Below, in pieces: positions 1 through 64,000 of a stretch of DNA of 64,000 bases (its first letter is position 1; each line of letters begins with the position of its first letter). Made by a program: the position numbers and the translations under genes. The notes under the pieces were generated by a model. It was not told where the DNA came from. It saw nothing but the letters and a program-made list of their open reading frames with translations, and did not search any database. The stretch spans positions 1,707-65,706 of the forward strand of contig JADHWO010000005.1 of assembly GCA_016783445.1 (NCBI GenBank). Direction: 5' to 3'. This DNA comes from Candidatus Aminicenantes bacterium (GTDB taxonomy: Bacteria > Acidobacteriota > Aminicenantia > Aminicenantales > Aminicenantaceae).

Positions 1-1
1 G

Positions 2-457
2 GGAGTAGTCATCTTTCTTCTAGGTGTATCAGTCGGCAAAAAACAGGCTCAAATCATAGGAGGTGCGGAAATAGCCACTCCAGCAGAGATTGAACAGGTC
101 AAAAAGGAAACCACCGTTCCCCCTGGAGAAAAAAAAGACTCTATCAGGCAAGAATTAGCCTCTCACCAGAAAGCTAAAAGCAAAACACAAAAGAAGACTC
201 CTCAAGCTAAGAAAAGGAACCTTTATTATATCCAGGTTGGAGCCTTCAACATAAAAGATGCAGCCCTCGCCTATGCAGATGGATTTAAGAAAAAAGGCTA
301 TCCTTCTCTTGTGCTGGAACCATTTCCAACGGATAGGCCAAACCAGGTCTTCCGTGTGAGAATCGGGGGCTATGAGACTAGGGAAAAAGCTGAAGAAGTC
401 TTATCCCGTTTACAATCAGAATCAACAAAGAAGCTCGATTACTATATTACTATGTAG
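2..457 (+). CDS. SPOR-domain (peptidoglycan-binding) cell division protein, 5' truncated by window edge
   Basis: Not in the ORF track. Manual translation of frame 2 is open to TAG at 455-457 and contains YYIQVGAF...FRVRIGGYETREKAEEVLSRL, a typical SPOR pattern. Confidence 0.8.
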   Translation, partial: GVVIFLLGVSVGKKQAQIIGGAEIATPAEIEQVKKETTVPPGEKKDSIRQELASHQKAKSKTQKKTPQAKKRNLYYIQVGAFNIKDAALAYADGFKKKGYPSLVLEPFPTDRPNQVFRVRIGGYETREKAEEVLSRLQSESTKKLDYYITM

Positions 458-546
458 TCAAGACATAAAAGCCAGGCTTTGGAAACCGTCTCTTACATCT
501 CCGTCAGGAAACAGGAAGAAAAAGAACTCCTATAGGTATATACAAC

Positions 547-2076
547 TTGAAAATCAAAAAATATGATATCCTGCTTGCCTTATTGAGTGGAGCCCTTACA
601 GCTCTTTCTCTTCCCAAGTTCAACCTTTCTTTCTTTGTTTGGATTTCCATCATTCCCCTTATTTTCATCATCCGGAATAAGAACCCTAAACAATCCTTCC
701 TTCTGGGGCTTATTGCTGGAATCTCTTACAATGCTATCCTGATTTACTGGGTTCCTTCAGTCCCAGCCCATTATGGCAATATGTCCTTAGTAATAAGCTT
801 AATTATATATGTCTTATTTATTCTTTTTCTGGCTCTTTACTGGGCATTTTTCTGCCTGGTGTGGACAAAAATCTATTTATCCTTTCCAAGGTTAATTTTT
901 CTCCTATGTCCTTTTATCTGGATTTCTTTCGAATATATCCTCACTCATTTTCTCACTGGATTTCCCTGGGGGCTTGTCGGCACAAGCCAGTACTCAAATA
1001 TTTACTTTATCCAGCTTGCTTCTATTACCGGAGTCTATGGTCTTTCCTTTATTATTATTCTCTTTCAAAGCCTGTTTGTTTACTCCATGATTTACAGAAA
1101 AAAGGAGCCATTCCTTTTTGTCCTAGCTTTTGTGTTGCTTATTCATATAGGTGGTTTCCTGAGTGTAAAAAAATCCCCTTCTCAAAAAGATTCTTTTACG
1201 GCTTCTGTCATCCAGGGCAACGTCTCCTCAGATATTTACTGGGACCAGATATCCGTCCAGGAGACATGGAATCTTTTCGACCAACACCTTGAACTGAGCC
1301 ACCAGGCATATGAAGCAGGCTCCGGCCTGATTATTTGGCCTGAATTCTCCGTTCCTCTCTGTTTCAGCTGCTCCTATAAACTTGCTCAGGATTTTAAAGA
1401 AAAGCTCTACCAGTTCGTTCAGGAAACAGGCTGCACTCTTCTCCTCGGAACCAACGAGACCACAGGACCTCCCGGGGAAAAAAACTATCACAACACAGCA
1501 TTATGTCTAAGCCCGGATCTCTCCACAAGTTTATACTATAAAATACATCTTGTTCCCTTCGGCGAATACACTCCGTACAAAAAGATCTTTTTCTTCATCG
1601 AAAAAATGACCCACGCTATCGGAGAGATCTCACCCGGAACTCAACACACCCTCCACAGCTATAAAAATATCAAATTTGCCTCCCCTATATGTTATGAAAT
1701 CATCTTTCCTAACCTTGTCCGAAAATTTGTTAAAAAAGGAGCAAATTTTCTGGTTACAATCACCAATGACGGCTGGTACGGAAAAAGTTCTGCTCCATAT
1801 CAGCATTTTTCAATTGCTGTTTTAAGAGCTGTGGAAAACAGGCGTTATCTTCTGAGGGCAGCTACAACAGGTATAAGCGGTATCATCGACCCTTATGGCC
1901 GCATTCTCTCCAAATCAGAGCTTATGACCAGTACATTTCTTACAGAGAGAATCACTCCTTCCCCAACCCTCACTTTTTATACAAAATTTGGTGATATTCT
2001 TCCTATAGGAAGCTTGACTTTAGCAGCCATCTTCCTTATTCTGGCACTAAAAAAGAGAAAATATGAAAAAAAATGA
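547..2076 (+). CDS. lnt: Apolipoprotein N-acyltransferase
   Basis: N-terminal TM helices plus CN-hydrolase motifs IIWPE, KIHLVPFGEY, ICYEIIFP, TNDGWYG. Confidence 0.95.
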   Translation: MKIKKYDILLALLSGALTALSLPKFNLSFFVWISIIPLIFIIRNKNPKQSFLLGLIAGISYNAILIYWVPSVPAHYGNMSLVISLIIYVLFILFLALYWAFFCLVWTKIYLSFPRLIFLLCPFIWISFEYILTHFLTGFPWGLVGTSQYSNIYFIQLASITGVYGLSFIIILFQSLFVYSMIYRKKEPFLFVLAFVLLIHIGGFLSVKKSPSQKDSFTASVIQGNVSSDIYWDQISVQETWNLFDQHLELSHQAYEAGSGLIIWPEFSVPLCFSCSYKLAQDFKEKLYQFVQETGCTLLLGTNETTGPPGEKNYHNTALCLSPDLSTSLYYKIHLVPFGEYTPYKKIFFFIEKMTHAIGEISPGTQHTLHSYKNIKFASPICYEIIFPNLVRKFVKKGANFLVTITNDGWYGKSSAPYQHFSIAVLRAVENRRYLLRAATTGISGIIDPYGRILSKSELMTSTFLTERITPSPTLTFYTKFGDILPIGSLTLAAIFLILALKKRKYEKK

Positions 2077-3200
2077 GTCTACTTCAAAGGCAACTCGTTC
2101 CGAATTTCTGAGCAAGCTTAAAGAATACATCTCAAAGTTTGAAGAACTTAGAGGTTTTCTTTGACATCAGCCAAAAAAAAGCTGAAATCGAATCCATAAA
2201 CAAAGAGTTTTCCACTCCTGAGATCTGGAAAAATCATAAAAAATCTCAGTCCCTTTCACAAAACAAAAAAAGATTAGAAAAAGACGTGCAGCTTTACTCC
2301 ATGTTAAACGAGAAAAAAGAAGAGCTTGAGGTCCTGGCTGAGCTTTCAGAGGAAGGGGAAAATGTTGATGAGGACCTTAAGAAAAGTCTGGCCTCTTTTG
2401 AAAAAGAACTGGCTGAGGCAGAGCTTCAAATGCTCTTCTCTGAGAAAGATGATGGCCGAAATGCCATACTAACAATCCACCCTGGAGCTGGCGGTACTGA
2501 ATCCCAGGACTGGGCTCAAATACTCCTCAGAATGTATTTAAGGTATGGAGAGAGGAAAGGCTTTAAAACCACAATCCTCGATTTTCTCTCTGGAGAAGAA
2601 GCAGGACTAAAAAGCGTAACTGTTCGAGTAGAAGGTGATTATGCATATGGCAATCTAAGCCAGGAGTCAGGAGTCCACCGCCTCGTCAGAATTTCACCCT
2701 TTGATGCCAACAAAAGACGTCACACCTCCTTTGCTGCTGTTTTTATCTATCCTGAAGTTGAAGGAGACATCGAGATCGAAATCAATCCAGAAGACCTTCG
2801 AATTGACACATATCGTTCCTCTGGCAAAGGAGGACAACACGTCAATGTTACTGATTCTGCTGTAAGGATAACCCACATTCCTACAGGCATTGTCGTTCAA
2901 TGCCAGAACGAAAGATCTCAGCACAAAAATAAGGCCAGTGCTATGAAAGTTCTCAAGGCTAGACTCTATGAGCTTGAGAAAAAAGCAAAACAAAAAAAGC
3001 TGGAAAAGCTGGAGGATGCAAAATCAGACATTGCCTGGGGAAGCCAAATCCGTTCATACGTACTCCATCCTTACCGGATGATTAAGGATTTACGAACAAA
3101 TGTCGAAATCGGTGATGTTGAAAGAGTCCTGGATGGAGATATTGATGAATTTATCAAATCCAGCCTGCTTTTACGAAAGGGCACAGAAAAGGAAAAGTAA
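2063..3200 (+). CDS. prfB: Peptide chain release factor 2, expressed via programmed +1 frameshift
   Basis: SPF and GGQ motifs in the main frame. An ORF from ATG 2063 reads to CTT-TGA-C (2159-2165), preceded by SD-like AGAGG, and continues in the +1 frame at GAC (D-I-S-Q). Confidence 0.95.
2150..2165 (+). promoter_or_regulatory. prfB +1 frameshift site
   Basis: AGAGGTTTTCTTTGAC: internal SD-like sequence plus CTT TGA C. Confidence 0.9.
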
Positions 3201-3311
3201 TAATGTGTCCTGTTTTATTAACTCCATAAAGAGCTCCGTGTGAATGTTGTAATAATTGAAGAACTAAACAGCTCAAAAAAAACCTAAGACACTGAGGTAT
3301 AAAAATGCAGA

Positions 3312-4100
3312 TTAATCTATTTTATTTTTTGCCTTTTCCCAAATCTTATCCATTTCTTCAAGGCTAGCCTGGCCGAGTTCTTTTCCCTCTTCTTCTAATT
3401 TTTTCTCTATGAATTTAAACCTTTTGATAAATTTAGCATTGGCCTGTCTTAGAGCAATCTCGGGATTTACTCCGAGAAGGCGGGAAACATTTGCCATTGA
3501 AAAGAAAATATCTCCTACTTCTTCGGAAATCTTTTCCTTTTTTTGTGCTTTTAAAGCTTTTTCTAATTCGGATACCTCCTCCTTAATTTTCTGAAGAGCA
3601 TCAAAAGGCTGCTTCCAGTCAAAACCAGAAGAGGAAACACGAAGCCCGATTTGAAAGGCTTCCATAAGGGAGGGAAAACATTTTGTCATGCCGTCAAAAA
3701 GTGACTTTCTCTTTTTTTCCACTTTTTTTTGCTTATTCCACTCGTCTAAAACCTTCTTTGAAGTCCTGAAACGTTTTTGAGCAAAAACATGGGGGTGCCG
3801 ACGAATCATCTTTTTATTAATTCCATCCAGAACATCATAAATGGAGAATTTTTTATCTTCTTTAAAAATCCTGGCTAAAAAAACAACCTCCATCAGCACA
3901 TCACCCAGCTCCTCTGCCAGTGACTCGGTATTTTTTGCGCAAATTGCATCCACAGCTTCATAGACTTCTTCTAAAAAATAATTAGTTATTGAATTGACAT
4001 CCTGTTCTCTATCCCAGGGACATCCTCCTTCACCTCGGAGAGCGTCTAAAATTTCCACCAATTTTCCAAATTTTTTCCCGGCTTTCTCAGCATTTTTCAT
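3312..4100 (-). CDS. mazG: Nucleoside triphosphate pyrophosphohydrolase MazG
   Basis: LRGEGGCPWDREQ, EEVYE, EELGDVL, RRHPHVF and a second EEVGD domain. Confidence 0.93.
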   Translation of the reverse strand: MKNAEKAGKKFGKLVEILDALRGEGGCPWDREQDVNSITNYFLEEVYEAVDAICAKNTESLAEELGDVLMEVVFLARIFKEDKKFSIYDVLDGINKKMIRRHPHVFAQKRFRTSKKVLDEWNKQKKVEKKRKSLFDGMTKCFPSLMEAFQIGLRVSSSGFDWKQPFDALQKIKEEVSELEKALKAQKKEKISEEVGDIFFSMANVSRLLGVNPEIALRQANAKFIKRFKFIEKKLEEEGKELGQASLEEMDKIWEKAKNKID

Positions 4101-4233
4101 ATTCTTCTCTCCCTTGAATTATTCCAGAGAATATTGTAATATTTTTAATCGACTTATTAGAATATTTTATACCTGAATAAAATTCAATCCCGGATAGTTC
4201 CTAAATATTTTTTCTGAAAAAGAGGACAAAAAA

Positions 4234-4560
4234 ATGCCAGAAAAAGAAAAAAACAAGAAAAGCCAGACAAAAAAAGAACCGCCAGAAGAAAAGAAAGGAA
4301 TTATTCCTCCTCTTGATTTTAGTTCTCTCGTCCTCCCTTTTTACACTCAAGCTTTGATAAAGCTGGGCTTGGTAAAAGACCCTCTTACCGATAAAGAGAA
4401 CGAAGACCTGGAATTAGTCAAACGATTGATCGACTTACTTGATCTTTTAAAAGAGAGGACAAAAGGAAATCTTAAGCCAGAAGAGGAAAAATTTTTAGAC
4501 GCCTGCCTTCATCAGATCAGATTGGCCTATATGGAGAAAACAAAAACAATCAACTTGTGA
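4234..4560 (+). CDS. DUF1844-like small protein
   Basis: IDLLDLLKERTKGNLKPEE motif characteristic of DUF1844. Confidence 0.75.
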   Translation: MPEKEKNKKSQTKKEPPEEKKGIIPPLDFSSLVLPFYTQALIKLGLVKDPLTDKENEDLELVKRLIDLLDLLKERTKGNLKPEEEKFLDACLHQIRLAYMEKTKTINL

Positions 4561-4564
4561 CCTT

Positions 4565-5485
4565 ATGGAAGTCATTAACGGTTTTAAAAAACTTCCTCAA
4601 ATTTCTAATTTTTCGATTATTACAATAGGAAATTTTGACGGCATCCACCTGGGCCATCAAAAAATTTTGGACTTTCTTGCAGAAAAAGCCAAAAAATATT
4701 CTCTCCTATCTCTGATTCTGACATTTTCTCCTCATCCAGAAAAAATTCTTGGAAAAAAAAGAACAAAAATGATTCAAACTCTCGATCAGAGAGTAAAAGA
4801 GCTTAATAAATATAATATTAAGGCTTGTTTAATTGTACCTTTTGATGACAAATTTTCAAGCCTTTCAAGTCAGGATTTTATTCAACAAATCGTTTTAAAT
4901 ACCCTTAAAGCAAAAATGGTTATTGTTGGAGAAAATTTTCACTTCGGGAAAAACCGTGAAGGGGATATTTCACAACTCCACCGGCTGGCTTCACAATTTA
5001 ACTTCCAGGTTTTTTCTATCCCTTCTGTGACTATAGAAGGGAAAACCGTAAGCAGCAGCCTTGTCCGAAGTTTTCTCCGTGAAGGAAAAATAGAAAAAGT
5101 TTATACTTTATTGGGAAGGTCTTATGAAATAGAAGGTAAAGTAATAAGAGGAAAATCCAGGGGAAAAGCCCTGGGTTTCCCCACCGCAAACATCGAGACA
5201 GAAAACGAAATCGTCCCCCCAGGAGTATTTATTACAACAGCCTGGTTAAAGTCAAAAAAATTCCACTCGATGACCAATGTAGGAATCCGTCCCACGTTTA
5301 ACCAGCAAGAAACAAATATCGAATCCTATATTATAAACTTCAACAAGAATCTCTACGGAGAGAAAATTAGAATCAATTTTATAAAAAAAATAAGAGACGA
5401 AATAAAGTTCAAAACTTCAGAGGACCTCTCCAGGCAGATTAAGAAGGATCTGGAAACTACAAAACTCTATTTTAAATTAAAGTAG
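4565..5485 (+). CDS. ribF: Bifunctional riboflavin kinase/FAD synthetase
   Basis: IGNFDGIHLGHQ, GENFHFG, GFPTAN, IRDEIKF. Confidence 0.95.
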   Translation: MEVINGFKKLPQISNFSIITIGNFDGIHLGHQKILDFLAEKAKKYSLLSLILTFSPHPEKILGKKRTKMIQTLDQRVKELNKYNIKACLIVPFDDKFSSLSSQDFIQQIVLNTLKAKMVIVGENFHFGKNREGDISQLHRLASQFNFQVFSIPSVTIEGKTVSSSLVRSFLREGKIEKVYTLLGRSYEIEGKVIRGKSRGKALGFPTANIETENEIVPPGVFITTAWLKSKKFHSMTNVGIRPTFNQQETNIESYIINFNKNLYGEKIRINFIKKIRDEIKFKTSEDLSRQIKKDLETTKLYFKLK

Positions 5486-5487
5486 TA

Positions 5488-5846
5488 GGTTCTCTTCCAT
5501 TTTGTGTGGGTATTAATCAGTAAGTGTTCGTGAATGGTCTCGCTCCCGTTCAGATTTTTCACGCCATCCCTTCTTCATCTATTCAACGCATAAACGAAGG
5601 GCAGTGGGTGAAAAAAACCGTTTGAAGGCTGAGTGGGCACGGTTCCTCTCCATAATGGAGAGGAGAGCGAAGCCTGAAATCGAGCAGCTTTTGACTCGCT
5701 GGGGCAAAAGTTGCGTGTTTTCTGAATCCACTGGCCTGAGTTCAAACATACTCGCCGCCCGACTCCGTCGGGTCTCCTCGAAGCGCGATTCAGGGAGGCT
5801 AAATCTTCAAGGGTCGCTTCATCCATCCCCGAACACTTTCTGATTA
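5488..5846. repeat. Structured intergenic repeat, copy 1 (MITE-like; outer left TIR plus inner palindromic element)
   Basis: Similar to 11704-12028 (inverted) and 51005-51272. Starts GGTTCTCTTCCATTTTGTGTGGG; inner ends TAATCAGTAAGTGTTCG / CGAACACTTTCTGATTA are inverted repeats. Confidence 0.85.
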
Positions 5847-5952
5847 TTTCTTCTTCTTGACTTTTTCCCTCAGATATTGCATTTTCTTATGGAAAGAATT
5901 ACGTTTGCTTAAGAAAAGGAATAAAGGTTTGTTTTAAACCAGGAGTCGCCTT

Positions 5953-6507
5953 ATGGAAGAAAAAATTAAAGCCAGGATAATGGATTCCCGGAAGATAAGA
6001 AGATCTATCCTGCGAATGACCACTGAAATCATTGAACGCAACCGAAATTTAAAAAATTTGGTTATTGTTGGAATAAGAACAAGAGGAATCTACCTGGGAA
6101 AAAGAATATCAAAACTGATTAAGGAATTAGAAAAGATAGAAATTCCTGTAGGGGTTTTAGATATAACACTCTACCGTGACGATTTCTCTGAGTTAGAAGC
6201 TCAACATATGGTAAAAAAGACAGAAATAAATTTCTCAGTGGCAAAAAAAGATGTTCTTCTTGTTGATGATGTCCTCTTTACCGGAAGAACTATACGCGCA
6301 GCCATGGATAGCCTGATTGACCTGGGACGTCCTAAAACAATTCAGCTTCTTGTCCTCATCGACCGTGGCCATCGAGAATTACCTATCAGGGCTGACTATG
6401 TGGGAAAATTTCTTCCGACTTCAAAACGAGAAATTGTGCAAGTCAAGTTAAAAGAAATCGATAGTGAGGATGAAGTCCTCATTACTGAGCCGCCTGGAAT
6501 TAAATAG
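5953..6507 (+). CDS. pyrR: PyrR bifunctional pyrimidine regulator/uracil phosphoribosyltransferase
   Basis: [39 protein letters not shown]. Confidence 0.95.
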
Positions 6508-6517
6508 GAGAAGAGAC

Positions 6518-7456
6518 TTGGCATTCAAACATAAACATCTTCTCGGTATCCAGGGCTTAACATCTTCAGAGATTGTGTCCGTTCTGGATACTGCAGAATC
6601 TTTTTACGAAGTTTCAACCCGGGAAGTAAAAAAAGTCCCCACATTAAGAGGAAAAACTATAATCAATCTCTTTTATGAACCAAGCACCCGGACACGGAGT
6701 TCTTTCGAACTGGCAGCAAAAAGATTAAGCGCAGACATTGTCAACTTTAATAAACAAACCAGCTCCGTCATTAAAGGGGAAAGTTTCAAGGACACCATCT
6801 TGAATCTCGAAGCCATGAATCCTGATGCCATCATCATCAGACATTCTGCTTCTGGTATTCCTTACTTCGCTACTACTTTCTGCCAGCACCGAATCATTAA
6901 TGCAGGGGATGGATCTCACGAACATCCAACTCAAGCACTTCTTGATGCCTTTACAATAAGACAAGAAAAAAAGAATTTTAAAGATCTAAAGGTCATCATC
7001 GTCGGAGATATCATTCACAGTCGCGTCGCGCGATCCAACATATTTCTTCTCAATAAGATGGGAGCAAAAGTTGTTCTTGTTGGCCCCCCAGCTCTTCTTC
7101 CTGTAGAATTTAAAAATTTTGGAGTGGAGATTGACTTCAATCTCGATAGAGCCATTCAAGGAGCCGACGTGGTCATGATGTTAAGGATCCAGCTGGAAAG
7201 ACAGGCAGCAAATTTTTTCCCATCTATTCGAGAATACAGAAACCTTTACAGCTTAACGGAAAAAAGATTTCGAAAAGCAAAAAAGAATGCCATAATCATG
7301 CATCCTGGCCCTATAAACAGGGGTGTAGAAATCTCGACTGATATGGCTGATTCTGCAAAATCCGTCATTCTCAAACAGGTTGAAAATGGTATTGCAGTCA
7401 GAATGGCTGTTCTCTACCTTTTGTTAGGAGGAAAAAAACGTGAGGCTATTGATTAA
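6518..7456 (+). CDS. pyrB: Aspartate carbamoyltransferase catalytic subunit
   Basis: [27 protein letters not shown]. Start placed at TTG 6518 after AGGAG. Confidence 0.95.
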
Positions 7457-8723
7457 GAATGGAAGAGTAATTGATCCTTCTTCAAAAACAGACGACACAT
7501 TGGACCTTTTGATAGAAAGAGGAAAAATTGTTGACATAAAAACAAAAATTGAAAGCAAAGGAGTAAAAGTTATTGATGCTTCAAGATTAGTTGTTGCTCC
7601 AGGATTTATCGATATGCATGTCCATCTGAGAGAACCTGGCCAGGAAGATAAGGAAACCTTATTCACTGGCGCTCTCGCTGCAGCCAAAGGAGGATTCACT
7701 TCCATTGCTTGCATGCCCAATACAAACCCTGTTAATGACAATCGTGGTGTGACCGAATATATTCTTTCTGAAACAAAGAAAAACTCTGTAGTGAATGTTT
7801 TTCCCATAGCATCTATTACCCGAGGGCAAAATGGTGCAGAATTAACAGACATGGCTGATCTGGCCGAGGCTGGAGCTATCGCTTTTTCTGACGACGGCCT
7901 CCCTATAGAAGATAGCCAGGTTATGCGGCGTGCTCTGGAATATTCAAAAATATTAAAAACTTTGATCATCAACCACTGCGAAGATAAAAATTTAAGCGGT
8001 GAAGGAGTCATGCATGAGGGGTATTATTCCTATCTCTTTGGCCTTAAAGGGATTCCCGCATCCTCAGAGGAAACAATGATTGCCCGGGATATAATCCTTG
8101 CCAAAAAGGTTGGAACACCCATACATATCGCCCATTTGAGTGTAAAAGGAGCAGTAGACATTATAAAAGAAGCAAAGAAAAAAAAGGTAATGGTTACAAC
8201 AGAAGTGACTCCCCATCATCTTTTCCTAACAGACTCGCTCCTTGAAAATTACGACACAAACCTGAAGGTCAACCCTCCTATTAGAAGCGAAGAAGACGCC
8301 CAAGCTTTAATCCAGGCTGTGAAGGATGGAGTCATAGATGTTTTTGCATCAGACCATGCTCCTCATACTATAGATGAGAAAGATGTTGAATTTGACAAAG
8401 CCCCCTTCGGAATAAATGGGCTGGAAACTGCAGTCTCTCTCTTCCTTGATAAACTTGTGAACAAGAATGTCATTTCACTGCGAAAATTTGTTGGTATGAT
8501 ATCCACAACTCCAGCTGCAATCCTGGGACTGGAAAATAAAGGCAAAATCTGTGTAGGGGCTGATGCGGATCTCACAATATTAAACCTAAAAAAAGAAATC
8601 GTTGTTGATGTTAATACTTTTAAATCTAAAAGCAGAAATAATCCTTTCCATGGCTGGAAATTGAGAGGGGCTCCGGTTAAAACAATCGTGGGAGGAAAAA
8701 TCGTCTATACTTCATCTTCTTAA
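7440..8723 (+). CDS. pyrC: Dihydroorotase
   Basis: [20 protein letters not shown]; follows pyrB. Confidence 0.93.
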
Positions 8724-8772
8724 AAAAAACTTCAAATAGAAGCTGAATCAGCAGAAAAAAACAATTCTTTTT

Positions 8773-9519
8773 ATGAAAATAAACATCCCACAACTCGAAA
8801 AAAAGATAGGCTACACATTTAAAAACAAGAATCTCCTGCTCCAGGCTCTAATTCACAGTTCTTACGCCTATGAGAACCAACAAAGTGTGGATTCAGACAA
8901 TGAGACTTTAGAATTCTTAGGAGATTCAGTTCTTGGGCTCATTATTGCTGACTACCTCTGGTCCAGTTATCCTGATTTATCCGAAGGAGAGCTGTCCAAA
9001 CTTAAGTCTTCAGCAGCAAACACATTTTCCCTTTTCTCATTCAGTAAAAAAATAAAACTTGATAAAATTATACTCCTGGGTAAAGGTGAAGAAAAAAGCG
9101 GAGGGAGGAAAAAAAAGACCATCTTAGCCGGAACCTTTGAGGCAATAGTGGCAGCCATCTATTTAGACAGCGGGCTTGAAGAGGCTAGAAATTTCCTTCT
9201 CAGTTTTCTCAAATCTCTATTCAGTAAAATCAAAGCTCCTGTCTATTCAGTTAACAACTACAAATCAGCTCTTCAAGAATACCTCCAAAAGGAGGACCTC
9301 CCTGCTCCTGTTTATAAAACTATCACAACCTCAGGCCCTGACCACAAGAAAAGCTTTACTGTTGAAGTTTTGTTCGAAAATAAATCTTTGGCAAAGGCAA
9401 AAGGTAATACTATAAAAAATGCTGAACAAAAAGCCGCTCAAAAAGCCCTCAAAAGCTTTCTGGGGAAAAAAATAAAGGCATTAACTTCTGATACATTCCT
9501 CCAGAAGAAAAAAACATGA
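8773..9519 (+). CDS. rnc: Ribonuclease III
   Basis: NETLEFLGDSVL signature plus dsRBD (NYKSALQEYLQ...AEQKAA). Confidence 0.95.
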   Translation: MKINIPQLEKKIGYTFKNKNLLLQALIHSSYAYENQQSVDSDNETLEFLGDSVLGLIIADYLWSSYPDLSEGELSKLKSSAANTFSLFSFSKKIKLDKIILLGKGEEKSGGRKKKTILAGTFEAIVAAIYLDSGLEEARNFLLSFLKSLFSKIKAPVYSVNNYKSALQEYLQKEDLPAPVYKTITTSGPDHKKSFTVEVLFENKSLAKAKGNTIKNAEQKAAQKALKSFLGKKIKALTSDTFLQKKKT

Positions 9520-9854
9520 TTGAATCTTATACTTTTGGACGTATGGAAGTTAATGGCCACACATACACCTCTGACCTGATCCTTTATCCGGACAAGGTCC
9601 AGGACTCTTGGTGGCGAGAAACAGGTCACAGGCTCAGCCTCAAAGACATAAAGGATGTACTCAAAGAGGAACCTGAAGTTATCATAATCGGCACCGGCTT
9701 CACCGGATTAATGAAAGTGGAGGAAGAAGTAAAACAGTATGCTCAAGATAATAGGATAGTCCTCGTTATAAAAAAAACAAAAAAGGCAGTTCAAAATTTT
9801 AACGAAATCGCTACTAAGAAAAAGACAGTTGGTGCCTTCCACTTGACTTGCTAA
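9516..9854 (+). CDS. Mth938/DUF498-like protein
   Basis: IESYTFG, PEVIIIGTG, C-terminal AFHLTC. Confidence 0.8.
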   Translation: MIESYTFGRMEVNGHTYTSDLILYPDKVQDSWWRETGHRLSLKDIKDVLKEEPEVIIIGTGFTGLMKVEEEVKQYAQDNRIVLVIKKTKKAVQNFNEIATKKKTVGAFHLTC

Positions 9855-9898
9855 AAAGATACCTTATTTTTTTAATTGTATTATTTCTCCCTGGTTAA

Positions 9899-10549
9899 AT
9901 GGCTAAATGCTCAAAATGTAATGAAAGAAAAGGAAAGCGGCACTGTGCTGCTTTGGGAGATTATTTATGCAGCCTCTGCTGCGGCAAACTAAGGGAGAAA
10001 GAAATTCACTGCCCTCAAGACTGCACTTTTTTAGAGCAACACAGACCATATCAGGAAAAACGTATTATAGACAAAAAACAAGATTCTTTTTCAAGAAAGA
10101 GATCTCCTGATGAAGATATTTTAAAAGACGAGAGGATGGCCTGGCTCGCTTTACACATAGAAGCACCCTTAAAGGAGTACGGCAAAAAGAAAAAGTCTTT
10201 AACTGATAAAGAAGCTCTTTTATCCCTGGAGTATGCTAAAGAAAAAATAAAAAAGGGAAAAGGGCTTATTATCACTCCTGATGAAAAGAGTAAGCCAAAA
10301 AATGAAATCGGAGAAGTTATTTACCAGAGTATTGATAAATGCCGGTACGAAAAAAAGATAATACTACCGGGAGAAATAGGGACTTACAAGAAGGAAGAAA
10401 AAATTCAATGCCTGGAGAGGATTATTCTCTCTGTAAAATTCCTGGCTAGGGAAGACTTCGAAGGCAGAAAATATATCGAGCAGGTTATTAAGCGTTTTTC
10501 TCAAATAGAAGAGTTATCCCGCCAGAAGAAAATTAATCACATTTCTTGA
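9899..10549 (+). CDS. Hypothetical protein with N-terminal Cys-rich (putative Zn-binding) domain
   Basis: CSKC...HC...CSLCC...CPQDC at the N-terminus; 216-aa ORF. Confidence 0.6.
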   Translation: MAKCSKCNERKGKRHCAALGDYLCSLCCGKLREKEIHCPQDCTFLEQHRPYQEKRIIDKKQDSFSRKRSPDEDILKDERMAWLALHIEAPLKEYGKKKKSLTDKEALLSLEYAKEKIKKGKGLIITPDEKSKPKNEIGEVIYQSIDKCRYEKKIILPGEIGTYKKEEKIQCLERIILSVKFLAREDFEGRKYIEQVIKRFSQIEELSRQKKINHIS

Positions 10550-10560
10550 TTGCTGCTCTC

Positions 10561-11583
10561 CTAACCCTTGCTCATAAGCTCTCCCATAAAATTAAGGGAA
10601 GGGATGTTACTGCAGACAATTTTTATGATGGCTGCTGTGGGAACAGATAAGATCATACCAGGAATTCCCCACAACCATCCCCAGAAAAACAGGAAAAAAA
10701 GAACCACAAGTGTACTTAAACCCAGGCTCTGCCCCATTACTCTTGGTTCAATAAAGTTACCCAATGTCATCTGGATTGAGCCCAGTATGATAAAAATCCA
10801 GAATGCTGGCCAGAGCGTCTCAAATTGAAAAACTGCAATAGCCACTGGCAGGGCAGTCGCTATTATGGATCCAATGTTAGGAATATAATTCAGGATAAAT
10901 GTAAAAAAGCCAAAAACAATAGCAAAATCTACTCCAAAAATCAATAGCACAACCGTTGCAAAAACTCCGGTTGAAAAGCTGACTGCTGTTTTTATAGCAA
11001 GGTACTTCTGAATTTGATTATCGATTTTCTCAATAACATCAATAATTTGAGAGGCTCTCCCACTGTTAAAAGAATTTTTTACTTTTACTTTAATATTCCC
11101 CCGTCCAGCCAGAATAAAAATTAGAAAAATGAAGACCAGAAAAAGATTGGACATAAAAGTGAAAAAAGGCCCAAGCGAGGAAAGAAACAATCCTCCAATT
11201 CTATTTATGTCAAGTTGTCCTACCCAATCTTCAGGCTCCCATTCAGGAAGAGCAAGCTTAATTTTTTCTTGAACCGAAGTTATAATCGAGCTGATTTTTT
11301 TTCCGTATTCTGGAAATTCAGAGGCAAAAGACTTACCGCTGGAGTAAAAAAGAATCCCTAAGAGGTATATGATAAAAAAAGCAAGTATAACAATAAATAA
11401 AATAGAAACAGCCCTTGGGATTTTTTTTCGGGTTAAAAAATCCAATATCGGAGAGAGAATAAAGGAAAGAAAAACGGCTAAAAAAAAGGGAAAAAGAACA
11501 GGCTTTGCCAACCGTAATACTACCCCTACGATAAAAATAACCATAATCACAAGGCAGGCAACAATAACTTTATTCCCTTTCAT
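10561..11583 (-). CDS. AI-2E family transporter
   Basis: Multi-TM protein with LNYIPNIG, GNFIEPRVMG, WGWLWGIPGMILSVP. Confidence 0.88.
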   Translation of the reverse strand: MKGNKVIVACLVIMVIFIVGVVLRLAKPVLFPFFLAVFLSFILSPILDFLTRKKIPRAVSILFIVILAFFIIYLLGILFYSSGKSFASEFPEYGKKISSIITSVQEKIKLALPEWEPEDWVGQLDINRIGGLFLSSLGPFFTFMSNLFLVFIFLIFILAGRGNIKVKVKNSFNSGRASQIIDVIEKIDNQIQKYLAIKTAVSFSTGVFATVVLLIFGVDFAIVFGFFTFILNYIPNIGSIIATALPVAIAVFQFETLWPAFWIFIILGSIQMTLGNFIEPRVMGQSLGLSTLVVLFFLFFWGWLWGIPGMILSVPTAAIIKIVCSNIPSLNFMGELMSKG

Positions 11584-11703
11584 CCGATACTCTTCAGCGT
11601 TTAATTCCCAATTATTATAGTCTATTTCAAATTATAATCAAAACAATTCATTTTATAAAGTAAGTAACTTTTTTGCCGTGATGAAGGACTGATCAATCAC
11701 ATT

Positions 11704-12028
11704 ATAAGGGTATTTGGGGATGGATGAAGCGACTTTGAAGATTTAGCCTTCCTGAATCGCTATTTGAGGGAATCCGGCGTAGCCGGACACCGAGTATGTT
11801 TAAACTCAGGCCAGTGGATTCAGAAAACACGCAACTTTTGCCCCAGCGAGTCAAAAGCTGCTCGATTTCAGGCTTCGCTCTCCTCTCCATCATGAAGAGG
11901 AACCATGCCCGCTTTGCCTTCAAACGGTTTTTCTCACCCACTGCCCTTCGTTTATGCTTTGAATAGAATGATGAAGGAATGGCGTTAAAAATCTGAACGG
12001 AAGCTCAGACATTCCCAAATACCCTTAT
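11704..12028. repeat. Structured intergenic repeat, copy 2 (inverted relative to copy 1)
   Basis: Reverse complement aligns to 5514-5846. Own terminal IR ATAAGGGTATTTGGGGATG / CATTCCCAAATACCCTTAT (18/19). Confidence 0.85.
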
Positions 12029-12155
12029 TAATCCACCACGGGAAAAAAGATGCTTCATTTTCCAAACGTTAATACATAAATGGTTCCCTTTTAAGCCATT
12101 TAATCCAGAAGGATTATTATAAAATATTTCTATTGATAAAAAGTTTATCCCAATA

Positions 12156-13070
12156 CTACTTTTTTAAAGAACCGACCAGTTTTCCAAAATACCTCTCTCC
12201 GACTTCTTCAAATCCATCTTTAATTTTCATGACCCCGCATAAATAATTCTCAACTCTAGTCATATATATATTGTGATAGTATCGGTCTTTAATGCGATAT
12301 CCCAAGGAAATTTTCTGGACGTTCTGTTTGCCTTTCTTCTCAAGATATCGTTCCAACATATTCTTGGCATCTTCCGCGTTCTCTCCTTTTATGAAAAAAC
12401 AGTCAAACTCAAGGTCTAAAAGCTTATAATTTGCAAGGTATCCATCATGTAGAAAACTGTAGCCCATAAAATTACGCAGGAAAAACTTCTCGCTGTTTTG
12501 AATGAGCCCTTCATCAGGAAAAAGCTTAAGGAGAGGTGGGAGTTGACCCTTAAACTTGACTTTTTTTGCAACTTCTTGAGAAAAAAGCTTCAGCAGCTTA
12601 TCGGATTCCTCACCACAGTCAAAACAGAGAAGTTTAATGTAGTATTTCCCCACGATAAAATTTAGAGTCCCCTCTTCCAGATAACCCTGATTACCTAAAG
12701 AGATAAATTGGGACTCAGGAAAACGCTCTGCACTGTAGATTCCAAAGGAATTTATCTCATTTCCCATATCATAGATTTCAAGGCTTAGAGAGGGCTCGCT
12801 CTCTTCTTTATTATATAAACCAACGATCAATTCCTTAAAATCATAAGCCAGGTAAATCTCAGCAGCACCATTGATATATTCATAAAGTGTTCCAGGGACA
12901 TAATTCTGAGGTGCTTCAGAGAACTTCCAAGAGCCAAGCTTTGGCAAAAGAGCACGAAGAGAAGAAACTTCCTCTTTATCGAACAGAGCTCCTTTCATGC
13001 TGGAAACTGAAAAAAATAAAATAAAACAAAAGAAAACCTTTAAATATCTTTTTGGCCTTAAAATATTCAT
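12156..13070 (-). CDS. Secreted DUF6599-like hypothetical protein
   Basis: Signal-peptide-like N-terminus from ATG 13070 (GGAG upstream); LYEYINGAAEIY, LEIYDMG, FGIYSAER motifs. Confidence 0.65.
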   Translation of the reverse strand: MNILRPKRYLKVFFCFILFFSVSSMKGALFDKEEVSSLRALLPKLGSWKFSEAPQNYVPGTLYEYINGAAEIYLAYDFKELIVGLYNKEESEPSLSLEIYDMGNEINSFGIYSAERFPESQFISLGNQGYLEEGTLNFIVGKYYIKLLCFDCGEESDKLLKLFSQEVAKKVKFKGQLPPLLKLFPDEGLIQNSEKFFLRNFMGYSFLHDGYLANYKLLDLEFDCFFIKGENAEDAKNMLERYLEKKGKQNVQKISLGYRIKDRYYHNIYMTRVENYLCGVMKIKDGFEEVGERYFGKLVGSLKK

Positions 13071-13268
13071 CTTTAATACTCCATTAATCTTAATCGACTT
13101 TTTAATATAAGATGAAAAATATTTTTTGACAAGGTTTTCTTTCACTCTCTTCTTGTTTTAGATACTGAGCTTAATCTTTTCTGACAAAATCTCTCCAGAG
13201 GAAAATTGTTAACAACAATAACATGAAACAGGCATCTATAATCACCTGTTTTTTCCTGTCTGCCTCTG

Positions 13269-13297
13269 TTGACATCATTTTGAAAGTGGAGTATTTT
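13269..13297 (+). promoter_or_regulatory. Putative sigma70 promoter of the DUF362/radical SAM operon
   Basis: TTGACA-17 bp-TATTTT immediately before ATGATG (13302/13305). Confidence 0.55.
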
Positions 13298-13301
13298 TAT
13301 T

Positions 13302-14198
13302 ATGATGGTTTCAAAAGTTGTTCTAATCAGAGGAAAAGCAGTCTTTTCACGAGATGGGGATATCGATCAAAGAATACTTACTGACATGTTCAACAAGGGA
13401 ATCCAGATATTAATGGGTCAGCAAAATCTGAAAGATAGTCTTAGCCTCCTTTTCAATAGCAATAACAAGGTAGGGATAAAAATTAACACCATAGGCGGTA
13501 AAAAGCTTTCCACCCGCCCGGAAGTCTCCTTTTCACTGGCAAAAGCGCTTTTAACAGCAGGAATCCAGCAAGAAAATATAATCATCTGGGACCGAACCAA
13601 CCGCGAATTGAGAGATGCAGAATACAGGCTAAACCTCAACCAAAGCGGTTTTAAGGTTCTTGGCACTGACACACAAGGAGTAGGCTATGATTCGGAACTG
13701 ACATCTCACCTGAATATTGGAAGTCTTTTCTCCAAGATTCAATCAAAGATGATCACAACTTCCATAAGCCTTGCAATCTTAAAAGACCACGGTATGGCAG
13801 GAGTAACAGCAGGAATGAAAAATTACTTTGGAGCCATTCATAATCCCAACAAATACCATGATACTAACTGTAATCCATTTGTAGCTGAACTTTTCGAAAC
13901 AAAACCAATTAAAAACAAGCATAAACTCACTGTGCTGGACAGCCTTGTTGTTCAATATCATCGAGGACCTTCCTACCATGCTAGGTGGGCAAAAAAATAC
14001 AAAGCTCTTATTTTTTGTCTGGACCCTGTGGCGGCTGACTTTATTGGGTGGCAGATCATAAAAAAACTCAGAGCCGAGAAGGGGCTTCCTTCATTAAGAG
14101 AAGAAAAAAGAGAGCCTGCTTACCTGAAGACTGCTGAAAAAATGGGACTAGGGAAAGCCAATCATAAAGAGATAAAAATAATCGAAGAGGAATTATGA
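13302..14198 (+). CDS. DUF362 domain protein
   Basis: VGIKIN, LKDHGMAGVTAGMKNYFG, DPVAAD motifs. Confidence 0.8.
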   Translation: MMVSKVVLIRGKAVFSRDGDIDQRILTDMFNKGIQILMGQQNLKDSLSLLFNSNNKVGIKINTIGGKKLSTRPEVSFSLAKALLTAGIQQENIIIWDRTNRELRDAEYRLNLNQSGFKVLGTDTQGVGYDSELTSHLNIGSLFSKIQSKMITTSISLAILKDHGMAGVTAGMKNYFGAIHNPNKYHDTNCNPFVAELFETKPIKNKHKLTVLDSLVVQYHRGPSYHARWAKKYKALIFCLDPVAADFIGWQIIKKLRAEKGLPSLREEKREPAYLKTAEKMGLGKANHKEIKIIEEEL

Positions 14199-15328
14199 AA
14201 AGAAGACAGTTTTTCAAAACAGCAGGAGGAGCCACGCTTTTAACAGGGGCAGGCTTGATGAACAAAACGCCTACACTCCTAATGGACCTTTATGCTTTTG
14301 GTGAAGAAGCAAATATCTCAAAAGTTGAAGCGCGATACTATAAAAAACATCCTGACAGGGAGATAGAATGCCTTCTCTGCCCCCGCTACTGCAAACTGGG
14401 AGATAAAGAAAGAGGCTACTGCGGAGTCAGGGAAAATATTGGCGGCACTTATTATACGCTCGTCTACGGAAAAGTTTGTGCAATTCACGTAGACCCTATT
14501 GAAAAAAAACCTCTGTTTCATTACCTGCCTAAAAGCAGTGCCCTATCAATAGCTACAGCAGGTTGTAATGTGAACTGCAAATTCTGCCAGAACTGGGAAA
14601 TATCTCAAGTTAGGGCTGAACAGGTCTATAACTATGACCTCCCTCCTCATTCAGTCGTGGAAAATGCCCAGAAGTACGACTGCCCTGTAATTGCCTATAC
14701 ATACACAGAGCCTGTTGTCTTTTATGAATACATGTACGACACGTCTATAGAAGCCCGTAAAAAGGGGATCAGGAATGTTGTCATCACCGGTGGATACATC
14801 AATCCAGAGCCACTTGAGGAACTGATAAAAGTTGTAGATGGAATTAAAGTGGATCTAAAAGCATTCTCCCAGGAGTTTTATACTTCATATGTCAAAGGAA
14901 AATTAAAACCAGTTCTTGAAGCTATAAAAATTATATCTAAGAGTAATGTCTGGCTGGAAATTGTCTATCTTGTTATCCCAACGCTTAATGATGGCACTGA
15001 AAAAATCCGAGAGATGTGCCAGTGGATTTTAAAAGAGATCGGACCTGATGTTCCTCTACACTTTGCCCGGTTCCATCCCATGTATCTTGTAAAAAACCTC
15101 CCCCCCACTCCGTTATCAACTCTTGAAAGAGTTTATAAAATTGCTCAAAAAGAAGGGCTTCATTACGTGTATATTGGGAACGTTCCCGGACACCGGGCAG
15201 AAAACACATACTGCCCTCAGTGTAAAAAAATCATCATCCAGAGGTCTGGCTACCAGATAAAAAATATCAATCTTACAGGAGGAAGATGCAAATTCTGTAA
15301 CAACCTCATTCCAGGAATCTGGAGTTGA
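14195..15328 (+). CDS. AmmeMemoRadiSam-type radical SAM enzyme with twin-arginine-like N-terminus
   Basis: CLLCPRYC, DPIEKKPLFH, GCNVNCKFCQNWEISQ (CxxxCxxC), HFARFHP, NTYCPQC; N-terminus MKRRQFFK followed by a hydrophobic stretch. Confidence 0.85.
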   Translation: MKRRQFFKTAGGATLLTGAGLMNKTPTLLMDLYAFGEEANISKVEARYYKKHPDREIECLLCPRYCKLGDKERGYCGVRENIGGTYYTLVYGKVCAIHVDPIEKKPLFHYLPKSSALSIATAGCNVNCKFCQNWEISQVRAEQVYNYDLPPHSVVENAQKYDCPVIAYTYTEPVVFYEYMYDTSIEARKKGIRNVVITGGYINPEPLEELIKVVDGIKVDLKAFSQEFYTSYVKGKLKPVLEAIKIISKSNVWLEIVYLVIPTLNDGTEKIREMCQWILKEIGPDVPLHFARFHPMYLVKNLPPTPLSTLERVYKIAQKEGLHYVYIGNVPGHRAENTYCPQCKKIIIQRSGYQIKNINLTGGRCKFCNNLIPGIWS

Positions 15329-17460
15329 TAAACTTTCTTCCGCCTTTTCTTTTAGGTTTCCTGGCACTATCCTTTCAAATTTTTTTATTGAGAGAATTCT
15401 CCGTTCATTTCTACGGAAACGAAATTACTTTTGGATTTATCCTTGCTGCCTGGCTATTGTGGGGTGGCTTGGGAAGCATCTCAGCCTCCAAATTAAAATT
15501 TCATCTCTCACGATTTCCCCAAACATACTATGCTGTAATTCTATTCCTTCCTCTCTGCCTGATCGGACTCAGGTTCTCGCGATTTATCTACAAAACACTC
15601 CCAGGGGAAATCACCGGGATTTTACCGATGTTAATTTCTTCTCTGGTTATTTCTTTTTTTATAAGCTTTCCCCTGGGAATTCTTTTTGTCTTAAATGTTT
15701 TTTTCCTGAAAGGTGATCTTTTTAAGGTTTACCTTCTGGAATCTCTGGGAGCTTCCACAGCAGGATTAGCCGTCTACTTTTTCCTCATACCTGCTTTCTC
15801 CAACTGGTTGGGAGTTTCTATTGTCGGAGTTTCTGTTTCTCTTCTGGTGTTTTTTTCATTTGGAGAAAAAAAACAAATTTATCTCTTATCTATTATCCTC
15901 ATTTTCCTAACCGCTTTTGCCTTATTTGACTTTCCCAGCCAAAAAATATACTGGAAGCCTTTTTTTCTTGTCAGGAGTCAAGACAGCATCTACGGGAAGC
16001 TGCAGGTTATCCAAACCGAGGAGCAGATTTCTCTCTATAACAACAGTTTTCTGGATTATTCTTTTCCAAATCTAGCTGCCTCTGAGGAATCTGTCCACTT
16101 TACTCTTCTCCAGAATCCAGAAGCAAAAAATGTTCTGTTGATTGGCGGAGGAGCAGGTGGAAGTTTAAGGCAGATTCTGAAGTATCCTCAGGTTGAAGTG
16201 GATTATGTCGAGTTAGACCCGGAAATCATTCGACTCTCACTCGAATTTTTGCCTGAGAGTGAGCAAAGGATACTAAAAGACAAACGGGTCCACATATTCT
16301 ATCAGGATGGAAGAGCCTTTCTTAACAAATCTCAGAATAAATACGACATGATTATCCTTAACCTACCCGAACCGGCAACAGCGCAGATAAACCGTTTCTA
16401 TACAAGAGAATTTTTCCTTGAAGCCAGAGAAAAGTTAGGCGAACAAGGCATCTTTTCTTTTCGGATCCCTTCAGCAGAAAATTATATAAGCTTTGAACTT
16501 CAAAACTTCCTTGCCTCGCTGTACTACACCCTCAAAGAAGTGTTCCCTGTTGTTGAAATTGTTCCAGGGAACACAAACATTTTCCTGGCTTCATCTCTTC
16601 CATTAACCATAGAATTTGAAAAGCTTTGCAAAAAAATCAAGGACTTAAACCTCCAGAATACTTATGTCAGCCCCCATATTCTAATTTCTCGCCTTAATCC
16701 GCAAAGAATCAAACTAATCAAAGAAAAGATATACACTGGAAAAAAAACGATTAACCTGGACTTTTCACCTATTGCCTATTTCTATAATTCCGTACTGTGG
16801 AGTACACAGTTTAAAGGTTTAGAGAGGAAAATATTTACTTTTTTTTCAAAACTGCACAGCTTTTGGCTTTTAGACTTACCTTTGATTCTTTTTCTTTCCC
16901 TTCTTCTTATCTTGTGGCTGAAACAAAAGAAATCCACTTTTTTCCTTGTCCCTCTGGCAGTAATGGGTTTTACCACAATCGTTGTTGAAATCATCATGAT
17001 TATCGCCTTTCAAACTCTTTATGGATATGTTTACCGCAGAATTGCTCTCCTCCTCACATCCTTTATGATTGGCCTATTTTTAGGCGCTCTTCGAGGCAAA
17101 AAAAGAAAACGAATTGGTTTAGTGCATCTGCTCTTTATCCAATTTGGTTTTCTACTCCTAATACTCCTGCTCCACATTTTTTTGGAGAAAAATACTCCTG
17201 AACTTTTTTTCTTAATATTTCTTCTTACCCTCGGCTTTCTTGGAGGAGATATGTTTGTTGTTTCAAATCATCTTTTTCTAAAAGAGAGGAAAAACTATGG
17301 CCTTGGCTATGGCTTAGATCTATTAGGTTCTTTCTTTGGTGCACTTGCTGTCTCCTCTCTTCTCATCCCTCTTGTAGGACTCCCTCTGCTTCTCAAATAT
17401 CTTTTGCTCCTTAATTCCTTTTGTTTCATTTTTCTCTTCGGAGGAATGAGAAAATTATAA
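15325..17460 (+). CDS. Membrane-fused spermidine synthase-like (class I SAM-dependent) protein
   Basis: TM blocks at both ends flank VLLIGGGAGG, VELDPEII, DGRAFL, YDMIILNLPEP, FYTREFF. Confidence 0.8.
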   Translation: MINFLPPFLLGFLALSFQIFLLREFSVHFYGNEITFGFILAAWLLWGGLGSISASKLKFHLSRFPQTYYAVILFLPLCLIGLRFSRFIYKTLPGEITGILPMLISSLVISFFISFPLGILFVLNVFFLKGDLFKVYLLESLGASTAGLAVYFFLIPAFSNWLGVSIVGVSVSLLVFFSFGEKKQIYLLSIILIFLTAFALFDFPSQKIYWKPFFLVRSQDSIYGKLQVIQTEEQISLYNNSFLDYSFPNLAASEESVHFTLLQNPEAKNVLLIGGGAGGSLRQILKYPQVEVDYVELDPEIIRLSLEFLPESEQRILKDKRVHIFYQDGRAFLNKSQNKYDMIILNLPEPATAQINRFYTREFFLEAREKLGEQGIFSFRIPSAENYISFELQNFLASLYYTLKEVFPVVEIVPGNTNIFLASSLPLTIEFEKLCKKIKDLNLQNTYVSPHILISRLNPQRIKLIKEKIYTGKKTINLDFSPIAYFYNSVLWSTQFKGLERKIFTFFSKLHSFWLLDLPLILFLSLLLILWLKQKKSTFFLVPLAVMGFTTIVVEIIMIIAFQTLYGYVYRRIALLLTSFMIGLFLGALRGKKRKRIGLVHLLFIQFGFLLLILLLHIFLEKNTPELFFLIFLLTLGFLGGDMFVVSNHLFLKERKNYGLGYGLDLLGSFFGALAVSSLLIPLVGLPLLLKYLLLLNSFCFIFLFGGMRKL

Positions 17461-17584
17461 ATTTTTATCATATTTTCTTGACAGAAATTTTGAATTATGT
17501 TCTACTATAAATTAACCCTTTCATACACTTATCCTATAGTACCTATAGGAAATAGGATCCTATAATTTGAATAAGGAAACTCTG

Positions 17585-17992
17585 ATGAGAATCAACCTCT
17601 CAAAAAGAAATATCAAAGATCCCTTTGTAGTTAAAGTGGAAGAATTAAGCGGCCAGAATCTCCTTGCTTGCTATCAATGCGGCAAGTGTTCGGCTGGATG
17701 CCCTGCAGTCTCTGAAATGGACATCCTTCCCAATCAAATCATCCGTTACGCCCAGCTCGGTTTAAAGAATGAACTCCTGCAATCAAAATCAATCTGGATC
17801 TGCGCTTCCTGTTTTACCTGTAACGCGCGCTGCCCAAAAGGTATTAATATCGCTGAAATTATCGAAGCCATAAGACAGATTTTACTGCGCAAAAGAGAAG
17901 ACCATGTTAATTTAAATAAACTCTCAGACGCAGAAAAAGGAGATGTTCCTCCGATAGCTATCATCAGCAATCTGAGGAAATTTACATCTTAA
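17585..17992 (+). CDS. hdrC: Heterodisulfide reductase subunit C
   Basis: CYQCGKCSAGCP and WICASCFTCNARCP; upstream of hdrB. Alternative start TTG 17567. Confidence 0.88.
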   Translation: MRINLSKRNIKDPFVVKVEELSGQNLLACYQCGKCSAGCPAVSEMDILPNQIIRYAQLGLKNELLQSKSIWICASCFTCNARCPKGINIAEIIEAIRQILLRKREDHVNLNKLSDAEKGDVPPIAIISNLRKFTS

Positions 17993-18044
17993 ATCTAAAC
18001 TATGATAAATAATCACTTTAATATTAATTATATAGGGAATTTTA

Positions 18045-18923
18045 ATGAAAATAAGTTATTATCCTGGTTGTACTCTGAAAAACAATGCTAAAAATTTTGA
18101 AGACTCAACCTTATGTTCCTTAAAAAAACTTGGGATTGAAGTTGAAGAACTTCCACGATGGAACTGTTGTGGAACAGTATTCTCTCTGGCTACTGATGAT
18201 TTGATTCATCACGTAGCTCCTATAAGAAATCTCATCCGAACCAAAGAGTCCAATTCAGAAAAAATTATGACTCTTTGCGCCATGTGTTTTAATACCTTAA
18301 AAAGAGCAAACGAAAGGGTTAAAGCCGATCCAGAGAGCCTGGAAAAAATCAATGATTTTATGTATCTCGAGAAAATCAACTATGAAGGCGATGTTAAGGT
18401 TCTCCACCTCTTGGAGATACTTAGAGATGAAGTAAAATTCGAGAATATTGCCAAAAAAGTGGTTAAACCTTTAAAAAATTTAAAAGTTGCTAACTATTAC
18501 GGATGTCTCCTGGTACGTCCAAAAGAGATTGGCTTAGATGACGTTGAAAATCCGACAATCCTGGAAAATCTCACGACTGTTTTAGGTGCAGATCCTGCAG
18601 ATTTTCCGTTCAAAACCGAATGCTGTGCATCGTATCAAACAGTCGACAAGCCTGAAATTGTGGCTGAAAGAGCTTTCCAAATCCTAACATCAGCTCAATC
18701 ACAGGGCGCTGATGTTGTTGCTGTAAGCTGCCCGCTTTGCGCTTTTAATCTTGACCATAGACAGAAAGAAACTGTTAAAAAATATCCTGAATTCAAAAAT
18801 ATCCCTATTCTCTATTTTTCCCAGATTTTAGCTATTGCATTGAGCTGCCCTGAGGAATCTCTAAGATTTGACCTTCATTTTGTAGATCCAAAACCAATTT
18901 TAAAAGAAAAAGGACTAATCTGA
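18045..18923 (+). CDS. hdrB: Heterodisulfide reductase subunit B
   Basis: YYPGC, WNCCG, YYGCLLVRP, ECCA, CPLC (CCG domains). Confidence 0.92.
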   Translation: MKISYYPGCTLKNNAKNFEDSTLCSLKKLGIEVEELPRWNCCGTVFSLATDDLIHHVAPIRNLIRTKESNSEKIMTLCAMCFNTLKRANERVKADPESLEKINDFMYLEKINYEGDVKVLHLLEILRDEVKFENIAKKVVKPLKNLKVANYYGCLLVRPKEIGLDDVENPTILENLTTVLGADPADFPFKTECCASYQTVDKPEIVAERAFQILTSAQSQGADVVAVSCPLCAFNLDHRQKETVKKYPEFKNIPILYFSQILAIALSCPEESLRFDLHFVDPKPILKEKGLI

Positions 18924-18930
18924 GGAACAA

Positions 18931-19206
18931 ATGACACGTTTTGGCGACTTAAAACCAAAAAAGGGCAAAATCCATATTGAAAAAGACCTGTGCAAAGGAT
19001 GTGGATTCTGCGTGGAATACTGCCCCAAAGATGTCCTTGAACTCTCAGAAGAATTTAATGTTAAAGGGTATCATCCCCCCGTAGTTAAGAATGAGGATGA
19101 TTGCCTTTACTGCCAACTTTGCGAGACAATTTGCCCCGAATTTGCTATATTTGTTACCCAAAAAAAAGAGGAGGAAGAAGGTGAAAAAGGTGAAAGCAGA
19201 CCCTAA
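18931..19206 (+). CDS. 2x[4Fe-4S] ferredoxin, delta subunit of 2-oxoacid:ferredoxin oxidoreductase
   Basis: CKGCGFCVEYCP and CLYCQLCETICPEFAI. Confidence 0.88.
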   Translation: MTRFGDLKPKKGKIHIEKDLCKGCGFCVEYCPKDVLELSEEFNVKGYHPPVVKNEDDCLYCQLCETICPEFAIFVTQKKEEEEGEKGESRP

Positions 19207-20347
19207 AGGAGTTTTAACCGGATCCCATTATTTGGACGGAGATTATGCTCTTGCAGAAGGAGCTCTGGCGGCTGGATGCCGATTCTTCGCGGGCTATCCT
19301 ATCACTCCTTCCACAGAAACCGCTGAAAGATTCTCAGAAAGAATTCCCTCTGTAGGAGGAGTTTTTATCCAGATGGAAGACGAGCTCGCTTCTATTTCAG
19401 CCCTGATTGGAGCTGTCTGGGGAGGAAAAAAAGTAATGACTGTGACCTCCGGCCCGGGCTTTTCTTTGATGATGGAGAATATCGGATTAGCCTGCATGAT
19501 GGAGACTCCTCTTGTGATCGCAAATGTTCAAAGAGGAGGACCTTCGACAGGGCTTCCAACTTTAACAGGACAACAGGATATGATGCAGGCCAGATGGGGT
19601 TCGCACGGAGATTACGAAATCATTGCTCTTTCCCCTGACTCTCCTCAGGAGTGTTTTGACCTTACGATCGAAGCTTTCAATTTATCTGAAACATTCCGTG
19701 TTCCTACCTTTGTTATGACAGATGAGTGTGTGGGCCACATGCATGAGAAAGTTGTCATCCCTCCAGCTGACAAGATCGAACTGGTTGAAAGAAAATGGTA
19801 CAAAGGCCCTAAAGATAAATATCTTCCTTACAAACTTGATAAAGATCAAATCCCATTTATGATCAAAGCGGGTGATGACTATCGATTTCACACAACAGGA
19901 TTAACGCACGATGAACGCGGCTATCCCGTTATTAATGCCGAATGCCAGGATGTCTGTGTCCGTCATCTTGTGGATAAAATTACTACAAATGCGGATAAAA
20001 TCATTAGAACCGAAGAAGAGGAGATAGATACCGCGGAAATCATAGTCATTTCTTACGGAATAACTTCAAGGGTCACAACAAAAGCTGTACAGCAAGCCAG
20101 AAAAGCCGGCATAAAAGTTGGGACTATCAGGCTTATCACTGTCTGGCCCTTCCCAGAGAAGCGAATTAAAGAGCTTGCGAAAAAAGTCAAAGCATTTGTT
20201 GTTCCTGAAATCAATTACGGCCAAATTGTCTTGGAAGTTGAGCGATGCGCTGGAGGTCAAGCCCCGGCTATTCTCGTCCCCCACTGCGGGGGGGGGGTCC
20301 ACGATCCAGATGATATCTTCAGCGCAATCAAGGAGGCTGCAAAATGA
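19181..20347 (+). CDS. 2-oxoacid:ferredoxin oxidoreductase alpha subunit (KorA-like)
   Basis: FAGYPITPS, QMEDE, TSGPGFSLM, VQRGGPSTGLPT. Start set at GTG 19181. Confidence 0.9.
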   Translation: MKKVKADPKGVLTGSHYLDGDYALAEGALAAGCRFFAGYPITPSTETAERFSERIPSVGGVFIQMEDELASISALIGAVWGGKKVMTVTSGPGFSLMMENIGLACMMETPLVIANVQRGGPSTGLPTLTGQQDMMQARWGSHGDYEIIALSPDSPQECFDLTIEAFNLSETFRVPTFVMTDECVGHMHEKVVIPPADKIELVERKWYKGPKDKYLPYKLDKDQIPFMIKAGDDYRFHTTGLTHDERGYPVINAECQDVCVRHLVDKITTNADKIIRTEEEEIDTAEIIVISYGITSRVTTKAVQQARKAGIKVGTIRLITVWPFPEKRIKELAKKVKAFVVPEINYGQIVLEVERCAGGQAPAILVPHCGGGVHDPDDIFSAIKEAAK

Positions 20348-21216
20348 AGGAAGAAGATCATATCGAGGAAAAAAATCCGATCGAAACTTTGCTGAGAATG
20401 GACAGAATCCCCCACATCTGGTGCCCTGGCTGTGGAATTGGAATTGTAGTCACTTCTTTTGCTGAAGCTCTGCGCAAAAGCGAAATCGACCTGGATAAGG
20501 TTGCCGTTGTTTCCGGAATCGGGTGTACAGGAAGAGTAGCTGGATATATTAAGCTGGATTCTTTCCACACAACTCATGGACGAGCTGTTCCCTTTGCCAC
20601 TGGTTTAAAACTTGCAAATCCTGAATTAAAAGTTATTGTATTCAGCGGCGACGGAGACATTGCTGGCATCGGAGGTAACCACTTCATCCATGCAGCAAGA
20701 CGCAATATGGATATTATGGTCATCTGTGTTAATAACTTCAACTATGCCATGACAGGGGGCCAGGTTGCCGCAACAACACCAACAGGTGCCAATGCCTCCA
20801 CAGCCCCTTATGGCAATTTTGAATATCCTTTCAGCCTTCCTTATCTTGCTGAAGCCAGTGGAGCAACGTATGTCGCCCGCTGGACAGCTCTTCATCTCAG
20901 GAGGGTGACCAAATCCATCCAGGAGGCTCTCACTAAGAGAGGATTTTCTTTTATAGAAGTCATAACCCCCTGTGTAACTCTTTACGCACGCAGGAATCGT
21001 CTCGGGGATGGTCTGAACCTTTTGAAATATTATTATGAAAAATCCGAAATCCAGCATGGCGCAGACACCCGAACCCTTGATATCAGTTACCAGGGAAAAC
21101 TCATAGTAGGAAAGTTTGTCGATAAAGAAAAGCCAACTTTTCTCGACTGCATGAATGAACATCTCGCCAAAAAGTTAGGCGACAAATACCAACCATACGG
21201 AGTAAACAATGGCTGA
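20344..21216 (+). CDS. 2-oxoacid:ferredoxin oxidoreductase beta subunit (TPP-binding)
   Basis: WCPGCG, SGIGC, HTTHGRA, GDGD...NN. Confidence 0.92.
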   Translation: MKEEDHIEEKNPIETLLRMDRIPHIWCPGCGIGIVVTSFAEALRKSEIDLDKVAVVSGIGCTGRVAGYIKLDSFHTTHGRAVPFATGLKLANPELKVIVFSGDGDIAGIGGNHFIHAARRNMDIMVICVNNFNYAMTGGQVAATTPTGANASTAPYGNFEYPFSLPYLAEASGATYVARWTALHLRRVTKSIQEALTKRGFSFIEVITPCVTLYARRNRLGDGLNLLKYYYEKSEIQHGADTRTLDISYQGKLIVGKFVDKEKPTFLDCMNEHLAKKLGDKYQPYGVNNG

Positions 21217-21775
21217 GATTAGATTTTCTGGTTTTGGGGGTCAAGGGATTATCCGGTGTGGCCTTATCTCAGGCAAAGCCCTTGCCCTTTATGATAATAA
21301 ACATGCAACAATGACCCAGAGTTTTGGCCCTGAGGCCCGAGGGAGCGCCTGCAGCTCTCAACTCGTTGTTTCTGAAGACCGAGTCCTCTATCCTTACATC
21401 TCAATTCCGGAAATCCTCATTTCCATGTCACAGGAAGCCTATGACAAATACGAGCCGGAATTAAGAGACGATGGAATTTTAATCATTGACAAAGATCTTG
21501 TAAAGGCTAAACCTCCTCGGGGCAAAATCAAAACTTATGCCATCCCTTCCACAAGGTTTGCTGAAGAGTTAGGAAACCGTATCATTGCAAACCTGGTCAT
21601 GCTGGGATTCTTCTCAGCAATAACCAAAATTGCTTCCCCAGAGGCTATGAAAAAAGCACTCCCAGGTTTAGTCCCTGGAAGATTTCTTGAGCTCAACATC
21701 AAGGCTTTTGATAAAGGATATGAATACGGCAAAGAAATATTAAAAAAAGAGAAAAAAACAAAAAGCAAAAAATAA
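21209..21775 (+). CDS. 2-oxoacid:ferredoxin oxidoreductase gamma subunit
   Basis: IRFSGFGGQGII, SFGPEARG, NLVMLG. Confidence 0.92.
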   Translation: MAEIRFSGFGGQGIIRCGLISGKALALYDNKHATMTQSFGPEARGSACSSQLVVSEDRVLYPYISIPEILISMSQEAYDKYEPELRDDGILIIDKDLVKAKPPRGKIKTYAIPSTRFAEELGNRIIANLVMLGFFSAITKIASPEAMKKALPGLVPGRFLELNIKAFDKGYEYGKEILKKEKKTKSKK

Positions 21776-21788
21776 AAAGGTAAAAAAA

Positions 21789-23735
21789 ATGAAGCGAACC
21801 GGTGTTTTTATCTGTCACTGCGGTATAAACATCGCGGGGACAGTGGATGTGAAAAAAGTTGCCAAGGAGCTTTCTAATCACACAGGAGTCGTTCACTCAG
21901 AAGAATACATATACATGTGTTCTGACCCGGGTCAGAACCTTATTATAGAAGCCATAAAGGAAAATCAACTGGACAGCGTGGTCGTCGCCTGTTGTTCTCC
22001 GACTCTCCATGAAACAACTTTCAGAAACACCGTCAAGTCAGCCGGAATTAATCCGTTCCAGTGTGAGATCGCAAATATCCGGGAACAATGCAGCTGGGTT
22101 CATAAAGACATGGAAAAGGCAACAGAAAAAGCAATAAAACTTACAAAAAGTGCAGTAGAGAGAGTTCACAGAAATGAATCTCTGGATCCGATAAGCATCC
22201 CTGTCACCCGGAGAGCGCTGGTGGTTGGTGGAGGGATAGCAGGAATCCAGTCAGCTTTAGATTTAGCCAACAGCGGTTATGAAGTAATCCTAGTAGAAAG
22301 GTCTCCTTCAATTGGAGGCCATATGATCCAGCTTTCTGAAACCTTCCCTACCCTGGACTGTTCCCAGTGTATTCTGACACCAAAAATGGTTGAAGTCTCC
22401 AAACATCCTAAGATCAAACTTTTAACCTACAGCGAAATTCAAGATATTTCTGGATATGTTGGAAACTTTAAGGTCAAAATCCTTAAAAAACCCACTTATG
22501 TTGATCCGGATAAATGTACTCTCTGCGACGAATGCACCAAGGTCTGCCCTGTGGTTGTGCCTAACGAATTTGATCTGGGTTTAACTGGACGGCGCGCTGT
22601 CTACATGCCTTTCCCTCAAGCTATTCCTGCTACTTATACTCTGGACATAAAATCTTGCCCGGGCCTCCTGCCTATTGCCTGCGGCAAATGTGCGGATGTC
22701 TGTGAACCAGAAGCTATTGATTACGATATGAAACCAGAGATTGTCGAAGAAGAGGTCGGAGCGATCATTGTTGCCACTGGATTTGACCTTTATGACAAAG
22801 AATTAATGGCCGAATACGGGCATGGAAAATATGCGGATGTTCTGGATGGTCTTCAGTTTGAAAGGTTATGTTCTGCCTCAGGCCCAACAACGGGAAAAAT
22901 TCTCAGGCCTTCAGACCACAAAGAACCAAAAGAGGTTGTCTTTATACAATGTGTTGGCTCTCGTGATCCTGAACTTCACTGCGCTTATTGCTCAAAAATA
23001 TGCTGCATGTACACAGCCAAACACGCCATGCTCTACAAACATCATGTTCCTGACGGGCAGGCTTATATTTTCTATATTGATATCAGGTCTGGAGGAAAAG
23101 GCTACGAGGAATTTGTCCAGAGAGCTGTCGAAGAGGATGGTGCTCTTTATCTTCGAGGAAAGGTTTCAAAAATATTTGAAGACAAAGGCAAAATCAAAGT
23201 CTGGGGTGTTGATACACTCTCTGGAAAAGATATTGAGATTGATGCAGATATGGTCGTCCTGGCGACAGCAATGCGACCGTCTGAAGGAGCTGAAGAGCTT
23301 GCCAAAAAACTTAAAATCGCTTTGGATAAAGACGGTTTTCTCTCAGAAGCCCATCCAAAACTCAGGCCTGTTGAGAGCGTTACTCCCGGGATGTTCCTTG
23401 CAGGAGCCGCTCAAGCCCCAAAAGACATTCCAGAAGCCGTAGCTCAAGCAAGCGGTGCTGCTGCTAAAGCCATTGCCATTTTATCCCAGGAAAGACTTTT
23501 CCATGCTCCTACAGTAGCCAAGGTTAATGTTAATCTCTGTACAGGCTGCGGAATGTGCGTTCATGTCTGTCCATATGATTCTCTCTCCCTTAAGGATGGT
23601 AAAGCAGAAGTGAACGAAGTCCTCTGTGAAGGATGCGGAACATGCTCTGCAACCTGCTTAAGGGCAGCCATAGAGGTAAAAAATCTTACTCCTTTACAGG
23701 TTAATGAAATGATAGGAGCGTCCCTCGGAGGCTGA
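21789..23735 (+). CDS. hdrA: Heterodisulfide reductase subunit A (FAD/Fe-S)
   Basis: GVFICHCGINI, NIREQCSWVH, GGGIAG, TFPTLDC, IQCVGSRD, YCSKICCMY, HPKLRPV, C-terminal ferredoxin. Confidence 0.95.
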   Translation: MKRTGVFICHCGINIAGTVDVKKVAKELSNHTGVVHSEEYIYMCSDPGQNLIIEAIKENQLDSVVVACCSPTLHETTFRNTVKSAGINPFQCEIANIREQCSWVHKDMEKATEKAIKLTKSAVERVHRNESLDPISIPVTRRALVVGGGIAGIQSALDLANSGYEVILVERSPSIGGHMIQLSETFPTLDCSQCILTPKMVEVSKHPKIKLLTYSEIQDISGYVGNFKVKILKKPTYVDPDKCTLCDECTKVCPVVVPNEFDLGLTGRRAVYMPFPQAIPATYTLDIKSCPGLLPIACGKCADVCEPEAIDYDMKPEIVEEEVGAIIVATGFDLYDKELMAEYGHGKYADVLDGLQFERLCSASGPTTGKILRPSDHKEPKEVVFIQCVGSRDPELHCAYCSKICCMYTAKHAMLYKHHVPDGQAYIFYIDIRSGGKGYEEFVQRAVEEDGALYLRGKVSKIFEDKGKIKVWGVDTLSGKDIEIDADMVVLATAMRPSEGAEELAKKLKIALDKDGFLSEAHPKLRPVESVTPGMFLAGAAQAPKDIPEAVAQASGAAAKAIAILSQERLFHAPTVAKVNVNLCTGCGMCVHVCPYDSLSLKDGKAEVNEVLCEGCGTCSATCLRAAIEVKNLTPLQVNEMIGASLGG

Positions 23736-23737
23736 AA

Positions 23738-24160
23738 ATGGCAGAAGAATTTGAGCCAAAAATAGTTGCGTTTCTTTGTAAATGGTGCTCCTCGGCAGGA
23801 AGCGACCTGGCCGGAGTTTCCCGGATGGAATATCCCTATAATGTCGTCCCGATCACTGTCATGTGCTCGGGGAGTATTTCCCCCCTTTACATTCTGTCTG
23901 CCTTCAGCAGAGGAGCTGATGGAGTTCTGGTCTCCGGATGCCATCCCGGTGACTGTCATTATATAAAAGGTAATTTTTATGCTCGCCGGAGAATTGCGCT
24001 AATAAACAAACTTTTGGATTTTATAGGTCTTGAACCCCAGCGCTTCCAGATGTCCTGGGTTTCTGCGGCTGAAGGGACAAAATACACAGAAATCATCAAA
24101 GATTTTGTCAAAGAACTCAAACCTCTTGGGCCTCAAACAAAATTGGGGAGAGACCTCTAA
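23738..24160 (+). CDS. MvhD/FlxD-like [2Fe-2S] subunit
   Basis: PKIVAFLCKWC, MCSG, GADGVLVSGCHPGDCHY, WVSAAEG. Confidence 0.9.
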   Translation: MAEEFEPKIVAFLCKWCSSAGSDLAGVSRMEYPYNVVPITVMCSGSISPLYILSAFSRGADGVLVSGCHPGDCHYIKGNFYARRRIALINKLLDFIGLEPQRFQMSWVSAAEGTKYTEIIKDFVKELKPLGPQTKLGRDL

Positions 24161-25191
24161 TGGTAAGCCTCGAAGACCTCAAAAAAGAAGCTAAACAAAT
24201 ATTAAAGGAAAATAAAGTCAAATACATCATCGGCTATAAAAAAAGCACCAACGGCCTGATGCCTGTCCCTGCCTTTATAAAAGAGCCTGAAGAAGTTGAG
24301 AAACTCGTCTGGGATCCAACATGCGTGTTTAACCTTACCCGTTATCTTGTTGATGAAAAAAGAAGGAAAACCAAGGAAAAGGAACCGGATGAAAGACCGG
24401 TGGGACTTGTGGTTAAAGGATGCGACAGCCGAGCCATTAATATATTGCTTCAGGAAAAATTCATAAACCGGGAGGATGTATACCTTCTAGGAGTTTCCTG
24501 TGAAAACACCGGAGTTCTTGACGAGAAAAAACTGACAAAAAAAATAAAAGGCGAAAAAGTTAAAAAAGTTGAATTTGACGAAAAGGATAATTTTATAATT
24601 ACCACTCAGGAAGGAAAAACCAAAATCCCTGCCAAAGAGATACTTGCAAACAGATGCCTTGAATGCAAGGCAAATTTTCCTGTTATTTATGATGTTCTTC
24701 TTGGAGAAAAAGCAAAACGGAGCATAGATAATCCTTTTGAATCTATAGAAAAAATTGAGTCCTTATCTACGGAAGAACGATGGACATTCTGGAAAAAGCA
24801 GCTCGATAAATGCATCCGCTGCTATGCCTGCCGCTCTGTATGCCCGATGTGCTACTGCGACGAATGCGTCGCAGATACAATAAGCTTTGCTGTAACTGCT
24901 GACACAACCGCAGAGGAAAAGGCACAAAAAATCAAATGGGTGGAAAAATCGCCTGTCTCTTCAGAAAATTTTATCTACCATATGGTTAGAGCCATTCATC
25001 TTGCTGGCCGCTGTATTGACTGCGGAGAATGCGAACGAGCCTGTCCTCTGGATATCCCTCTCCGGTTCTTGAATAGAAAATTAGAAAAAGAGGCCAAGGA
25101 ACTTTTTGGCTTTGAAGCTGGCTTTGACCCAGACCAACCTTCTTTAATTTCTTGCTTTAAAGATGAAGACCCGGAAGATTTTATCAGGTGA
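24160..25191 (+). CDS. FlxC-like (FdhB/FrhB-related) Fe-S protein
   Basis: KGCDSRA, CIRCYACRSVCPMCYC, HLAGRCIDCGECERACP. Confidence 0.75.
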   Translation: MVSLEDLKKEAKQILKENKVKYIIGYKKSTNGLMPVPAFIKEPEEVEKLVWDPTCVFNLTRYLVDEKRRKTKEKEPDERPVGLVVKGCDSRAINILLQEKFINREDVYLLGVSCENTGVLDEKKLTKKIKGEKVKKVEFDEKDNFIITTQEGKTKIPAKEILANRCLECKANFPVIYDVLLGEKAKRSIDNPFESIEKIESLSTEERWTFWKKQLDKCIRCYACRSVCPMCYCDECVADTISFAVTADTTAEEKAQKIKWVEKSPVSSENFIYHMVRAIHLAGRCIDCGECERACPLDIPLRFLNRKLEKEAKELFGFEAGFDPDQPSLISCFKDEDPEDFIR

Positions 25192-25195
25192 GACG

Positions 25196-26236
25196 ATGCA
25201 AAAGGTACTGACAAAAAAATCCCTCCCACAATGGGTGAAGAAGCTTTTGTCTTATACAATATATACTCCGGTTGAGGAAGACGATCACTGGAACTTTGTT
25301 GCCACCGATAATCCAGAGGATATAAACCTGGATTATCCCCTCACCACCCTCTCTCCAAAAAAAATTATCTTTCCCCAGAGAGAGATCTTTTTAGAATTTT
25401 GCGATTCAACCGAAGGAAACCCTGAAGTCAAAGAGGTTCTCCCTGCAGAAAAGTCAGCGGTTATCTTTGGTGTGAGACCGTGTGATGCAAAAGCTCTTAC
25501 TTTTACAGATAAAGTCTTTGGCGGCGATTTTAAAGATATCTACTACTGGAAAAGAAGAAATCAAACAACACTGGTTGGAATCTCTTGTAATACCCCTCCT
25601 TACACGAATTGCTTCTGTGTCTCCGTTAATGGCTCTCCATATTCCAAGGAGGGCCTGGATATTTTATTGACGGATTTGGGTGATAAATATTTTGTCGAAA
25701 CCTATACAAAAAAGGGAGAGAAGCTCCTCAATCTCGCAAAGGGCCTATTTAAGAGCCCAACAGCTAAGGACAAGAAGGATTTAGAAAAAATCCGGATAGA
25801 CTCCAAGAAAAAAATCAAACGGCAAATTAAAAACATAAAAAAAATTCCGCCCAAACTTAAAGAAATGTTCGATTCGCCATTCTGGGACGAAGAATCTATG
25901 AGCTGCCTGCGATGCGGTATTTGCACTTATCTCTGCCCAACATGTCATTGCTTTGATATAAATGACGAAATTACCTCTTCCTCTCCAATCAAAGGGAAAA
26001 GGATAAGGACATGGGATACCTGTCAGTTCCCAGATTTCACCATGCATTCTTCAGGGCACAATCCCAGGCCGGACAAAGCCTCCCGTTTGCGCCAGAGAAT
26101 CCTTCATAAATTTTTATATTTTGTCGACAGGTACCAGAATTATCAATGTACAGGCTGTGGAAGATGTATTTCGTTATGTCCGGTAGGCATAGATCTTTTA
26201 GAAGTTCTCGATAAGGTGAGAGATTATGGATCCTAA
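25196..26236 (+). CDS. FlxB/AsrA-like 4Fe-4S protein
   Basis: FGVRPCD, CFC, CLRCGICTYLCPTCHCFD, CTGCGRCISLCPVGI. Confidence 0.8.
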   Translation: MQKVLTKKSLPQWVKKLLSYTIYTPVEEDDHWNFVATDNPEDINLDYPLTTLSPKKIIFPQREIFLEFCDSTEGNPEVKEVLPAEKSAVIFGVRPCDAKALTFTDKVFGGDFKDIYYWKRRNQTTLVGISCNTPPYTNCFCVSVNGSPYSKEGLDILLTDLGDKYFVETYTKKGEKLLNLAKGLFKSPTAKDKKDLEKIRIDSKKKIKRQIKNIKKIPPKLKEMFDSPFWDEESMSCLRCGICTYLCPTCHCFDINDEITSSSPIKGKRIRTWDTCQFPDFTMHSSGHNPRPDKASRLRQRILHKFLYFVDRYQNYQCTGCGRCISLCPVGIDLLEVLDKVRDYGS

Positions 26237-27050
26237 TACATATATTCCAAAACTGGCCAAAATAACCCATATCAAGGAAGAAGTCGGCGGCGCCAGGCCC
26301 ATCAAAACATTTCGGACTCAATTTTTTGAGAATAATAATTTTTCATTTAAATGCGGACAGTGTGCTATGCTCTCTGTGTTTGGAAAAGGGGAATCGATGA
26401 TTTCTATCTCATCTACCCCGCTTATTAAAGACTACCTTCAATTCAGCATCTTAAAAATGGGAAGGGTTACATCGTCCCTCCACGAAAAACAAGTCGAGGA
26501 TATTATTGGAATCAGGGGACCTTACGGAAATGGTTTCCCTGTAGAGAAGTGGAAAAGAAAAAACCTTATCTTTATCGGCGGGGGGATTGGCTTAGCTCCA
26601 ATCTGGTCTGTCCTCAACACAGCGCTGGGTAAAAGAGAAGATTATGGAGACCTCACACTGATATACGGAGCCAGAACTTCTAAAGACCTGGTTTTCAAAG
26701 AAGAGCTGGAAGAACTTAGAAAAAAAATGACAGTCCATCTTTCCGTGGATGTTGAGGAGCCTGACTGGAAAGAATTCGTCGGGTTTGTTCCTCAGAATGT
26801 TCTGGATAAAAAGCCCTCTCCCAAAAATGCTATAGCTGTCACATGTGGTCCTCCTATCATGATCAAATTTGTCATTAAAGCTCTTGAAGACCTCGGATTT
26901 AAGGATGAACAGATTTATACTACTGTTGAGAACAAGATGAAATGCGGTGTCGGGAAATGCGGAAAATGTAACATAGGCATACACTATGTATGTCAAGATG
27001 GTCCTGTCTATTCATGGGCCGAACTAAAAAAACTGCCCCAGGAATATTAA
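26226..27050 (+). CDS. FlxA/AsrB-like FAD/NAD(P)-binding [2Fe-2S] oxidoreductase
   Basis: GIRGPYGNGF, GGGIGLAP, CGPPIM, KMKCGVGKCGKC...VCQDGPV. Confidence 0.85.
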   Translation: MDPNTYIPKLAKITHIKEEVGGARPIKTFRTQFFENNNFSFKCGQCAMLSVFGKGESMISISSTPLIKDYLQFSILKMGRVTSSLHEKQVEDIIGIRGPYGNGFPVEKWKRKNLIFIGGGIGLAPIWSVLNTALGKREDYGDLTLIYGARTSKDLVFKEELEELRKKMTVHLSVDVEEPDWKEFVGFVPQNVLDKKPSPKNAIAVTCGPPIMIKFVIKALEDLGFKDEQIYTTVENKMKCGVGKCGKCNIGIHYVCQDGPVYSWAELKKLPQEY

Positions 27051-27065
27051 TAAGGAGATATCTCG

Positions 27066-27794
27066 ATGGCAACAAAAAAACCAGCCAAAAAGAAGCCCGC
27101 AAAACAAACCAAAGCCAAAGCCACTGAAAAAACTGCAACTGTATTCATCATGGGAAAAGCCCATAAAGTGCCTGCTGATGCAACAATAATGGGCGCTATA
27201 GAGTATGCTGGCTATCAGATAAAAAGAGGCGCAGGATGCCGCGAAGGCTTCTGTGGAGCCTGTGCCACTGTGTATCGTCTGCCTGGTGATTACAAAATTT
27301 ATACCGGACTTGCCTGTACAACGCTCGTTGAAGAAGGGATGTGGCTTTCTCAGCTTCCTGCTATCCCTGACCAAAAACCTATTTACAACCTCAACAAGCT
27401 GGAGCCAAATGTCTCGACTTTTCAAAAGCTTTTTCCTGAACTTTTCCGGTGTGTTGCTTGCAACACCTGCACCAAGGCCTGCCCTCAAGATTTAGAGGTT
27501 ATGGACTATATCCAGGCTGCCATAAGAGGAGACATTGAAAAGGTCATGGACCTTTCTTTTGACTGCCTTAGCTGTGGTCTATGCGCCATCCGGTGCCCGG
27601 CAGAAATTGTTCAATACAACGTTGGACTACTCGCAAAAAGACTATACGGAAAATACCTGTCTAAGGAAAGTAAACAACTAAAAAAGAGGATAAAAGAGGT
27701 TAAAAGACATAAATACGATAAAGAATACAAAGAATTCAAAAAAATGAAAAAAGAAGAATTAAAAAAGAAATACTATGAAAGAGACCTCGAATAA
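27066..27794 (+). CDS. Fumarate reductase-type Fe-S subunit (TfrB/SdhB N-terminal-like)
   Basis: [2Fe-2S] motif GCREGFCGAC...LAC plus CVACNTCTKACP and CLSCGLCAIRCP; no CCG domain. Confidence 0.75.
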   Translation: MATKKPAKKKPAKQTKAKATEKTATVFIMGKAHKVPADATIMGAIEYAGYQIKRGAGCREGFCGACATVYRLPGDYKIYTGLACTTLVEEGMWLSQLPAIPDQKPIYNLNKLEPNVSTFQKLFPELFRCVACNTCTKACPQDLEVMDYIQAAIRGDIEKVMDLSFDCLSCGLCAIRCPAEIVQYNVGLLAKRLYGKYLSKESKQLKKRIKEVKRHKYDKEYKEFKKMKKEELKKKYYERDLE

Positions 27795-27862
27795 AAAAAG
27801 GATTAATCATAAAGAAACATGATAAATAAAAGTGTTGCTCGTAATATAATAAGGAGAGTCAG

Positions 27863-29530
27863 ATGTACCCAGAAAGTATGAGACCATCACTCGAAAAAGT
27901 TATTCAAACCCGGAATAAAAGGTTTGAGCTCGCTAAGTCAGGAAAACCTGTTTTCCCTCCCATGAGCGCAGAAGAAAGGGAGGAAGTTCTTAATGAATTT
28001 CATCCCGACTATAAGCCTGATTCAAGGCGCAAAATCCGTTTAGGTCCGAATAAAGGAGAAAACCTTACTACAGAAGTGACAGACATGCTGGAATCCCATT
28101 CAAGAATTAAACCTGAACTCTTCGATTTAACCCGTCCTGACTATGAGACAGACATCTTGATAATTGGTGGAGGCGGTGCAGGTTGTGCAGCAGCTATCAT
28201 TGCCATGGAAAATGGAGCAAAATCAATCATTTCCACTAAACTGCGCCTTGGTGATGCCAATTCCATGATGTCACAGGGAGGTATGCAGGCAGCCGTTCCT
28301 GAGAAAGACTCCCCTGCTTGTCACTATTTGGATGCTATTGGCGGGGGTCACTTTGACAATAAACCCGATCTTGTTCGTGCCCTCACTGAAGATGGCCCTG
28401 ATGTTGTCAAGTGGTTAGAAGACTTGGGTGTCGTCTGGGATAAACTGGAAGACGGCTCATTACAAGTCCTTCATGGAGGAGGGACATCAAGAAAAAGAAT
28501 GCATTCCTGCAGGGATTATACAGGTGCAATTATAATGCGGACGTTAATGGATAAAGTAAGAAATAATCCTGACAAAATCAGCATACTCGAATTTATGCCT
28601 ATAGTCGAACTCATCCTGGACAACAAGGGTCGATGTGCAGGAGGAGTCCTTTATAATCTTGAAACAGAAGAATATTTTACTGTTAAAGCCAGAGCAACAA
28701 TTATCGCTACAGGAGGATACGGGCGATTACACATAAGAGGATATGACACAACAAATCATTACGGTGCCACCGGCGACGGCCTCGTTATTGCCTATCGTGC
28801 CGGTGCAAAGCTCCTTTTTATGGATTCTGTTCAATATCATCCTACTGGTTCTGTCTTCCCTGAACAGATTGCAGGATTCCTGATTACTGAAAAGATAAGA
28901 GGAGCTGGCGGGCAGCCTCTCAATAAACAAGGAAAACTTTTTGTCTTTCCTCGTGAGCCAAGGGATGTTGAGAGTTCAGCCTTCATCAAAGAATGTCTTG
29001 AGAGACATAACGGCATCAAAACCCCCAGCGGCCGCCTTGGAGTTTGGCTTGATTCTCCCCTTATTGAAATGATTCAGGGAGAAGGCTACATCAACAAGCA
29101 ATTTCCTGCCATGCATCGCCAATTTATCCGCTACGGAATCGACATAACTAAAGAACCCATGCTTGTCTATCCTTCCCTTCACTACCAGAACGGCGGTGTA
29201 GAGATAAACGAAAAATGTGAAACCAACATTCCTGGACTGTATGTGGCTGGAGAAGCTTCAGGCGGAGTGCACGGTCGTAATCGGCTTATGGGAAATTCTG
29301 TTCTGGATTATAATGTTTTTGGACGTCGTGCCGGAATATATGCTGCTCAACATACCAAGTCTGCTAAGCTCGGAACATTAACATTAGAACATATCCGAAA
29401 TTTTGAGAATGAATTAAAAAAAGCAAGAGTTAAAACAGACCTCATTACACCTATCCTGCTGCCTTCATATACCCCAGAAGATGTTAGAAAGCGCCAAGTG
29501 ACTGCTCACTATGAAGGAACACTACGGTAG
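27863..29530 (+). CDS. Succinate dehydrogenase/fumarate reductase family flavoprotein (TfrA-like)
   Basis: IIGGGGAG, QYHPTG, LITEKIRGAGG, EPRD, LHYQNGG, HGRNRLMGNS. Confidence 0.85.
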   Translation: MYPESMRPSLEKVIQTRNKRFELAKSGKPVFPPMSAEEREEVLNEFHPDYKPDSRRKIRLGPNKGENLTTEVTDMLESHSRIKPELFDLTRPDYETDILIIGGGGAGCAAAIIAMENGAKSIISTKLRLGDANSMMSQGGMQAAVPEKDSPACHYLDAIGGGHFDNKPDLVRALTEDGPDVVKWLEDLGVVWDKLEDGSLQVLHGGGTSRKRMHSCRDYTGAIIMRTLMDKVRNNPDKISILEFMPIVELILDNKGRCAGGVLYNLETEEYFTVKARATIIATGGYGRLHIRGYDTTNHYGATGDGLVIAYRAGAKLLFMDSVQYHPTGSVFPEQIAGFLITEKIRGAGGQPLNKQGKLFVFPREPRDVESSAFIKECLERHNGIKTPSGRLGVWLDSPLIEMIQGEGYINKQFPAMHRQFIRYGIDITKEPMLVYPSLHYQNGGVEINEKCETNIPGLYVAGEASGGVHGRNRLMGNSVLDYNVFGRRAGIYAAQHTKSAKLGTLTLEHIRNFENELKKARVKTDLITPILLPSYTPEDVRKRQVTAHYEGTLR

Positions 29531-29607
29531 CCAGCACTTTTCCGAAACGCCCAGCCTGACCAATACTATTATCTACTTTCACCCATAAGAAATGCTTGCA
29601 TTTTCTT

Positions 29608-29635
29608 TTGACTTTTTGAACAAATTTGATATAGT
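29608..29635 (+). promoter_or_regulatory. Putative sigma70 promoter for the PilZ gene
   Basis: TTGACT-16 bp-TATAGT with extended TG. Confidence 0.45.
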
Positions 29636-29811
29636 GTAAACGCGATTTATATTAAGGGTGAGGGTGTTTTTCACTTCTGCTCATGGAAAGACAACATATT
29701 TTCTTAGAGGTACATTCACAAGAAACAGAAAATAAAGAGGGCGAGAATTTAAGCCTCATTTTCCCACAGCTCAATTTTAACGCTGTTGAGAAATTAAAAA
29801 GGAGGCCATGA

Positions 29812-30255
29812 ATGGAATATAAGGGGCAAGAAAGAAGAGAATGTAACCGGTTTAAGATTCCCGGCGCAGCAGTAAACTACTCGTTAAAAAAGAGTTCCTC
29901 CTCAACAAAAAAAGAGAACGAAGAAACGAATTGGGAAGAAGAATTTTGTCCTGTTCTAGACATGAGTTGCGGGGGACTCAGATTTCAGGCAAAAAAGCCT
30001 CTTGAAATTAATTCTGAGATGACAGTGAAAATATCCATTCCTGGCGAACACCTCCCTCTAACCCTTAATGGACAGGTTCGATGGCTGTCTTATGATAATG
30101 ATAAAAATATTTATCAAGTCGGGATCGGATTTAATCCTTATGGAGAAAAAGAAGGCCAGAATTATCCCGGTCTTATGGTAAAAATCCTTGCGTTAGAACA
30201 AAAATTTTCAACTCCAGGCAAATCTGATACTGAGAAATTTGAAATCGAAGGCTGA
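29812..30255 (+). CDS. PilZ-domain c-di-GMP-binding protein
   Basis: RxxxR (RRECNR) and DxSxxG (DMSCGG) motifs; strong SD AAGGAGG. Confidence 0.85.
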   Translation: MEYKGQERRECNRFKIPGAAVNYSLKKSSSSTKKENEETNWEEEFCPVLDMSCGGLRFQAKKPLEINSEMTVKISIPGEHLPLTLNGQVRWLSYDNDKNIYQVGIGFNPYGEKEGQNYPGLMVKILALEQKFSTPGKSDTEKFEIEG

Positions 30256-30380
30256 CAGTTAATCAGCAGTCCTGCCTAAGATCTTAAACACTAAGCTCGC
30301 AGATAAACTTCTTCAAACCAATACACTTTCGGGATTCTTTGCCTATTCGGCAGTGAAAGACAGACTATTATTGTGGATTA

Positions 30381-32459
30381 TTAATCAGTTTGATTTTCGC
30401 CTTCTACAACTACCTTCGAGTAATCTGCGACTTGACTTAAAAGCTTGCTAATAGCCTGGAGGAGAGCAAGCCGATTTCTCCTGATTCTCTTCTCATCAGT
30501 CATCACAAGCACATTGTCAAAAAAACTATTTATTGACGATTTTATCCTGAAAATAATTCTTTGAGCCTGGGAAAAATCCCCCTTGGAAATCAAAGGAAGA
30601 ACATTATTGTTTATAATACTATAAGTTGTATAAAGTTCCCTTTCTTCTTTTTCAACCAGCAGTTCTGAATTAATTTTATATAAAGGTTGGTCCCGCAGAA
30701 TATTGTTTACTCTCTTGTAGATGAGTATTAAAGGTTCAAAATGCGCGCTTTCCTTAAGGTTATCCAGCGCCTTCACCCTGAGGGAAGAATAATAGATGTT
30801 ATCAATACCCGTTGAAATGGCAGCATTGATCAAGTCGTAACGATATCCCTGCCTCTCATAAATGTAACGAAGCCGGTTTAAAAAGAATTCCAAACAATAA
30901 CTTTTAACTAAATCAACTGGCTCCCGAAGCTTCTCTCCGTAAACTGCCAGCACTTTATCTAAAAGACGCGAAAAAGAGAAGTGAAGTTTTTTATCAAGGA
31001 TTATTTTGCAAATACCATGAGCATTTCGACGTAAACCAAAGGGATCTTTAGAACTTGTCACTTTAACACCGACTCCTATTACACCTACAATAGAGTCCAG
31101 TTTATCAGCTATTGACAGAATGGACCCGGATATTAAGGACGGAGATTCATCATCAAGGCTTAAGGGTAAATAATGTTCATAGACTGCTTTCCAAACCGGA
31201 ACAGGATGCCCTTCTCCCCTGGCATAAAGCCCTCCTACTTTTCCCTGTAAAGAGGGAAACTCTCTTACCATCTCTGTAAGTAAATCAACCTTTGATATTT
31301 CTGCTGCTTGAATAACCTGTTTTTTTATCTTTTTAGCATCGATTTTGTCAGCCAGGTAAGAAACGATTTTCTTAAGTCTCTGGGATTTATCTTCATAGCT
31401 CCCCAGCTTCTCCTGAAAGATAATTTTGTCCAGGCCTTTCGCTCTTTTTTTTAAGGTAATTATTTGATCTTGTTTCCAGAAAAATTTGGCATCCTCCAGC
31501 CGGGCTTTAAGCACCCGCTCGTTCCCTTTTCTAATAAGTCCCTTAGGGTCCTGATAAGCGTCTGCCACTCCTAAAAATTTTGGCATTTGCTTTCTGTCTT
31601 TAACAATAGAGAACACTTTCTGGCCTTCTCTCATGGCCGTACTAAGGATTTCCAGAGGTAATTCCAGGTAATCTTCCGGAAAAGAGCCTAGAAAAACATA
31701 AGGACATTCAACGTCATAGACAAGTTTCTCAAAGAGGTCCTCATCCGGATGTCGTTTAGCCTCAAGAGGAGCTAATTCTCTTTCCATCTGATTTAAAATC
31801 ACCTTTCGTCTCTTTTCCTGATCGATGACGACATACATTTCTTCAAGGGCAGCTTTATACTCGCAGAACGATTTCACTCTGATTTTTTTGGGGAAATATA
31901 TCTTATGACCTGTAGTTGAATCCCCTGCCAAAACTCCGTTGACTGAAAAAGAAAGCGGTTTCCCGTCAAAACAACAGAGAATATTCTTTATAGGGCGGGA
32001 AAACCTAAATGAACTTTCCCCCCATCTCATCATTTTCGGAAAGGAAAGGGAAGAAATAATTTGAGGAAGAATTTTAGAGAGAATATTTTGAGTGGGTTTT
32101 CCTTTTTCGACTTTTCTTAATCCCAGATACTCTCCTCGTTCAGTTTTTAAAATCTCAAGCTCGCTGGTTTTTACTCTCTGAGACTTAGCAAATCCCTTCG
32201 CTGCAGGTGATGGAGACCCATCTGCTCCATAGGCAACAGCTTTAGGTGGGCCGACAATTCTCTCTTCTCTGTCCTTTTGAGCTGCAGCAAATTCGCCAAC
32301 AACAATCAATCGACGGCAGGTTCCATAGGTCTCAATTTTCTTTGCATCAACATCCTGAGCAGAAAGTTCTTCTTTAAATTTTTCCTTCAGCTGCAGAAGA
32401 GCTGTCTTCACATGTGTGGGAGGCATCTCTTCGGAGTTTATTTCCAAGATAAATTCCAT
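30381..32459 (-). CDS. glyS: Glycine--tRNA ligase beta subunit
   Basis: LEINSEEMP, GNERVLKARLEDAKFF, EMVREFPSLQG, SKDPFGLRR, RRNRLALL. Confidence 0.95.
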   Translation of the reverse strand: MEFILEINSEEMPPTHVKTALLQLKEKFKEELSAQDVDAKKIETYGTCRRLIVVGEFAAAQKDREERIVGPPKAVAYGADGSPSPAAKGFAKSQRVKTSELEILKTERGEYLGLRKVEKGKPTQNILSKILPQIISSLSFPKMMRWGESSFRFSRPIKNILCCFDGKPLSFSVNGVLAGDSTTGHKIYFPKKIRVKSFCEYKAALEEMYVVIDQEKRRKVILNQMERELAPLEAKRHPDEDLFEKLVYDVECPYVFLGSFPEDYLELPLEILSTAMREGQKVFSIVKDRKQMPKFLGVADAYQDPKGLIRKGNERVLKARLEDAKFFWKQDQIITLKKRAKGLDKIIFQEKLGSYEDKSQRLKKIVSYLADKIDAKKIKKQVIQAAEISKVDLLTEMVREFPSLQGKVGGLYARGEGHPVPVWKAVYEHYLPLSLDDESPSLISGSILSIADKLDSIVGVIGVGVKVTSSKDPFGLRRNAHGICKIILDKKLHFSFSRLLDKVLAVYGEKLREPVDLVKSYCLEFFLNRLRYIYERQGYRYDLINAAISTGIDNIYYSSLRVKALDNLKESAHFEPLILIYKRVNNILRDQPLYKINSELLVEKEERELYTTYSIINNNVLPLISKGDFSQAQRIIFRIKSSINSFFDNVLVMTDEKRIRRNRLALLQAISKLLSQVADYSKVVVEGENQTD

Positions 32460-33307
32460 CAGGATGAATCCTCTCTGGCTGTGTATTTTTGGGCGATCTG
32501 ACTGGCCATGCTTCTTATCTGGGCAATCATCTTGACTCTCTCCGTAACACTTATTGCCCCTCTGGAATCAAGAAGATTAAAGTAATGTGAACACTTCAAG
32601 CACATATCATATGCTGGAAGAAGCAAACCTTTATCGACAAGCTGTTGGGCTTCTTCCTCATTCGAAAGGAATGAAGCCCTGAGCCTCTTTATATTTGCAT
32701 GGTTAAAATTATATTCTGAGAATTCTTTCTCCTCAGAAAATCTTAAATCCTTATAGTTGACATCTTCTGACCAGTTGAGGTCATAGATGTTATCTTTCTC
32801 TTCAAGAAACATTTCTAACCTCTCCAGACCGTATGTTAATTCAACCGGCACAGGAGACAGGTCAATCCCACCAGCCTGCTGGAAATAAGTGAATTGAGTG
32901 ATTTCCAGCCCATCCAGTAAGACCTGCCAGCCTACACCCCAGGCTCCAATAGAGGGAGACTCCCAATCATCTTCGTCAAAACGAATATCATGCTCCTGTA
33001 GTTTGATACCCAATGAAGCAAGACTCTTAATATAGATCTGCTGAATATCCAGAGGGGATGGCTTTAATATAACCTGGTACTGGAAATGCTTCTGGACTCT
33101 GTGAGGATTTTCTCCATATCGACCATCTGTTGGCCTTCTTGATGGTTGAACATAAGCAACCTTCCATGGCCTTTTATCAAGAACTCTGAAAAACGTATCA
33201 GGAGTCATTGTCCCCGCACCAACCTCAAGGTCATAAGGTTGGGCAAGATAGCATCCCTGGTCTGCCCAGAACTTCTGGAGATTCATGATAAGGTTTTGTA
33301 AACTCAT
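32459..33307 (-). CDS. glyQ: Glycine--tRNA ligase alpha subunit
   Basis: VGAGTM, QPSRRPTDGRYGENP, EITQFTYFQQ, ELTYGLERL. Start set at ATG 33307 because the upstream extension is REP-derived. Confidence 0.95.
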   Translation of the reverse strand: MSLQNLIMNLQKFWADQGCYLAQPYDLEVGAGTMTPDTFFRVLDKRPWKVAYVQPSRRPTDGRYGENPHRVQKHFQYQVILKPSPLDIQQIYIKSLASLGIKLQEHDIRFDEDDWESPSIGAWGVGWQVLLDGLEITQFTYFQQAGGIDLSPVPVELTYGLERLEMFLEEKDNIYDLNWSEDVNYKDLRFSEEKEFSEYNFNHANIKRLRASFLSNEEEAQQLVDKGLLLPAYDMCLKCSHYFNLLDSRGAISVTERVKMIAQIRSMASQIAQKYTAREDSS

Positions 33308-33317
33308 TTTATAATCT

Positions 33318-33415
33318 GTAGGGGTTTGATTTATCAAACTCACCTTCTAGTCTGTAGGGGTTTGATTTATCAAACCCATCTTTCATAATTTGTAGGGGCT
33401 TGATTCATCAAGCCC
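33318..33415 (+). repeat. Cluster of three GTAG-type REP-like palindromes
   Basis: GTAG+GGGTTTGAT-TT-ATCAAAC(T/C)C at 33318 and 33354; GTAG+GGGCTTGAT-TC-ATCAAGCCC at 33392. Confidence 0.8.
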
Positions 33416-33439
33416 GTCTCCATTTATTTGACTGCGCAT

Positions 33440-34888
33440 TTATTTTTTCTCGACCCATCTCAAAACAGGAGAACGCGCAGCGCTTGTCTCGTCCAAACGT
33501 CTAACATAGGAAGAGTGCGGAGCAGACTTTACAATCTCAGGATTCTCCTTTGCTTCCTTTGAAATTTGTTTCATAGCATCAATAAAAAGATCTAGGTCTC
33601 TCTTGCTTTCAGTCTCAGTTGGCTCAGTCATCAAAGCTCCCTGAACAATCAAAGGAAAAGACATTGTTGGAGGATGTACTCCAAAATCAATAAGCCTTTT
33701 GGCTATATCAATATTCTGCACACCATGTTTTTTCTGAAATTTATCTGAAAAAACACACTCATGAAGAGTTGGTGTAGTATATTTCAGAAAATAATCTTTC
33801 TCAAGACTCTTGCGAACATAATTAGAATTCAAAACTGCAATCTCTGACACTTCCTTTAATCCCCTCGGTCCTAAGGATAATATATAAACCATGGCTTTTA
33901 CAACAACTAAAAAATTCCCAAAGAAGCTCCGGACTCTTCCGATACTTTTTGGACGGTCAAAATCGAGAATATATTTATCCTCACTCTTTTTTATAGTTGG
34001 GAGAGGAAGATATGGCTCCAATTCGCGCTTCACTCCAACCGGACCAGAGCCAGGGCCACCACCACCGTGAGGTGTGGAAAAAGTTTTATGCAGATTCAGA
34101 TGGATCACATCAACATCCATATCTCCAGGCCTGCAGATCCCAACTAAGGCGTTCATGTTGGCTCCATCCATATAGACAAAGCCTCCTTTGGCATGGACGA
34201 TTTCGGATATTTTTTTTATATCAGCTTCAAAAACTCCTAATGTATTTGGATTCGTAATCATCAATGCAGCTACATCTTCTGTCATATTCTGTTCAAGACT
34301 CGAAATATCTATTGTTCCCTTCTCATTGGACTCTATTTCTTGAATATTATAACCGCAGATATGAGCGCTTGAAGGATTGGTCCCATGGGCCGAATCCGGA
34401 ATAAGCACAATCTTTCTCGGGTTCCCCCTTTCTTCAAGATAAGCACGGATAAGCATCATTCCAACCAGCTCACCCTGAGCGCCTGCTGCAGGTAAAAAAC
34501 TAAAGGCATCCATCCCTGTTATTTCATTCATAAGCTCTTCTGTTGTTTTTAGAATTCCGAGATTCCCCTGCACTAAATCAAAAGGAGCATAAGGATGCGA
34601 AAGGACAAATTCTGAGATAGCTGCTATTTTTTCATTTATCTTGGGATTGTATTTCATAGTGCAAGAGCCCAAAGGATAAAATCCTTCATCAACACAGTAA
34701 TTTGCCTTAGAAAGCCGGGTAAAATGCCTGATTATCTCTACTTCTGAGACCTGAGGGAAACCTTCTATGTTTTCTCTTACAGGGAGGCCTTGAAGAATAT
34801 CTTCTCTGGAAGGGACATCAAGCTCGGGCAGCGAAAAAGCCCTCTTCCCTTTCCCGCTTATCTCAAATATTAAAGGTTCACGAATCAT
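33440..34888 (-). CDS. gcvPB: Glycine dehydrogenase (decarboxylating) subunit 2
   Basis: PLGSCTMKYNP, SAHGTNP, HLNLHKTFSTPHGGGGPG. Confidence 0.95.
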   Translation of the reverse strand: MIREPLIFEISGKGKRAFSLPELDVPSREDILQGLPVRENIEGFPQVSEVEIIRHFTRLSKANYCVDEGFYPLGSCTMKYNPKINEKIAAISEFVLSHPYAPFDLVQGNLGILKTTEELMNEITGMDAFSFLPAAGAQGELVGMMLIRAYLEERGNPRKIVLIPDSAHGTNPSSAHICGYNIQEIESNEKGTIDISSLEQNMTEDVAALMITNPNTLGVFEADIKKISEIVHAKGGFVYMDGANMNALVGICRPGDMDVDVIHLNLHKTFSTPHGGGGPGSGPVGVKRELEPYLPLPTIKKSEDKYILDFDRPKSIGRVRSFFGNFLVVVKAMVYILSLGPRGLKEVSEIAVLNSNYVRKSLEKDYFLKYTTPTLHECVFSDKFQKKHGVQNIDIAKRLIDFGVHPPTMSFPLIVQGALMTEPTETESKRDLDLFIDAMKQISKEAKENPEIVKSAPHSSYVRRLDETSAARSPVLRWVEKK

Positions 34889-34889
34889 T

Positions 34890-36239
34890 TTACTCTTTTA
34901 ACGCCTCTTCCAGACTCTTTACGAGCCTATCGATCTCTTCTCTTTTAAACATTTCAGTCACACACAAAAGAGAACAATTCTCTAGCTCTGGATAGAATTC
35001 ACGAAGGTACAAGCCACCAAGAATCCCCTTTTCCCTGAGAGAGCTCTCAACTTTGGGCAAGCTTCCCGAAAACTCGATAACAAACTCATTAAAAAAATTG
35101 CCATGGAATTTGCGTTTTATTCCCTCCACCTGGGTTAGTTTTTCCAGGGCATAATTGGCCTTCTGAATATTCTGCCAGGCAAGCTCTTTTAATCCATCCA
35201 GGCCAAGAGTCTCAAGGAAAATGGTAGCTCTCAGCGCACATAAGGCTTGGTTAGTGCATATGTTTGAAGTTGCCCGTTCCCGTCTTATATGTTGTTCCCG
35301 GGTAGATAAAGTAAGAACAAATCCTCTTTTTCCATCCACATCCTTTGTCTCACCAGCAATGCGGCCCGGGAACTGGCGAATAAACTCCTTTAAGCAAGCC
35401 ATAAAGCCCAAATAGGGTCCACCAAAGCTTAGCGGGATGCCAAAAGACTGGCCTTCCCCGGTTACTATATCAGCCCCCAGCTTACCCGGAGCTTCCAGTA
35501 GCCCAAGGGAAACAGGCTCTGTAACCACAACTACGGATAAAGCCTTAGTAGAGTGAGCCAGGTCAGAAATCTTTTTTATATCTTCAACAACTCCTAAAAA
35601 ATTGGGTGACTGACAGACAACAGCTGACGTTCCTTCATCCATCTTACTGCTCAGACTTTCGAAATCTATCTCTCCTGTTTCTGAAAATCCGAACTCTTCA
35701 ATCTTTATATCAAGATTTCTTACGTAAGTCTTAATGGTTTTCCTGTATTGAGGGTGTAGAGTTTTGGCTATCAAGACATTGGATTTTTGTTTCAAGCGAT
35801 GGGCCATCAGCACTGCCTCAGCCGCTGCAGAAGCCCCGTCATAAAGAGAAGCATTTGCCACATCCATGCCTGTCAATAAACAGATGAGAGTCTGAAATTC
35901 AAAAATAGCCTGAAGGGTTCCCTGACTGACCTCAGGCTGGTAGGGAGTATAGGGAGTAACAAATTCTCCTCTTGAGCTTAAATAATCTACAACATAGGGA
36001 ATCACATGGGGATAAGCTCCTGCTCCTAAAAATGAAAGGAATTCTGAATACTTATTCTGTTTTGCAATTTTCTCAAAATGATGAATCAGTTCAATCTCAG
36101 TTAAAGCAGAAGGAACTTTAAGCTCTCTTTTTAACTTCATTCCTTCCGGTATTGTGCGAAAAAGCTCCTCCATAGAAGAGATGCCCACACGTGACATCAT
36201 CTCTTTTTTGTCTTTATCACTCAGAGAAGTATAACTCAC
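34890..36239 (-). CDS. gcvPA: Glycine dehydrogenase (decarboxylating) subunit 1
   Basis: YTPYQPEVSQG, NASLYDG, TREQHIRRERATSNICTNQ. Confidence 0.95.
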   Translation of the reverse strand: MSYTSLSDKDKKEMMSRVGISSMEELFRTIPEGMKLKRELKVPSALTEIELIHHFEKIAKQNKYSEFLSFLGAGAYPHVIPYVVDYLSSRGEFVTPYTPYQPEVSQGTLQAIFEFQTLICLLTGMDVANASLYDGASAAAEAVLMAHRLKQKSNVLIAKTLHPQYRKTIKTYVRNLDIKIEEFGFSETGEIDFESLSSKMDEGTSAVVCQSPNFLGVVEDIKKISDLAHSTKALSVVVVTEPVSLGLLEAPGKLGADIVTGEGQSFGIPLSFGGPYLGFMACLKEFIRQFPGRIAGETKDVDGKRGFVLTLSTREQHIRRERATSNICTNQALCALRATIFLETLGLDGLKELAWQNIQKANYALEKLTQVEGIKRKFHGNFFNEFVIEFSGSLPKVESSLREKGILGGLYLREFYPELENCSLLCVTEMFKREEIDRLVKSLEEALKE

Positions 36240-36286
36240 TGTGTAATTATTCCTTATTCCAAATCAATTCAATTGAGTCAAACAGA

Positions 36287-36673
36287 TTACTCTTCGATTC
36301 CTTCTAAAAATTTCTCATAATCATCCGCTGACATTAACTTTTCAAACTCAGTCTCATCTCCTATCTTGAGACGTATAAACCAGCCTTTCCCATGGGGATC
36401 TTGATTGACAAGCTCGGGGGAATCATTTAAATCAGTGTTCACTTCAATAACTTCTCCGGAAACTGGAGAGTAAATATCAGAAACGGCCTTAACAGATTCA
36501 ATAACGCCTATAGACTGATGAAATTCCAATTGAGTTCCGACTTTCGGCATCTCAACATAAACTACATCTCCAAGCTGTTTTTGAGCAAAATCTGTAATCC
36601 CAACCGTTGCTTTATCCTCCTTCACCTGAATCCACTCATGGTCTTTTGTGTAGTAAAAATCATCCGGATACAT
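36287..36673 (-). CDS. gcvH: Glycine cleavage system H protein
   Basis: HEW, GITDFAQ, lipoyl-Lys motif ESVKAVSD. Confidence 0.95.
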   Translation of the reverse strand: MYPDDFYYTKDHEWIQVKEDKATVGITDFAQKQLGDVVYVEMPKVGTQLEFHQSIGVIESVKAVSDIYSPVSGEVIEVNTDLNDSPELVNQDPHGKGWFIRLKIGDETEFEKLMSADDYEKFLEGIEE

Positions 36674-36691
36674 ATCTTGCCTCCAATTATT

Positions 36692-36785
36692 ATAGGGACT
36701 TGATTGATCAAATCCGCCATCTAATTTGTAGGGGTTTGACTTATTAAACCCGTATTAATGTGCAGGGGCTTGATTTATCAATCCC
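36692..36785 (+). repeat. Second cluster of three REP-like palindromes (same family as 33318-33415)
   Basis: ATAG-GGACTTGAT-TG-ATCAAATCC, GTAG-GGGTTTGAC-TT-ATTAAACCC, GCAG-GGGCTTGAT-TT-ATCAATCCC. Confidence 0.75.
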
Positions 36786-36944
36786 ATTATTACGTGGCTA
36801 CTTTTCAATATAACATGATTATTTGTCAAAACAAGTTGTGAGATTGCCGCGTTCCATCTTGTCACTCGTTATGACATTCAACTAATGCTCCTCGCCATGA
36901 TATTTTTTCATCTTGTCTTTCTATTATTTTGAACTAATTGAGTT

Positions 36945-38033
36945 TTATTCTCCTCTCTTATAAAAAGGCGTAGGAACAACTCGGGCTTTGGCCCTTTTGC
37001 CTCTAATTCCAATCTCAAATTCTGACCCAACTTCAATATATTCAATGGGAAGATAGGTTAGCCCGATACTCTTTTCTAAAGAAGGAGAAAAAGTACCTGA
37101 AGTTACTTCAGATACTTCGCTATTTTCTATAAAGACAGGATAATGAGGTCGGGCTATACCTCTCTCTATAATCTCAAATCCAACAATTTTTCTCTTTATA
37201 CCCTCTTCTTTCTGCTGAAGAAGAGCTTCCCGCCCTAAAAACTCTCCTTTTTCAAACTTCACAAGCCAACCCAGACCTGCTTCCAGGACTGTAGTTGTCT
37301 CATCAATATCATTTCCATAAAGCATAAGTCTGGCTTCTAAACGGAGCGTATCACGAGCGCCCAATCCCACGGGAAGAAGCCCATAGTTTTTTCCTCTTTC
37401 CAAAATGGTTTCCCAAATTTTTTCAGGCTGGGAAGAAAGAGTATAGATCTCAGCTCCATCCTCTCCTGTATAACCTGTGCGTGAGACCAGTACTTCCTCT
37501 CCCTCTATTTTACCCCAACCTGACCCGAATGGACTCATCTCCTTTAAATTAATTTCAATTAGTGGCTGAAGAATTTCCAGAGCTCTGGGACCCTGAATAG
37601 CAAGCTGGGTATAGTCTTCACTCTTGTTTTCCACCTCAACATCAAATCCTTCTCTATGAATAAAAATCCACTCAAAATCCTTATCAGAATTAGAAGCATT
37701 AACCACCAGCAGATATCTCTCAGGATTCAAACAGTAGACCAAAAGGTCATCAATAAAAGTTCCCTGAGGTGTTGTTAAAGCTGAATACTGCGCTTTTTTC
37801 GGCGTCAAACGAGCAGCATCATTGGGAGTCAAATACTGTATAAAATCTAGAGCTTGTCTTCCCCGAATGAGGATTTCTCCCATGTGACTTACATCAAAAA
37901 GCCCGGCTTTCTCGCGGACAGCCAAATGCTCATTTATAATACCGCTAAACTCGACCGGCATCTCCCAGTCGAAAAATTCAATCATTTTACCACCAAGTTT
38001 TTTGTGGGAGGAATTAAGGCGAGTTTTTTTCAC
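36945..38033 (-). CDS. gcvT: Aminomethyltransferase (glycine cleavage T protein)
   Basis: GLFDVSHMGE, SRTGYTGEDG, GLGARDTLRLEA. Confidence 0.95.
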   Translation of the reverse strand: MKKTRLNSSHKKLGGKMIEFFDWEMPVEFSGIINEHLAVREKAGLFDVSHMGEILIRGRQALDFIQYLTPNDAARLTPKKAQYSALTTPQGTFIDDLLVYCLNPERYLLVVNASNSDKDFEWIFIHREGFDVEVENKSEDYTQLAIQGPRALEILQPLIEINLKEMSPFGSGWGKIEGEEVLVSRTGYTGEDGAEIYTLSSQPEKIWETILERGKNYGLLPVGLGARDTLRLEARLMLYGNDIDETTTVLEAGLGWLVKFEKGEFLGREALLQQKEEGIKRKIVGFEIIERGIARPHYPVFIENSEVSEVTSGTFSPSLEKSIGLTYLPIEYIEVGSEFEIGIRGKRAKARVVPTPFYKRGE

Positions 38034-38065
38034 TATCTTTCTTCTTTGAAATTAATTTACTACCA

Positions 38066-38196
38066 TATAATTTTTCCTGATGCAAGAAAAATCGTCTGAA
38101 GCCTTGTTCATACATACAAATCTGCTATAATTAAAAACCAATCATGCTTAAATTAAAAACTTTCTTAAAAGAAAAAATATATAAGAGCTTAAAAAA
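38066..38196 (+). repeat. Left 131-bp direct repeat (argS promoter + first 17 codons)
   Basis: Identical by eye to 48942-49072. Confidence 0.92.
38104..38131 (+). promoter_or_regulatory. Duplicated argS promoter (copy facing the island ATPase)
   Basis: TTGTTC-16 bp-TATAAT with extended TG (TGCTATAAT). Confidence 0.6.
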
Positions 38197-38209
38197 TATT
38201 CTTTTTTGA
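38144..38209 (+). pseudogene. argS 5' fragment (21-codon mini-ORF MLKLKTFLKEKIYKSLKNILF)
   Basis: First 17 codons identical to argS, then 4 unrelated codons and TGA 38207-38209. Confidence 0.75.
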
Positions 38210-39696
38210 GCGAAAATTATATGGAAATTAAAGAAAGAAAAGAATTAGAAGTTGTTGTCGATAAAAGACATGTTGTTTCTATTGGCGAACGCCTCTATAC
38301 AGAAAGCGTTGAGCTACTCAGAGAACTTGTCAACAATGCCTATGATGCAGATGCAACTAAAGTCTATGTTGACATTACACCAGAAAGTATAGTTATCAAA
38401 GATAACGGTTCAGGTATGGATATTGATGGATTAAAACAATATTTCATCATTGGTTCTGATGAAAAAGTCATCCATTCTCGCTCTCCAAAATTCGGAAGAG
38501 CCAGAATAGGACAATTTGGTATCGGAAAATTTGCCTCTCTGGCTGCTGCTTCTCGTTTTGAGGTAATCACTCAAAATAAAAATTTTGCTGCACGAGTTGT
38601 TTTTGACAAAAAAGCCTGGGAGAAAGCCAAAGGCAGATGGTATCTTCCACTAGAAATTCTTGAACCTGAGCTTAAAAGAGGAGACGGGACGACTGTCATT
38701 CTTTCTGAACTTTCTAAATCATTTGCTACTGATGAAGTCGAAAAAAAATTGATAGAAGGCGCTCCTCTTAAAGCCCCTGATTTCACCGTTTATTTGAATA
38801 ATCGTCGTCTCCTGCCAAGAAGCCTAATTGGACAGAGAATCCCTGTTTTAGAAGGTTGTAAATACGGTCTTGTATCAGGTGAGGTTGTTATAACTCCCAG
38901 CTCAATGGCTTCATTAAAAGATCTGGGAATAGATATTAAAGTGAAAGGGGCAACCATAAAAAGGGATCTCTTCGGAATGGAAACTTGGGGAAAGATTGTA
39001 GCCAGAATAAGAGGAGAAATTGGTGTAGATTTTCTTCCCATTACAAGCGACCGCTCCAACTTCGTTACTGATTCAGACGAATACCAAGAATTCCTTAAAA
39101 TTATGAAAAAGATTATAGATATTATTAAAAAAACTTTAGGAAAGGAAGCAGACCGTAGAGAAGACCAAAGAGCCAGCCGCGCAGTTAAAGAAGCCTTAGA
39201 CAGAATCCATAAATCTCTTGCTAAAAATCCAGAATTATCTCCCTTTGGCCCGATTCCTTATGGCGATGAAGAAAGCGTTGGCAGTGGAGCCGTGGCTGAA
39301 AGCACAAAGAGAAAAGGTGAAAATGAATCTGAACTCAGACCGATAATGGAAGGGGTCAAAAAGAAGCCGAAAATAAAAAAGAAACGCCATCCTCTTGTAA
39401 AGAGAATTACTCCTAATGCCATTGTTCGCAGGATGAGGATGGGAGACAGTAGTGTCTCTGTTTGCCTTGATTTTTTTGGTGAATCAGGGCCTGAATGTTT
39501 TTCAGAAGGCAATATTATCTACATCAACCGCGACCATCCTTTATTCAAAAGAGAATCCCGAAAAGCTGTTACTTACACAATGTACATAGCTCGTCTTTTA
39601 ACTCAAGAGATTTCCCTAATGAAAGAAACTCGAAGCCCTCGCCTTGCTTTCAGCCGCCAGAGCAAACTCCTTAAAGACGCTTTTGCTGAAGAATAA
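38206..39696 (+). CDS. GHKL (HATPase_c/MORC-like) ATPase
   Basis: Bergerat motifs ELVNNAYDADA, DNGSGM, GQFGIGK, GTTV. Start is TTG 38206 or ATG 38221. Confidence 0.82.
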   Translation: MSENYMEIKERKELEVVVDKRHVVSIGERLYTESVELLRELVNNAYDADATKVYVDITPESIVIKDNGSGMDIDGLKQYFIIGSDEKVIHSRSPKFGRARIGQFGIGKFASLAAASRFEVITQNKNFAARVVFDKKAWEKAKGRWYLPLEILEPELKRGDGTTVILSELSKSFATDEVEKKLIEGAPLKAPDFTVYLNNRRLLPRSLIGQRIPVLEGCKYGLVSGEVVITPSSMASLKDLGIDIKVKGATIKRDLFGMETWGKIVARIRGEIGVDFLPITSDRSNFVTDSDEYQEFLKIMKKIIDIIKKTLGKEADRREDQRASRAVKEALDRIHKSLAKNPELSPFGPIPYGDEESVGSGAVAESTKRKGENESELRPIMEGVKKKPKIKKKRHPLVKRITPNAIVRRMRMGDSSVSVCLDFFGESGPECFSEGNIIYINRDHPLFKRESRKAVTYTMYIARLLTQEISLMKETRSPRLAFSRQSKLLKDAFAEE

Positions 39697-39710
39697 GAAG
39701 TGAAATGATA

Positions 39711-40433
39711 TTAAAGCTTAAAAATACCGGTATTATTTTTCAACCAATCTCTTCGCTTTTGATAATCGGGTAGTGCAATAGAAACAAGCTTCCAAAAATC
39801 AGCGGAGTGATTTTTAATCTTTAAATGGCACAGCTCATGTACAACTATATAATCGACTATGGAAATCGGAGCCATTGAAATCCGCCAGTTAAATCTTAAT
39901 GTGCCATCTTTCGAACAGCTTGCCCAGCGCTTTTTCTGATCTTTTATTATTACCTCTTTTGGAAACAAATCCATCAGCTTACAATAGCGGTTCACTCTTT
40001 GTTTTACAATCTTAAAAGCCCCTGCGATATACCACTTTGTCAAAACTTCTCTAATTATTTCCTTTCTTTTGTTTGAATCCAGATTTCGATCGACAGATAC
40101 GAATATCCTTCTCCCAAACAATTTCGGGACTCTCGAATTTTCTTCCTCCACTATTTTTAATCGGTACCTTCGGCCCAGCAATAAAATTTGCTCTCCACTT
40201 ACAAACTCTCTTTCAGGAAAAAGCATAACCAATCTTTTGAAATGTTCTTGTTTAGCCATAATCCATCTGGCTTTCTTTTCTACGAATGTCCTGATTTTTT
40301 CACGGCTCAAATGACCTGGAGCCAGCACAATAACCTGGGAAGCAGGAGTTACATTGATTGCCAGAGTTTTTTTGCGATTCCCCCTTTTTATTGTGTATGT
40401 TATGCGTCTGTTGCCAAAGGTAATATGGTCCAT
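39711..40433 (-). CDS. M48/SprT-like (YgjP) zinc metallopeptidase commonly following hsdR
   Basis: KRWASCS, FNWR, YIVVHELCH (HExxH), NHSADFW. Confidence 0.88.
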   Translation of the reverse strand: MDHITFGNRRITYTIKRGNRKKTLAINVTPASQVIVLAPGHLSREKIRTFVEKKARWIMAKQEHFKRLVMLFPEREFVSGEQILLLGRRYRLKIVEEENSRVPKLFGRRIFVSVDRNLDSNKRKEIIREVLTKWYIAGAFKIVKQRVNRYCKLMDLFPKEVIIKDQKKRWASCSKDGTLRFNWRISMAPISIVDYIVVHELCHLKIKNHSADFWKLVSIALPDYQKRRDWLKNNTGIFKL

Positions 40434-40434
40434 T

Positions 40435-43400
40435 CTAATCCTTAAGTCTTGCTCTTGCTAATTCCATAATTTCCCGTGTGAAAAAATCCAGCTTGCGGTC
40501 ATGAAAACCAATTTCTCTCAAACGGTCTTTTATCTCTCTTCGCATCTCTTTTTGAATATCTTCTTTCTCACACCAGTCAATAACTCTTTTGTTTTTTATT
40601 ATTTCAACAATCTCCTTGGTCAAAAGACATCTTTTCTCATCCTTTTCACCAAAAAGTTCATCCCTAAAGGATTCCAATAATCCATAAAAAGCAAATTCAT
40701 CAAGCGTTAATCCTTTCTCTTTAGCAAGAACTTCTCTCCCTTTTTCTTGCTTGCTGAGTATAACCAGGTCTTTAAGCAATTCTGCCTCATCCTTTCTCCT
40801 CTGGCTGTCTTCTTCAATAATTGCCTCGAGTTTCTCCTCTAAGGATTCGTAAAAGTGTGGATCTTCTCCAACTTTTGAATGAATCGTTTCACGTATCGCC
40901 TGTTCAATATGGCTCGCTTTAGCCCTCGTACTCACCTTAATATCCAGTTTTTCTTCAAAATCAGGAGCTGTTATCTCTATAGGTTCCAGGATTTTTTCAA
41001 TTCCAGTATCAACAATGTGAGCATGTATGAGTTTTTCAACCTTTCGGCTGCAATTTTCAAGACTCAATCTTTCATCACGATAAAGATTTCTCGCTCCTTC
41101 GCGGACCATCCCCAGAAATTTGAAATCATCCATAAAAGGCTCAACAGTAGGATCAGGCATTAGCATATCCATGCTCTTCGCAAATTCCCGGAATAAAACC
41201 TCAAATTTAGACCTTACATCTTCAGGTTTAAGGATTTCGAGACAATGCTGGAGTACTTCCGCAGGATTCGCCTCCTGGTCAACAGTTTTGAATAATTGCA
41301 TGGCTTTTTGATGAGTCTCTTCCAATGAGGAAATTTCTCTATGCCAGTCATCCACGCTGAATAAACCAACAAGGTCTTCACTGTCAAAAATCGCCAAAGC
41401 TTTTGCCAGGTCCTTTCCAACACCCACATAATCAACGACCAGCCCGAAATTTTTCCTTGGATAAGGCCTGTTTGTTCTGGCAACAGCCTGAAGCAGAGTA
41501 TGTTCTTTCAATCTCTGGTCAAGATACATAACCTGCTCAATGGGTGCATCAAATCCTGTCAGTAACTTATCACAGACTATTAGAAACTTAAGCGGATTTG
41601 ATGGATTGAGAAACACATCTTTTCCCGTAATCCGGTCTTCTTCCTGGGCTGTACGGCGGTATTTATCCTTCCATTCTTTAGGATCATCATTATTAACAGT
41701 CATGACAACTGTAGACCAGGAAGGATCGATAAGCCTATCCAGCGCCTTCTTATACATGTCCGCTGTTTTTCTTTCTGAAGCCACAATTTGGGCTTTGAAT
41801 CCATTGGGCTCAATTTTCTCCCCATAATGATTCACGATATCTATGGCAATTCGCTCTATTCTCCGCGGAGCGCTTAAGATAGTATCAACTGTTGCATACC
41901 GCCTTTTTATTTCAGCCAGTTCCTTTGTAGTTTTTTCTGGAAAAAGCTCTTTGAGCAGCCTGTCAATCGAAGCTCCCACCACCTGAAGATTGGCAAGCCG
42001 GCTTTCATATTTAATCGGAACAGTGGCTTCATCCTCCAGGGATTGTCGCATATCATACCTGTCCAGATATTTTTTACCGGGAGGACTGAAATGCCGGTAA
42101 GTGTTCCTGTCTCTTTTATCAAGCGGAGTTCCGGTAAAAGCAAAAAAACTTGCATTGGGAAAGGCCTTTCTTAAGTTCAGAGCGTAAAAGCCATACTGTG
42201 TTCTATGCGCCTCGTCCGTCAGAATGATTATGTTTTCAGCCTCGGATAAAGGTTTTGCAAGAAGCTTGCGGAATTTCTGAACGGTCGTCATAACTGTAAT
42301 TCCAATTCCAACGGTCAGCAGGCCGAAGAGTTCTGGGTGAGCCATCATCTCAGCCTGTATAGGATTGGGGAAACCGCAGTTTATAAAAGTTTCATTTATC
42401 TGGCGGTTCAATTTCTTCCTGTCTGTGACAATAAGAATGATGGGGTTTTTTAATTTCTCCTGCTCTCTTCTTAATTCCAATGCAGAAAAAAGCATAATCA
42501 GAGACTTGCCCGATCCCTGCCAGTGCCATATGATCCCTCTTTTATCAGGTCCGCTTTTTACACATCTAACGATTTTATTAACTGCGGAATACTGCTGATA
42601 ACGGCATATTTTTTTTACGACTTTGTGCTCTTCCTTGCTGTAGTCAAAAACAATAAAATTTTGAATAATATCCAGTAGATTTGGCTTTCTTAAAAGCCCG
42701 GCAAGCAAGACTTCCTGCATAGGGGGATGATCGATAATATCTTCTTCATCAATCAACCCCATCTCCAGCATCTCTTTAACTGAGAGATGTTCAGCCATGT
42801 TGGGAAACTTGTTATTACCGGGATCCTTCCACTCATGATAATGTCCTGCTGATACATCAATGCATCCATATTTGGCTCCAAAAAGATTGCAGTCGATGAT
42901 AATCTCGTTTGTTCGAAATAGCTGAGGGATTTCTTCCTGGTAGCGGATGAGTTGTTCCTGGGCTTTTAGAACACCGGTTCGTTTCGCGACCTGGCTTTTA
43001 CATTCAATAACAACCAAGGGAAGACCGTTTATAAAAATAACAATATCCGGCCTGTCTGTCGTTTTATGCTTTCTGACCCAGAATTGATTAACCACTAAGA
43101 ACTCGTTATTCTCGATGTTTTCAAAATCTATGAAATTGACAGTTTGTTTTTGCCGTCTAGCACCAATGTCCTGGTCAACGGAAATGCCGGAAATAATACA
43201 GTTGTGAAAAATTCGGTTAGCTTCAAGCGTGTTTTCAGCTTGAATATGCGTGATTCTCTGGATGGCTTTTATTATAGAATCCTCTGTAAGATGAGGATTA
43301 ATTTTAGCCAATGCCTTTTTGAGACGTTCCTCTAAAATGACATCTCTTCGGGATTTTCGCTCGCAATCATCTTTAAGATCAGGGTCAAACTGGTCCCCAT

Positions 43401-43485
43401 GGATATATTTGTATCCAAGACGCCTTAGCTGCTCAATGGCGGGCTTTTCGGATAATGTGTCTTCGTTGAATTTTTCCCCTGACAT
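40435..43485 (-). CDS. hsdR: Type I restriction enzyme R subunit
   Basis: PDIVIFINGLPLVVIECK nuclease motif, WQGSGKS, DEAH, FTGTP, LLTGFDAP, QAVARTNR. Confidence 0.95.
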   Translation of the reverse strand: MSGEKFNEDTLSEKPAIEQLRRLGYKYIHGDQFDPDLKDDCERKSRRDVILEERLKKALAKINPHLTEDSIIKAIQRITHIQAENTLEANRIFHNCIISGISVDQDIGARRQKQTVNFIDFENIENNEFLVVNQFWVRKHKTTDRPDIVIFINGLPLVVIECKSQVAKRTGVLKAQEQLIRYQEEIPQLFRTNEIIIDCNLFGAKYGCIDVSAGHYHEWKDPGNNKFPNMAEHLSVKEMLEMGLIDEEDIIDHPPMQEVLLAGLLRKPNLLDIIQNFIVFDYSKEEHKVVKKICRYQQYSAVNKIVRCVKSGPDKRGIIWHWQGSGKSLIMLFSALELRREQEKLKNPIILIVTDRKKLNRQINETFINCGFPNPIQAEMMAHPELFGLLTVGIGITVMTTVQKFRKLLAKPLSEAENIIILTDEAHRTQYGFYALNLRKAFPNASFFAFTGTPLDKRDRNTYRHFSPPGKKYLDRYDMRQSLEDEATVPIKYESRLANLQVVGASIDRLLKELFPEKTTKELAEIKRRYATVDTILSAPRRIERIAIDIVNHYGEKIEPNGFKAQIVASERKTADMYKKALDRLIDPSWSTVVMTVNNDDPKEWKDKYRRTAQEEDRITGKDVFLNPSNPLKFLIVCDKLLTGFDAPIEQVMYLDQRLKEHTLLQAVARTNRPYPRKNFGLVVDYVGVGKDLAKALAIFDSEDLVGLFSVDDWHREISSLEETHQKAMQLFKTVDQEANPAEVLQHCLEILKPEDVRSKFEVLFREFAKSMDMLMPDPTVEPFMDDFKFLGMVREGARNLYRDERLSLENCSRKVEKLIHAHIVDTGIEKILEPIEITAPDFEEKLDIKVSTRAKASHIEQAIRETIHSKVGEDPHFYESLEEKLEAIIEEDSQRRKDEAELLKDLVILSKQEKGREVLAKEKGLTLDEFAFYGLLESFRDELFGEKDEKRCLLTKEIVEIIKNKRVIDWCEKEDIQKEMRREIKDRLREIGFHDRKLDFFTREIMELARARLKD

Positions 43486-43498
43486 TCAACCAGTCCCT

Positions 43499-44800
43499 TT
43501 ATATTTTTACCCTGATTTTACCAGTTAACAAAACCTGCATCAAACCTTTCTTTATATTCTCTATTTTTTCTTTTTGCACTATTTCCTTCTCTACTTCTTC
43601 ATCCACAGATTTTAATATCTCTGCAATCTTTTTTTGTTCGGGAAGAGTTGGGAGTGGAACCTTTATTCTTGAAAGTGATGACGCATTAACTCCCCCCTGG
43701 GCACTACCCCCAATCTTCTCCTCTATTTGTTTCCAGTAAATAAAAGAATTAAAAACAAGGTAAAGAAAATTTGGGTTTATTCTTTCTTTGGTTACTACTC
43801 TAATAAGATAGGACGCAAAGACCGCTTCTGGACATTTTTTTATAATGTAACTTTTTCCTGTAGTTGCACCTGTTCTTGCAAATAAAATATCTCCTGACTT
43901 AAGAATGTATTTCTCTTTTATTGAATTCGGACAATTACAAAATGGAACACTTTCCCAGTTCACTCTTCCATCGTGAATATCTGATATTCGTAAAAATTTC
44001 GGTCCAATTGGCTTTTCAGTCGCACTCTCAGTATAACCATATTCAGGCCTTTCACATACATCTTCAACTTTATCAACTTCCCAATCTACAGGAATTTCGC
44101 CTATTTCTGTATTTTTGAATTTTTTATGTCCTATTCCGTGAGTAAGCAATTCCTGCATCAGGCCTTTTTTAAGCATCTTTGTTTTTCCAATGATCTCTTG
44201 CTTTTTGTCAATTGCTTCATCGACAGATAATAAAATTTCCGCAATCCTTTTTTGTTCAGGTAGAGGAGGAATAGGAATTTTCAATTCTCGTATATTCTTT
44301 TTCGATACTTCATTAAAAGTACTACCGCTTCCGAGTCTTTGAATTTCTTTGCGCATATATTTAATTCTATAAAACACAAACCAATTGTAGATTTCATCCC
44401 TACAAATCAAACTCGCAAAACCCTGATTTGTTGCCATCGGTTTTGAATTTATTGCACATTCTCCTATAGTTGCTCGGCTTGTTAGAAGAATACTACCAAC
44501 AGGCAAAATTCTAGCTGCACAATTTGACAATCCTTTCTCAGTAATAGCTTTCTCTGTATCAGAAATAATATTTCCTTTGAGTTTGGTTATATCGGTGGGG
44601 ATTGCCCAATGAATATCACCGTTCCAAAATTCCTTTACAATAGTAGAAGGAGTACTTCCCCCTACAACTTCACAAGTATCCCTAATTTTTGCTACTTCCC
44701 AATCTACAGGAATTTTACCTATTTCTGTTTTTTTGAATTTATATTCGGTTCGTAGACTCTCTACCCGTCCCATCTTTTTCTCTCTATTTCTCTCCACCAA
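43499..44800 (-). CDS. hsdS: Type I R-M specificity subunit
   Basis: Two TRDs, each preceded by TEIGxIPVDWEV and followed by PxLPEQKxIAEIL. Confidence 0.93.
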   Translation of the reverse strand: MVERNREKKMGRVESLRTEYKFKKTEIGKIPVDWEVAKIRDTCEVVGGSTPSTIVKEFWNGDIHWAIPTDITKLKGNIISDTEKAITEKGLSNCAARILPVGSILLTSRATIGECAINSKPMATNQGFASLICRDEIYNWFVFYRIKYMRKEIQRLGSGSTFNEVSKKNIRELKIPIPPLPEQKRIAEILLSVDEAIDKKQEIIGKTKMLKKGLMQELLTHGIGHKKFKNTEIGEIPVDWEVDKVEDVCERPEYGYTESATEKPIGPKFLRISDIHDGRVNWESVPFCNCPNSIKEKYILKSGDILFARTGATTGKSYIIKKCPEAVFASYLIRVVTKERINPNFLYLVFNSFIYWKQIEEKIGGSAQGGVNASSLSRIKVPLPTLPEQKKIAEILKSVDEEVEKEIVQKEKIENIKKGLMQVLLTGKIRVKI

Positions 44801-45830
44801 TTCTTAACACTTTAGCAATAAATTTCTGGAATTCCTCTTCATACATATCTGGGCTTATTCCTTCACCTGGTACAGCAGGCAAATCCAGACCACTCTTTGA
44901 AAATTCAAGGCTTATAGTTTCCATAGCTTCGCGCAGCTTAGAACTTCGCAGATAATCTGAAACAACTTGTTCAACTTCATTTAGGATATCCCTGACTTTA
45001 TTCAATGCAGAAAACAGCGAAATCCAATCAAGCCACACAGGCAATTTTTGTTCATCTGAGTCCGCTCCTAAAAGAAACTCTCCCCATTTTTTTTGAGATA
45101 GCCAGTATTCGATTTTTCGCTTCCCTTTGATTCTGGTCATTACTAATCCAGAATCTGAAAGCTCAATTAAGGCATCCTGCACAGCCCTTACAGAAATTCC
45201 GATTGCGTCAGCCACTTCAGCAGGATGGCCAGCTTCATGAGTAAGAAGATAAAGGATGCATTCTGAGCGGGAACCTATCCCAAAAAGGGCCCTAAGTAAA
45301 AACCGCATATTGTTTCTTGCTGCAACAGATACAGGCCTTGACATTTTTCGTAATGAAAAATTTTCCCGTAAGAATCCATACTTATTAAATGGTTCTGATA
45401 TTTCTCCAGGTCTGGGGAAAAGCTCTCCTTCCCTGGTAGTAAACAGCATTTCTTCCTTAACTCTTGAATCAGATGCTTTCAATCCAGCTAATGCCTGCCA
45501 TTTTCTTCTGTAGGACTTGGCCTCCTGGGATAAAAAATAAGCAACCGCACTCATCAGACGTTGTGTTTTCTCATCTTTACTTTTTACTATCCCCCGAAGG
45601 CGCTGAATATCTATCCATCTTCCATTAACCACCAGCCAATCCAAAATCTCATCAAAAAGACGGGGCTCATATCTACTTATTTCAATCGAGAATAGGAGAA
45701 GAGCTTCAGGATCGATAACCCATTCGTCCTCAGATCTTGCACCACCGGCAACTCCCAAAGAAGACCACTGCCTCCAAAGAAAATTTAAAATATTCTCTAA
45801 GAAAAAATGCTTAAATTCTTTCTGCGACAT
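44784..45830 (-). CDS. Hypothetical protein with central winged HTH (putative antitoxin/regulator)
   Basis: ILYLLTHEAGHPAEVADAIGISVRAVQDALIELSDSGLV is ArsR/MarR-like; overlaps both neighbours. Confidence 0.6.
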   Translation of the reverse strand: MSQKEFKHFFLENILNFLWRQWSSLGVAGGARSEDEWVIDPEALLLFSIEISRYEPRLFDEILDWLVVNGRWIDIQRLRGIVKSKDEKTQRLMSAVAYFLSQEAKSYRRKWQALAGLKASDSRVKEEMLFTTREGELFPRPGEISEPFNKYGFLRENFSLRKMSRPVSVAARNNMRFLLRALFGIGSRSECILYLLTHEAGHPAEVADAIGISVRAVQDALIELSDSGLVMTRIKGKRKIEYWLSQKKWGEFLLGADSDEQKLPVWLDWISLFSALNKVRDILNEVEQVVSDYLRSSKLREAMETISLEFSKSGLDLPAVPGEGISPDMYEEEFQKFIAKVLRIGGEK

Positions 45831-46413
45831 CTTTATATCCTATTTTTGAAAGGAACTCCTTAAGGACTTCTTTATACGGATCCGAAGGATCATGGGTCAT
45901 GCTCCAGCGTGCTGCATCTTCCAGTTCTTGTGCTGAAGGTTGTAGGCTCATTAAGTCGTCAAAATGGACATCAGGCCGGCCTCGATCAACGGCGGCAAAA
46001 AGCTTAAAATGAATCTGGTCATAGCGGCCTAGAAAATGAATGATAAGACTTCTTCCATAAATACGGGTCTCTACTCTCTTCATAAGTCCCTCAGGCAAGC
46101 CAAAATCTAAAACCGATGCATGGTCTGTGTTAAGCCAATTCTCCGGCAGATTAAAATCTCTCTGCACTCTTTTGGCTGCTGCCATAATTGCAGGATTTAG
46201 AGGACTCACTTTTGTTAATAAAGCCGCACCATTTTTATCTCTCTCAACAAACGCAACAACATCCATATCTTTAGTAATACGCTGGACACAGCCGATCACG
46301 TTTAAAGCAGCACCTCCACATACAACCATTTCAATTCGTCCTGTTCCCTCTACATCAAGCTGTTCAGAAAGTGCCATCAGAACAGTTTCTATTTCTTTTT
46401 TCCCTTTAAACAT
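45811..46413 (-). CDS. DUF6036-like nucleotidyltransferase (putative toxin)
   Basis: VVCGGAAL...RITKDMDV pol-beta-superfamily motif, NWLN, KLFAA..R...D..D. Confidence 0.7.
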   Translation of the reverse strand: MFKGKKEIETVLMALSEQLDVEGTGRIEMVVCGGAALNVIGCVQRITKDMDVVAFVERDKNGAALLTKVSPLNPAIMAAAKRVQRDFNLPENWLNTDHASVLDFGLPEGLMKRVETRIYGRSLIIHFLGRYDQIHFKLFAAVDRGRPDVHFDDLMSLQPSAQELEDAARWSMTHDPSDPYKEVLKEFLSKIGYKDVAERI

Positions 46414-46415
46414 GG

Positions 46416-47903
46416 TTATGCCTTAAAATTTAGCTCTCTCAAATAATTAAGAACTTTATCCTCTGTTTTCTTGAATCCTTTCTTTAACTCATTCAATTCA
46501 TTTATGGTTTTCTGGATATCGATTTTTTCCTCTTCTTCTGTAGTATCAATATAACGGGTTATATTAAGATTGAAATCATTTTGCTGAATTTCATTCACAG
46601 ATACAGGACGACAATATTTCTCAATCGTCTGGTATTCTCTGAATGCTAAGACCATCTTTTCAATATCTTCATCCCGTAATTTATTCTGCTTCTTCCCTTC
46701 TTGATAATCACCAGCACCATAAAGAAAGAACACTTTTCCTTTTCTTTCTTTGGACTTATTTTTATTCAAGATGAACAAGCAGGCTGGAATGCCAGTTCCA
46801 TAAAACAATTTTGGCGGCAATCCTATAATAGCTTCAAGCATATCTTCTCCGATTATCCCTCTTCTTATTCTCTCTTCTGCTCCTCCTCGGAACAATGCGC
46901 CATGCGGTAGAACAACTCCGACTTTTCCGTTTGCATGGATAGTAGCAAGCATGTGCTGGACAAAGGCAAAATCGGCATATCCTTTCGGAGGAATGCCGAA
47001 CCGGAATCTACTATAAGGGTCATTCTGAGCATTTTCATATCCCCAATTCTTTAAAGAAAAGGGTGGATTAGCAATGACAGTATCAAATTGCATCAATTTC
47101 CCATGAGATAGCAATTGAGGATCCCGTAAAGTATCGCATCTTTTGATTTGAGCGCTTTTTAAGCCGTGAAGGAGCAGATTCATCTTACAAATCGCCCATG
47201 TTCCTACATTTATTTCATGCCCATAAAGCGAAATATTTTTAGGATTTTGTTTGTTTTCTTTTAAATACTGAACAGATTGAATCAACATGCCGCCTGAGCC
47301 GCAGGCAGGATCACAGATTCTCATCCCCTCTTTTGGATCTAAAATTTTAACTAATAACTCGACAACCTCCTTAGGCGTATAAAATTCTCCTCCTTTTTTC
47401 CCGGCACTTGAAGCGAATTGAGCTATAAGATATTCATAGGCATCACCCAGGATATCCGGCTTTTCTAAATCCCTATTGCCCAGTCTGATTTTAGAGAAAT
47501 GGTTAATCAATTGAGAAAGAATATGATCAGGCAATCTGTCTTTATCATTAAAATCAACAGCAGACAGCACCCCTTCTAAACTTTCTGGATTTTCTTCTTC
47601 CAATAAGTCGTTGGCCTTGTTAATAGCCTCACCAATATTATGTGTTAATGATTTGAGATGATTCCATGCAGCTTTTTTTGGGACAAAAAAATCGTGATAA
47701 TCCCGATCTTCATATGCAATCTTCTTATCGCCGGTTTCTCTTACTATTTTCTCCGCTTCCTCTTTAAAAACATCGGAGATTCTTTTCAAGAAAAGAAGGC
47801 CAAAAATATAATTCTTATAGTCTGCTGCATCAATATGGCCTCTTAAAATATCCGCAGATTTCCAAAGATGGGTTTTTAATACTTCCAAATTAAGTTTTTC
47901 CAT
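46416..47903 (-). CDS. hsdM: Type I R-M N6-adenine methyltransferase M subunit
   Basis: LWKSADILRG, GEFYTP, DPACGSGGML, NPPF, LPHGALFRG. Confidence 0.95.
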   Translation of the reverse strand: MEKLNLEVLKTHLWKSADILRGHIDAADYKNYIFGLLFLKRISDVFKEEAEKIVRETGDKKIAYEDRDYHDFFVPKKAAWNHLKSLTHNIGEAINKANDLLEEENPESLEGVLSAVDFNDKDRLPDHILSQLINHFSKIRLGNRDLEKPDILGDAYEYLIAQFASSAGKKGGEFYTPKEVVELLVKILDPKEGMRICDPACGSGGMLIQSVQYLKENKQNPKNISLYGHEINVGTWAICKMNLLLHGLKSAQIKRCDTLRDPQLLSHGKLMQFDTVIANPPFSLKNWGYENAQNDPYSRFRFGIPPKGYADFAFVQHMLATIHANGKVGVVLPHGALFRGGAEERIRRGIIGEDMLEAIIGLPPKLFYGTGIPACLFILNKNKSKERKGKVFFLYGAGDYQEGKKQNKLRDEDIEKMVLAFREYQTIEKYCRPVSVNEIQQNDFNLNITRYIDTTEEEEKIDIQKTINELNELKKGFKKTEDKVLNYLRELNFKA

Positions 47904-47953
47904 AACCTCAAACCTTTTTGATACTATTCAGCTTATTTATTAAACTCTGTGAA

Positions 47954-47982
47954 AGAATATATAATAAATATATAATTGTCAA
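47954..47982 (-). promoter_or_regulatory. Putative sigma70 promoter of the hsdM operon
   Basis: Minus strand TTGACA-17 bp-TATTCT. Confidence 0.55.
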
Positions 47983-48047
47983 GTATTTTATTTAAATTTA
48001 TAGTTTATCTACAATTATTATAGAGTTAAACTACATAAATTATGAAA

Positions 48048-48758
48048 TTAAACTGTGTCAAATAACCCTTTGCTTTTCAAGCTGATATGTCCTTGAGAAG
48101 TAATTACAATGTGATCTAAGGGAGTTATGTCAACGGCTTTGCATGCTGAAATAAGCCTCTTGGTTATATCAATATCAAACTGGCTTGGTTTCCTGCTTCC
48201 AGAAGGATGATTATGTACAAAAATGACTGCAGTCGCATCTTTATTTATTGCGCTTTTTATTACTTCTCTGGGATAAATGGGAGCTTGATCTACAGTACCT
48301 CTGACAATAGTTTCAACTTCCAAGATTCTATTAGATCTGTCCAAATAAACAACTTTGAAAAACTCTTCTTTTAGATCTCTCATAGATAAAGAAAGATAAT
48401 CCAGAACATCTTTATCATTTTCTATATATTCCTTCCCTGCTATCTTTTCTTTAAGCTGACGTTTAGTGATTTCTATGGCAGCCAAAAGCTGAGCTATTTT
48501 TGCACAACCTAAACCTTTAATTTTCTCCAGATCTGATTTTTTTGCACTCAGCAATCCTCTCAGGCCCCCAAAATACTCTATCAGGTCTCTTGCTAAGGAT
48601 ACTGCATCTTTTCCTTTTGTGCCGGAACACAATAAAATCGCAATCAATCCGGCATCAGAAACATAATCAGGGCCTTTCTCTAAAAACAATTCTCTCGGCC
48701 TCTCATATTTCGGCCAAAATTTTATAGATCTCATTTTCTTTTCCTTTTCGGTAATCAT
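48048..48758 (-). CDS. radC: RadC family JAB-domain protein
   Basis: ERPRE, HhH KIKGLG.AK, YPREV, HNHPSG..PS..D, LDHIV. Confidence 0.92.
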   Translation of the reverse strand: MITEKEKKMRSIKFWPKYERPRELFLEKGPDYVSDAGLIAILLCSGTKGKDAVSLARDLIEYFGGLRGLLSAKKSDLEKIKGLGCAKIAQLLAAIEITKRQLKEKIAGKEYIENDKDVLDYLSLSMRDLKEEFFKVVYLDRSNRILEVETIVRGTVDQAPIYPREVIKSAINKDATAVIFVHNHPSGSRKPSQFDIDITKRLISACKAVDITPLDHIVITSQGHISLKSKGLFDTV

Positions 48759-48941
48759 TATTTACTCTTCAAGAATGACGCCAAAATATAAATAAATTCT
48801 CTTAGGTTTTGAATTGTCCTGTTTTTAATTAGTTCCATATAAGTCTGGAGCATTCAATTGAAATTTTAAATTTAAATAAATTTTGGCGTCGCACGCTGCC
48901 AGGTATTCAGAAAAGATATTTTTTTCAGAGTGCTACTTCAT

Positions 48942-49072
48942 TATAATTTTTCCTGATGCAAGAAAAATCGTCTGAAGCCTTGTTCATACATACAAATCTG
49001 CTATAATTAAAAACCAATCATGCTTAAATTAAAAACTTTCTTAAAAGAAAAAATATATAAGAGCTTAAAAAA
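48942..49072 (+). repeat. Right 131-bp direct repeat, providing the promoter and start of intact argS
   Basis: Identical by eye to 38066-38196. Confidence 0.92.
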
Positions 49073-50957
49073 ACAATATCCTATTGAGCCATCAGAGCTT
49101 GGAATAAGCTACACTCCCCAGCAAAAAATGGGCGACCTGGCCCTGACTTTTCCTTTCCAGCTGGCAAAAAAAATGAAGAGGCAACCAAGGGAACTTGCCC
49201 TGGAAATTTTTCCACATCTTTCCTCCATTGAGGGAGTAAAAAAAGTAGAAACAGCCGGGCCAGGTTATATCAACCTCTTTCTGGACAGAGATAAATTCTT
49301 TTCTAACCAGCTTCATTCAATCGACCAGGCTTCTCTCTCCGCTGAAGAGAAAAAAATCATTATTGAACATACTAATATCAATCCTAACAAAGCTGCACAC
49401 ATAGGCCACCTCAGAAATGCCTGCCTCGGAGATACTCTTGGGCGCTGTCTGAAATATAAAGGAGAGAACGTCGAAATCCAGAATTACATAGATGACACCG
49501 GGGTTCAGGTGGCGGATGTTATTTTTGGCTTTTTGGAAATGGAGAAAAAAAGCCTATCTCAGATTAAGGAAATCAAAGAAAAATTTGATTATTACTGCTG
49601 GGACCTTTATGCAAGCGTCTCTTCCTACCTGGAGAGCCACCCCCAGGCAGAGAAAAGAAAATCAGAAATTCTGAAAAACATCGAAGAGCGGAAAAATCCT
49701 GAATTTGAAATAGCAAATTTTATATCCCGCCAGATTATCAAGGCTCATCTCCAGACCATGCGAAGAATCGGAGTCAGTTATGACCTGCTTCCCTGCGAAA
49801 GCAGCATTCTCCATCTTAAGTTCTGGGAGAAAGCCTTCTCACTTTTAAAAGAGAAAAAAGCTATTTTCCTAGCAGAAGATGGAGTAAACAAAGGCTGCTG
49901 GGTGATGGAGCCTGAGACTGAGTCAGAAAAGGAAAAAATTATAGTCCGATCTGACGGGACTGTCACATATGTTGGAAAGGATATTGCCTATCAACTCTGG
50001 AAATTTGGACTATTGGAAAAAGATTTCTACTATGAACCATTTCTCAAAGAAGACAGTAAAACCATCTGGATAACTTCCTCCGCATCAAAGCAAAAATCTC
50101 CCCCATTTGGAAACGGAAGCCAGGTTTATAATGTCATAGATACGAGGCAGGCTTATCTGCAGAAAATTGTCGTTCAGGGCCTCAGATCCCTGAAATTTCT
50201 TGCCGAGGCCGAAAAATCCATCCATTTCTCTTACGAGATGGTAGGCCTTTCTCCAAAAAGCCTAAAGGAGCTTAATCTAAGTCTCTCAGAAGAAGATAAA
50301 AAAAAGAACTTCCTTGAAGTCTCAGGGAGAAAAGGTTTGGGAGTAAAAGCAGATGATCTGCTGGACAGGCTCGAAGAAAAGGCTCTTGCTGAAGTGGAAA
50401 AAAGAAATCCTCAACTCCCCTCAAAGCTGAAAAAGGAAACTGCTCATAAGATCGCCTGTGGAGCACTCCGCTACTTCATGCTCAAATTCGCCCGAAATTC
50501 CCTTATCGTTTTTGATTTTGAAGAAGCCCTTAGCTTTGAGGGAGAAACCGGCCCTTATCTCCAGTATACCCTGGTCCGGATTAACAGCATCTTCCGCAAA
50601 CTTGAAGAAAGAGAAGGCTTTAAAGAAAAGGATATTCAGGCACTTCTTTCTTCAGGAGAAATTGTTTTAGATGTGCTTTCTGAATCCGAGCAAGCCGATT
50701 TCTGGGACCTTGTTCTCTCTGCATCACAGTGTGAGGAAGAAGTCCTCCACTCTATCCGCTCTCTGGAATTCTCACACCTGGCTAAATTCTCTTTTAACCT
50801 CTGCCAGAAGTTTAACGCGTACTATCATCTTTACTCAATTCTGGCAGAAAAAAATAAAGAAGTGAAAAAGATCCGCATTCTAACCATTTATTACATCAAA
50901 GAAGTTCTAAAGCGCGCCCTCTCTCTTATGGGAATCCCGCAACCAGAATTGATGTAA
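49020..50957 (+). CDS. argS: Arginine--tRNA ligase
   Basis: GPGYIN, EHTNINPNKAAHIGHLRN (HIGH), SGRKG, FEGETGPYLQY, DALR-type C-terminus ending M. Confidence 0.95.
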   Translation: MLKLKTFLKEKIYKSLKKQYPIEPSELGISYTPQQKMGDLALTFPFQLAKKMKRQPRELALEIFPHLSSIEGVKKVETAGPGYINLFLDRDKFFSNQLHSIDQASLSAEEKKIIIEHTNINPNKAAHIGHLRNACLGDTLGRCLKYKGENVEIQNYIDDTGVQVADVIFGFLEMEKKSLSQIKEIKEKFDYYCWDLYASVSSYLESHPQAEKRKSEILKNIEERKNPEFEIANFISRQIIKAHLQTMRRIGVSYDLLPCESSILHLKFWEKAFSLLKEKKAIFLAEDGVNKGCWVMEPETESEKEKIIVRSDGTVTYVGKDIAYQLWKFGLLEKDFYYEPFLKEDSKTIWITSSASKQKSPPFGNGSQVYNVIDTRQAYLQKIVVQGLRSLKFLAEAEKSIHFSYEMVGLSPKSLKELNLSLSEEDKKKNFLEVSGRKGLGVKADDLLDRLEEKALAEVEKRNPQLPSKLKKETAHKIACGALRYFMLKFARNSLIVFDFEEALSFEGETGPYLQYTLVRINSIFRKLEEREGFKEKDIQALLSSGEIVLDVLSESEQADFWDLVLSASQCEEEVLHSIRSLEFSHLAKFSFNLCQKFNAYYHLYSILAEKNKEVKKIRILTIYYIKEVLKRALSLMGIPQPELM

Positions 50958-51004
50958 AAGAGTTAGTATTAAATGAAGCAGATTACGCAGGGATTTGATT
51001 TATT

Positions 51005-51272
51005 GGTTATCTTCCATTTTGTGCGGGTAATAAAAAGAAAGTATTCGGGGACGGTCTCGCTCCCGTTCAGATTTTTTACGCCATCCCTTCATCGCTCTTC
51101 TCGGCGGCTGCGTAACTCGCTCCGCTCAAACATACTCGCCGCCCGACTCTGTCGGATTTCCTCGAAGAGCAATTCAGGGAGGCTAAATCTTCAAAGGTCG
51201 CTTCATCCATCCCCGAACACTTTCTATTAATCTATCAAGACATGTTTTGCCCACACAAAATGGAAAAAAACC
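51005..51272. mobile_element. 268-bp MITE with ~23-bp TIRs and 8-bp target-site duplication, inserted in a REP
   Basis: Left GGTTATCTTCCATTTTGTGCGGG, right CCCACACAAAATGGAAAAAAACC; GATTTATT duplicated at 50997-51004 and 51273-51280. Confidence 0.8.
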
Positions 51273-51327
51273 GATTTATTAAACCCATAAGGAATAACCT
51301 AAAAGAAAAACAGGAGGACATAAAAAA

Positions 51328-52254
51328 ATGATTGAAGTTGAACTCCTAACAAAAAAATTTGGCGATATCGAAGCGATTAAGGATTTGAGTTTTAAAGTTG
51401 AAGAAGGAAAGATATGGGGACTCCTCGGGCCAAACGCTGCTGGCAAAACAACAACCATGAGAATCCTCACTGGTTACATTCCTGCCACTGAGGGAAAAGC
51501 CTCTATAGCTGATTATGATGTTTTTGAACAGCCTAATGCAGCCAAAAAAATTACTGGTTATCTCCCTGAAGTTCTTCCCCTCTACCCCGAAATGACAGTT
51601 TATTCCTTTTTGAACTTCGTCTCAGAAATCAAACAAATCCCCTCCTCTCAAAAAAAAGAGGCTGTTGACAAAGCCATAAAAATAAGCGGGCTGGAGTCAG
51701 TTAGAAGGAGACTCATCAAGAATATCTCAAGAGGATTCAAACAGAGGGTAGGCATTGCTCAGGCTTTAATCCATGACCCTCAAGTTCTTGTCCTGGACGA
51801 GCCAACCATCGGCCTTGACCCAGCTCAGATTATAGAAATAAGACAACTCATAAAATCCTTAAAGGGAGAACGCACAATCCTCATTTCAACTCATATCCTT
51901 GCTGAAGTGACTCAGACGTGTGATGGAGCTGTCATCATCAACGAAGGCATCCTAATGGCTTCAGGTTCTCTGGAAGATCTCACAGCTTCCTTCAAGAAAA
52001 AGGAAGGTGTTATCATCAAGCTCAAAAATAGCGGAAAAGATACACAATCACTCCTTCATAATATTCAGGGAGTTGATAAAGTTTTCCGGGAAGAAAATGA
52101 GTTTAAAATAGAATGGTCTAAAGGAAAAGATTTGAGGGAAAACATCACAAAGTTCACTGTGGAAAAAGAATTGGGTCTTATCGAAATGAGGCCCCTCAGC
52201 ATGAACATCGAAGACCTCTATCTCAAGATTATCTCAGGAGGTGTCGAGCAATGA
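51328..52254 (+). CDS. ABC transporter ATP-binding protein (GldA-like)
   Basis: GPNAAGKTT, ISRGFKQRVG, LDEPTIGLDP, STH. Confidence 0.9.
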   Translation: MIEVELLTKKFGDIEAIKDLSFKVEEGKIWGLLGPNAAGKTTTMRILTGYIPATEGKASIADYDVFEQPNAAKKITGYLPEVLPLYPEMTVYSFLNFVSEIKQIPSSQKKEAVDKAIKISGLESVRRRLIKNISRGFKQRVGIAQALIHDPQVLVLDEPTIGLDPAQIIEIRQLIKSLKGERTILISTHILAEVTQTCDGAVIINEGILMASGSLEDLTASFKKKEGVIIKLKNSGKDTQSLLHNIQGVDKVFREENEFKIEWSKGKDLRENITKFTVEKELGLIEMRPLSMNIEDLYLKIISGGVEQ

Positions 52255-53018
52255 AAAACATTTGGGCTATTTGCAAAAAAGAAATTAAAACTTACTTCAC
52301 TTCCCCCATTGCCTATGCGGCTATAGCTGTTTTTCTGGTTCTGGTGGGATTTTTCTTTTACAGTCTTATCTTGTGGTTTAATTCCCAGTCTCTTCAAATG
52401 GCGAGATATCCTGGCTACCTTCAACAGATTAATATCAATCAGATGGTCTACTCTCCCCTCTTTCACAACATCAGCATTATCCTTTTGCTCATGATCCCTC
52501 TTCTCACTATGCGCCTTTTTTCCGAAGAGAAAAAAATCAAAACAGATGAGCTACTCTACACCAGCCCTATCTCTATAAACCAGATCATACTGGGTAAATA
52601 TTTTGCTTCCCTTTTTGTCCTCCTGGTGATGCTATTCCTGACCGGAATCCTTTCGATCTTTACCTTTGTCTATGGTAATCCGGAGTTAGTTCCTGTCCTG
52701 ACCGGCTATCTCGGCTTATTCCTTTTGGGAGCGGCCTTTACTGCTCTGGGCATCTTTTTCTCTTCCCTGACCGAAAACCAGATAGTTTCCGCCATCCTGA
52801 CTTTTGGCGCCCTTCTTCTCTTCTGGGTTCTAAGCTGGGCTTCCTCCTCTGCAGGGGGGACGTTTAAAGATGTACTCAATTACCTCTCTTTTTTTCAGCA
52901 CTTCGATAATATGACAAAAGGGATTCTGGACACTACAGATCTTGTCTATTACCTCAGCTTCATTACTTTTGGTCTATTTCTTACCCATTCTGTTATTCAA
53001 ACACGAAGGTGGAGGTAA
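52251..53018 (+). CDS. ABC-2 permease (GldF-like)
   Basis: YFTSPIAY, PLLTMRLFSEE, ILGKY, SSLTENQIVS. Confidence 0.88.
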   Translation: MKNIWAICKKEIKTYFTSPIAYAAIAVFLVLVGFFFYSLILWFNSQSLQMARYPGYLQQININQMVYSPLFHNISIILLLMIPLLTMRLFSEEKKIKTDELLYTSPISINQIILGKYFASLFVLLVMLFLTGILSIFTFVYGNPELVPVLTGYLGLFLLGAAFTALGIFFSSLTENQIVSAILTFGALLLFWVLSWASSSAGGTFKDVLNYLSFFQHFDNMTKGILDTTDLVYYLSFITFGLFLTHSVIQTRRWR

Positions 53019-53020
53019 AA

Positions 53021-54640
53021 ATGGAAAAATTCAGGCAATATTTGAATTACATTGCAATAGTCCTCATACTCTTATCACTGGGTTCCCTTTTAATATGGCC
53101 CTATAAGAAAATAATTGCCCTTCTTTTAGGACTGGTTGGAGCCGCTGCATTAGTAACATACATTTTCCTCAATCTTCCGGCTCTCAAAAAAGGCTTTAAA
53201 CGAAAATCCTTCATCTACTCCAGTAACTCGATTGTTATTGTTGCTCTTGTTCTTACCATTCTGTTTGTCATCAACTCTTTTTTCGCCAGACATCACCACA
53301 GGTTTGATTTTACCGAAACAAAGCTTCACAGTCTCTCGGATCAATCCGTGCAGGTTTTAAAAAACCTGAAAAAGGATATTAATATCAAGAGTTTTTTCCG
53401 TGAGGGAAATTTTAACCGGGCAAAAATGGAAAACCTGCTGAAGATCTACAATTATCATTCGAAAAATATAAAGTATGAATTTATCGATCCAGATAAAAAT
53501 CCGGGAATGGTCAAAAGGTATGACATAACAGAAGACGGAACAACAATCTTTGAAAGCGGGGATAAAGATAGCCGCATCACATCTACCAGTGAAGAAGATA
53601 TGACTAACGCTATCGTCAAAATCTCAAGGGAGAAGAAAAAAGCCATCTATTTCCTCGAGGGCCACGGAGAAGTAAGCATTGAAGTTAGCGAAGAAAGGGG
53701 CTTTTCTATAGCCAAAGAAGAACTTGAAAAACTCGCTTATGAGGTCAAAAAACTCACCTTAGCTTTATCAGCTACTTTCCCTGAAGATTGCTCACTCCTG
53801 GTTATCGGCGGAGCTGAAAAGGACCTTCTTCCCAATGAACTTGAGACCATCAGAAATTATATAAGTAAGGGAGGAAAGGTCTTTTTTATGGTTGACCCTG
53901 AAAATGCTCCGGGTTTTAAATCGTTCCTCGTTGAATACGGGATTAAACTCGAAGATGACCTGATAGTGGATACTGTATCGCGTCTTATGGGAGGAGACTA
54001 TTTTATGCCTTTTGTGAGCGAATACGAACTACATGATATTACAAAAAAATTCCGCTATGCGACCTTCTTTCCATTTGCACGCTCAGTAAATACAGCCGAA
54101 GAGAAACCAGAAGGAATCTCGGTTTCTATCCTGGCAAAAACAAGTCCTAATTCCTGGTCAGAAAGGCAGCTCACAGAAGGGGAAGTAACTTTTAATAAAG
54201 ACAAGGATGTCGCCGGACCCGTCTCTATCGCGGCGGTTTTAACCGTCAAACAGAAGGAAGAAGCTGTAGAAGACAAACCGGTAGAAGTCAAAGAGAAAGA
54301 CATCACACCAGCAGAAGGAAATAGAAAAGAAGAAAAAGAAGAGGGAGGAAAAGAAAGCAAAGTGAATCCGGAAGCACGCCTGGCTGTATTCGGTGATTCA
54401 GATTTTGCCACAAACAGATATTATAATCTCTCAGGAAACGGGAATTTTTTTCTGAATACAGTCAACTGGCTGACTGAAGAGGCAGACCTTATTTCCATAC
54501 AGCTAAAAACATCTTCCCCCAGAACGATCCATCTGTCCGCTACTCAGGGAAGGGTACTCTTTTTTGTTTCTGTCATTTTTCTGCCTCTCGTGGTAGTTGT
54601 TACAGGAATTTCAGTGTGGGTGAGGAGACGTTCCCTATGA
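53021..54640 (+). CDS. GldG-like ABC auxiliary protein
   Basis: RFDFTE..HSLS, YFLEGHGE, VFGDSDF, N.NFFLN.VNWL, C-terminal TM ending RRR. Confidence 0.85.
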   Translation: MEKFRQYLNYIAIVLILLSLGSLLIWPYKKIIALLLGLVGAAALVTYIFLNLPALKKGFKRKSFIYSSNSIVIVALVLTILFVINSFFARHHHRFDFTETKLHSLSDQSVQVLKNLKKDINIKSFFREGNFNRAKMENLLKIYNYHSKNIKYEFIDPDKNPGMVKRYDITEDGTTIFESGDKDSRITSTSEEDMTNAIVKISREKKKAIYFLEGHGEVSIEVSEERGFSIAKEELEKLAYEVKKLTLALSATFPEDCSLLVIGGAEKDLLPNELETIRNYISKGGKVFFMVDPENAPGFKSFLVEYGIKLEDDLIVDTVSRLMGGDYFMPFVSEYELHDITKKFRYATFFPFARSVNTAEEKPEGISVSILAKTSPNSWSERQLTEGEVTFNKDKDVAGPVSIAAVLTVKQKEEAVEDKPVEVKEKDITPAEGNRKEEKEEGGKESKVNPEARLAVFGDSDFATNRYYNLSGNGNFFLNTVNWLTEEADLISIQLKTSSPRTIHLSATQGRVLFFVSVIFLPLVVVVTGISVWVRRRSL

Positions 54641-56007
54641 AATTCAAAACCACTATCATTCTGGCTGTGATTCTTATCATTCTCCTTGCTTTTGTGTTTA
54701 TATTTGAGTCCAAAGATGAGGGCGAAAACGAAAAAGAAGGAAAATTAGTTGCTCTTTCCTCGGATGACATACAAAAAATTACCCTCCAAAGAGAGGATAA
54801 AACCATCTCTTTTGAGAAAACAGAAAAGGATGAATGGCTCATCACCCAGCCCCTTGAAGCAAAGGCAGACAAATATGAAGTTGACCGCCTTGCTAGTGAT
54901 TTCTCGGATTTACAGATCGAGAGAGTAGTGGAAGAGGAGCCTGAGGAGTTAAAAAAATATGAAATTCCTCAAAAAGAAATCAGCCTCTGGTTAAAAGACA
55001 AAAATAAGCCAGTAAAAATCCTCGTGGGCATGGAAAATCCACTGGATAAAACCTTCTTTGCAAAGAGAGATGATGAAACAAGAGTAGTCCTCATCTCCAG
55101 CCAACTTAAAGACTTGATGGAGAAAAGCCTGTTTGATTTCCGCCAGAAGGATATCTTCAGATTTGAAACAGATGAAGTGAAGAGTGTAAAACTGAAAGCA
55201 AAAAAAATCTTTTGGGAAGCGACAAAGAAAGAAGAGGAATGGTTTTTAGAAAAACCTGTTAAATCACTAGCCAATACAAGCAAAATCGACAATTTACTTA
55301 CTTCACTTAGCAACCTTAAAGCAAAAGAATTCGTTTCAGAAAAAAAGAATAAAGATGAAATAAAAAAATACAGTCTGGAGAATCCTGATTATAAAATTAC
55401 TCTATTTATGCCTCTGGTAAATCAGGAGCTGACATTTTCTCTTCATAAAGAGGAAGAAAAACTTTATGCCACCACTTCCCTATCCTCAAAAATTATTGAG
55501 GTGGAAGATGCCCTGCTCTCTGATTTAGAAAAAGAGGCAGAGGAATTAAGGGAAAAAGAAGTTGCCAATTTTTACAGCTGGGAGGTAAACCGCCTGCACA
55601 TTAAGAAAGGAGATATTAATTGGACATTTGTAAAAGACGAGGAAGACAACTGGAGTTTTGAATCCCCAGATGAAGGCGAAGCAGACAAGAACAAGATCCA
55701 GACATTTATCCGGAAAATCGAAAGCCTTGAAGCCGAAGAATTCATCGACCCTCCATTAAGCTTAAAAGATCATGGGCTGGACAGCCCTCAAGGTGAAGTT
55801 AAAATCTGGTGGAAGGGAGATGAAGAAAAGGTCCAGGAGACCACAATTCTTATCGGCTATGAAGACAAGGAAGCAAAAAAGGTCGTTGTGAAAAACACAC
55901 GATTTAATTATCTTTTCAGGGTGGATAAAGCTTTTCTTGAGGAGTTTCCCAAAGAAACCAAAGACTGGAAGCCAGAGGAAAAAGAAGAAGAAAAGGAAAA
56001 ACAGTAA
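54637..56007 (+). CDS. DUF4340-domain protein
   Basis: N-terminal TM, three repeated acidic/basic modules, typical position after GldG. Confidence 0.75.
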   Translation: MKFKTTIILAVILIILLAFVFIFESKDEGENEKEGKLVALSSDDIQKITLQREDKTISFEKTEKDEWLITQPLEAKADKYEVDRLASDFSDLQIERVVEEEPEELKKYEIPQKEISLWLKDKNKPVKILVGMENPLDKTFFAKRDDETRVVLISSQLKDLMEKSLFDFRQKDIFRFETDEVKSVKLKAKKIFWEATKKEEEWFLEKPVKSLANTSKIDNLLTSLSNLKAKEFVSEKKNKDEIKKYSLENPDYKITLFMPLVNQELTFSLHKEEEKLYATTSLSSKIIEVEDALLSDLEKEAEELREKEVANFYSWEVNRLHIKKGDINWTFVKDEEDNWSFESPDEGEADKNKIQTFIRKIESLEAEEFIDPPLSLKDHGLDSPQGEVKIWWKGDEEKVQETTILIGYEDKEAKKVVVKNTRFNYLFRVDKAFLEEFPKETKDWKPEEKEEEKEKQ

Positions 56008-56498
56008 GGCTTTTTTCTAATAACATCAAATACTCAGCATATTAATCCTTTACACTTTTAAAACCGAGTGTTTCAATTAATAATGTCAAATGTTGAGACG
56101 CGACCCCTTACTCGAATATTCTGTGAGGCCTCTCAAATCCTAGGGAGGAGGGAAAAACCTTGAAACTCACCTCTCAAATCCTCCCAACAGAGTATTGACG
56201 ATTAAATGTTTCATTGCAACCATATTGACATAAAAGATTTTATTTGACATCCGATACTTTTCGTATAATAATTTTCTTGTGGGGAAAAGGAGTAACATAA
56301 GATAAATCGAAAAAATTCTCAAATTAACGAAAGGAATTCTCTTCAATCCTTAAAATTGAGAGAGACATTCCGCTCCAAAAACAGCATAAAGTCTATTTCT
56401 CCTGCCCTCCAAAAGATTTTAATTCCTCTGGAAATATTACGTTTTTCCAGGGAAATTAATCACTAAACTAAAAAAATGTCTATAAATAGGAGGGGAAA

Positions 56499-59400
56499 AT
56501 GCCAAAGCATAAATTAGGTTTTATTCTGCTGTTTGTTGTCGCATTTCTGATAGCAACAGGGATTCCGATAATATCACATAACTCAGGTCAAAACGGAGAC
56601 TTGTTTCAAACCTTAATCGCAGGCCGAAACGTGAACATGGTCAGTGACGATCCTTATCTCCAAAGGCAGAACGAGCCATCTCTCGCCGTATCCACACTCA
56701 ACTCCCGGCATCTCCTGGCTGGAGCGAACGACTACCTTCTAATTGATAAGGCTGGAAATACGACAGAAGAGGTGACAATCGATGCATGGCTGGGCGTTTA
56801 CAAATCTTATGACGGAGGCCAGTCCTGGGAAAGCGACCTTGTCCCTGGATATAGCATAGAACATGACTCACCCCTTGCAGGCCTGGAAGCAGCCGCAGAC
56901 CCCACGATCCGGGCCGGAATTAACGGGTGGTTCTACTACAGCGGCATCGCTTTTGAAAGAGCACGTAATGGGAAGAGCGTTGTTTTTGTCGCCAGGTATA
57001 GAGATAACGGCAGCAGTATAGATTATGTTGATACAACGGTCATTGATGAAGGGACCAGCGGGCAGTTCCAGGACAAGCCATGGATCGGCACAGACAAAGA
57101 TAATCGTGTATATATTATCTACAGCATGTTTCTTGGCGAGATCGACCAAAACATCCACACCAAAATCCTGATCGCACGGTCGGAAAACGGCGGTGATACA
57201 TGGGGGAGCCCCTCCAAACTCAGTGAAAGCCACCAAAAAAACCAGGGTACAACTTTTGCCGTCGACCCAAACAACGGTACAATCTATGTGGCCTGGAGGC
57301 GGTTTCCTGCACCAAACGTTACCCACGCCATTCTTATCGCCAAATCTGATGATCATGGAAGAACATTCACCAAAGCTCAAGAAGTAGCAACTATCGACTA
57401 TGAATTCGACCAGCCAACCATGGGCTCCCAGTTCGGTGCATCACAGTTTCGCACAAATGCCTATCCGACTATAACAATAGATGAAGACTCACGTATCTAT
57501 CTGGCATGGACTCAGCGCATCTCGGAACTTGGTGATGCGAGGATTGTTATCACTTCCCTCGCCGGAAGCGATTGGGGAAGCAGTTGGTCATCAGCTGAGA
57601 CCGTCGAACCTCTTTCTATTGATGATCCACGGCAGGATGGGGAGCTGAACATGCCCTGCCACCAGCTCATGCCTACCATAACCTATGGGGCGGGTAAGCT
57701 AATGCTCGCCTGGTACGACACACGGTTCTCCGCACGCCGTTATGATGAATTCGGTGCGCTACGCCCGAATGCGCCAAGTTCCTCCCCATGGATCAGAGAC
57801 GGTGAAACGCCTTATCGGGAAACCGTAGATGTCCGCCTGGCACAAGCAGATCCCGGTCCCTCACCCAACTTCGGCGAATCCATTCAGGTTTCCCGCTATC
57901 TCTGGGTTCTTGAAGATGATCCTGATAACTCTGAAGGAGAGCCGATGTATAGATTGCGGCAGGGACAATTCAACCCACCGAACTACAAGATGTTCAGCGG
58001 CGGGACAGTTCCCTTCCATGGTGATTATATTGATATCGCCCACTCTCCTGACGACCCGTTTACCTTTTATGTAACCTGGACCGACAACCGCGATGTCAAG
58101 CCCCCCGGTGATGATGGATTTTGGGGAGACTATACACCCCCTGAGAAGTTTATTCCCGGGAACGATTGTATATCCAATCCCAATACCCATCTTGTCGGCA
58201 TGCGGAACCAGAACATCTACTGCTCCCGCATCACAAGGGGCATCGAGATAGGAACTCTGAACAACAACCAGGCTCCGGGGAACAACTCGTTCGTCATCTT
58301 CGTCAATAACCTATTGAATCCGCCCGATCCGGCTGACCCTTATGCCAGCTTGACGTTCGAACTGTCCATCCTTTATTCAGCAACAGCTTCTTTCTCCCCT
58401 GAAGAGACCTTGACCGATATTTTTGTGTCAGTTCCATATTATTCCTCCATCGTACGCCAGGTCTTCGTAAGTGGGTCTGCAGGAGACTCCGTTATAGTCA
58501 GAGTGTGGAATGAAGAAACAGGATTTGATGATGAGATTTATTTAAACCTCATAGCTGGGGGCATTCCCAGCGGTTCAGCAAGCCTCGTTCTTGACGGAAC
58601 AACCAAGATCGATTGGAGCGATCCCGAACTCATCGCTACGCTCAATCCCAATATCACCAATCCAAATATCGATAATCCGAACATCACCAATCCCAACATC
58701 ACGAACCCCAATATCACTAATCCGAACATCACGAACCCCAATATTACCAATCCCAATATCACTAACCCGAACATCACCAATCCCAATATCACCAATCCCA
58801 ATATCGATAACCCGAACATCACTAACCCCAATATCACTAACCCCAATATCGATAACCCGAACATCACGAATCCCAATATCACCAATCCCAATATCACGAA
58901 TCCCAATATCACCAACATTCCGCCCTCGGGGACGAAAATCGCTGACAAGGTGTGGAGCGTGCACAATGAAGGAGATGCTTTTTCGGCCTACACCTTCAAA
59001 GGTATTGCGGGAGACACGCTTCCAGATGATGAATTTATCTTCACTCAGCTTCTGATTTACAAGGTTCACTATACACACTCGACGAACGGCTGTTATCTGA
59101 TGACAGAGGCCCATCACGAGCTTCTTGTTAATATTGTAAGTCCATTTATAACCACAGACACAACTAACCTAAATATAAATAAGTTTCTCGGCGATCCGGA
59201 GGCATGGAATTCGGATATTAACAACACCACATTTTCCCTTGCGCCGGGTGAATACGCTGTCCTTATCCTGCGGGTTATCGACACCAAACCGAACAGAGAG
59301 AATCAGAGTGTCACCACCTCAGGAACCAGGGAACTCAGTTCCCTCGATCCCGCACAAATCACTTATGACGAGGCGGGCAGTGTGGTCGTCTCACACACGT

Positions 59401-61583
59401 CTACAGAGTCTACCCCTGTTGGTTCGGCATCGCTCTTTATTTTGCCTGACCCCCTGCCTTCGGGCGTAAGAGCAGGCGAGGTATTTCCTCCTACCTCTCT
59501 GAGAGCGATCGGCGGGACCCTGGCAGAAGGGGCTGACTACTCCTGGACTCTAATAAGCGGTGCAATACCTGAGGATATGACTCTTATTGGAAACTTCCTC
59601 TCCGGAACACCGAGAAGAATCGGTCCTTTCTCTTTCACTATAGAAGTCAGAGATGATGATCCGGAGCACAGCGATACACATACCTTCTCAGGTGTGATTC
59701 TCCCTCCATATCCCCTTATATTGAACATAACGACACAGGAAGGGTATGATTTGGGAACGGAGACAGGATATTATGAAAATAAAGTATCCTTTACACCAAG
59801 TGACGGTGTGGCTCCTTATACTTGGTCTTTCACTGGTGCTCCTTTCCTAAGCCTGATTCCTAGATTCGGTGGAAATCCAGGCGAGATGCAGCTCGTCGGT
59901 ACACTCGAGGCGGGAGAATGGGACATCACCGTTAAGGTCACCGATGACAGGCTTCCCTTGGATGTGGATGCGTTCGCAACACAATCCTTTAAACTGTGTG
60001 TCGAGCCCCTGCCATTAGAAATCAACCTGCCGAATGCAACTGATCTGGAGTGGTCATTGGGCACTTCCCACAGCGTCCAGATCTCGGTCAGCAACGCAAA
60101 GTTGCAGCCTATATGGACTGTAAACGGCCTTCCTGACGGATTCAGTATGGATATAACCGGCTCTCCGATTGAATTAACGGGATTGCCGGTCTTCGATCCA
60201 GCTAAGGACTACCCCGCAACTTACACGGTGACGGTAGAGGTCACTGATCCGTTTACATGGTGCGGCTTAGGGCCGAGAACAGAATCCGCAACCTTTAACA
60301 TTATTATTAAACCGAAATCTCCTGAGTGGGTGTTTGAAGAAACCACAGGCGGAGTGGCCACAGCTGTCACAGCTGATCCGGGTGGAAACGCCTATGTTAC
60401 CGGCTATACGGGCACTGAGGGAAACAGGGATTATTTCACTGTTATGTATAACACGGAAGGTGCCAGACAGTGGAGTGTGCTATATAATGGTTCAGCCAAC
60501 GGAGACGATGTCCCCACAGCTATCTCTGCGGATGCAACAGGCGTTTACGTGACCGGTTTTAGCGAAGGGACCACATCCGGCAAGGATATCTTTACCGTGA
60601 AATACAACCCGAACGGAAGCCAGGCATGGGAGGCCCGGTATGACGGTCCGTCTCACATGGGAGACGAACCTAACGCCATTACGCTCGACGGGGCTAATGT
60701 CTATGTAGCAGGATTCGTACACAGAGGAAATAAGACGGCGCACAAAGACTACACTATCATCAAATATGGCAAGGACACCGGAAGTGAGGTCTGGGACGCC
60801 AGATATGACTCCCGCAGGAACGGAATGGACGAGGCAACGGCTATTGCTGTTGACACCCAGGGGAATGTCTATGTCACAGGAAAGAGCCAGGAAAGCTCCA
60901 ACACTGGAGAGCCGAAGAGTTTTGACTATCTGACGCTCAAGTACAACCGCTCAGGCCGCCTACAATGGGAAGTCCGTGACAACGGAAGCTTCTTTGGTGA
61001 TGATGAGCCAACGGCCATCGCTGTCGACGAGTCCGGGTATATCTATGTAACAGGGCAGGAGAATATTGGAGCAAACGACACCAACTTCTACACGGTCAAG
61101 TATAATTCCGAGGGGCAACCTGTCTGGAGTGCTGGTCAAAGCTATGGAGGGCCTGGAGAAGATAGAGCCCTTGATGTAGCTTTTGATGATGAGGGCAATG
61201 TATATGTGACCGGAAAGTTCATGGGAACAGAAGGCTATGATTACGCAACAATTAAGTACCTCTCAGCTGGTGGAACCCCATCATGGACTGAAGTTTATGC
61301 CAGCGGAAATGAAGACGATATGCCCGTTGGTCTGGCGCTCAGCTTGGAAAGCGGTACAGGATTCGTCTTTGTGGCCGGATTCAAGACCACTCAGAGTAAC
61401 GGAAAGGATTTCTTCAGCATCAAGTACAATGCATCAGATGGGAGTATAGCCTGGATAGCCCAGTATAACAGCGGATCAAGCACAGATGATGAAGCCACGG
61501 CCATGTTTATGAACGAAACGGGTCTTTATGTGACCGGGTTCAGCCCGAACGGCTTTCTCACAGTGAAGTACACAAAGCAGTAA
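56499..61583 (+). CDS. Large secreted multidomain protein: BNR/sialidase-like propeller, NPNIT repeat, Ig-like domains, SBBP-type beta-propeller
   Basis: Signal peptide; Asp-box motifs SYDGGQSW, SENGGDTW, SDDHGRTF; He_PIG-like LSGTP; repeated AIAVD..GNVYVTG...DY.T.KY. Confidence 0.8.
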   Translation: MPKHKLGFILLFVVAFLIATGIPIISHNSGQNGDLFQTLIAGRNVNMVSDDPYLQRQNEPSLAVSTLNSRHLLAGANDYLLIDKAGNTTEEVTIDAWLGVYKSYDGGQSWESDLVPGYSIEHDSPLAGLEAAADPTIRAGINGWFYYSGIAFERARNGKSVVFVARYRDNGSSIDYVDTTVIDEGTSGQFQDKPWIGTDKDNRVYIIYSMFLGEIDQNIHTKILIARSENGGDTWGSPSKLSESHQKNQGTTFAVDPNNGTIYVAWRRFPAPNVTHAILIAKSDDHGRTFTKAQEVATIDYEFDQPTMGSQFGASQFRTNAYPTITIDEDSRIYLAWTQRISELGDARIVITSLAGSDWGSSWSSAETVEPLSIDDPRQDGELNMPCHQLMPTITYGAGKLMLAWYDTRFSARRYDEFGALRPNAPSSSPWIRDGETPYRETVDVRLAQADPGPSPNFGESIQVSRYLWVLEDDPDNSEGEPMYRLRQGQFNPPNYKMFSGGTVPFHGDYIDIAHSPDDPFTFYVTWTDNRDVKPPGDDGFWGDYTPPEKFIPGNDCISNPNTHLVGMRNQNIYCSRITRGIEIGTLNNNQAPGNNSFVIFVNNLLNPPDPADPYASLTFELSILYSATASFSPEETLTDIFVSVPYYSSIVRQVFVSGSAGDSVIVRVWNEETGFDDEIYLNLIAGGIPSGSASLVLDGTTKIDWSDPELIATLNPNITNPNIDNPNITNPNITNPNITNPNITNPNITNPNITNPNITNPNITNPNIDNPNITNPNITNPNIDNPNITNPNITNPNITNPNITNIPPSGTKIADKVWSVHNEGDAFSAYTFKGIAGDTLPDDEFIFTQLLIYKVHYTHSTNGCYLMTEAHHELLVNIVSPFITTDTTNLNINKFLGDPEAWNSDINNTTFSLAPGEYAVLILRVIDTKPNRENQSVTTSGTRELSSLDPAQITYDEAGSVVVSHTSTESTPVGSASLFILPDPLPSGVRAGEVFPPTSLRAIGGTLAEGADYSWTLISGAIPEDMTLIGNFLSGTPRRIGPFSFTIEVRDDDPEHSDTHTFSGVILPPYPLILNITTQEGYDLGTETGYYENKVSFTPSDGVAPYTWSFTGAPFLSLIPRFGGNPGEMQLVGTLEAGEWDITVKVTDDRLPLDVDAFATQSFKLCVEPLPLEINLPNATDLEWSLGTSHSVQISVSNAKLQPIWTVNGLPDGFSMDITGSPIELTGLPVFDPAKDYPATYTVTVEVTDPFTWCGLGPRTESATFNIIIKPKSPEWVFEETTGGVATAVTADPGGNAYVTGYTGTEGNRDYFTVMYNTEGARQWSVLYNGSANGDDVPTAISADATGVYVTGFSEGTTSGKDIFTVKYNPNGSQAWEARYDGPSHMGDEPNAITLDGANVYVAGFVHRGNKTAHKDYTIIKYGKDTGSEVWDARYDSRRNGMDEATAIAVDTQGNVYVTGKSQESSNTGEPKSFDYLTLKYNRSGRLQWEVRDNGSFFGDDEPTAIAVDESGYIYVTGQENIGANDTNFYTVKYNSEGQPVWSAGQSYGGPGEDRALDVAFDDEGNVYVTGKFMGTEGYDYATIKYLSAGGTPSWTEVYASGNEDDMPVGLALSLESGTGFVFVAGFKTTQSNGKDFFSIKYNASDGSIAWIAQYNSGSSTDDEATAMFMNETGLYVTGFSPNGFLTVKYTKQ
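58644..58913 (+). repeat. 18 tandem 15-bp units encoding NPNI(T/D)
   Basis: Counted from the DNA: 15 NPNIT and 3 NPNID (units 2, 11, 14), with synonymous third-position variation. Confidence 0.95.
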
Positions 61584-61619
61584 TACGTACGGAATACTTT
61601 TAATATTTAGTAAAAAAAT

Positions 61620-64000
61620 TCAGAAAGAAATTAATCGTTTGCGGGCATCCTGAACCATCGGATCCCCCTCATCCTTTTCTTTGATTTCTAGGAATTTCTT
61701 GTAAGATTTGGAAGCAGCGTTGCTGCCCAAACCCTCCTGAGCCCGCCCGAGGCAGTAGTAGACCGGGGGCAGATAGAAATAGGATGGCATATCATGAAAA
61801 AACAGCGCAGCAGCTTCCCCACGCCGTTTCAGGCATATATCAAATTCTGAATGAGCCTCAGCAAAAGCTTCTACCCTGAGGTATGCCCGTCCTTGGGCAA
61901 AATGTCCAAACCATGTATCCAATAAACTCTTTGCTTCATTAAATAGCCTGATAGCTCCACTCGTTTCACCTTTTTCTAAAAGTATCTCTCCCTGAATTAT
62001 CTTTCCATATGCCTGAGGCTCTGGGTAAAGGCTCTCATTAAGTTCTGCCGCGAGCACATCTGCTTTATCCAGCAATCCAGCACGGATATAGATCTGTGCG
62101 GCTGGGAAAAGAACATCTACTTCTCTACTTATAGCAATTGCCTTGTCGGCAGCATCAATCGCACGGGATTTCTGTCCAAGAAGAAGAAATGGATGAGCAA
62201 GCATGGTCCATTTAATAGCAGCGAGGTCTTTCCGGCCGTTTTCGAGATCAGCTTTAATTCCACTCTCGAGGATCTTTGTAGCATCATTCAAACGGCCCTC
62301 ATAAAGAGCTACATCGGCTAAACCAGTAGCAGCCAATGATGCTCCCCATACACTTATGGGCTCAAGTGTCCTGTATGTCTCTATTGCTTGAGCGGATCGT
62401 CCTTGTGCCAGTTCCGCCAGCGCCTTAGCCACAAAGGCTTTTTCGTATTCAGGAGAACCCTCCAGCACTTTTTGGACTTGTTGTTCTGCCATCTCGAAAT
62501 CGCCTGCCCCAATAGCATACCAAACCAGATTGTATCGTGAATTAAAGTTTTTCGGAAAAAACTCGACGGTCCTGAGTCCCTGCTCGACTGCTTGCTTCAT
62601 GTCTCTGGCAAAAAAATATGCTAGGGCAAGATTTAGATTTCCAGCAGCATCAGCAGGAAACTGTTTTACAAGAGTGTTGAGTTCTTCGATAGCTTTTTGA
62701 TTATTTCCCGTCAGCAAAAACCAGGTACTTCGAGTTTTGTATATTTCCCGATCATTCATTCGGTCGAGATGGGCCAAAGCTTTACTGTGATATTCCTCAG
62801 CTTTTTTACGATCGCCTAATGCATAATAAATTAATGCCAAACCGGAGTACGCTCGCCCAAATTCCGGATCTTCTTCGATGGCCCGAAGATATTCATTGAT
62901 GGATTCATCCTTCTTGCCACTGTTTTTAAGTTCCTGTGCAAGCACATAAGCCCTCATGGCTACTAGTGAGGTAGTAGTAAAAGTTTCTTTTTCTGAATCT
63001 GCTGGAATACCACCCAGTTCTGATCTCAATTCGGCGGCAAGGCTGCCAACCGCCTTATACCAATCGGCTTTTGTTTTAATATCTTCAGAGGTCTCAACAA
63101 CTGTCTCGTTTTTAACAGTATCCAGTGCTCGGACCCTAATTGTATATCCCTTCTGGCTTTGCTCAATTGATCCGTCTACAACCACATTGATGTCTTCCCT
63201 TGCTGAGATAAGCTGGGCCTGCTGAGTATCAAGCCGCCCCTTAGTACTGGGATCCAATTGTGCTAAAAGCCTTCGTGCCTTCGAACGTTTGTAAATATCT
63301 ATAAAGGAGGCATCTTCCAAACCGATAACCAAAGATTGTTCGAGAGCACCATCAAAAACAGTGTCCCCAGTTTGATTCTGGAAATCGGCAACAAGTACTG
63401 TTATTGGTTCCGGTGCTGCTTCAGGCGTAGTAACCGCTCCACGGCGAGAAAGCCACCAGACACCTGTTAGCAGCATAACTAGTATTAAGATTGTTCCAAC
63501 CATAACCTGCCAGCGGCGGAAAATATGCCAACCAACTCCAATAGTCTCTGCTTGGATTTTCCGAATATCGACGGCTAGTTCCACGATACTTTCATACCGA
63601 TCTTTAGGATTTTTAGCTACGGCTTTACGTAAAATAGGGCTCAATGCTGGTATCACTTTTTTTGGTCTTACTTTAAGGTGAGGTGGGGGGTCCCGGAGAA
63701 TAGCGCTCAGGGTCTCAATAGCACTTGGGCGGGAAAAAGGATGTTCTCCTGATATCATCTCATAGAGCATAATCCCTAAAGAAAAGATATCACTCTTCCT
63801 ATCAACATTTTCACCACGAGCTTGTTCAGGAGACATATAGCCCAATGTACCTGATATAGCGCCCTCCTCTGTGGCTGAGGCCTGTGTGATCGTTTTGGTT
63901 AACTCATCTTCGTTTGAAAAAACCCGCTTTGCCAGGCCAAAATCCATGACTTTGACATGGCTGTGAGGTGTGAGCATTATGTTTTCAGGCTTTAAATCGC
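61620..64000 (-). CDS. Hanks-type Ser/Thr kinase with TM segment and extracytoplasmic TPR domain, 5' truncated by window edge
   Basis: Frame extends to the edge with RDLKPEN; DFGLAK, GTLGYMSPEQ, DIFSLG; TM ~WQVMVGTILILVMLLTGVWW; multiple TPRs. Confidence 0.9.
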   Translation of the reverse strand, partial: DLKPENIMLTPHSHVKVMDFGLAKRVFSNEDELTKTITQASATEEGAISGTLGYMSPEQARGENVDRKSDIFSLGIMLYEMISGEHPFSRPSAIETLSAILRDPPPHLKVRPKKVIPALSPILRKAVAKNPKDRYESIVELAVDIRKIQAETIGVGWHIFRRWQVMVGTILILVMLLTGVWWLSRRGAVTTPEAAPEPITVLVADFQNQTGDTVFDGALEQSLVIGLEDASFIDIYKRSKARRLLAQLDPSTKGRLDTQQAQLISAREDINVVVDGSIEQSQKGYTIRVRALDTVKNETVVETSEDIKTKADWYKAVGSLAAELRSELGGIPADSEKETFTTTSLVAMRAYVLAQELKNSGKKDESINEYLRAIEEDPEFGRAYSGLALIYYALGDRKKAEEYHSKALAHLDRMNDREIYKTRSTWFLLTGNNQKAIEELNTLVKQFPADAAGNLNLALAYFFARDMKQAVEQGLRTVEFFPKNFNSRYNLVWYAIGAGDFEMAEQQVQKVLEGSPEYEKAFVAKALAELAQGRSAQAIETYRTLEPISVWGASLAATGLADVALYEGRLNDATKILESGIKADLENGRKDLAAIKWTMLAHPFLLLGQKSRAIDAADKAIAISREVDVLFPAAQIYIRAGLLDKADVLAAELNESLYPEPQAYGKIIQGEILLEKGETSGAIRLFNEAKSLLDTWFGHFAQGRAYLRVEAFAEAHSEFDICLKRRGEAAALFFHDMPSYFYLPPVYYCLGRAQEGLGSNAASKSYKKFLEIKEKDEGDPMVQDARKRLISF

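Follow-up and report, generated by a model that had tools for sequence, protein, structure and literature searches.

A thirteen-gene Hdr-OFOR-Flx-fumarate reductase operon of Candidatus Aminicenantes as a candidate soluble electron-bifurcating system

The window analyzed here, a stretch of 64,000 nucleotides from a Candidatus Aminicenantes contig (JADHWO010000005.1, assembly GCA_016783445.1), carries a tightly packed run of 13 co-oriented genes at positions 17585-29530. A first-pass annotation had proposed this gene set and its order, and both are borne out: all 13 plus-strand open reading frames are present, and Pfam and NCBIfam matches agree with the identities assigned. The order is hdrC, hdrB, the delta, alpha, beta and gamma genes of a 2-oxoacid:ferredoxin oxidoreductase (OFOR), hdrA, mvhD/flxD, flxC-, flxB- and flxA-like genes, an Fe-S subunit gene and a flavoprotein gene, with the four OFOR genes lying, as claimed, inside the hdr block between hdrB and hdrA. 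Neighboring genes are separated by -29 to +68 bases, the total span is 11,946 bases, and a 281-base gap follows downstream. The features are as follows.

17461..17584, + strand: AT-rich intergenic region of 124 bases upstream of hdrC; promoter-like match (consensus only) at 17512-17540
17585..17992, + strand: hdrC-like, two [4Fe-4S] clusters; Fer4_8 5e-12, best match CoB_CoM_SS_C
18045..18923, + strand: hdrB-like, two CCG domains (non-cubane cluster motifs); methanogen HdrB 8rvu_b, 7.6e-43
18931..19206, + strand: OFOR delta, two [4Fe-4S], OorD/KorD-like; OGOR_delta NF042987 5e-21, 74.6 bits, below the cut-off of 125
19091..20347, + strand: OFOR alpha; NF006412, 554 bits, above the cut-off of 411
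20344..21216, + strand: OFOR beta, TPP-binding; 2-oxoglutarate:ferredoxin oxidoreductase beta 8ys5_C, 3.1e-60
21209..21775, + strand: OFOR gamma; POR family 2.9e-32; NF006323, 196.5 bits, below the cut-off of 235
21789..23735, + strand: hdrA, full-length bifurcating-type flavoprotein; 5odc_A 3.2e-219, residues 3-641
23738..24160, + strand: mvhD/flxD-like connector subunit; FlpD 9.2e-51
24160..25191, + strand: flxC-like Fe-S protein; FrhB_FdhB_C plus 4Fe-4S motifs
25163..26236, + strand: flxB-like Fe-S protein (AsrA/sulfhydrogenase beta-like); Pyrococcus sulfhydrogenase I beta 9nez_B, 1.6e-53
26226..27050, + strand: flxA-like NAD(P)H/FAD-binding subunit, 2Fe-2S motif; NAD_binding_1 1.2e-19, DHODB_Fe-S_bind 6.9e-9
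27066..27794, + strand: FrdB/TfrB-like Fe-S subunit; one 2Fe-2S motif, two CxxCxxCxxxCP motifs, lysine-rich tails
27863..29530, + strand: fumarate-reductase-like flavoprotein; FAD_binding_2 2e-76

Translation of hdrC begins at ATG 17585, which is preceded by an aaggaaa ribosome-binding site. The intergenic region upstream contains 23 promoter-like matches, no excess over shuffled sequences (mean 22.2). For OFOR alpha the start is uncertain (ATG 19091, GTG 19181 or GTG 19190), and homology extends from approximately position 19220. The module had been predicted to be soluble, and a 19-residue hydropathy scan found a membrane-spanning stretch in none of the 13 proteins. The few windows reaching at least 1.6 fall in oorC, flxA and the flavoprotein, where the window corresponds to the Rossmann motif.

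Cofactor motifs of the Hdr subunits are strongly conserved among 40 sequences. Invariant positions comprise C32, C35, C39, C73, C76, C79 and C83 of the hdrC product and C41, C42, C78, C81, C154, C193, C194, C229 and C232 of the hdrB product, in which C9 is also retained in at least 90% of sequences. The hdrA product aligns over its full length with 5odc_A, a structurally characterized bifurcating HdrA. Scores for these proteins nevertheless lie below curated cut-offs (86.8 bits versus 160 for hdrC against TIGR03290, 175 versus 345 for hdrB against the NCBIfam HdrB model, and 835 versus 1100 for hdrA against the HdrA2 model). The same holds for almost every subunit, OFOR alpha being the exception, and this counts against the bifurcation model developed below.

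Although the first-pass annotation had left the OFOR substrate class to a comparison of KOR with POR/VOR enzymes, profile and structure-database matches together with the grouping of the beta subunit place the enzyme in the KOR/OOR type. OFOR alpha matches 1yd7_A (3.6e-111) and the alpha subunit of 2-oxoglutarate synthase (8ys5_A, 5.5e-83). The beta subunit clusters with Hdr/Frd-linked OFOR beta subunits from other phyla, far from the POR/VOR beta subunits of the same genome (100/100).

The two proteins at the 3' end of the operon form a pair that is naturally fused in one protein (P0005). Twelve cysteines of the Fe-S subunit are invariant among 40 sequences, and neither domain matches nor the sequence itself reveal a CCG domain in this subunit. 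The flavoprotein can be aligned with E. coli FrdA and mycobacterial SdhA, and its AlphaFold model (pLDDT 88.6) has E. coli FrdA (1kf6_A, TM 0.67) as its best match. It lacks the C-terminal SdhA-type domain and carries a family-specific N-terminal extension of 95 residues with a conserved HPDY motif. Its scores fall below cut-off for TfrA (345 versus 718) and SdhA/FrdA (286.5 versus 567), and also for the NadB model. Across 50 members of the family, residues Q324, H326, P327, E343, R346, R367, D368, H440, R474 and L475 do not vary. Because every catalytic motif for fumarate and succinate is intact, and a separate nadB exists in the genome, the proposed assignment as a fumarate reductase is probably correct. 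The position of the histidine that binds FAD covalently is occupied by an invariant asparagine, N133. FrdA mutants altered at this histidine reduce fumarate but do not oxidize succinate, and N133 is therefore consistent with an enzyme that reduces fumarate without oxidizing succinate. In one related genome, the Fe-S/flavoprotein pair alone has been swapped.

The first-pass annotation had also noted that no hydrogenase, dsrC or membrane-anchor gene is present. This is true of the cluster but not of the genome, which encodes two NiFe hydrogenase large subunits, a canonical SdhAB beside cytochrome b, and a DsrC-like protein. The last retains both C-terminal cysteines of the two-cysteine arm, and its gene adjoins one for a DsrK/HdrD-like protein (Fer4_8 plus CCG). 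Other genes in the genome include a Rnf/Nqr-type subunit, a nadB-nadC pair, citrate synthase, AcnB, IDH and a second OFOR of the KorAB type. Together with SdhAB, these last four mean that neither reductive step is forced onto the operon and that the reductive direction is not needed to supply 2-oxoglutarate, which weighs against the bifurcation model.

Gene linkage is maintained within Aminicenantes and recurs in other phyla. Among 48 Aminicenantes-type loci for which the sequence ahead of the flavoprotein gene extends for at least 9.3 kb, the OFOR genes lie directly upstream of hdrA in 47 and the full order including flxCBA is present in 39, an arrangement conserved far past chance. The flxCBA genes are missing from eight of these loci, and in three of five genomes lacking them only FlxB paralogs of ~30% identity were found. 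Input from NAD(P)H is thus not universal, which again speaks against the model, as does the finding that, of 47 loci in other phyla, 17 have the Fe-S/flavoprotein pair with no Hdr genes within 9.3 kb. A core of Hdr, KOR and Frd genes occurs in at least five phyla with a varying input module or none. Loci of Anaerolineales, Acetothermia, Thermoplasmata and Bacillota carry it in other gene orders, with Flx, a Mvh-type NiFe hydrogenase or a Nfn/GltD-like pair. Relatives of the flavoprotein also occupy rTCA gene neighborhoods: sucC-sucD comes after the pair in both Nitrospira (L162) and Leptospirillum (L125), and in the latter aconitase and citryl-CoA lyase genes lie before it.

The closest known system is found in tubeworm symbionts. 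The available text of two papers (Rubin-Blum, Dubilier and Kleiner 2019, PMC6315080; a 2024 Endoriftia transcript study in Nature Microbiology, PMC11636981) describes rTCA islands in which korABCD lies between hdrA and hdrBC, together with tfrAB and flxABCD. The cluster tfrAB-hdrCB-korDABC-hdrA-flxDCBA is reported there for tubeworm symbionts and Thioflavicoccus mobilis. In the Escarpia laminata symbiont genome we found all 13 genes in one co-oriented 12.6-kb block, with 48-71% identity to the window proteins. The gene families and the position of kor between hdrCB and hdrA are the same, whereas the symbiont block has its Fe-S/flavoprotein pair at the 5' end and the present operon has it at the 3' end, the remaining order being identical. 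In the symbionts, the block is described among acl, acn, idh, mdh, pntAB and rnf genes of an autotroph, whereas here its neighbors are unrelated genes and the host lineage is described as fermentative. These sources propose for the symbionts the same mechanism considered here, with electrons from NADH bifurcated to fumarate reductase and OGOR, and the support they present consists of a model and transcript data. They report co-expression of the Endoriftia cluster, including its intergenic regions; the expression of tfrAB departs from that of the other genes (PMC11636981), a point against the model. Since the idea is already in print (PMC6315080, PMC11636981), the bifurcation interpretation is reasonable but not new.

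Among other relatives, the 'succinate operon' of Pseudoclostridium thermosuccinogenes is described as combining fumarate hydratase, Flx-Hdr and fumarate reductase (PMC7282089), and the proposal made there, NADH to fumarate plus ferredoxin, applies to both systems. That operon differs in having no OFOR and in placing hdrB before hdrC. We found the order hdrB-hdrC-hdrA-mvhD-flxCBA-FeS-flavoprotein at 17 loci of Clostridia-type genomes, whose Fe-S/flavoprotein pairs are 50-55% identical. The subunit set itself, FlxA (NAD(P)H/FAD), FlxB and FlxC (Fe-S), the MvhD-like FlxD and HdrABC, is shared with Desulfovibrio vulgaris, whereas the fumarate reductase pair and OFOR are built in only here. For the Desulfovibrio FlxABCD-HdrABC system, Ramos and colleagues reportedly proposed DsrC as the high-potential acceptor in 2015.

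Methanogens, whose thiol:fumarate reductase TfrAB is said to have been described by Heim and colleagues in 1998, use TfrAB with Mvh-Hdr and KorABCD in an incomplete reductive TCA branch. The metabolic logic, fumarate to succinate to 2-oxoglutarate, would be the same here, the fumarate reductase is likewise soluble, and the clusters of the Acetothermia and Thermoplasmata loci even include a Mvh-type hydrogenase. The Fe-S subunit, HdrC and HdrB each cover a piece of the NCBIfam TfrB model, so that the methanogen enzyme represents a natural fusion of the three. Here, by contrast, the CCG subunit is not part of the Fe-S subunit but a separate protein that also serves HdrA, and the flavoprotein diverges from TfrA in its score, its N-terminal extension and its missing C-terminal domain. 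We would not expect the thiols CoM and CoB in bacteria.

As judged from these sequence features, the operon probably, though not securely, encodes a soluble, quinone-independent system that would use NAD(P)H to drive fumarate reduction and to provide low-potential electrons for a KOR-type OFOR. The Flx module (FlxABC and the MvhD-like FlxD) would oxidize NADH or NADPH and feed the bifurcating flavin of HdrA. One electron would pass at high potential through HdrC and HdrB directly to the Fe-S/flavoprotein pair, a putative one-way fumarate reductase with noncovalent FAD, to form succinate; fumarate would thus take the place of the methanogen heterodisulfide. The low-potential electron would reach ferredoxin, or go straight to the delta subunit of the 2-oxoglutarate:ferredoxin oxidoreductase encoded in the same operon, which may operate reductively.

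Three other explanations merit consideration. The operon could be a fermentative sink in which Hdr-Flx-Frd disposes of NADH on fumarate and reduced ferredoxin goes to hydrogenases or Rnf, with the OFOR working oxidatively (2-oxoglutarate to succinyl-CoA) or simply being a co-regulated TCA-branch enzyme, and with neither CO2 fixation nor direct contact between Hdr and OFOR. Such sinks for ferredoxin exist in the genome, as does the oxidative route to 2-oxoglutarate; 18 of the 47 loci in other phyla, mainly from Clostridia, contain Hdr-Flx-Frd but no OFOR; the available text on P. thermosuccinogenes interprets its operon in this manner (PMC7282089); and literature descriptions of Aminicenantes as fermenters point the same way, against the model above. 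We consider this explanation unlikely. Retention of the OFOR within the hdr block, the presence of the same OFOR family beside Hdr-Frd in distant phyla and the orthologous block in the described symbiont rTCA island weigh against mere co-regulation, although they leave the direction of the OFOR reaction unfixed.

Alternatively, Flx-Hdr might reduce ferredoxin and a disulfide (either that of a DsrC-like protein or that of a pair of small thiols), following the proposal for Desulfovibrio. The Fe-S/flavoprotein pair would then re-oxidize the thiol while reducing fumarate, in the manner of methanogen Tfr, so that a diffusible carrier links parts that are co-regulated. The DsrC-like protein with its two-cysteine arm, encoded beside a DsrK/HdrD-like protein, makes a thiol carrier possible and to this extent disfavors direct wiring. 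This route is named as an alternative in the published model, as far as its available text goes (PMC11636981), and locus L118 has two hdrC-hdrB pairs, as expected if each enzyme had its own. However, the operon's hdrB is the only stand-alone two-CCG HdrB-type reading frame found in the genome. With no CCG domain in the Fe-S subunit, the fumarate reductase itself would lack a thiol site, and no separate thiol-oxidizing CCG subunit would be available to it, which favors direct transfer. The association between the DsrC-like gene and the operon is also loose: the gene was found in 42 of 52 genomes that have the operon and in 58 of 99 others, but not in G135, the nearest relative, which is 89% complete. 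Thiol coupling therefore appears quite improbable. It is very improbable that the flavoprotein acts on L-aspartate, another enoate or a thiol-linked acceptor, in which case the operon would be no fumarate reductase system. Its subthreshold scores, missing domain and distinctive extension would allow this, but the dicarboxylate-binding and proton-transfer motifs are all invariant, L-aspartate has its dedicated nadB-nadC pair, and family members adjoin sucCD, mdh or fumarase genes.

To the published bifurcation model, the present analysis adds the multi-phylum core with varied input modules, the sucCD neighborhood and the swap of the Fe-S/flavoprotein pair. Exchangeable input modules are the pattern that would be expected if a constant bifurcating core accepts swappable mid-potential electron donors.

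Thirteen open reading frames occupy the + strand between positions 17585 and 29530 of the window, with intergene distances of -29 to +68 bases, and their content and order are those given in the first-pass annotation. A 124-base AT-rich region borders the block upstream and a 281-base gap borders it downstream. The genes, in order, are as follows.

Genes of the operon (17585-29530), with the basis of identification
Genes 1-2, + strand: HdrC-like protein (two 4Fe-4S); HdrB-like protein (two CCG domains) (Pfam, NCBIfam)
Genes 3-6, + strand: OFOR delta, alpha, beta and gamma, here oorD, oorA, oorB and oorC (Pfam, NCBIfam)
Genes 7-8, + strand: HdrA; MvhD/FlxD-like protein (Pfam, NCBIfam)
Genes 9-10, + strand: FlxC-like protein; FlxB-like protein (AsrA / sulfhydrogenase beta-like) (Pfam, NCBIfam)
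Gene 11, + strand: FlxA-like protein (NAD- and FAD-binding, 2Fe-2S) (Pfam, NCBIfam)
Gene 12, 27066-27794, + strand: Fe-S subunit (2Fe-2S motif and two CxxCxxCxxxCP motifs)
Gene 13, + strand: 555-residue FAD_binding_2 flavoprotein (Pfam, NCBIfam)

A hydropathy scan found no membrane-spanning stretch in any of the 13 proteins. The start of OFOR alpha is ambiguous (ATG at 19091, GTG at 19181 or GTG at 19190). Promoter-like sites were no more frequent in a consensus scan than in shuffled sequence, and terminator-like sites (26, against a shuffle mean of 13.3) were weak and scattered on both strands. Short contigs of relatives, 90-99% alike, from two runs labelled metatranscriptomic (X19 and X20) bridge the hdrB/oorD, oorA/oorB, oorB/oorC, oorC/hdrA, hdrA/mvhD and flxA/Fe-S junctions; these runs are probably DNA and hence do not bear on co-transcription.

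The operon is flanked upstream by a DUF362 / radical SAM / SpeE-like set and downstream by a PilZ gene and glyQS. The upstream set, at 13302-17460 just 5' of the operon, encodes a DUF362 protein, a radical SAM enzyme and a 711-aa membrane SpeE-like protein, and relatives carry the same genes there. Elsewhere in the window are the glycine-cleavage genes gcvT, gcvH, gcvPA and gcvPB (33440-38033), a type I restriction-modification system (hsdR, hsdS, hsdM) with two small extra genes and a YgjP-like peptidase (39711-47903), and a 1694-residue protein with beta-propeller (SBBP) repeats (56499-61583). The window holds no tRNA gene, and no 16S rRNA was found in the window genome, which comprises 2.89 Mb in 153 contigs and is 90% complete.

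It had been proposed that NADH electrons are split between fumarate reduction and the carboxylation of succinyl-CoA to 2-oxoglutarate. The OFOR proves to be of the KOR type rather than the POR/VOR type, as indicated by NF006412, by matches to 8ys5 and by a tree of beta subunits. At 554 bits, its alpha subunit exceeds the NF006412 cut-off of 411; this model, named only '2-oxoacid:acceptor oxidoreductase', is the only one passed among the OFOR subunits, and the OorA, OorB, OorC and OorD equivalog models all score below cut-off. [quoted passage not shown] PorA and VorB models give far lower scores, and the delta-alpha-beta-gamma gene order is that of the four-subunit Kor/OorDABC type. Four further OFOR-type loci are present in the window genome: two of POR/VOR type, one of two-subunit KorAB type and one weaker POR_N match (66.5 bits, in a 633-aa ORF on contig C89). 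Among the 17 beta subunits in the tree, the operon beta clusters with those that travel with Hdr/Frd genes in other phyla, and the genome's own POR/VOR betas form a distant outgroup (100/100). The best reading of these comparisons is that the operon encodes a 2-oxoglutarate:ferredoxin oxidoreductase.

The Hdr subunits have the methanogen-type HdrABC architecture, with a full-length HdrA, an HdrC with two 4Fe-4S clusters and an HdrB with two CCG motifs. Along its full length, HdrA is similar to the bifurcating HdrA in the structure of the methanogen Mvh-Hdr complex (5odc_A, 3.2e-219), and HdrB is similar to its methanogen counterpart (7.6e-43). Forty HdrB sequences were aligned, each from a locus with HdrC and the Fe-S subunit as well; of the ten cysteines in the CCG motifs, nine never vary and one is retained in 90% or more of the sequences. 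The eight HdrC cysteines are conserved to a similar degree. Scores against the NCBIfam equivalog models fall below cut-off for HdrA2 (835 against 1100), HdrB (175 against 345) and HdrC (86.8 against 160). Judged from sequence, then, these subunits are Hdr in architecture, yet stand outside the methanogen CoB-CoM heterodisulfide reductase equivalogs. Flox-Hdr systems are characterized by an FlxA with NAD(P)H/FAD and 2Fe-2S motifs, by the Fe-S proteins FlxB and FlxC, and by an MvhD-like FlxD, all encoded beside hdrABC, and by domain content the operon has this FlxABCD-HdrABC set complete. FlxB resembles Pyrococcus sulfhydrogenase I beta (9nez_B, 1.6e-53).

The flavoprotein of the terminal pair (27066-29530) aligns with SdhA/FrdA structures (7d6v_A, 1.2e-67; E. 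coli FrdA, 4e-51). Its AlphaFold model (pLDDT 88.6, pTM 0.89) has E. coli FrdA as its best structural match (1kf6_A, TM 0.67), with the alignment to FrdA structures covering only 450 of 555 columns. The HPT, E..R, RD, HY..GG and NRL motifs, which we take to serve dicarboxylate binding and protonation in FrdA, are present in comparison with the E. coli protein and are invariant in 50 family members from many phyla. In the same 50 aligned sequences, the position of the covalent 8-alpha-FAD histidine (presumably H44 of E. coli FrdA) is occupied by an invariant asparagine, N133. Loss of this histidine in FrdA mutants leaves fumarate reduction without succinate oxidation, and so the same behavior is predicted here. 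Members of the family also share an N-terminal extension of 95 residues, modeled with confidence, that contains a conserved HPDY motif, and no Pfam match to the SdhA C-terminal domain (Succ_DH_flav_C) was found in the flavoprotein.

Related enzymes with other functions were considered for this pair. The flavoprotein scores below the SdhA/FrdA cut-offs, and also below that of the L-aspartate oxidase model NadB (TIGR00551, 275 against 452.75); with an Fe-S partner adjoining it and a separate true nadB (482.5 bits) beside nadC on contig C150 of the same genome, an assignment as NadB was rejected. Thiol:fumarate reductase proper (TfrA/TfrB, NF004900 and NF004898) was set aside as well, with the flavoprotein at 345 bits against the TfrA cut-off of 718, and an Fe-S subunit that matches the TfrB model weakly (35.9 bits) and has no fused CCG domain. 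A two-subunit enzyme is supported by P0005, a representative protein of 727 aa in which the Fe-S subunit (2Fe-2S and two 4Fe-4S motifs) is naturally fused to the flavoprotein N-terminus. Several lines from alignment and modeling thus point to the flavoprotein being a one-way fumarate reductase. Both ends of the Fe-S subunit (residues 1-24 and about 185-242) are strongly enriched in lysine.

Conservation of this arrangement was assessed by scanning 185,579 species genomes, which gave 336 relatives, from which the best 80 loci were kept. Arrangements were counted in 48 of these 80 loci, those in which 9.3 kb or more lies upstream of the flavoprotein gene. The window order including flxCBA was found in 39 of the 48 Aminicenantes-type loci; eight lack flxCBA (two of them also mvhD), and one has only flxB-flxA-FeS-flavoprotein. 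When the class was sampled evenly, 52 of 151 genomes and 34 of 59 genera had the flavoprotein at E <= 1e-100, as did all 19 other sampled genomes of the window's own family.

Several loci depart from the common order. Loci without flxCBA are L025, L045, L047, L058, L067, L072, L076 and L077 (and L028 and L042), as well as L302 from genome G085, where the order is hdrC-hdrB-hdrA-mvhD-FeS-flavoprotein-oorDABC and the OFOR lies outside the hdr block. Among five flx-less genomes, two have an FlxB of 53-54% identity elsewhere, and three have only paralogues of about 30% identity. A further variant comes from the window's own family (L301, G137:C2:158000-177000): compared with window positions 13302-30255, it shares the operon and its flanks, with the first 11 genes 70-92% identical. 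Identity to the window drops to 61% for its Fe-S subunit and 57% for its flavoprotein, which belong to a clade grouping with Acetothermia/Bipolaricaulota. Judging from these identities, a replacement seems to have affected the terminal fumarate-reductase pair alone.

A cluster of this kind had already been described. In the cluster of Rubin-Blum 2019, korABCD and tfrAB alternate with flxABCD-hdrABC genes on a single strand, within an rTCA island that also holds ATP-citrate lyase, aconitase, IDH, MDH, pntAB and rnf (PMC6315080). A study of Endoriftia reports co-expression that includes intergenic regions, tfrAB excepted (PMC11636981). For Pseudoclostridium thermosuccinogenes, a 'succinate operon' of Flx-Hdr and fumarate reductase is read as carrying out NADH-dependent, ferredoxin-reducing fumarate reduction (PMC7282089). 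The window operon likewise has kor and tfr-type genes interspersed with flx-hdr on one strand. Unlike the published cluster, it lies outside any rTCA island, with TCA genes and an operon resembling citryl-CoA synthetase and lyase (CCS/CCL-like) on other contigs.

Comparison with the Escarpia laminata symbiont, reached via locus L240, makes the relationship explicit. All 13 genes are co-oriented there on one contig (G186:C13:28060-40668, L289), with identities to the window proteins of 55% for hdrC, 61% for hdrB and 69% for hdrA; 59%, 71%, 67% and 69% for oorD, oorA, oorB and oorC; 67% for mvhD, 48% for flxC, 48% for flxB and 62% for flxA; and 66% and 71% for the Fe-S subunit and flavoprotein. 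Because all 13 orthologues lie in one Escarpia block, it and the window operon are one entity, differing in the position of the terminal pair. A flavoprotein tree of 36 rows places the symbiont sequence with the main Aminicenantes clade (supports 100/98, 100/98 and 99/93); three rows (G085, G147 and G089) were disregarded as wrong-strand ORFs on a 5.7-long branch. In an AU test, monophyly of Aminicenantes to the exclusion of the symbiont sequence was not rejected (p = 0.103, for a group chosen after the tree had been seen), and we therefore claim no donor. The Escarpia block (48-71% identical) is closer to the window than some Aminicenantes versions are (55-60%), which suggests horizontal transfer between the Aminicenantes and symbiont lineages.

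Literature searches turned up no account of this cluster in Aminicenantes. The bifurcation hypothesis is already published, and the window adds a known, still hypothetical module in another lineage.

A second pair, about 43% identical, occurs in sulfur-oxidizing Gammaproteobacteria that include tubeworm and lucinid symbionts (L157 at 2371-10139, L240 and 24 further loci). At L157, the lucinid symbiont locus, mdh precedes this pair, and a NuoF-like FMN/NADH subunit and a two-subunit KorAB follow it. The L157 genes are paralogues, distinct from the symbiont Hdr-Flx cluster; no close HdrA was found in that symbiont genome or in the 30 genomes of its order. By gene content, the L157-type pair looks like a different, Hdr-free, NADH-linked design.

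Beyond Aminicenantes, an alignment of distant family members was used as query, and the best 80 of at least 594 loci were examined by tblastn with the 13 proteins. Among the 47 of these 80 loci with at least 9.3 kb upstream, 17 have the pair alone (many in Nitrospirales), 18 have Hdr-MvhD-FlxCBA followed by the pair (17 in Clostridia-type order), five have OFOR genes as well, and seven show other arrangements (Hdr genes without flxCBA, or a single gene). By Pfam, L180 (Thermoplasmata) and L196 (Acetothermia) carry KOR-type genes, hdrA, mvhD, NiFe hydrogenase small and large subunits, hdrC/hdrB and the pair, with a fumarase gene as well in L196. The hydrogenase subunits occupy the place of flxCBA (L180 at 5285-7781; L196 at 4262-7228, with a HycI protease), and in L158 of Thermoplasmatales (4655-6930) DHODB-FeS-like and GltD/NfnB-like proteins do so. 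In L132 of Anaerolineales, Flx is the module. Across these four loci, Hdr, the KOR-type OFOR and the pair are constant and the donor module changes, and in L180, L196 and L158 this core may be driven by H2 or NADPH. The pair is directly followed by sucC-sucD at L162 of Nitrospira and L125 of Leptospirillum; in the latter, aconitase and citryl-CoA lyase precede it. New here are the exchangeable donor modules, the flx-less and pair-swapped variants, the Nitrospira/Leptospirillum context and the measured identity to the symbiont block.

Elsewhere, the genome encodes citrate synthase, a cluster of sucD, sucC, fumarase beta, mdh, idh and acnB, and a separate fumarase alpha gene. An Rnf/Nqr-type subunit is also present. 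The first-pass statement that dsrC, hydrogenase and a membrane anchor are missing holds for the cluster but not for the genome, which has a DsrC-like gene, two NiFe hydrogenases and canonical sdhAB beside cytochrome b. The DsrC-like protein (contig C151, L116 at 6738-9071) has both conserved C-terminal cysteines, and is encoded beside a 209-aa protein without family match and a 450-aa DsrK/HdrD-like protein (Fer4_8 and CCG). The CCS/CCL-like operon (contig C3, L099 at 42-8308) encodes SucC-like (547 aa) and SucD-like proteins, citryl-CoA lyase (278 bits against a cut-off of 212), a 177-aa protein without family match, two large and one small aconitase-family subunits, and an IDH/homoisocitrate-dehydrogenase-like protein; we do not count this operon as proof that an rTCA cycle operates. 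In the 151 class genomes, a CCL-like gene is found in 42 of 52 that bear the operon and 12 of 99 others (54 overall, seven matches being weak at 37-41% identity in longer ORFs), and a DsrC-like gene in 42 of 52 and 58 of 99 (100 overall); these tallies were made by hand among related, non-independent genomes and are descriptive only.

The operon observation, in its parts, motifs, linkage and orthology, is real and strongly conserved. Its most likely function is Hdr/Flx-type bifurcation, in which fumarate would be the high-potential acceptor and ferredoxin or KOR the low-potential acceptor. Bifurcation itself, the wiring, the nucleotide specificity (NADH or NADPH) and the direction are inferred. 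A far broader reading, which we consider unlikely, would make HdrABC, the KOR-type OFOR and the non-covalent-FAD fumarate reductase one ancient, portable bifurcation core. HdrBC would act as a pure Fe-S wire, without thiol, onto the fumarate reductase, the OFOR would dock on HdrA, and donors would differ by lineage (NAD(P)H via Flx, H2 via Mvh, or an Nfn-like pair). On that reading, Aminicenantes, which are counted as fermenters, would use the core with the CCS/CCL-like operon for a reversible or reductive TCA cycle, and the tubeworm symbionts would have acquired their rTCA module from an Aminicenantes-like lineage.

Taken alone, the window gives a confirmatory result. The system is widespread, occurring in 52 of the 151 sampled class genomes and at loci of many other phyla, and its Aminicenantes, Clostridia and hydrogenase-linked versions offer several starting points for biochemical tests of a hypothesis that has stood since 2019. 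If the hypothesis is true, fumarate reduction would cover the cost of reducing ferredoxin with NAD(P)H. The reductive TCA branch would then be freed of its main energetic obstacle, the need for very low-potential electrons in 2-oxoglutarate synthesis, without membranes or quinones.

Follow-up and report, generated by a model that had tools for sequence, protein, structure and literature searches.

We found that a Type I restriction-modification (R-M) island lies between the divergent core genes gcvT and argS of an uncultured sediment bacterium and that it is flanked by two perfect 131-nt copies of the argS promoter region and 5′ end. The window, that is, the whole stretch of 64,000 nucleotides that we analyzed, belongs to a metagenome-assembled genome of 153 contigs (G000). 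The island is real and strain variable, and it has been gained or lost in nature. We favor, with a probability of roughly 0.7, one old insertion that formed the duplication without an integrase, followed by recombination that kept, exchanged, and precisely deleted the island.

Read directly, the two repeats agree at 131 of 131 nt. Their starts are 10,876 nt apart, with 10,745 nt between the copies, and an automated repeat finder placed the pair at 38058-38196 and 48934-49072 (139 nt, 98%, 136/139). A perfect match of 131 nt cannot be due to chance, and a search of the entire 2.89-Mb assembly found this sequence in these two places only. The perfect duplication described in the first-pass annotation was thus confirmed. 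As that annotation also proposed, taking out the interior and one copy restores a simple divergent gcvT/argS junction; the spacer is then 110 nt, as in the closest relative (G007). With the left copy in place, the divergent spacer upstream of gcvT is also 110 nt, and this copy can be aligned to the lone copy that relatives have at their empty sites. A TTGTYC ... TATAAT pair ends 12 nt 5′ of the ATG and is conserved in 10/10 aligned sequences. This pair is probably the argS promoter; it was not among the matches listed by a consensus promoter scan. An intact promoter and start are kept before argS by the duplication, again as first annotated. The positions of all features are collected in Table 1.

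Table 1. Features of the gcvT-argS locus, in positions of the window
Feature	Position	Strand	Basis
gcvT (aminomethyltransferase), left flanking core gene	36945..38033	-	Pfam GCV_T 8.6e-91, GCV_T_C
Left 131-nt copy: the 78 nt of gcvT/argS spacer that precede the argS ATG, then 53 nt from the start of argS	38066..38196	+	Identity to 48942-49072
argS stub ORF: 17 argS codons, 4 foreign codons, and a stop	38144..38209	+	Sequence reading
Solitary GHKL-type ATPase gene, 491 aa, outside the R-M module	38221..39696	+	Pfam HATPase_c_3 6.6e-18
Conserved module radC-hsdM-NTase-wHTH-hsdS-hsdR-YgjP	39698..48804	-	Limits are the end of homology to the L023/G020 copy
YgjP-like metallopeptidase gene	39711..40433	-	Pfam YgjP-like 3.7e-59
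hsdR, Type I restriction subunit, 1016 aa, intact	40435..43485	-	Pfam HSDR_N, SWI2_SNF2, T1RH-like_C; PADLOC REase_I 4.5e-161
hsdS, two target-recognition domains	43499..44800	-	Pfam Methylase_S, two stretches; PADLOC Specificity_I 2.9e-104
wHTH protein gene, NTase partner, within the R-M operon	44784..45830	-	Weak Pfam TrmB and PADLOC Csa3 wHTH matches
DUF6036 nucleotidyltransferase (NTase) gene	45811..46413	-	Pfam DUF6036 9.6e-07
hsdM, Type I methyltransferase subunit	46416..47903	-	Pfam N6_Mtase 3.5e-111, HsdM_N; PADLOC MTase_I 1.4e-166
radC, first gene of the module	48048..48758	-	Pfam RadC 4.6e-41, UPF0758_N; NCBIfam RadC above cutoff
137-nt spacer from the module to the right repeat	48805..48941		Alignments
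Right 131-nt copy, with the start and the putative working promoter of argS	48942..49072	+	Sequence reading
argS (arginyl-tRNA synthetase, 645 aa, intact), right flanking core gene	49020..50957	+	Pfam Arg_tRNA_synt_N, tRNA-synt_1d, DALR_1

The interior consists largely of a conserved seven-gene module. The Type I system is predicted to be complete, as full-length matches to HsdR (nuclease plus SF2 motor), HsdM (N6-adenine methyltransferase), and HsdS are encoded together (PADLOC and Pfam), and we found the identical module gene order in many loci from other phyla. Between islands, hsdS has an amino acid identity of only 46 to 66%, compared with 75 to 97% for the neighboring genes. The YgjP-like gene follows hsdR in the module copies that extend to that end, and radC lies immediately upstream of hsdM in 16 related loci. 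We concluded that radC is an ordinary part of the module; the island copy is the second radC of the genome, the other being on contig C96. Where that side is visible, the wHTH gene usually adjoins the NTase gene, whether R-M genes are present or not, and the pair occurs without R-M genes in L033 to L037; no NTase match was found beside the wHTH gene in L031 and L068. In its role, the pair may be toxin-antitoxin-like. Accessory genes, for example, of the toxin-antitoxin-like or abortive-infection type, may be embedded in Type I R-M operons, with hsdM on one side and hsdS/hsdR on the other. The module resembles these operons in its order of hsdM, a two-gene insert, hsdS, and hsdR and in its variable hsdS. 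It differs from them in that the inserted pair is predicted to encode a DUF6036 nucleotidyltransferase and a wHTH protein and in that radC and the YgjP-like peptidase gene are fixed at the module ends.

The GHKL gene has a different history of neighbors. Its homologues have no R-M neighbors in 8/8 related loci, where the contexts are unrelated and mostly housekeeping, and neither the G062 nor the G020 version of the island contains the gene. We rejected it as a restriction enzyme of the BbrUII/HgiDII family: it scores 98.4 bits against an NCBIfam cutoff of 550, with the match confined to the ATPase domain (residues 14 to 174). The argS stub stops 11 nt 5′ of the GHKL start, and comparable short stubs lie 5′ of GHKL in two other islands (L024 and L065). 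Judging from this arrangement, GHKL is probably transcribed from the duplicated argS promoter. The gene content named in the first-pass annotation was right (Pfam and PADLOC), its “M48” gene being the YgjP-like metallopeptidase. Its term “defense island” fits the Type I R-M operon; it does not fit the solitary GHKL gene or radC, which belongs to the module.

The site itself is conserved. gcvT and argS are divergent in 81/81 family genomes with both gene starts on one contig, and the spacer between them is 101 to 903 nt in 79 of these; it is about 10.9 kb in G000 and G092 only. This agrees with the proposed insertion into an otherwise conserved junction. The surroundings of the gcvT-argS block (22 ORFs scanned, reaching about 18 kb leftward and 13 kb rightward) are all housekeeping. 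Within the species of the window, two contigs from two runs and two studies carry the empty site (X7, depth of 24.4; X10, depth of 6.9). Both join 38065 to 48942, skipping 10,876 nt and leaving one copy, and the 131 nt fit either side. They match the empty junction predicted in the first-pass annotation and bear out its proposal of gain and loss. Empty-site relatives also occur in the genus of G092 (G007, G089, G090, and G093) and in that of G062 (G009). The same annotation suggested comparing this locus across related genomes for alternative cargo with the same duplication; the G031 spacer holds an AAA_14/DUF4143 gene, and two other genera carry the same island.

An assembler might have threaded a separate molecule, or the DNA of another strain, through a single 131-nt sequence. 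G000 is a metagenome-assembled genome in many contigs, empty-site strains occur in nature, and short-word contigs are unable to resolve the repeat: in the likely source run, it is bridged by no read or contig, the Logan contigs (k = 31) end 30 nt inside it, and linkage comes from equal depth and from other assemblies. We give such an artifact next to no credence, however, since L024, L065, and L025 hold both junctions on one contig, with repeats too diverged to be collapsed. In addition, the island depth equals the flank depth in X1 and X9, with no empty-site contig among the contigs listed, and replication genes, which a plasmid form would require, are missing from the island.

Two other genera carry this island at the same position. 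It is flanked by 104-nt repeats (94 to 95% identity) in G092 (L024, on a 78.7-kb contig) and in L065 (on a 29-kb contig) and by 93-nt repeats (97%) in G062 (L025); in L063, the argS-side junction is visible. In all three genera, the duplication ends at argS codon 17/18. Because this argS-internal boundary recurs in the two other genera with repeats of their own, the duplication-forming event is old, and the “recent insertion” of the first-pass annotation does not hold. Given an old event, the 131/131 identity in the window points to homogenization or reintegration. In G062, the junctions have the appearance of the longer form shortened by deletion at microhomologies. The 137-nt spacer is common to the window, G092, L065, and L063 and missing in G062 and G020; it has no significant similarity to the 131-nt repeat, and a 22-nt inverted repeat (48777-48798/48869-48890) has its right arm there.

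We also found the module elsewhere. In a fourth genus (G020, locus L023), it is 93.7 to 96.1% identical over 39698-43639 and 44694-48804 (blastn) and lies at a different site, where the joined contigs C59/C71 show no direct repeat on its two sides. Nor was a flanking duplication found in seven other two-flank contexts (L074, L075, L077, L085, L088, L089, and L028). Thus, the module does not always leave one. A distant module homologue (L073) has its own 104-nt duplication (90%), of the 3′ end of another gene.

The first-pass annotation saw no recombinase or transposase in the interior, and our searches concur. Nothing on the contig of the window matched PF00589 or PF00239, and all 8 island ORFs of at least 200 aa were assigned to other families. 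We found no site-specific recombinase gene in the island of the window, in L024, L025, or L065, or in the visible part of L063. Integrase-mediated genomic islands, prophages, and integrative mobilizable elements are recognized by a recombinase gene in or beside the element, and none was found here. General domain assignment of island ORFs of at least 60 aa revealed no insertion sequence (IS) or transposase gene. A composite transposon or IS-borne cassette was rejected: no IS was found in that screen, and the inverted pairs are short, imperfect, and away from the two ends of the island. End alignments gave no terminal motif common to the module across contexts.

A tyrosine or serine recombinase from elsewhere in the genome or from a helper element could act in trans on a nonautonomous element, with the argS promoter and 5′ region as attB and the repeats as attL and attR. 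The search for an orphan integrase suggested at first pass did yield candidates in G000: PF00589 was matched seven times outside the contig of the window, and C137 encodes one large serine recombinase. The recurrence of one site and one argS-internal boundary in three genera would fit such an element, as would the hybrid repeats of G092 (see below), which are the product expected of reciprocal att recombination. We nevertheless consider this reading improbable, because no recombinase gene lies in or next to the islands named above (in L063, as far as it is visible) and because the repeats vary in length (131, 104, and 93 nt). The crossover intervals, counted from the ATG, do not overlap: they run from −33 to +20 in G092 and from +21 to +51 in G062, the latter from two synonymous sites only, and variable sites are few. 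Also against it are the different long duplication in L073 and the lack of any in G020, and the 131-nt sequence occurs nowhere else in the genome, which leaves no sister element with the same att site.

The module has a horizontal history. Synonymous divergence between G000 and G092 is 1.07 for gcvT, 1.57 for argS, 0.97 for GHKL, and 0.42 to 0.62 for the R-M genes; between G000 and G020, the flanks are saturated (pS, 0.80 to 0.82) and the R-M genes are at 0.05 to 0.16. Within the species of the window, the X9 island pieces show 7/4,198 differences from the window outside hsdS, and argS shows 35/2,075. Comparison of G092 with L065 revealed genome-specific variants common to both copies of a genome at two positions. 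The G092 copies are hybrid, in that the 5′ end is native (G007-like) on the gcvT side and not on the argS side; alternatively, drift in the unconstrained half of each copy could give this pattern. The island-bearing lineages form one clade (SH-aLRT, 95). The tree needs at least three changes, and it is served equally well by ancient vertical inheritance followed by repeated losses and by repeated transfers into this one site.

We weighed the idea that the island hops, which is the release-and-reinvade step of the life cycle that Kobayashi proposed for R-M systems. A circle released at the repeats, or a linear repeat-island-repeat fragment that is taken up, would bring along one copy of the conserved argS promoter segment as portable homology and would reenter any related genome by a Campbell-type crossover in that segment, and the presence in three genera would reflect repeated invasions across lineages rather than one old insertion. 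R-M synonymous divergence between genera (0.34 to 0.62) is below that of the flanking genes (0.81 to 1.57), island bearers have empty-site relatives at a dS of 0.1 to 0.2, and the X9 island is about 10 times closer to that of the window than the X9 flanks are. Native sequence resumes within the repeat on both sides in G092, whose stub matches the argS of the window at its 3′ end (15/21) better than its own argS (10/21, counted by eye), and the near-invariant repeat center offers stretches long enough for homologous pairing across genera. These observations leave the hopping of the island a tentative reading. GHKL has diverged as far as the flanks have (dS, 0.97), consistent with a long stay at this locus; the bearers fall in one clade, for which one gain plus losses would also serve; and ordinary double crossovers that swap the R-M genes alone would produce the same low dS. 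Neither a tandem junction nor a circle junction was observed, and the latter would not have shown up in these data. It is likewise possible, though doubtful, that the 131-nt argS promoter segment is a portable, recombinase-free attachment site through which the released island reenters other species by a single homologous crossover.

In the reading that we prefer, of a single old insertion, the R-M complex would have entered the divergent gcvT/argS spacer once, by an insertion with long target duplication, after which the argS promoter and the 53 nt at the start of argS flanked it on either side. Since then, the island would have persisted as a presence/absence polymorphism among related genera of one clade. 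Homologous recombination at the repeats and flanks would keep the copies alike by gene conversion (here 131/131), would delete the island precisely to give the empty site of other strains, and would swap island alleles between lineages at the same locus. This route would need no element-encoded recombinase. The right copy would maintain argS expression, and the left copy would remain as a promoter with a 21-codon stub reading toward GHKL. Gain and loss are explained most economically by recombination between the repeats or within them.

Integrase-bearing islands and integrative and conjugative elements, such as SXT/R391 in prfC, insert at the 5′ end of a gene and provide it with a fresh promoter and start; they carry their own tyrosine recombinase gene and rely on a short att core. 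The island is like SXT/R391 in that it has entered an essential gene of translation at the 5′ end, with expression of that gene saved by upstream sequence. Unlike SXT/R391, it has no recombinase, and the promoter before argS is a copy of the host's own. Accessory or defense hotspots between core genes that lack integrases turn over by homologous recombination in their flanks. The gcvT/argS locus shares with them a fixed place between two core genes, presence/absence polymorphism, horizontally exchanged R-M genes, and alternative cargo in another lineage (G031). Hotspots do not need flanking direct repeats, whereas the long target duplication is constant here and offers a route to precise loss.

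The closest match is a class that is already described, so the island is less unusual than first thought. R-M gene complexes inserted with long target duplications were reportedly described by Nobusato and colleagues (2000, Gene 259:99). Furuta, Abe, and Kobayashi (2010, NAR 38:2428, PMC2853133) list R-M insertions with long target duplication in which R and M homologues lie in an insert of <20 kb, the duplication exceeds 30 bp and can be aligned to one copy in an insert-free genome, and no other mobile element is present; the class includes Type I systems. Here, hsdR, hsdS, and hsdM are intact in a 10,745-nt insert with a 131-nt duplication, no mobility genes were found, and single copies align in X7, X10, G007, and other relatives. 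The island is an R-M insertion of this kind. Further likenesses are a repeat unique in the genome, the lack of an integrase, transposase, or other mobile element, and a Haemophilus influenzae Type I operon with genes for a regulator and an ATP-binding protein inside, comparable to the wHTH/NTase pair. Compared with the examples given there, the target here is a promoter and the 5′ end of an essential gene, whereas two H. influenzae duplications overlap gene 3′ ends. The duplication-flanked island is also conserved at a single position in three genera, its repeats show signs of concerted evolution, empty and filled alleles occur in natural populations, and a non-R-M passenger, GHKL, lies inside.

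How R-M systems move without a recombinase and how long target duplications originate have been open questions since 2000. The gcvT/argS locus is an unusually complete natural series, with filled and empty alleles in one species, the duplication-flanked island in three genera (131-, 104-, and 93-nt repeats), a nearly identical module that sits at another site and lacks a duplication, and a distant module with an independent one. The series could be used for mapping crossover points and for testing the repeats as homology-based attachment sites. For annotation, perfect long repeats around defense genes do not necessarily mean a recent event or a missing integrase. According to Furuta et al. (PMC2853133), the “release and reinvade” step of the proposed R-M life cycle has no experimental evidence; a portable attachment site, if true, would be natural evidence for it. 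Finally, the promoter of an essential aminoacyl-tRNA synthetase gene can be duplicated, with one copy apparently captured by a passenger gene.

We found that the block between gcvT and argS is flanked by a direct repeat that carries the start of argS. A repeat finder run on the window returned a 139-nt pair at 98% identity. When both stretches were read, 131 of 131 positions were identical, with the copies 10,876 nt apart, which bears out the perfect 131-bp duplication claimed in the first-pass annotation. The 131-nt repeat has only two copies in the assembly (G000; 2.89 Mb, 153 contigs searched; the window is C43:1707-65706), and an exact scan of metagenome contigs with a 42-nt piece of it gave no matches in a set that may omit records of the window's own genome.

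The repeat is made up of the 78 nt that precede the argS ATG and the first 53 nt of the gene. The left copy begins 32 nt from the gcvT start and includes a copy of the argS ATG, and it thus recreates a 110-nt divergent spacer. The copied start opens a stub ORF that runs four codons past the left copy before it stops, and the GHKL gene starts 11 nt after the stub ends. In 10/10 aligned sequences, TTGTYC, a 16-nt gap, and TATAAT are conserved, ending 12 nt before the argS ATG. This presumed argS promoter was absent from the output of a consensus promoter scan, and its first hexamer fits the consensus at 3/6 positions only; we assigned it because the sequence is conserved. With the TATAAT box so close to the ATG, the argS leader may be very short or missing. 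An imperfect 22-nt tandem pair (85%) inside the repeat covers the -10 region and the first argS codons. We rejected the 137-nt spacer next to the right copy as a decayed older copy of the repeat, since 183 of 300 shuffles aligned as well in local alignment. A 22-nt inverted repeat (arms 86% complementary, 70 nt apart) straddles this spacer and the radC-side end of the island's restriction-modification (R-M) genes, and its right arm is kept in the relative G092.

Features of the gcvT/argS region (window coordinates; island gene calls from Pfam, PADLOC, and NCBIfam)
Feature	Coordinates	Strand
REP-like hairpin repeats	36694-36785	
Variable REP-like copy number among runs	36725-36876	
gcvT	36945-38033	-
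139-nt pair	38058-38196 / 48934-49072	
131-nt repeat	38066-38196 / 48942-49072	
22-nt tandem pair	38119-38160 and 48995-49036	
argS ATG copy	38144	
Stub ORF	38144-38209	
GHKL ATPase	38221-39696	+
YgjP-like metallopeptidase	39711-40433	-
hsdR	40435-43485	-
hsdS	43499-44800	-
hsdS internal repeat	44051-44122 / 44669-44740	
wHTH protein	44784-45830	-
DUF6036 nucleotidyltransferase (NTase)	45811-46413	-
hsdM	46416-47903	-
radC	48048-48758	-
22-nt inverted repeat	48777-48798 / 48869-48890	
137-nt spacer	48805-48941	

Seven of the island genes form a Type I R-M module, radC-hsdM-NTase-wHTH-hsdS-hsdR-YgjP; a further radC copy lies elsewhere in G000 (contig C96). Profile matches in G000 placed no tyrosine or serine recombinase on the window's contig, so the earlier statement that the interior lacks a recombinase held. 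In the suggested search for an orphan integrase, seven tyrosine and one serine recombinase matches were found on other contigs of G000. Scanning about 18 kb leftward and 13 kb rightward from the gcvT-argS block gave 22 neighboring ORFs, all of them housekeeping genes, including pyruvate:ferredoxin oxidoreductase, heterodisulfide-reductase-like, glyQS, glycine cleavage, and ABC transporter genes. The G+C content of the island is not distinct from that of its surroundings. We found no support for GHKL as part of the R-M module or of a defense system; it is solitary in 8/8 related loci, beside F420, PutA, SOD, racemase, or toxin-antitoxin-like genes. The interval between gcvH and gcvT contains REP-like hairpin repeats, each about 34-39 nt long, with the core GGGCTTGAT..ATCAAGCCC. 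Their copy number varies among the contigs of public runs (joints and inserted letters), and in the related locus L024, arrays of this repeat family occur immediately outside argS and also outside gcvT (4722-4835 and 18900-19127).

Part of the region 37000-39500 is present in 20 public runs from 11 studies. We placed the Logan contigs (31-letter words) of four runs on 36000-51000. Runs X7 and X10 each have a contig (depth 24.4 in X7, 6.9 in X10) in which 38065 is followed directly by 48942; exactly 10,876 nt are missing, and 131 nt fit either side. This is the empty site that the first-pass annotation had predicted, and it holds a single copy of the repeat. Both runs contain island DNA at low depth only; X10 has a loose end before 38230, and the radC part is thinly covered in X7 and X9. 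X1 may be the source of the window, and here depth over the island (20-28) equals that over the flanks (22.6-27.7). Because the repeat exceeds the 31-letter word, X1 contigs end 30 nt within it (38095, 38167, 49043), so that only indirect evidence links the two sides of the perfect repeat in the source sample. Island and flank depth are also equal (about 10-13) in X9, a run from a different study, with no empty-site contig among those listed. Differences between X9 and the window number 2/1,530, 1/1,070, and 4/1,598 in island pieces, 22/1,385 over hsdS, and 24/1,050 and 11/1,025 in argS pieces, and most of the listed X9 flank variants also occur in the X7 and X10 strains with empty sites. We found, then, that very similar chromosomes differ by the island, empty in X7 and X10 and filled in X1 and X9. 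Judged from these contigs, the surrounding chromosome is older than the island.

We also compared the site across relatives. In an initial set of relatives, gcvT and argS are directly divergent at 10/11 loci. In a family sample of 96 genomes, both gene starts lie on one contig in 81; the spacer is 101-903 nt in 79 of these, matching the simple divergent junction proposed earlier, and about 10.9 kb in two, G000 and G092. The genome G062, which has the island at locus L025, is outside the 81, as its contig ends 54 codons into gcvT. Judged from these genomes, the ancestral gcvT/argS state is empty. At the eleventh of the initial loci, in G031, a single gene for a 389-aa AAA_14/DUF4143 ATPase (L094, G031:C46, 122-1840) occupies the spacer, and no duplication flanks it. 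The site can thus accept other cargo; the first-pass annotation had proposed a search for such cargo with the same duplication.

A search with the wHTH protein in species-representative genomes and metagenome contigs found the same island in other genera; these between-genus comparisons rest on metagenome-assembled genomes. L024 (G092:C1) reads argS-repeat-radC-hsdM-NTase-wHTH-hsdS-hsdR-YgjP-GHKL-repeat-gcvT, with 104-nt repeats at 94% identity. L065 has the same arrangement (repeats 95%), and L063 has the argS-side junction only. In L025 (G062:C184) the island lacks GHKL, and 93-nt repeats (97% identity) abut it on both sides. In L064 (2300-2470), the hsdR start (95% to window 43443-43529) is joined to an internal GHKL piece (96% to 39399-39449) followed by unrelated DNA, and this contig represents a deleted or rearranged form of the island.

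We aligned all repeat copies against the empty-site sequences from G007, G024, G022, and G004. The duplication ends at argS codon 17/18 in all three genera, and G000 and G092 agree in the position of its upstream end. The two G062 junctions are as expected from microhomology deletions of the longer form: one at AAGAATA joins the stub end to the last GHKL codons, and one at TTGTCC joins the radC upstream region to the -35 box. These shared boundaries and the G062 junctions suggest that a single duplication-forming event lies behind all of the islands. The recent insertion proposed at first is thus replaced by an old duplication event. Close relatives with empty sites are G007, G089, G090, and G093 in the G092 genus (dS to G007, 0.21-0.23) and G009 in the G062 genus (dS about 0.1). 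In a gcvT+argS tree of 17 rows (limited to the available loci; G062 with only 19% of columns filled), G000, G010, G062 with G009, and G007 with G092 and L065 fall in one clade (SH-aLRT 95), and the island requires at least three gains or losses on this tree.

The module has a separate history. Synonymous divergence (Nei-Gojobori) between G000 and G092 is 1.07 for gcvT and 1.57 for argS in the flanks, and 0.97 for GHKL and 0.42-0.62 for the seven module genes in the island. Between G000 and G062 it is 1.20 for argS (144 codons), 0.81 for gcvT (51 codons), and 0.34-0.58 for the module (hsdS, 1.20). G020, from a different genus, has an empty gcvT/argS site and carries the module at another site, beside a BNR/Sortilin-like gene and a RACo-like gene (L023, G020:C59, 7024-16100, continued in C71; 94-96% nucleotide identity to the window). 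C59 ends 38 nt past the module, a 55-nt overlap leads into C71, and no flanking direct repeat was found in the joined contigs. Between G000 and G020 the flanks are saturated (pS 0.80-0.82), YgjP, hsdR, wHTH, NTase, and hsdM are at 0.05-0.16, and radC is at 0.59. From its low divergence relative to the flanks, the R-M module moved between genera well after their split, and the far more diverged radC of G020 indicates a recombinant mosaic. GHKL may have been at the gcvT/argS site much longer than the module. hsdS is 46-66% identical between islands and the adjoining genes are 75-97% identical, a pattern that is best read as the usual swapping of recognition domains. hsdS also has an internal 72-nt repeat (82%) of the usual type, which can shuffle recognition domains.

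The module order recurs at 55-90% amino acid identity in contigs whose titles name Aminicenantes, Spirochaetales, or Omnitrophota, as well as in many metagenome contigs that have no title. radC lies directly upstream of hsdM in 16 loci (L023-L028, L063, L065, L069, L071-L073, L077, L082, L084, and L085) and does not in at least L029, L068, L074, L075, L088, and L089. On the YgjP side, homology among contexts extends 13-25 nt beyond the stop codon; on the radC side, it reaches 46-61 nt upstream of the start. The ends share no terminal motif. L073, a distant version (67-80% amino acid identity), has its own 104-nt direct repeat (90%; 266-369 and 9582-9685), which duplicates the 3' end of a gene for 395 aa that has no Pfam match. 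It represents a further long target duplication in this module family, independent of the one at gcvT/argS. No flanking direct repeat was found at L074, L075, L077, L085, L088, L089, or L028, where both flanks are visible but some are only about 500 nt. The DUF6036 NTase and wHTH pair also occurs without detectable R-M genes in Opitutaceae-type genomes (L033-L037), with three copies in one genome (L034-L036), which suggests a self-standing two-gene module.

The repeat copies of G000 are 131/131 identical in an island that is old. In G092 and L065, genome-specific variants are common to both copies at two positions. The gcvT-side copy of G092 has a native (G007-like) 5' end and an island-like stub end, and its argS-side copy has a nonnative 5' end and a native coding part. 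From these few variable sites, we infer reciprocal crossovers or conversion within the repeat, although drift of each copy's unconstrained half could imitate part of the pattern. In the most likely model, the island would have entered the gcvT/argS spacer once, with a long target duplication, perhaps by staggered breaks and repair synthesis or by one homologous and one illegitimate end. Afterward, homologous recombination between the copies would homogenize them and delete the island precisely, and recombination in the repeats and flanks would let incoming alleles replace or reinstall it. The right copy would give argS its promoter (the conserved TTGTYC/TATAAT), and the left copy probably drives transcription of the stub and GHKL.

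Nobusato et al. in 2000 are reportedly the earlier source for long target duplication, which Furuta et al. followed. Furuta, Abe, and Kobayashi (2010; PMC2853133) define the class "insertion with long target duplication" by four features: the insert carries R and M genes, it measures <20 kb, the duplication is >30 bp, and no other mobile element is present. They report the class for R-M Types I-IV in several phyla and describe release and reinfection of R-M complexes as lacking experimental evidence. All four features were found in the gcvT/argS island, which on its sequence belongs to this already described class of R-M insertions. Judged by title and abstract, none of the papers found that mention both R-M systems and Aminicenantes is on this topic, and none of the papers listed from 2014 onward that use the phrase "long target duplication" offers a mechanism in its title or opening abstract lines. 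The island adds to this class a target at a 5' end and promoter, a duplication-flanked island conserved across three genera with repeats that appear to recombine, empty sites at the population level, and, at L073, what reads as a further, independent duplication for the same module family.
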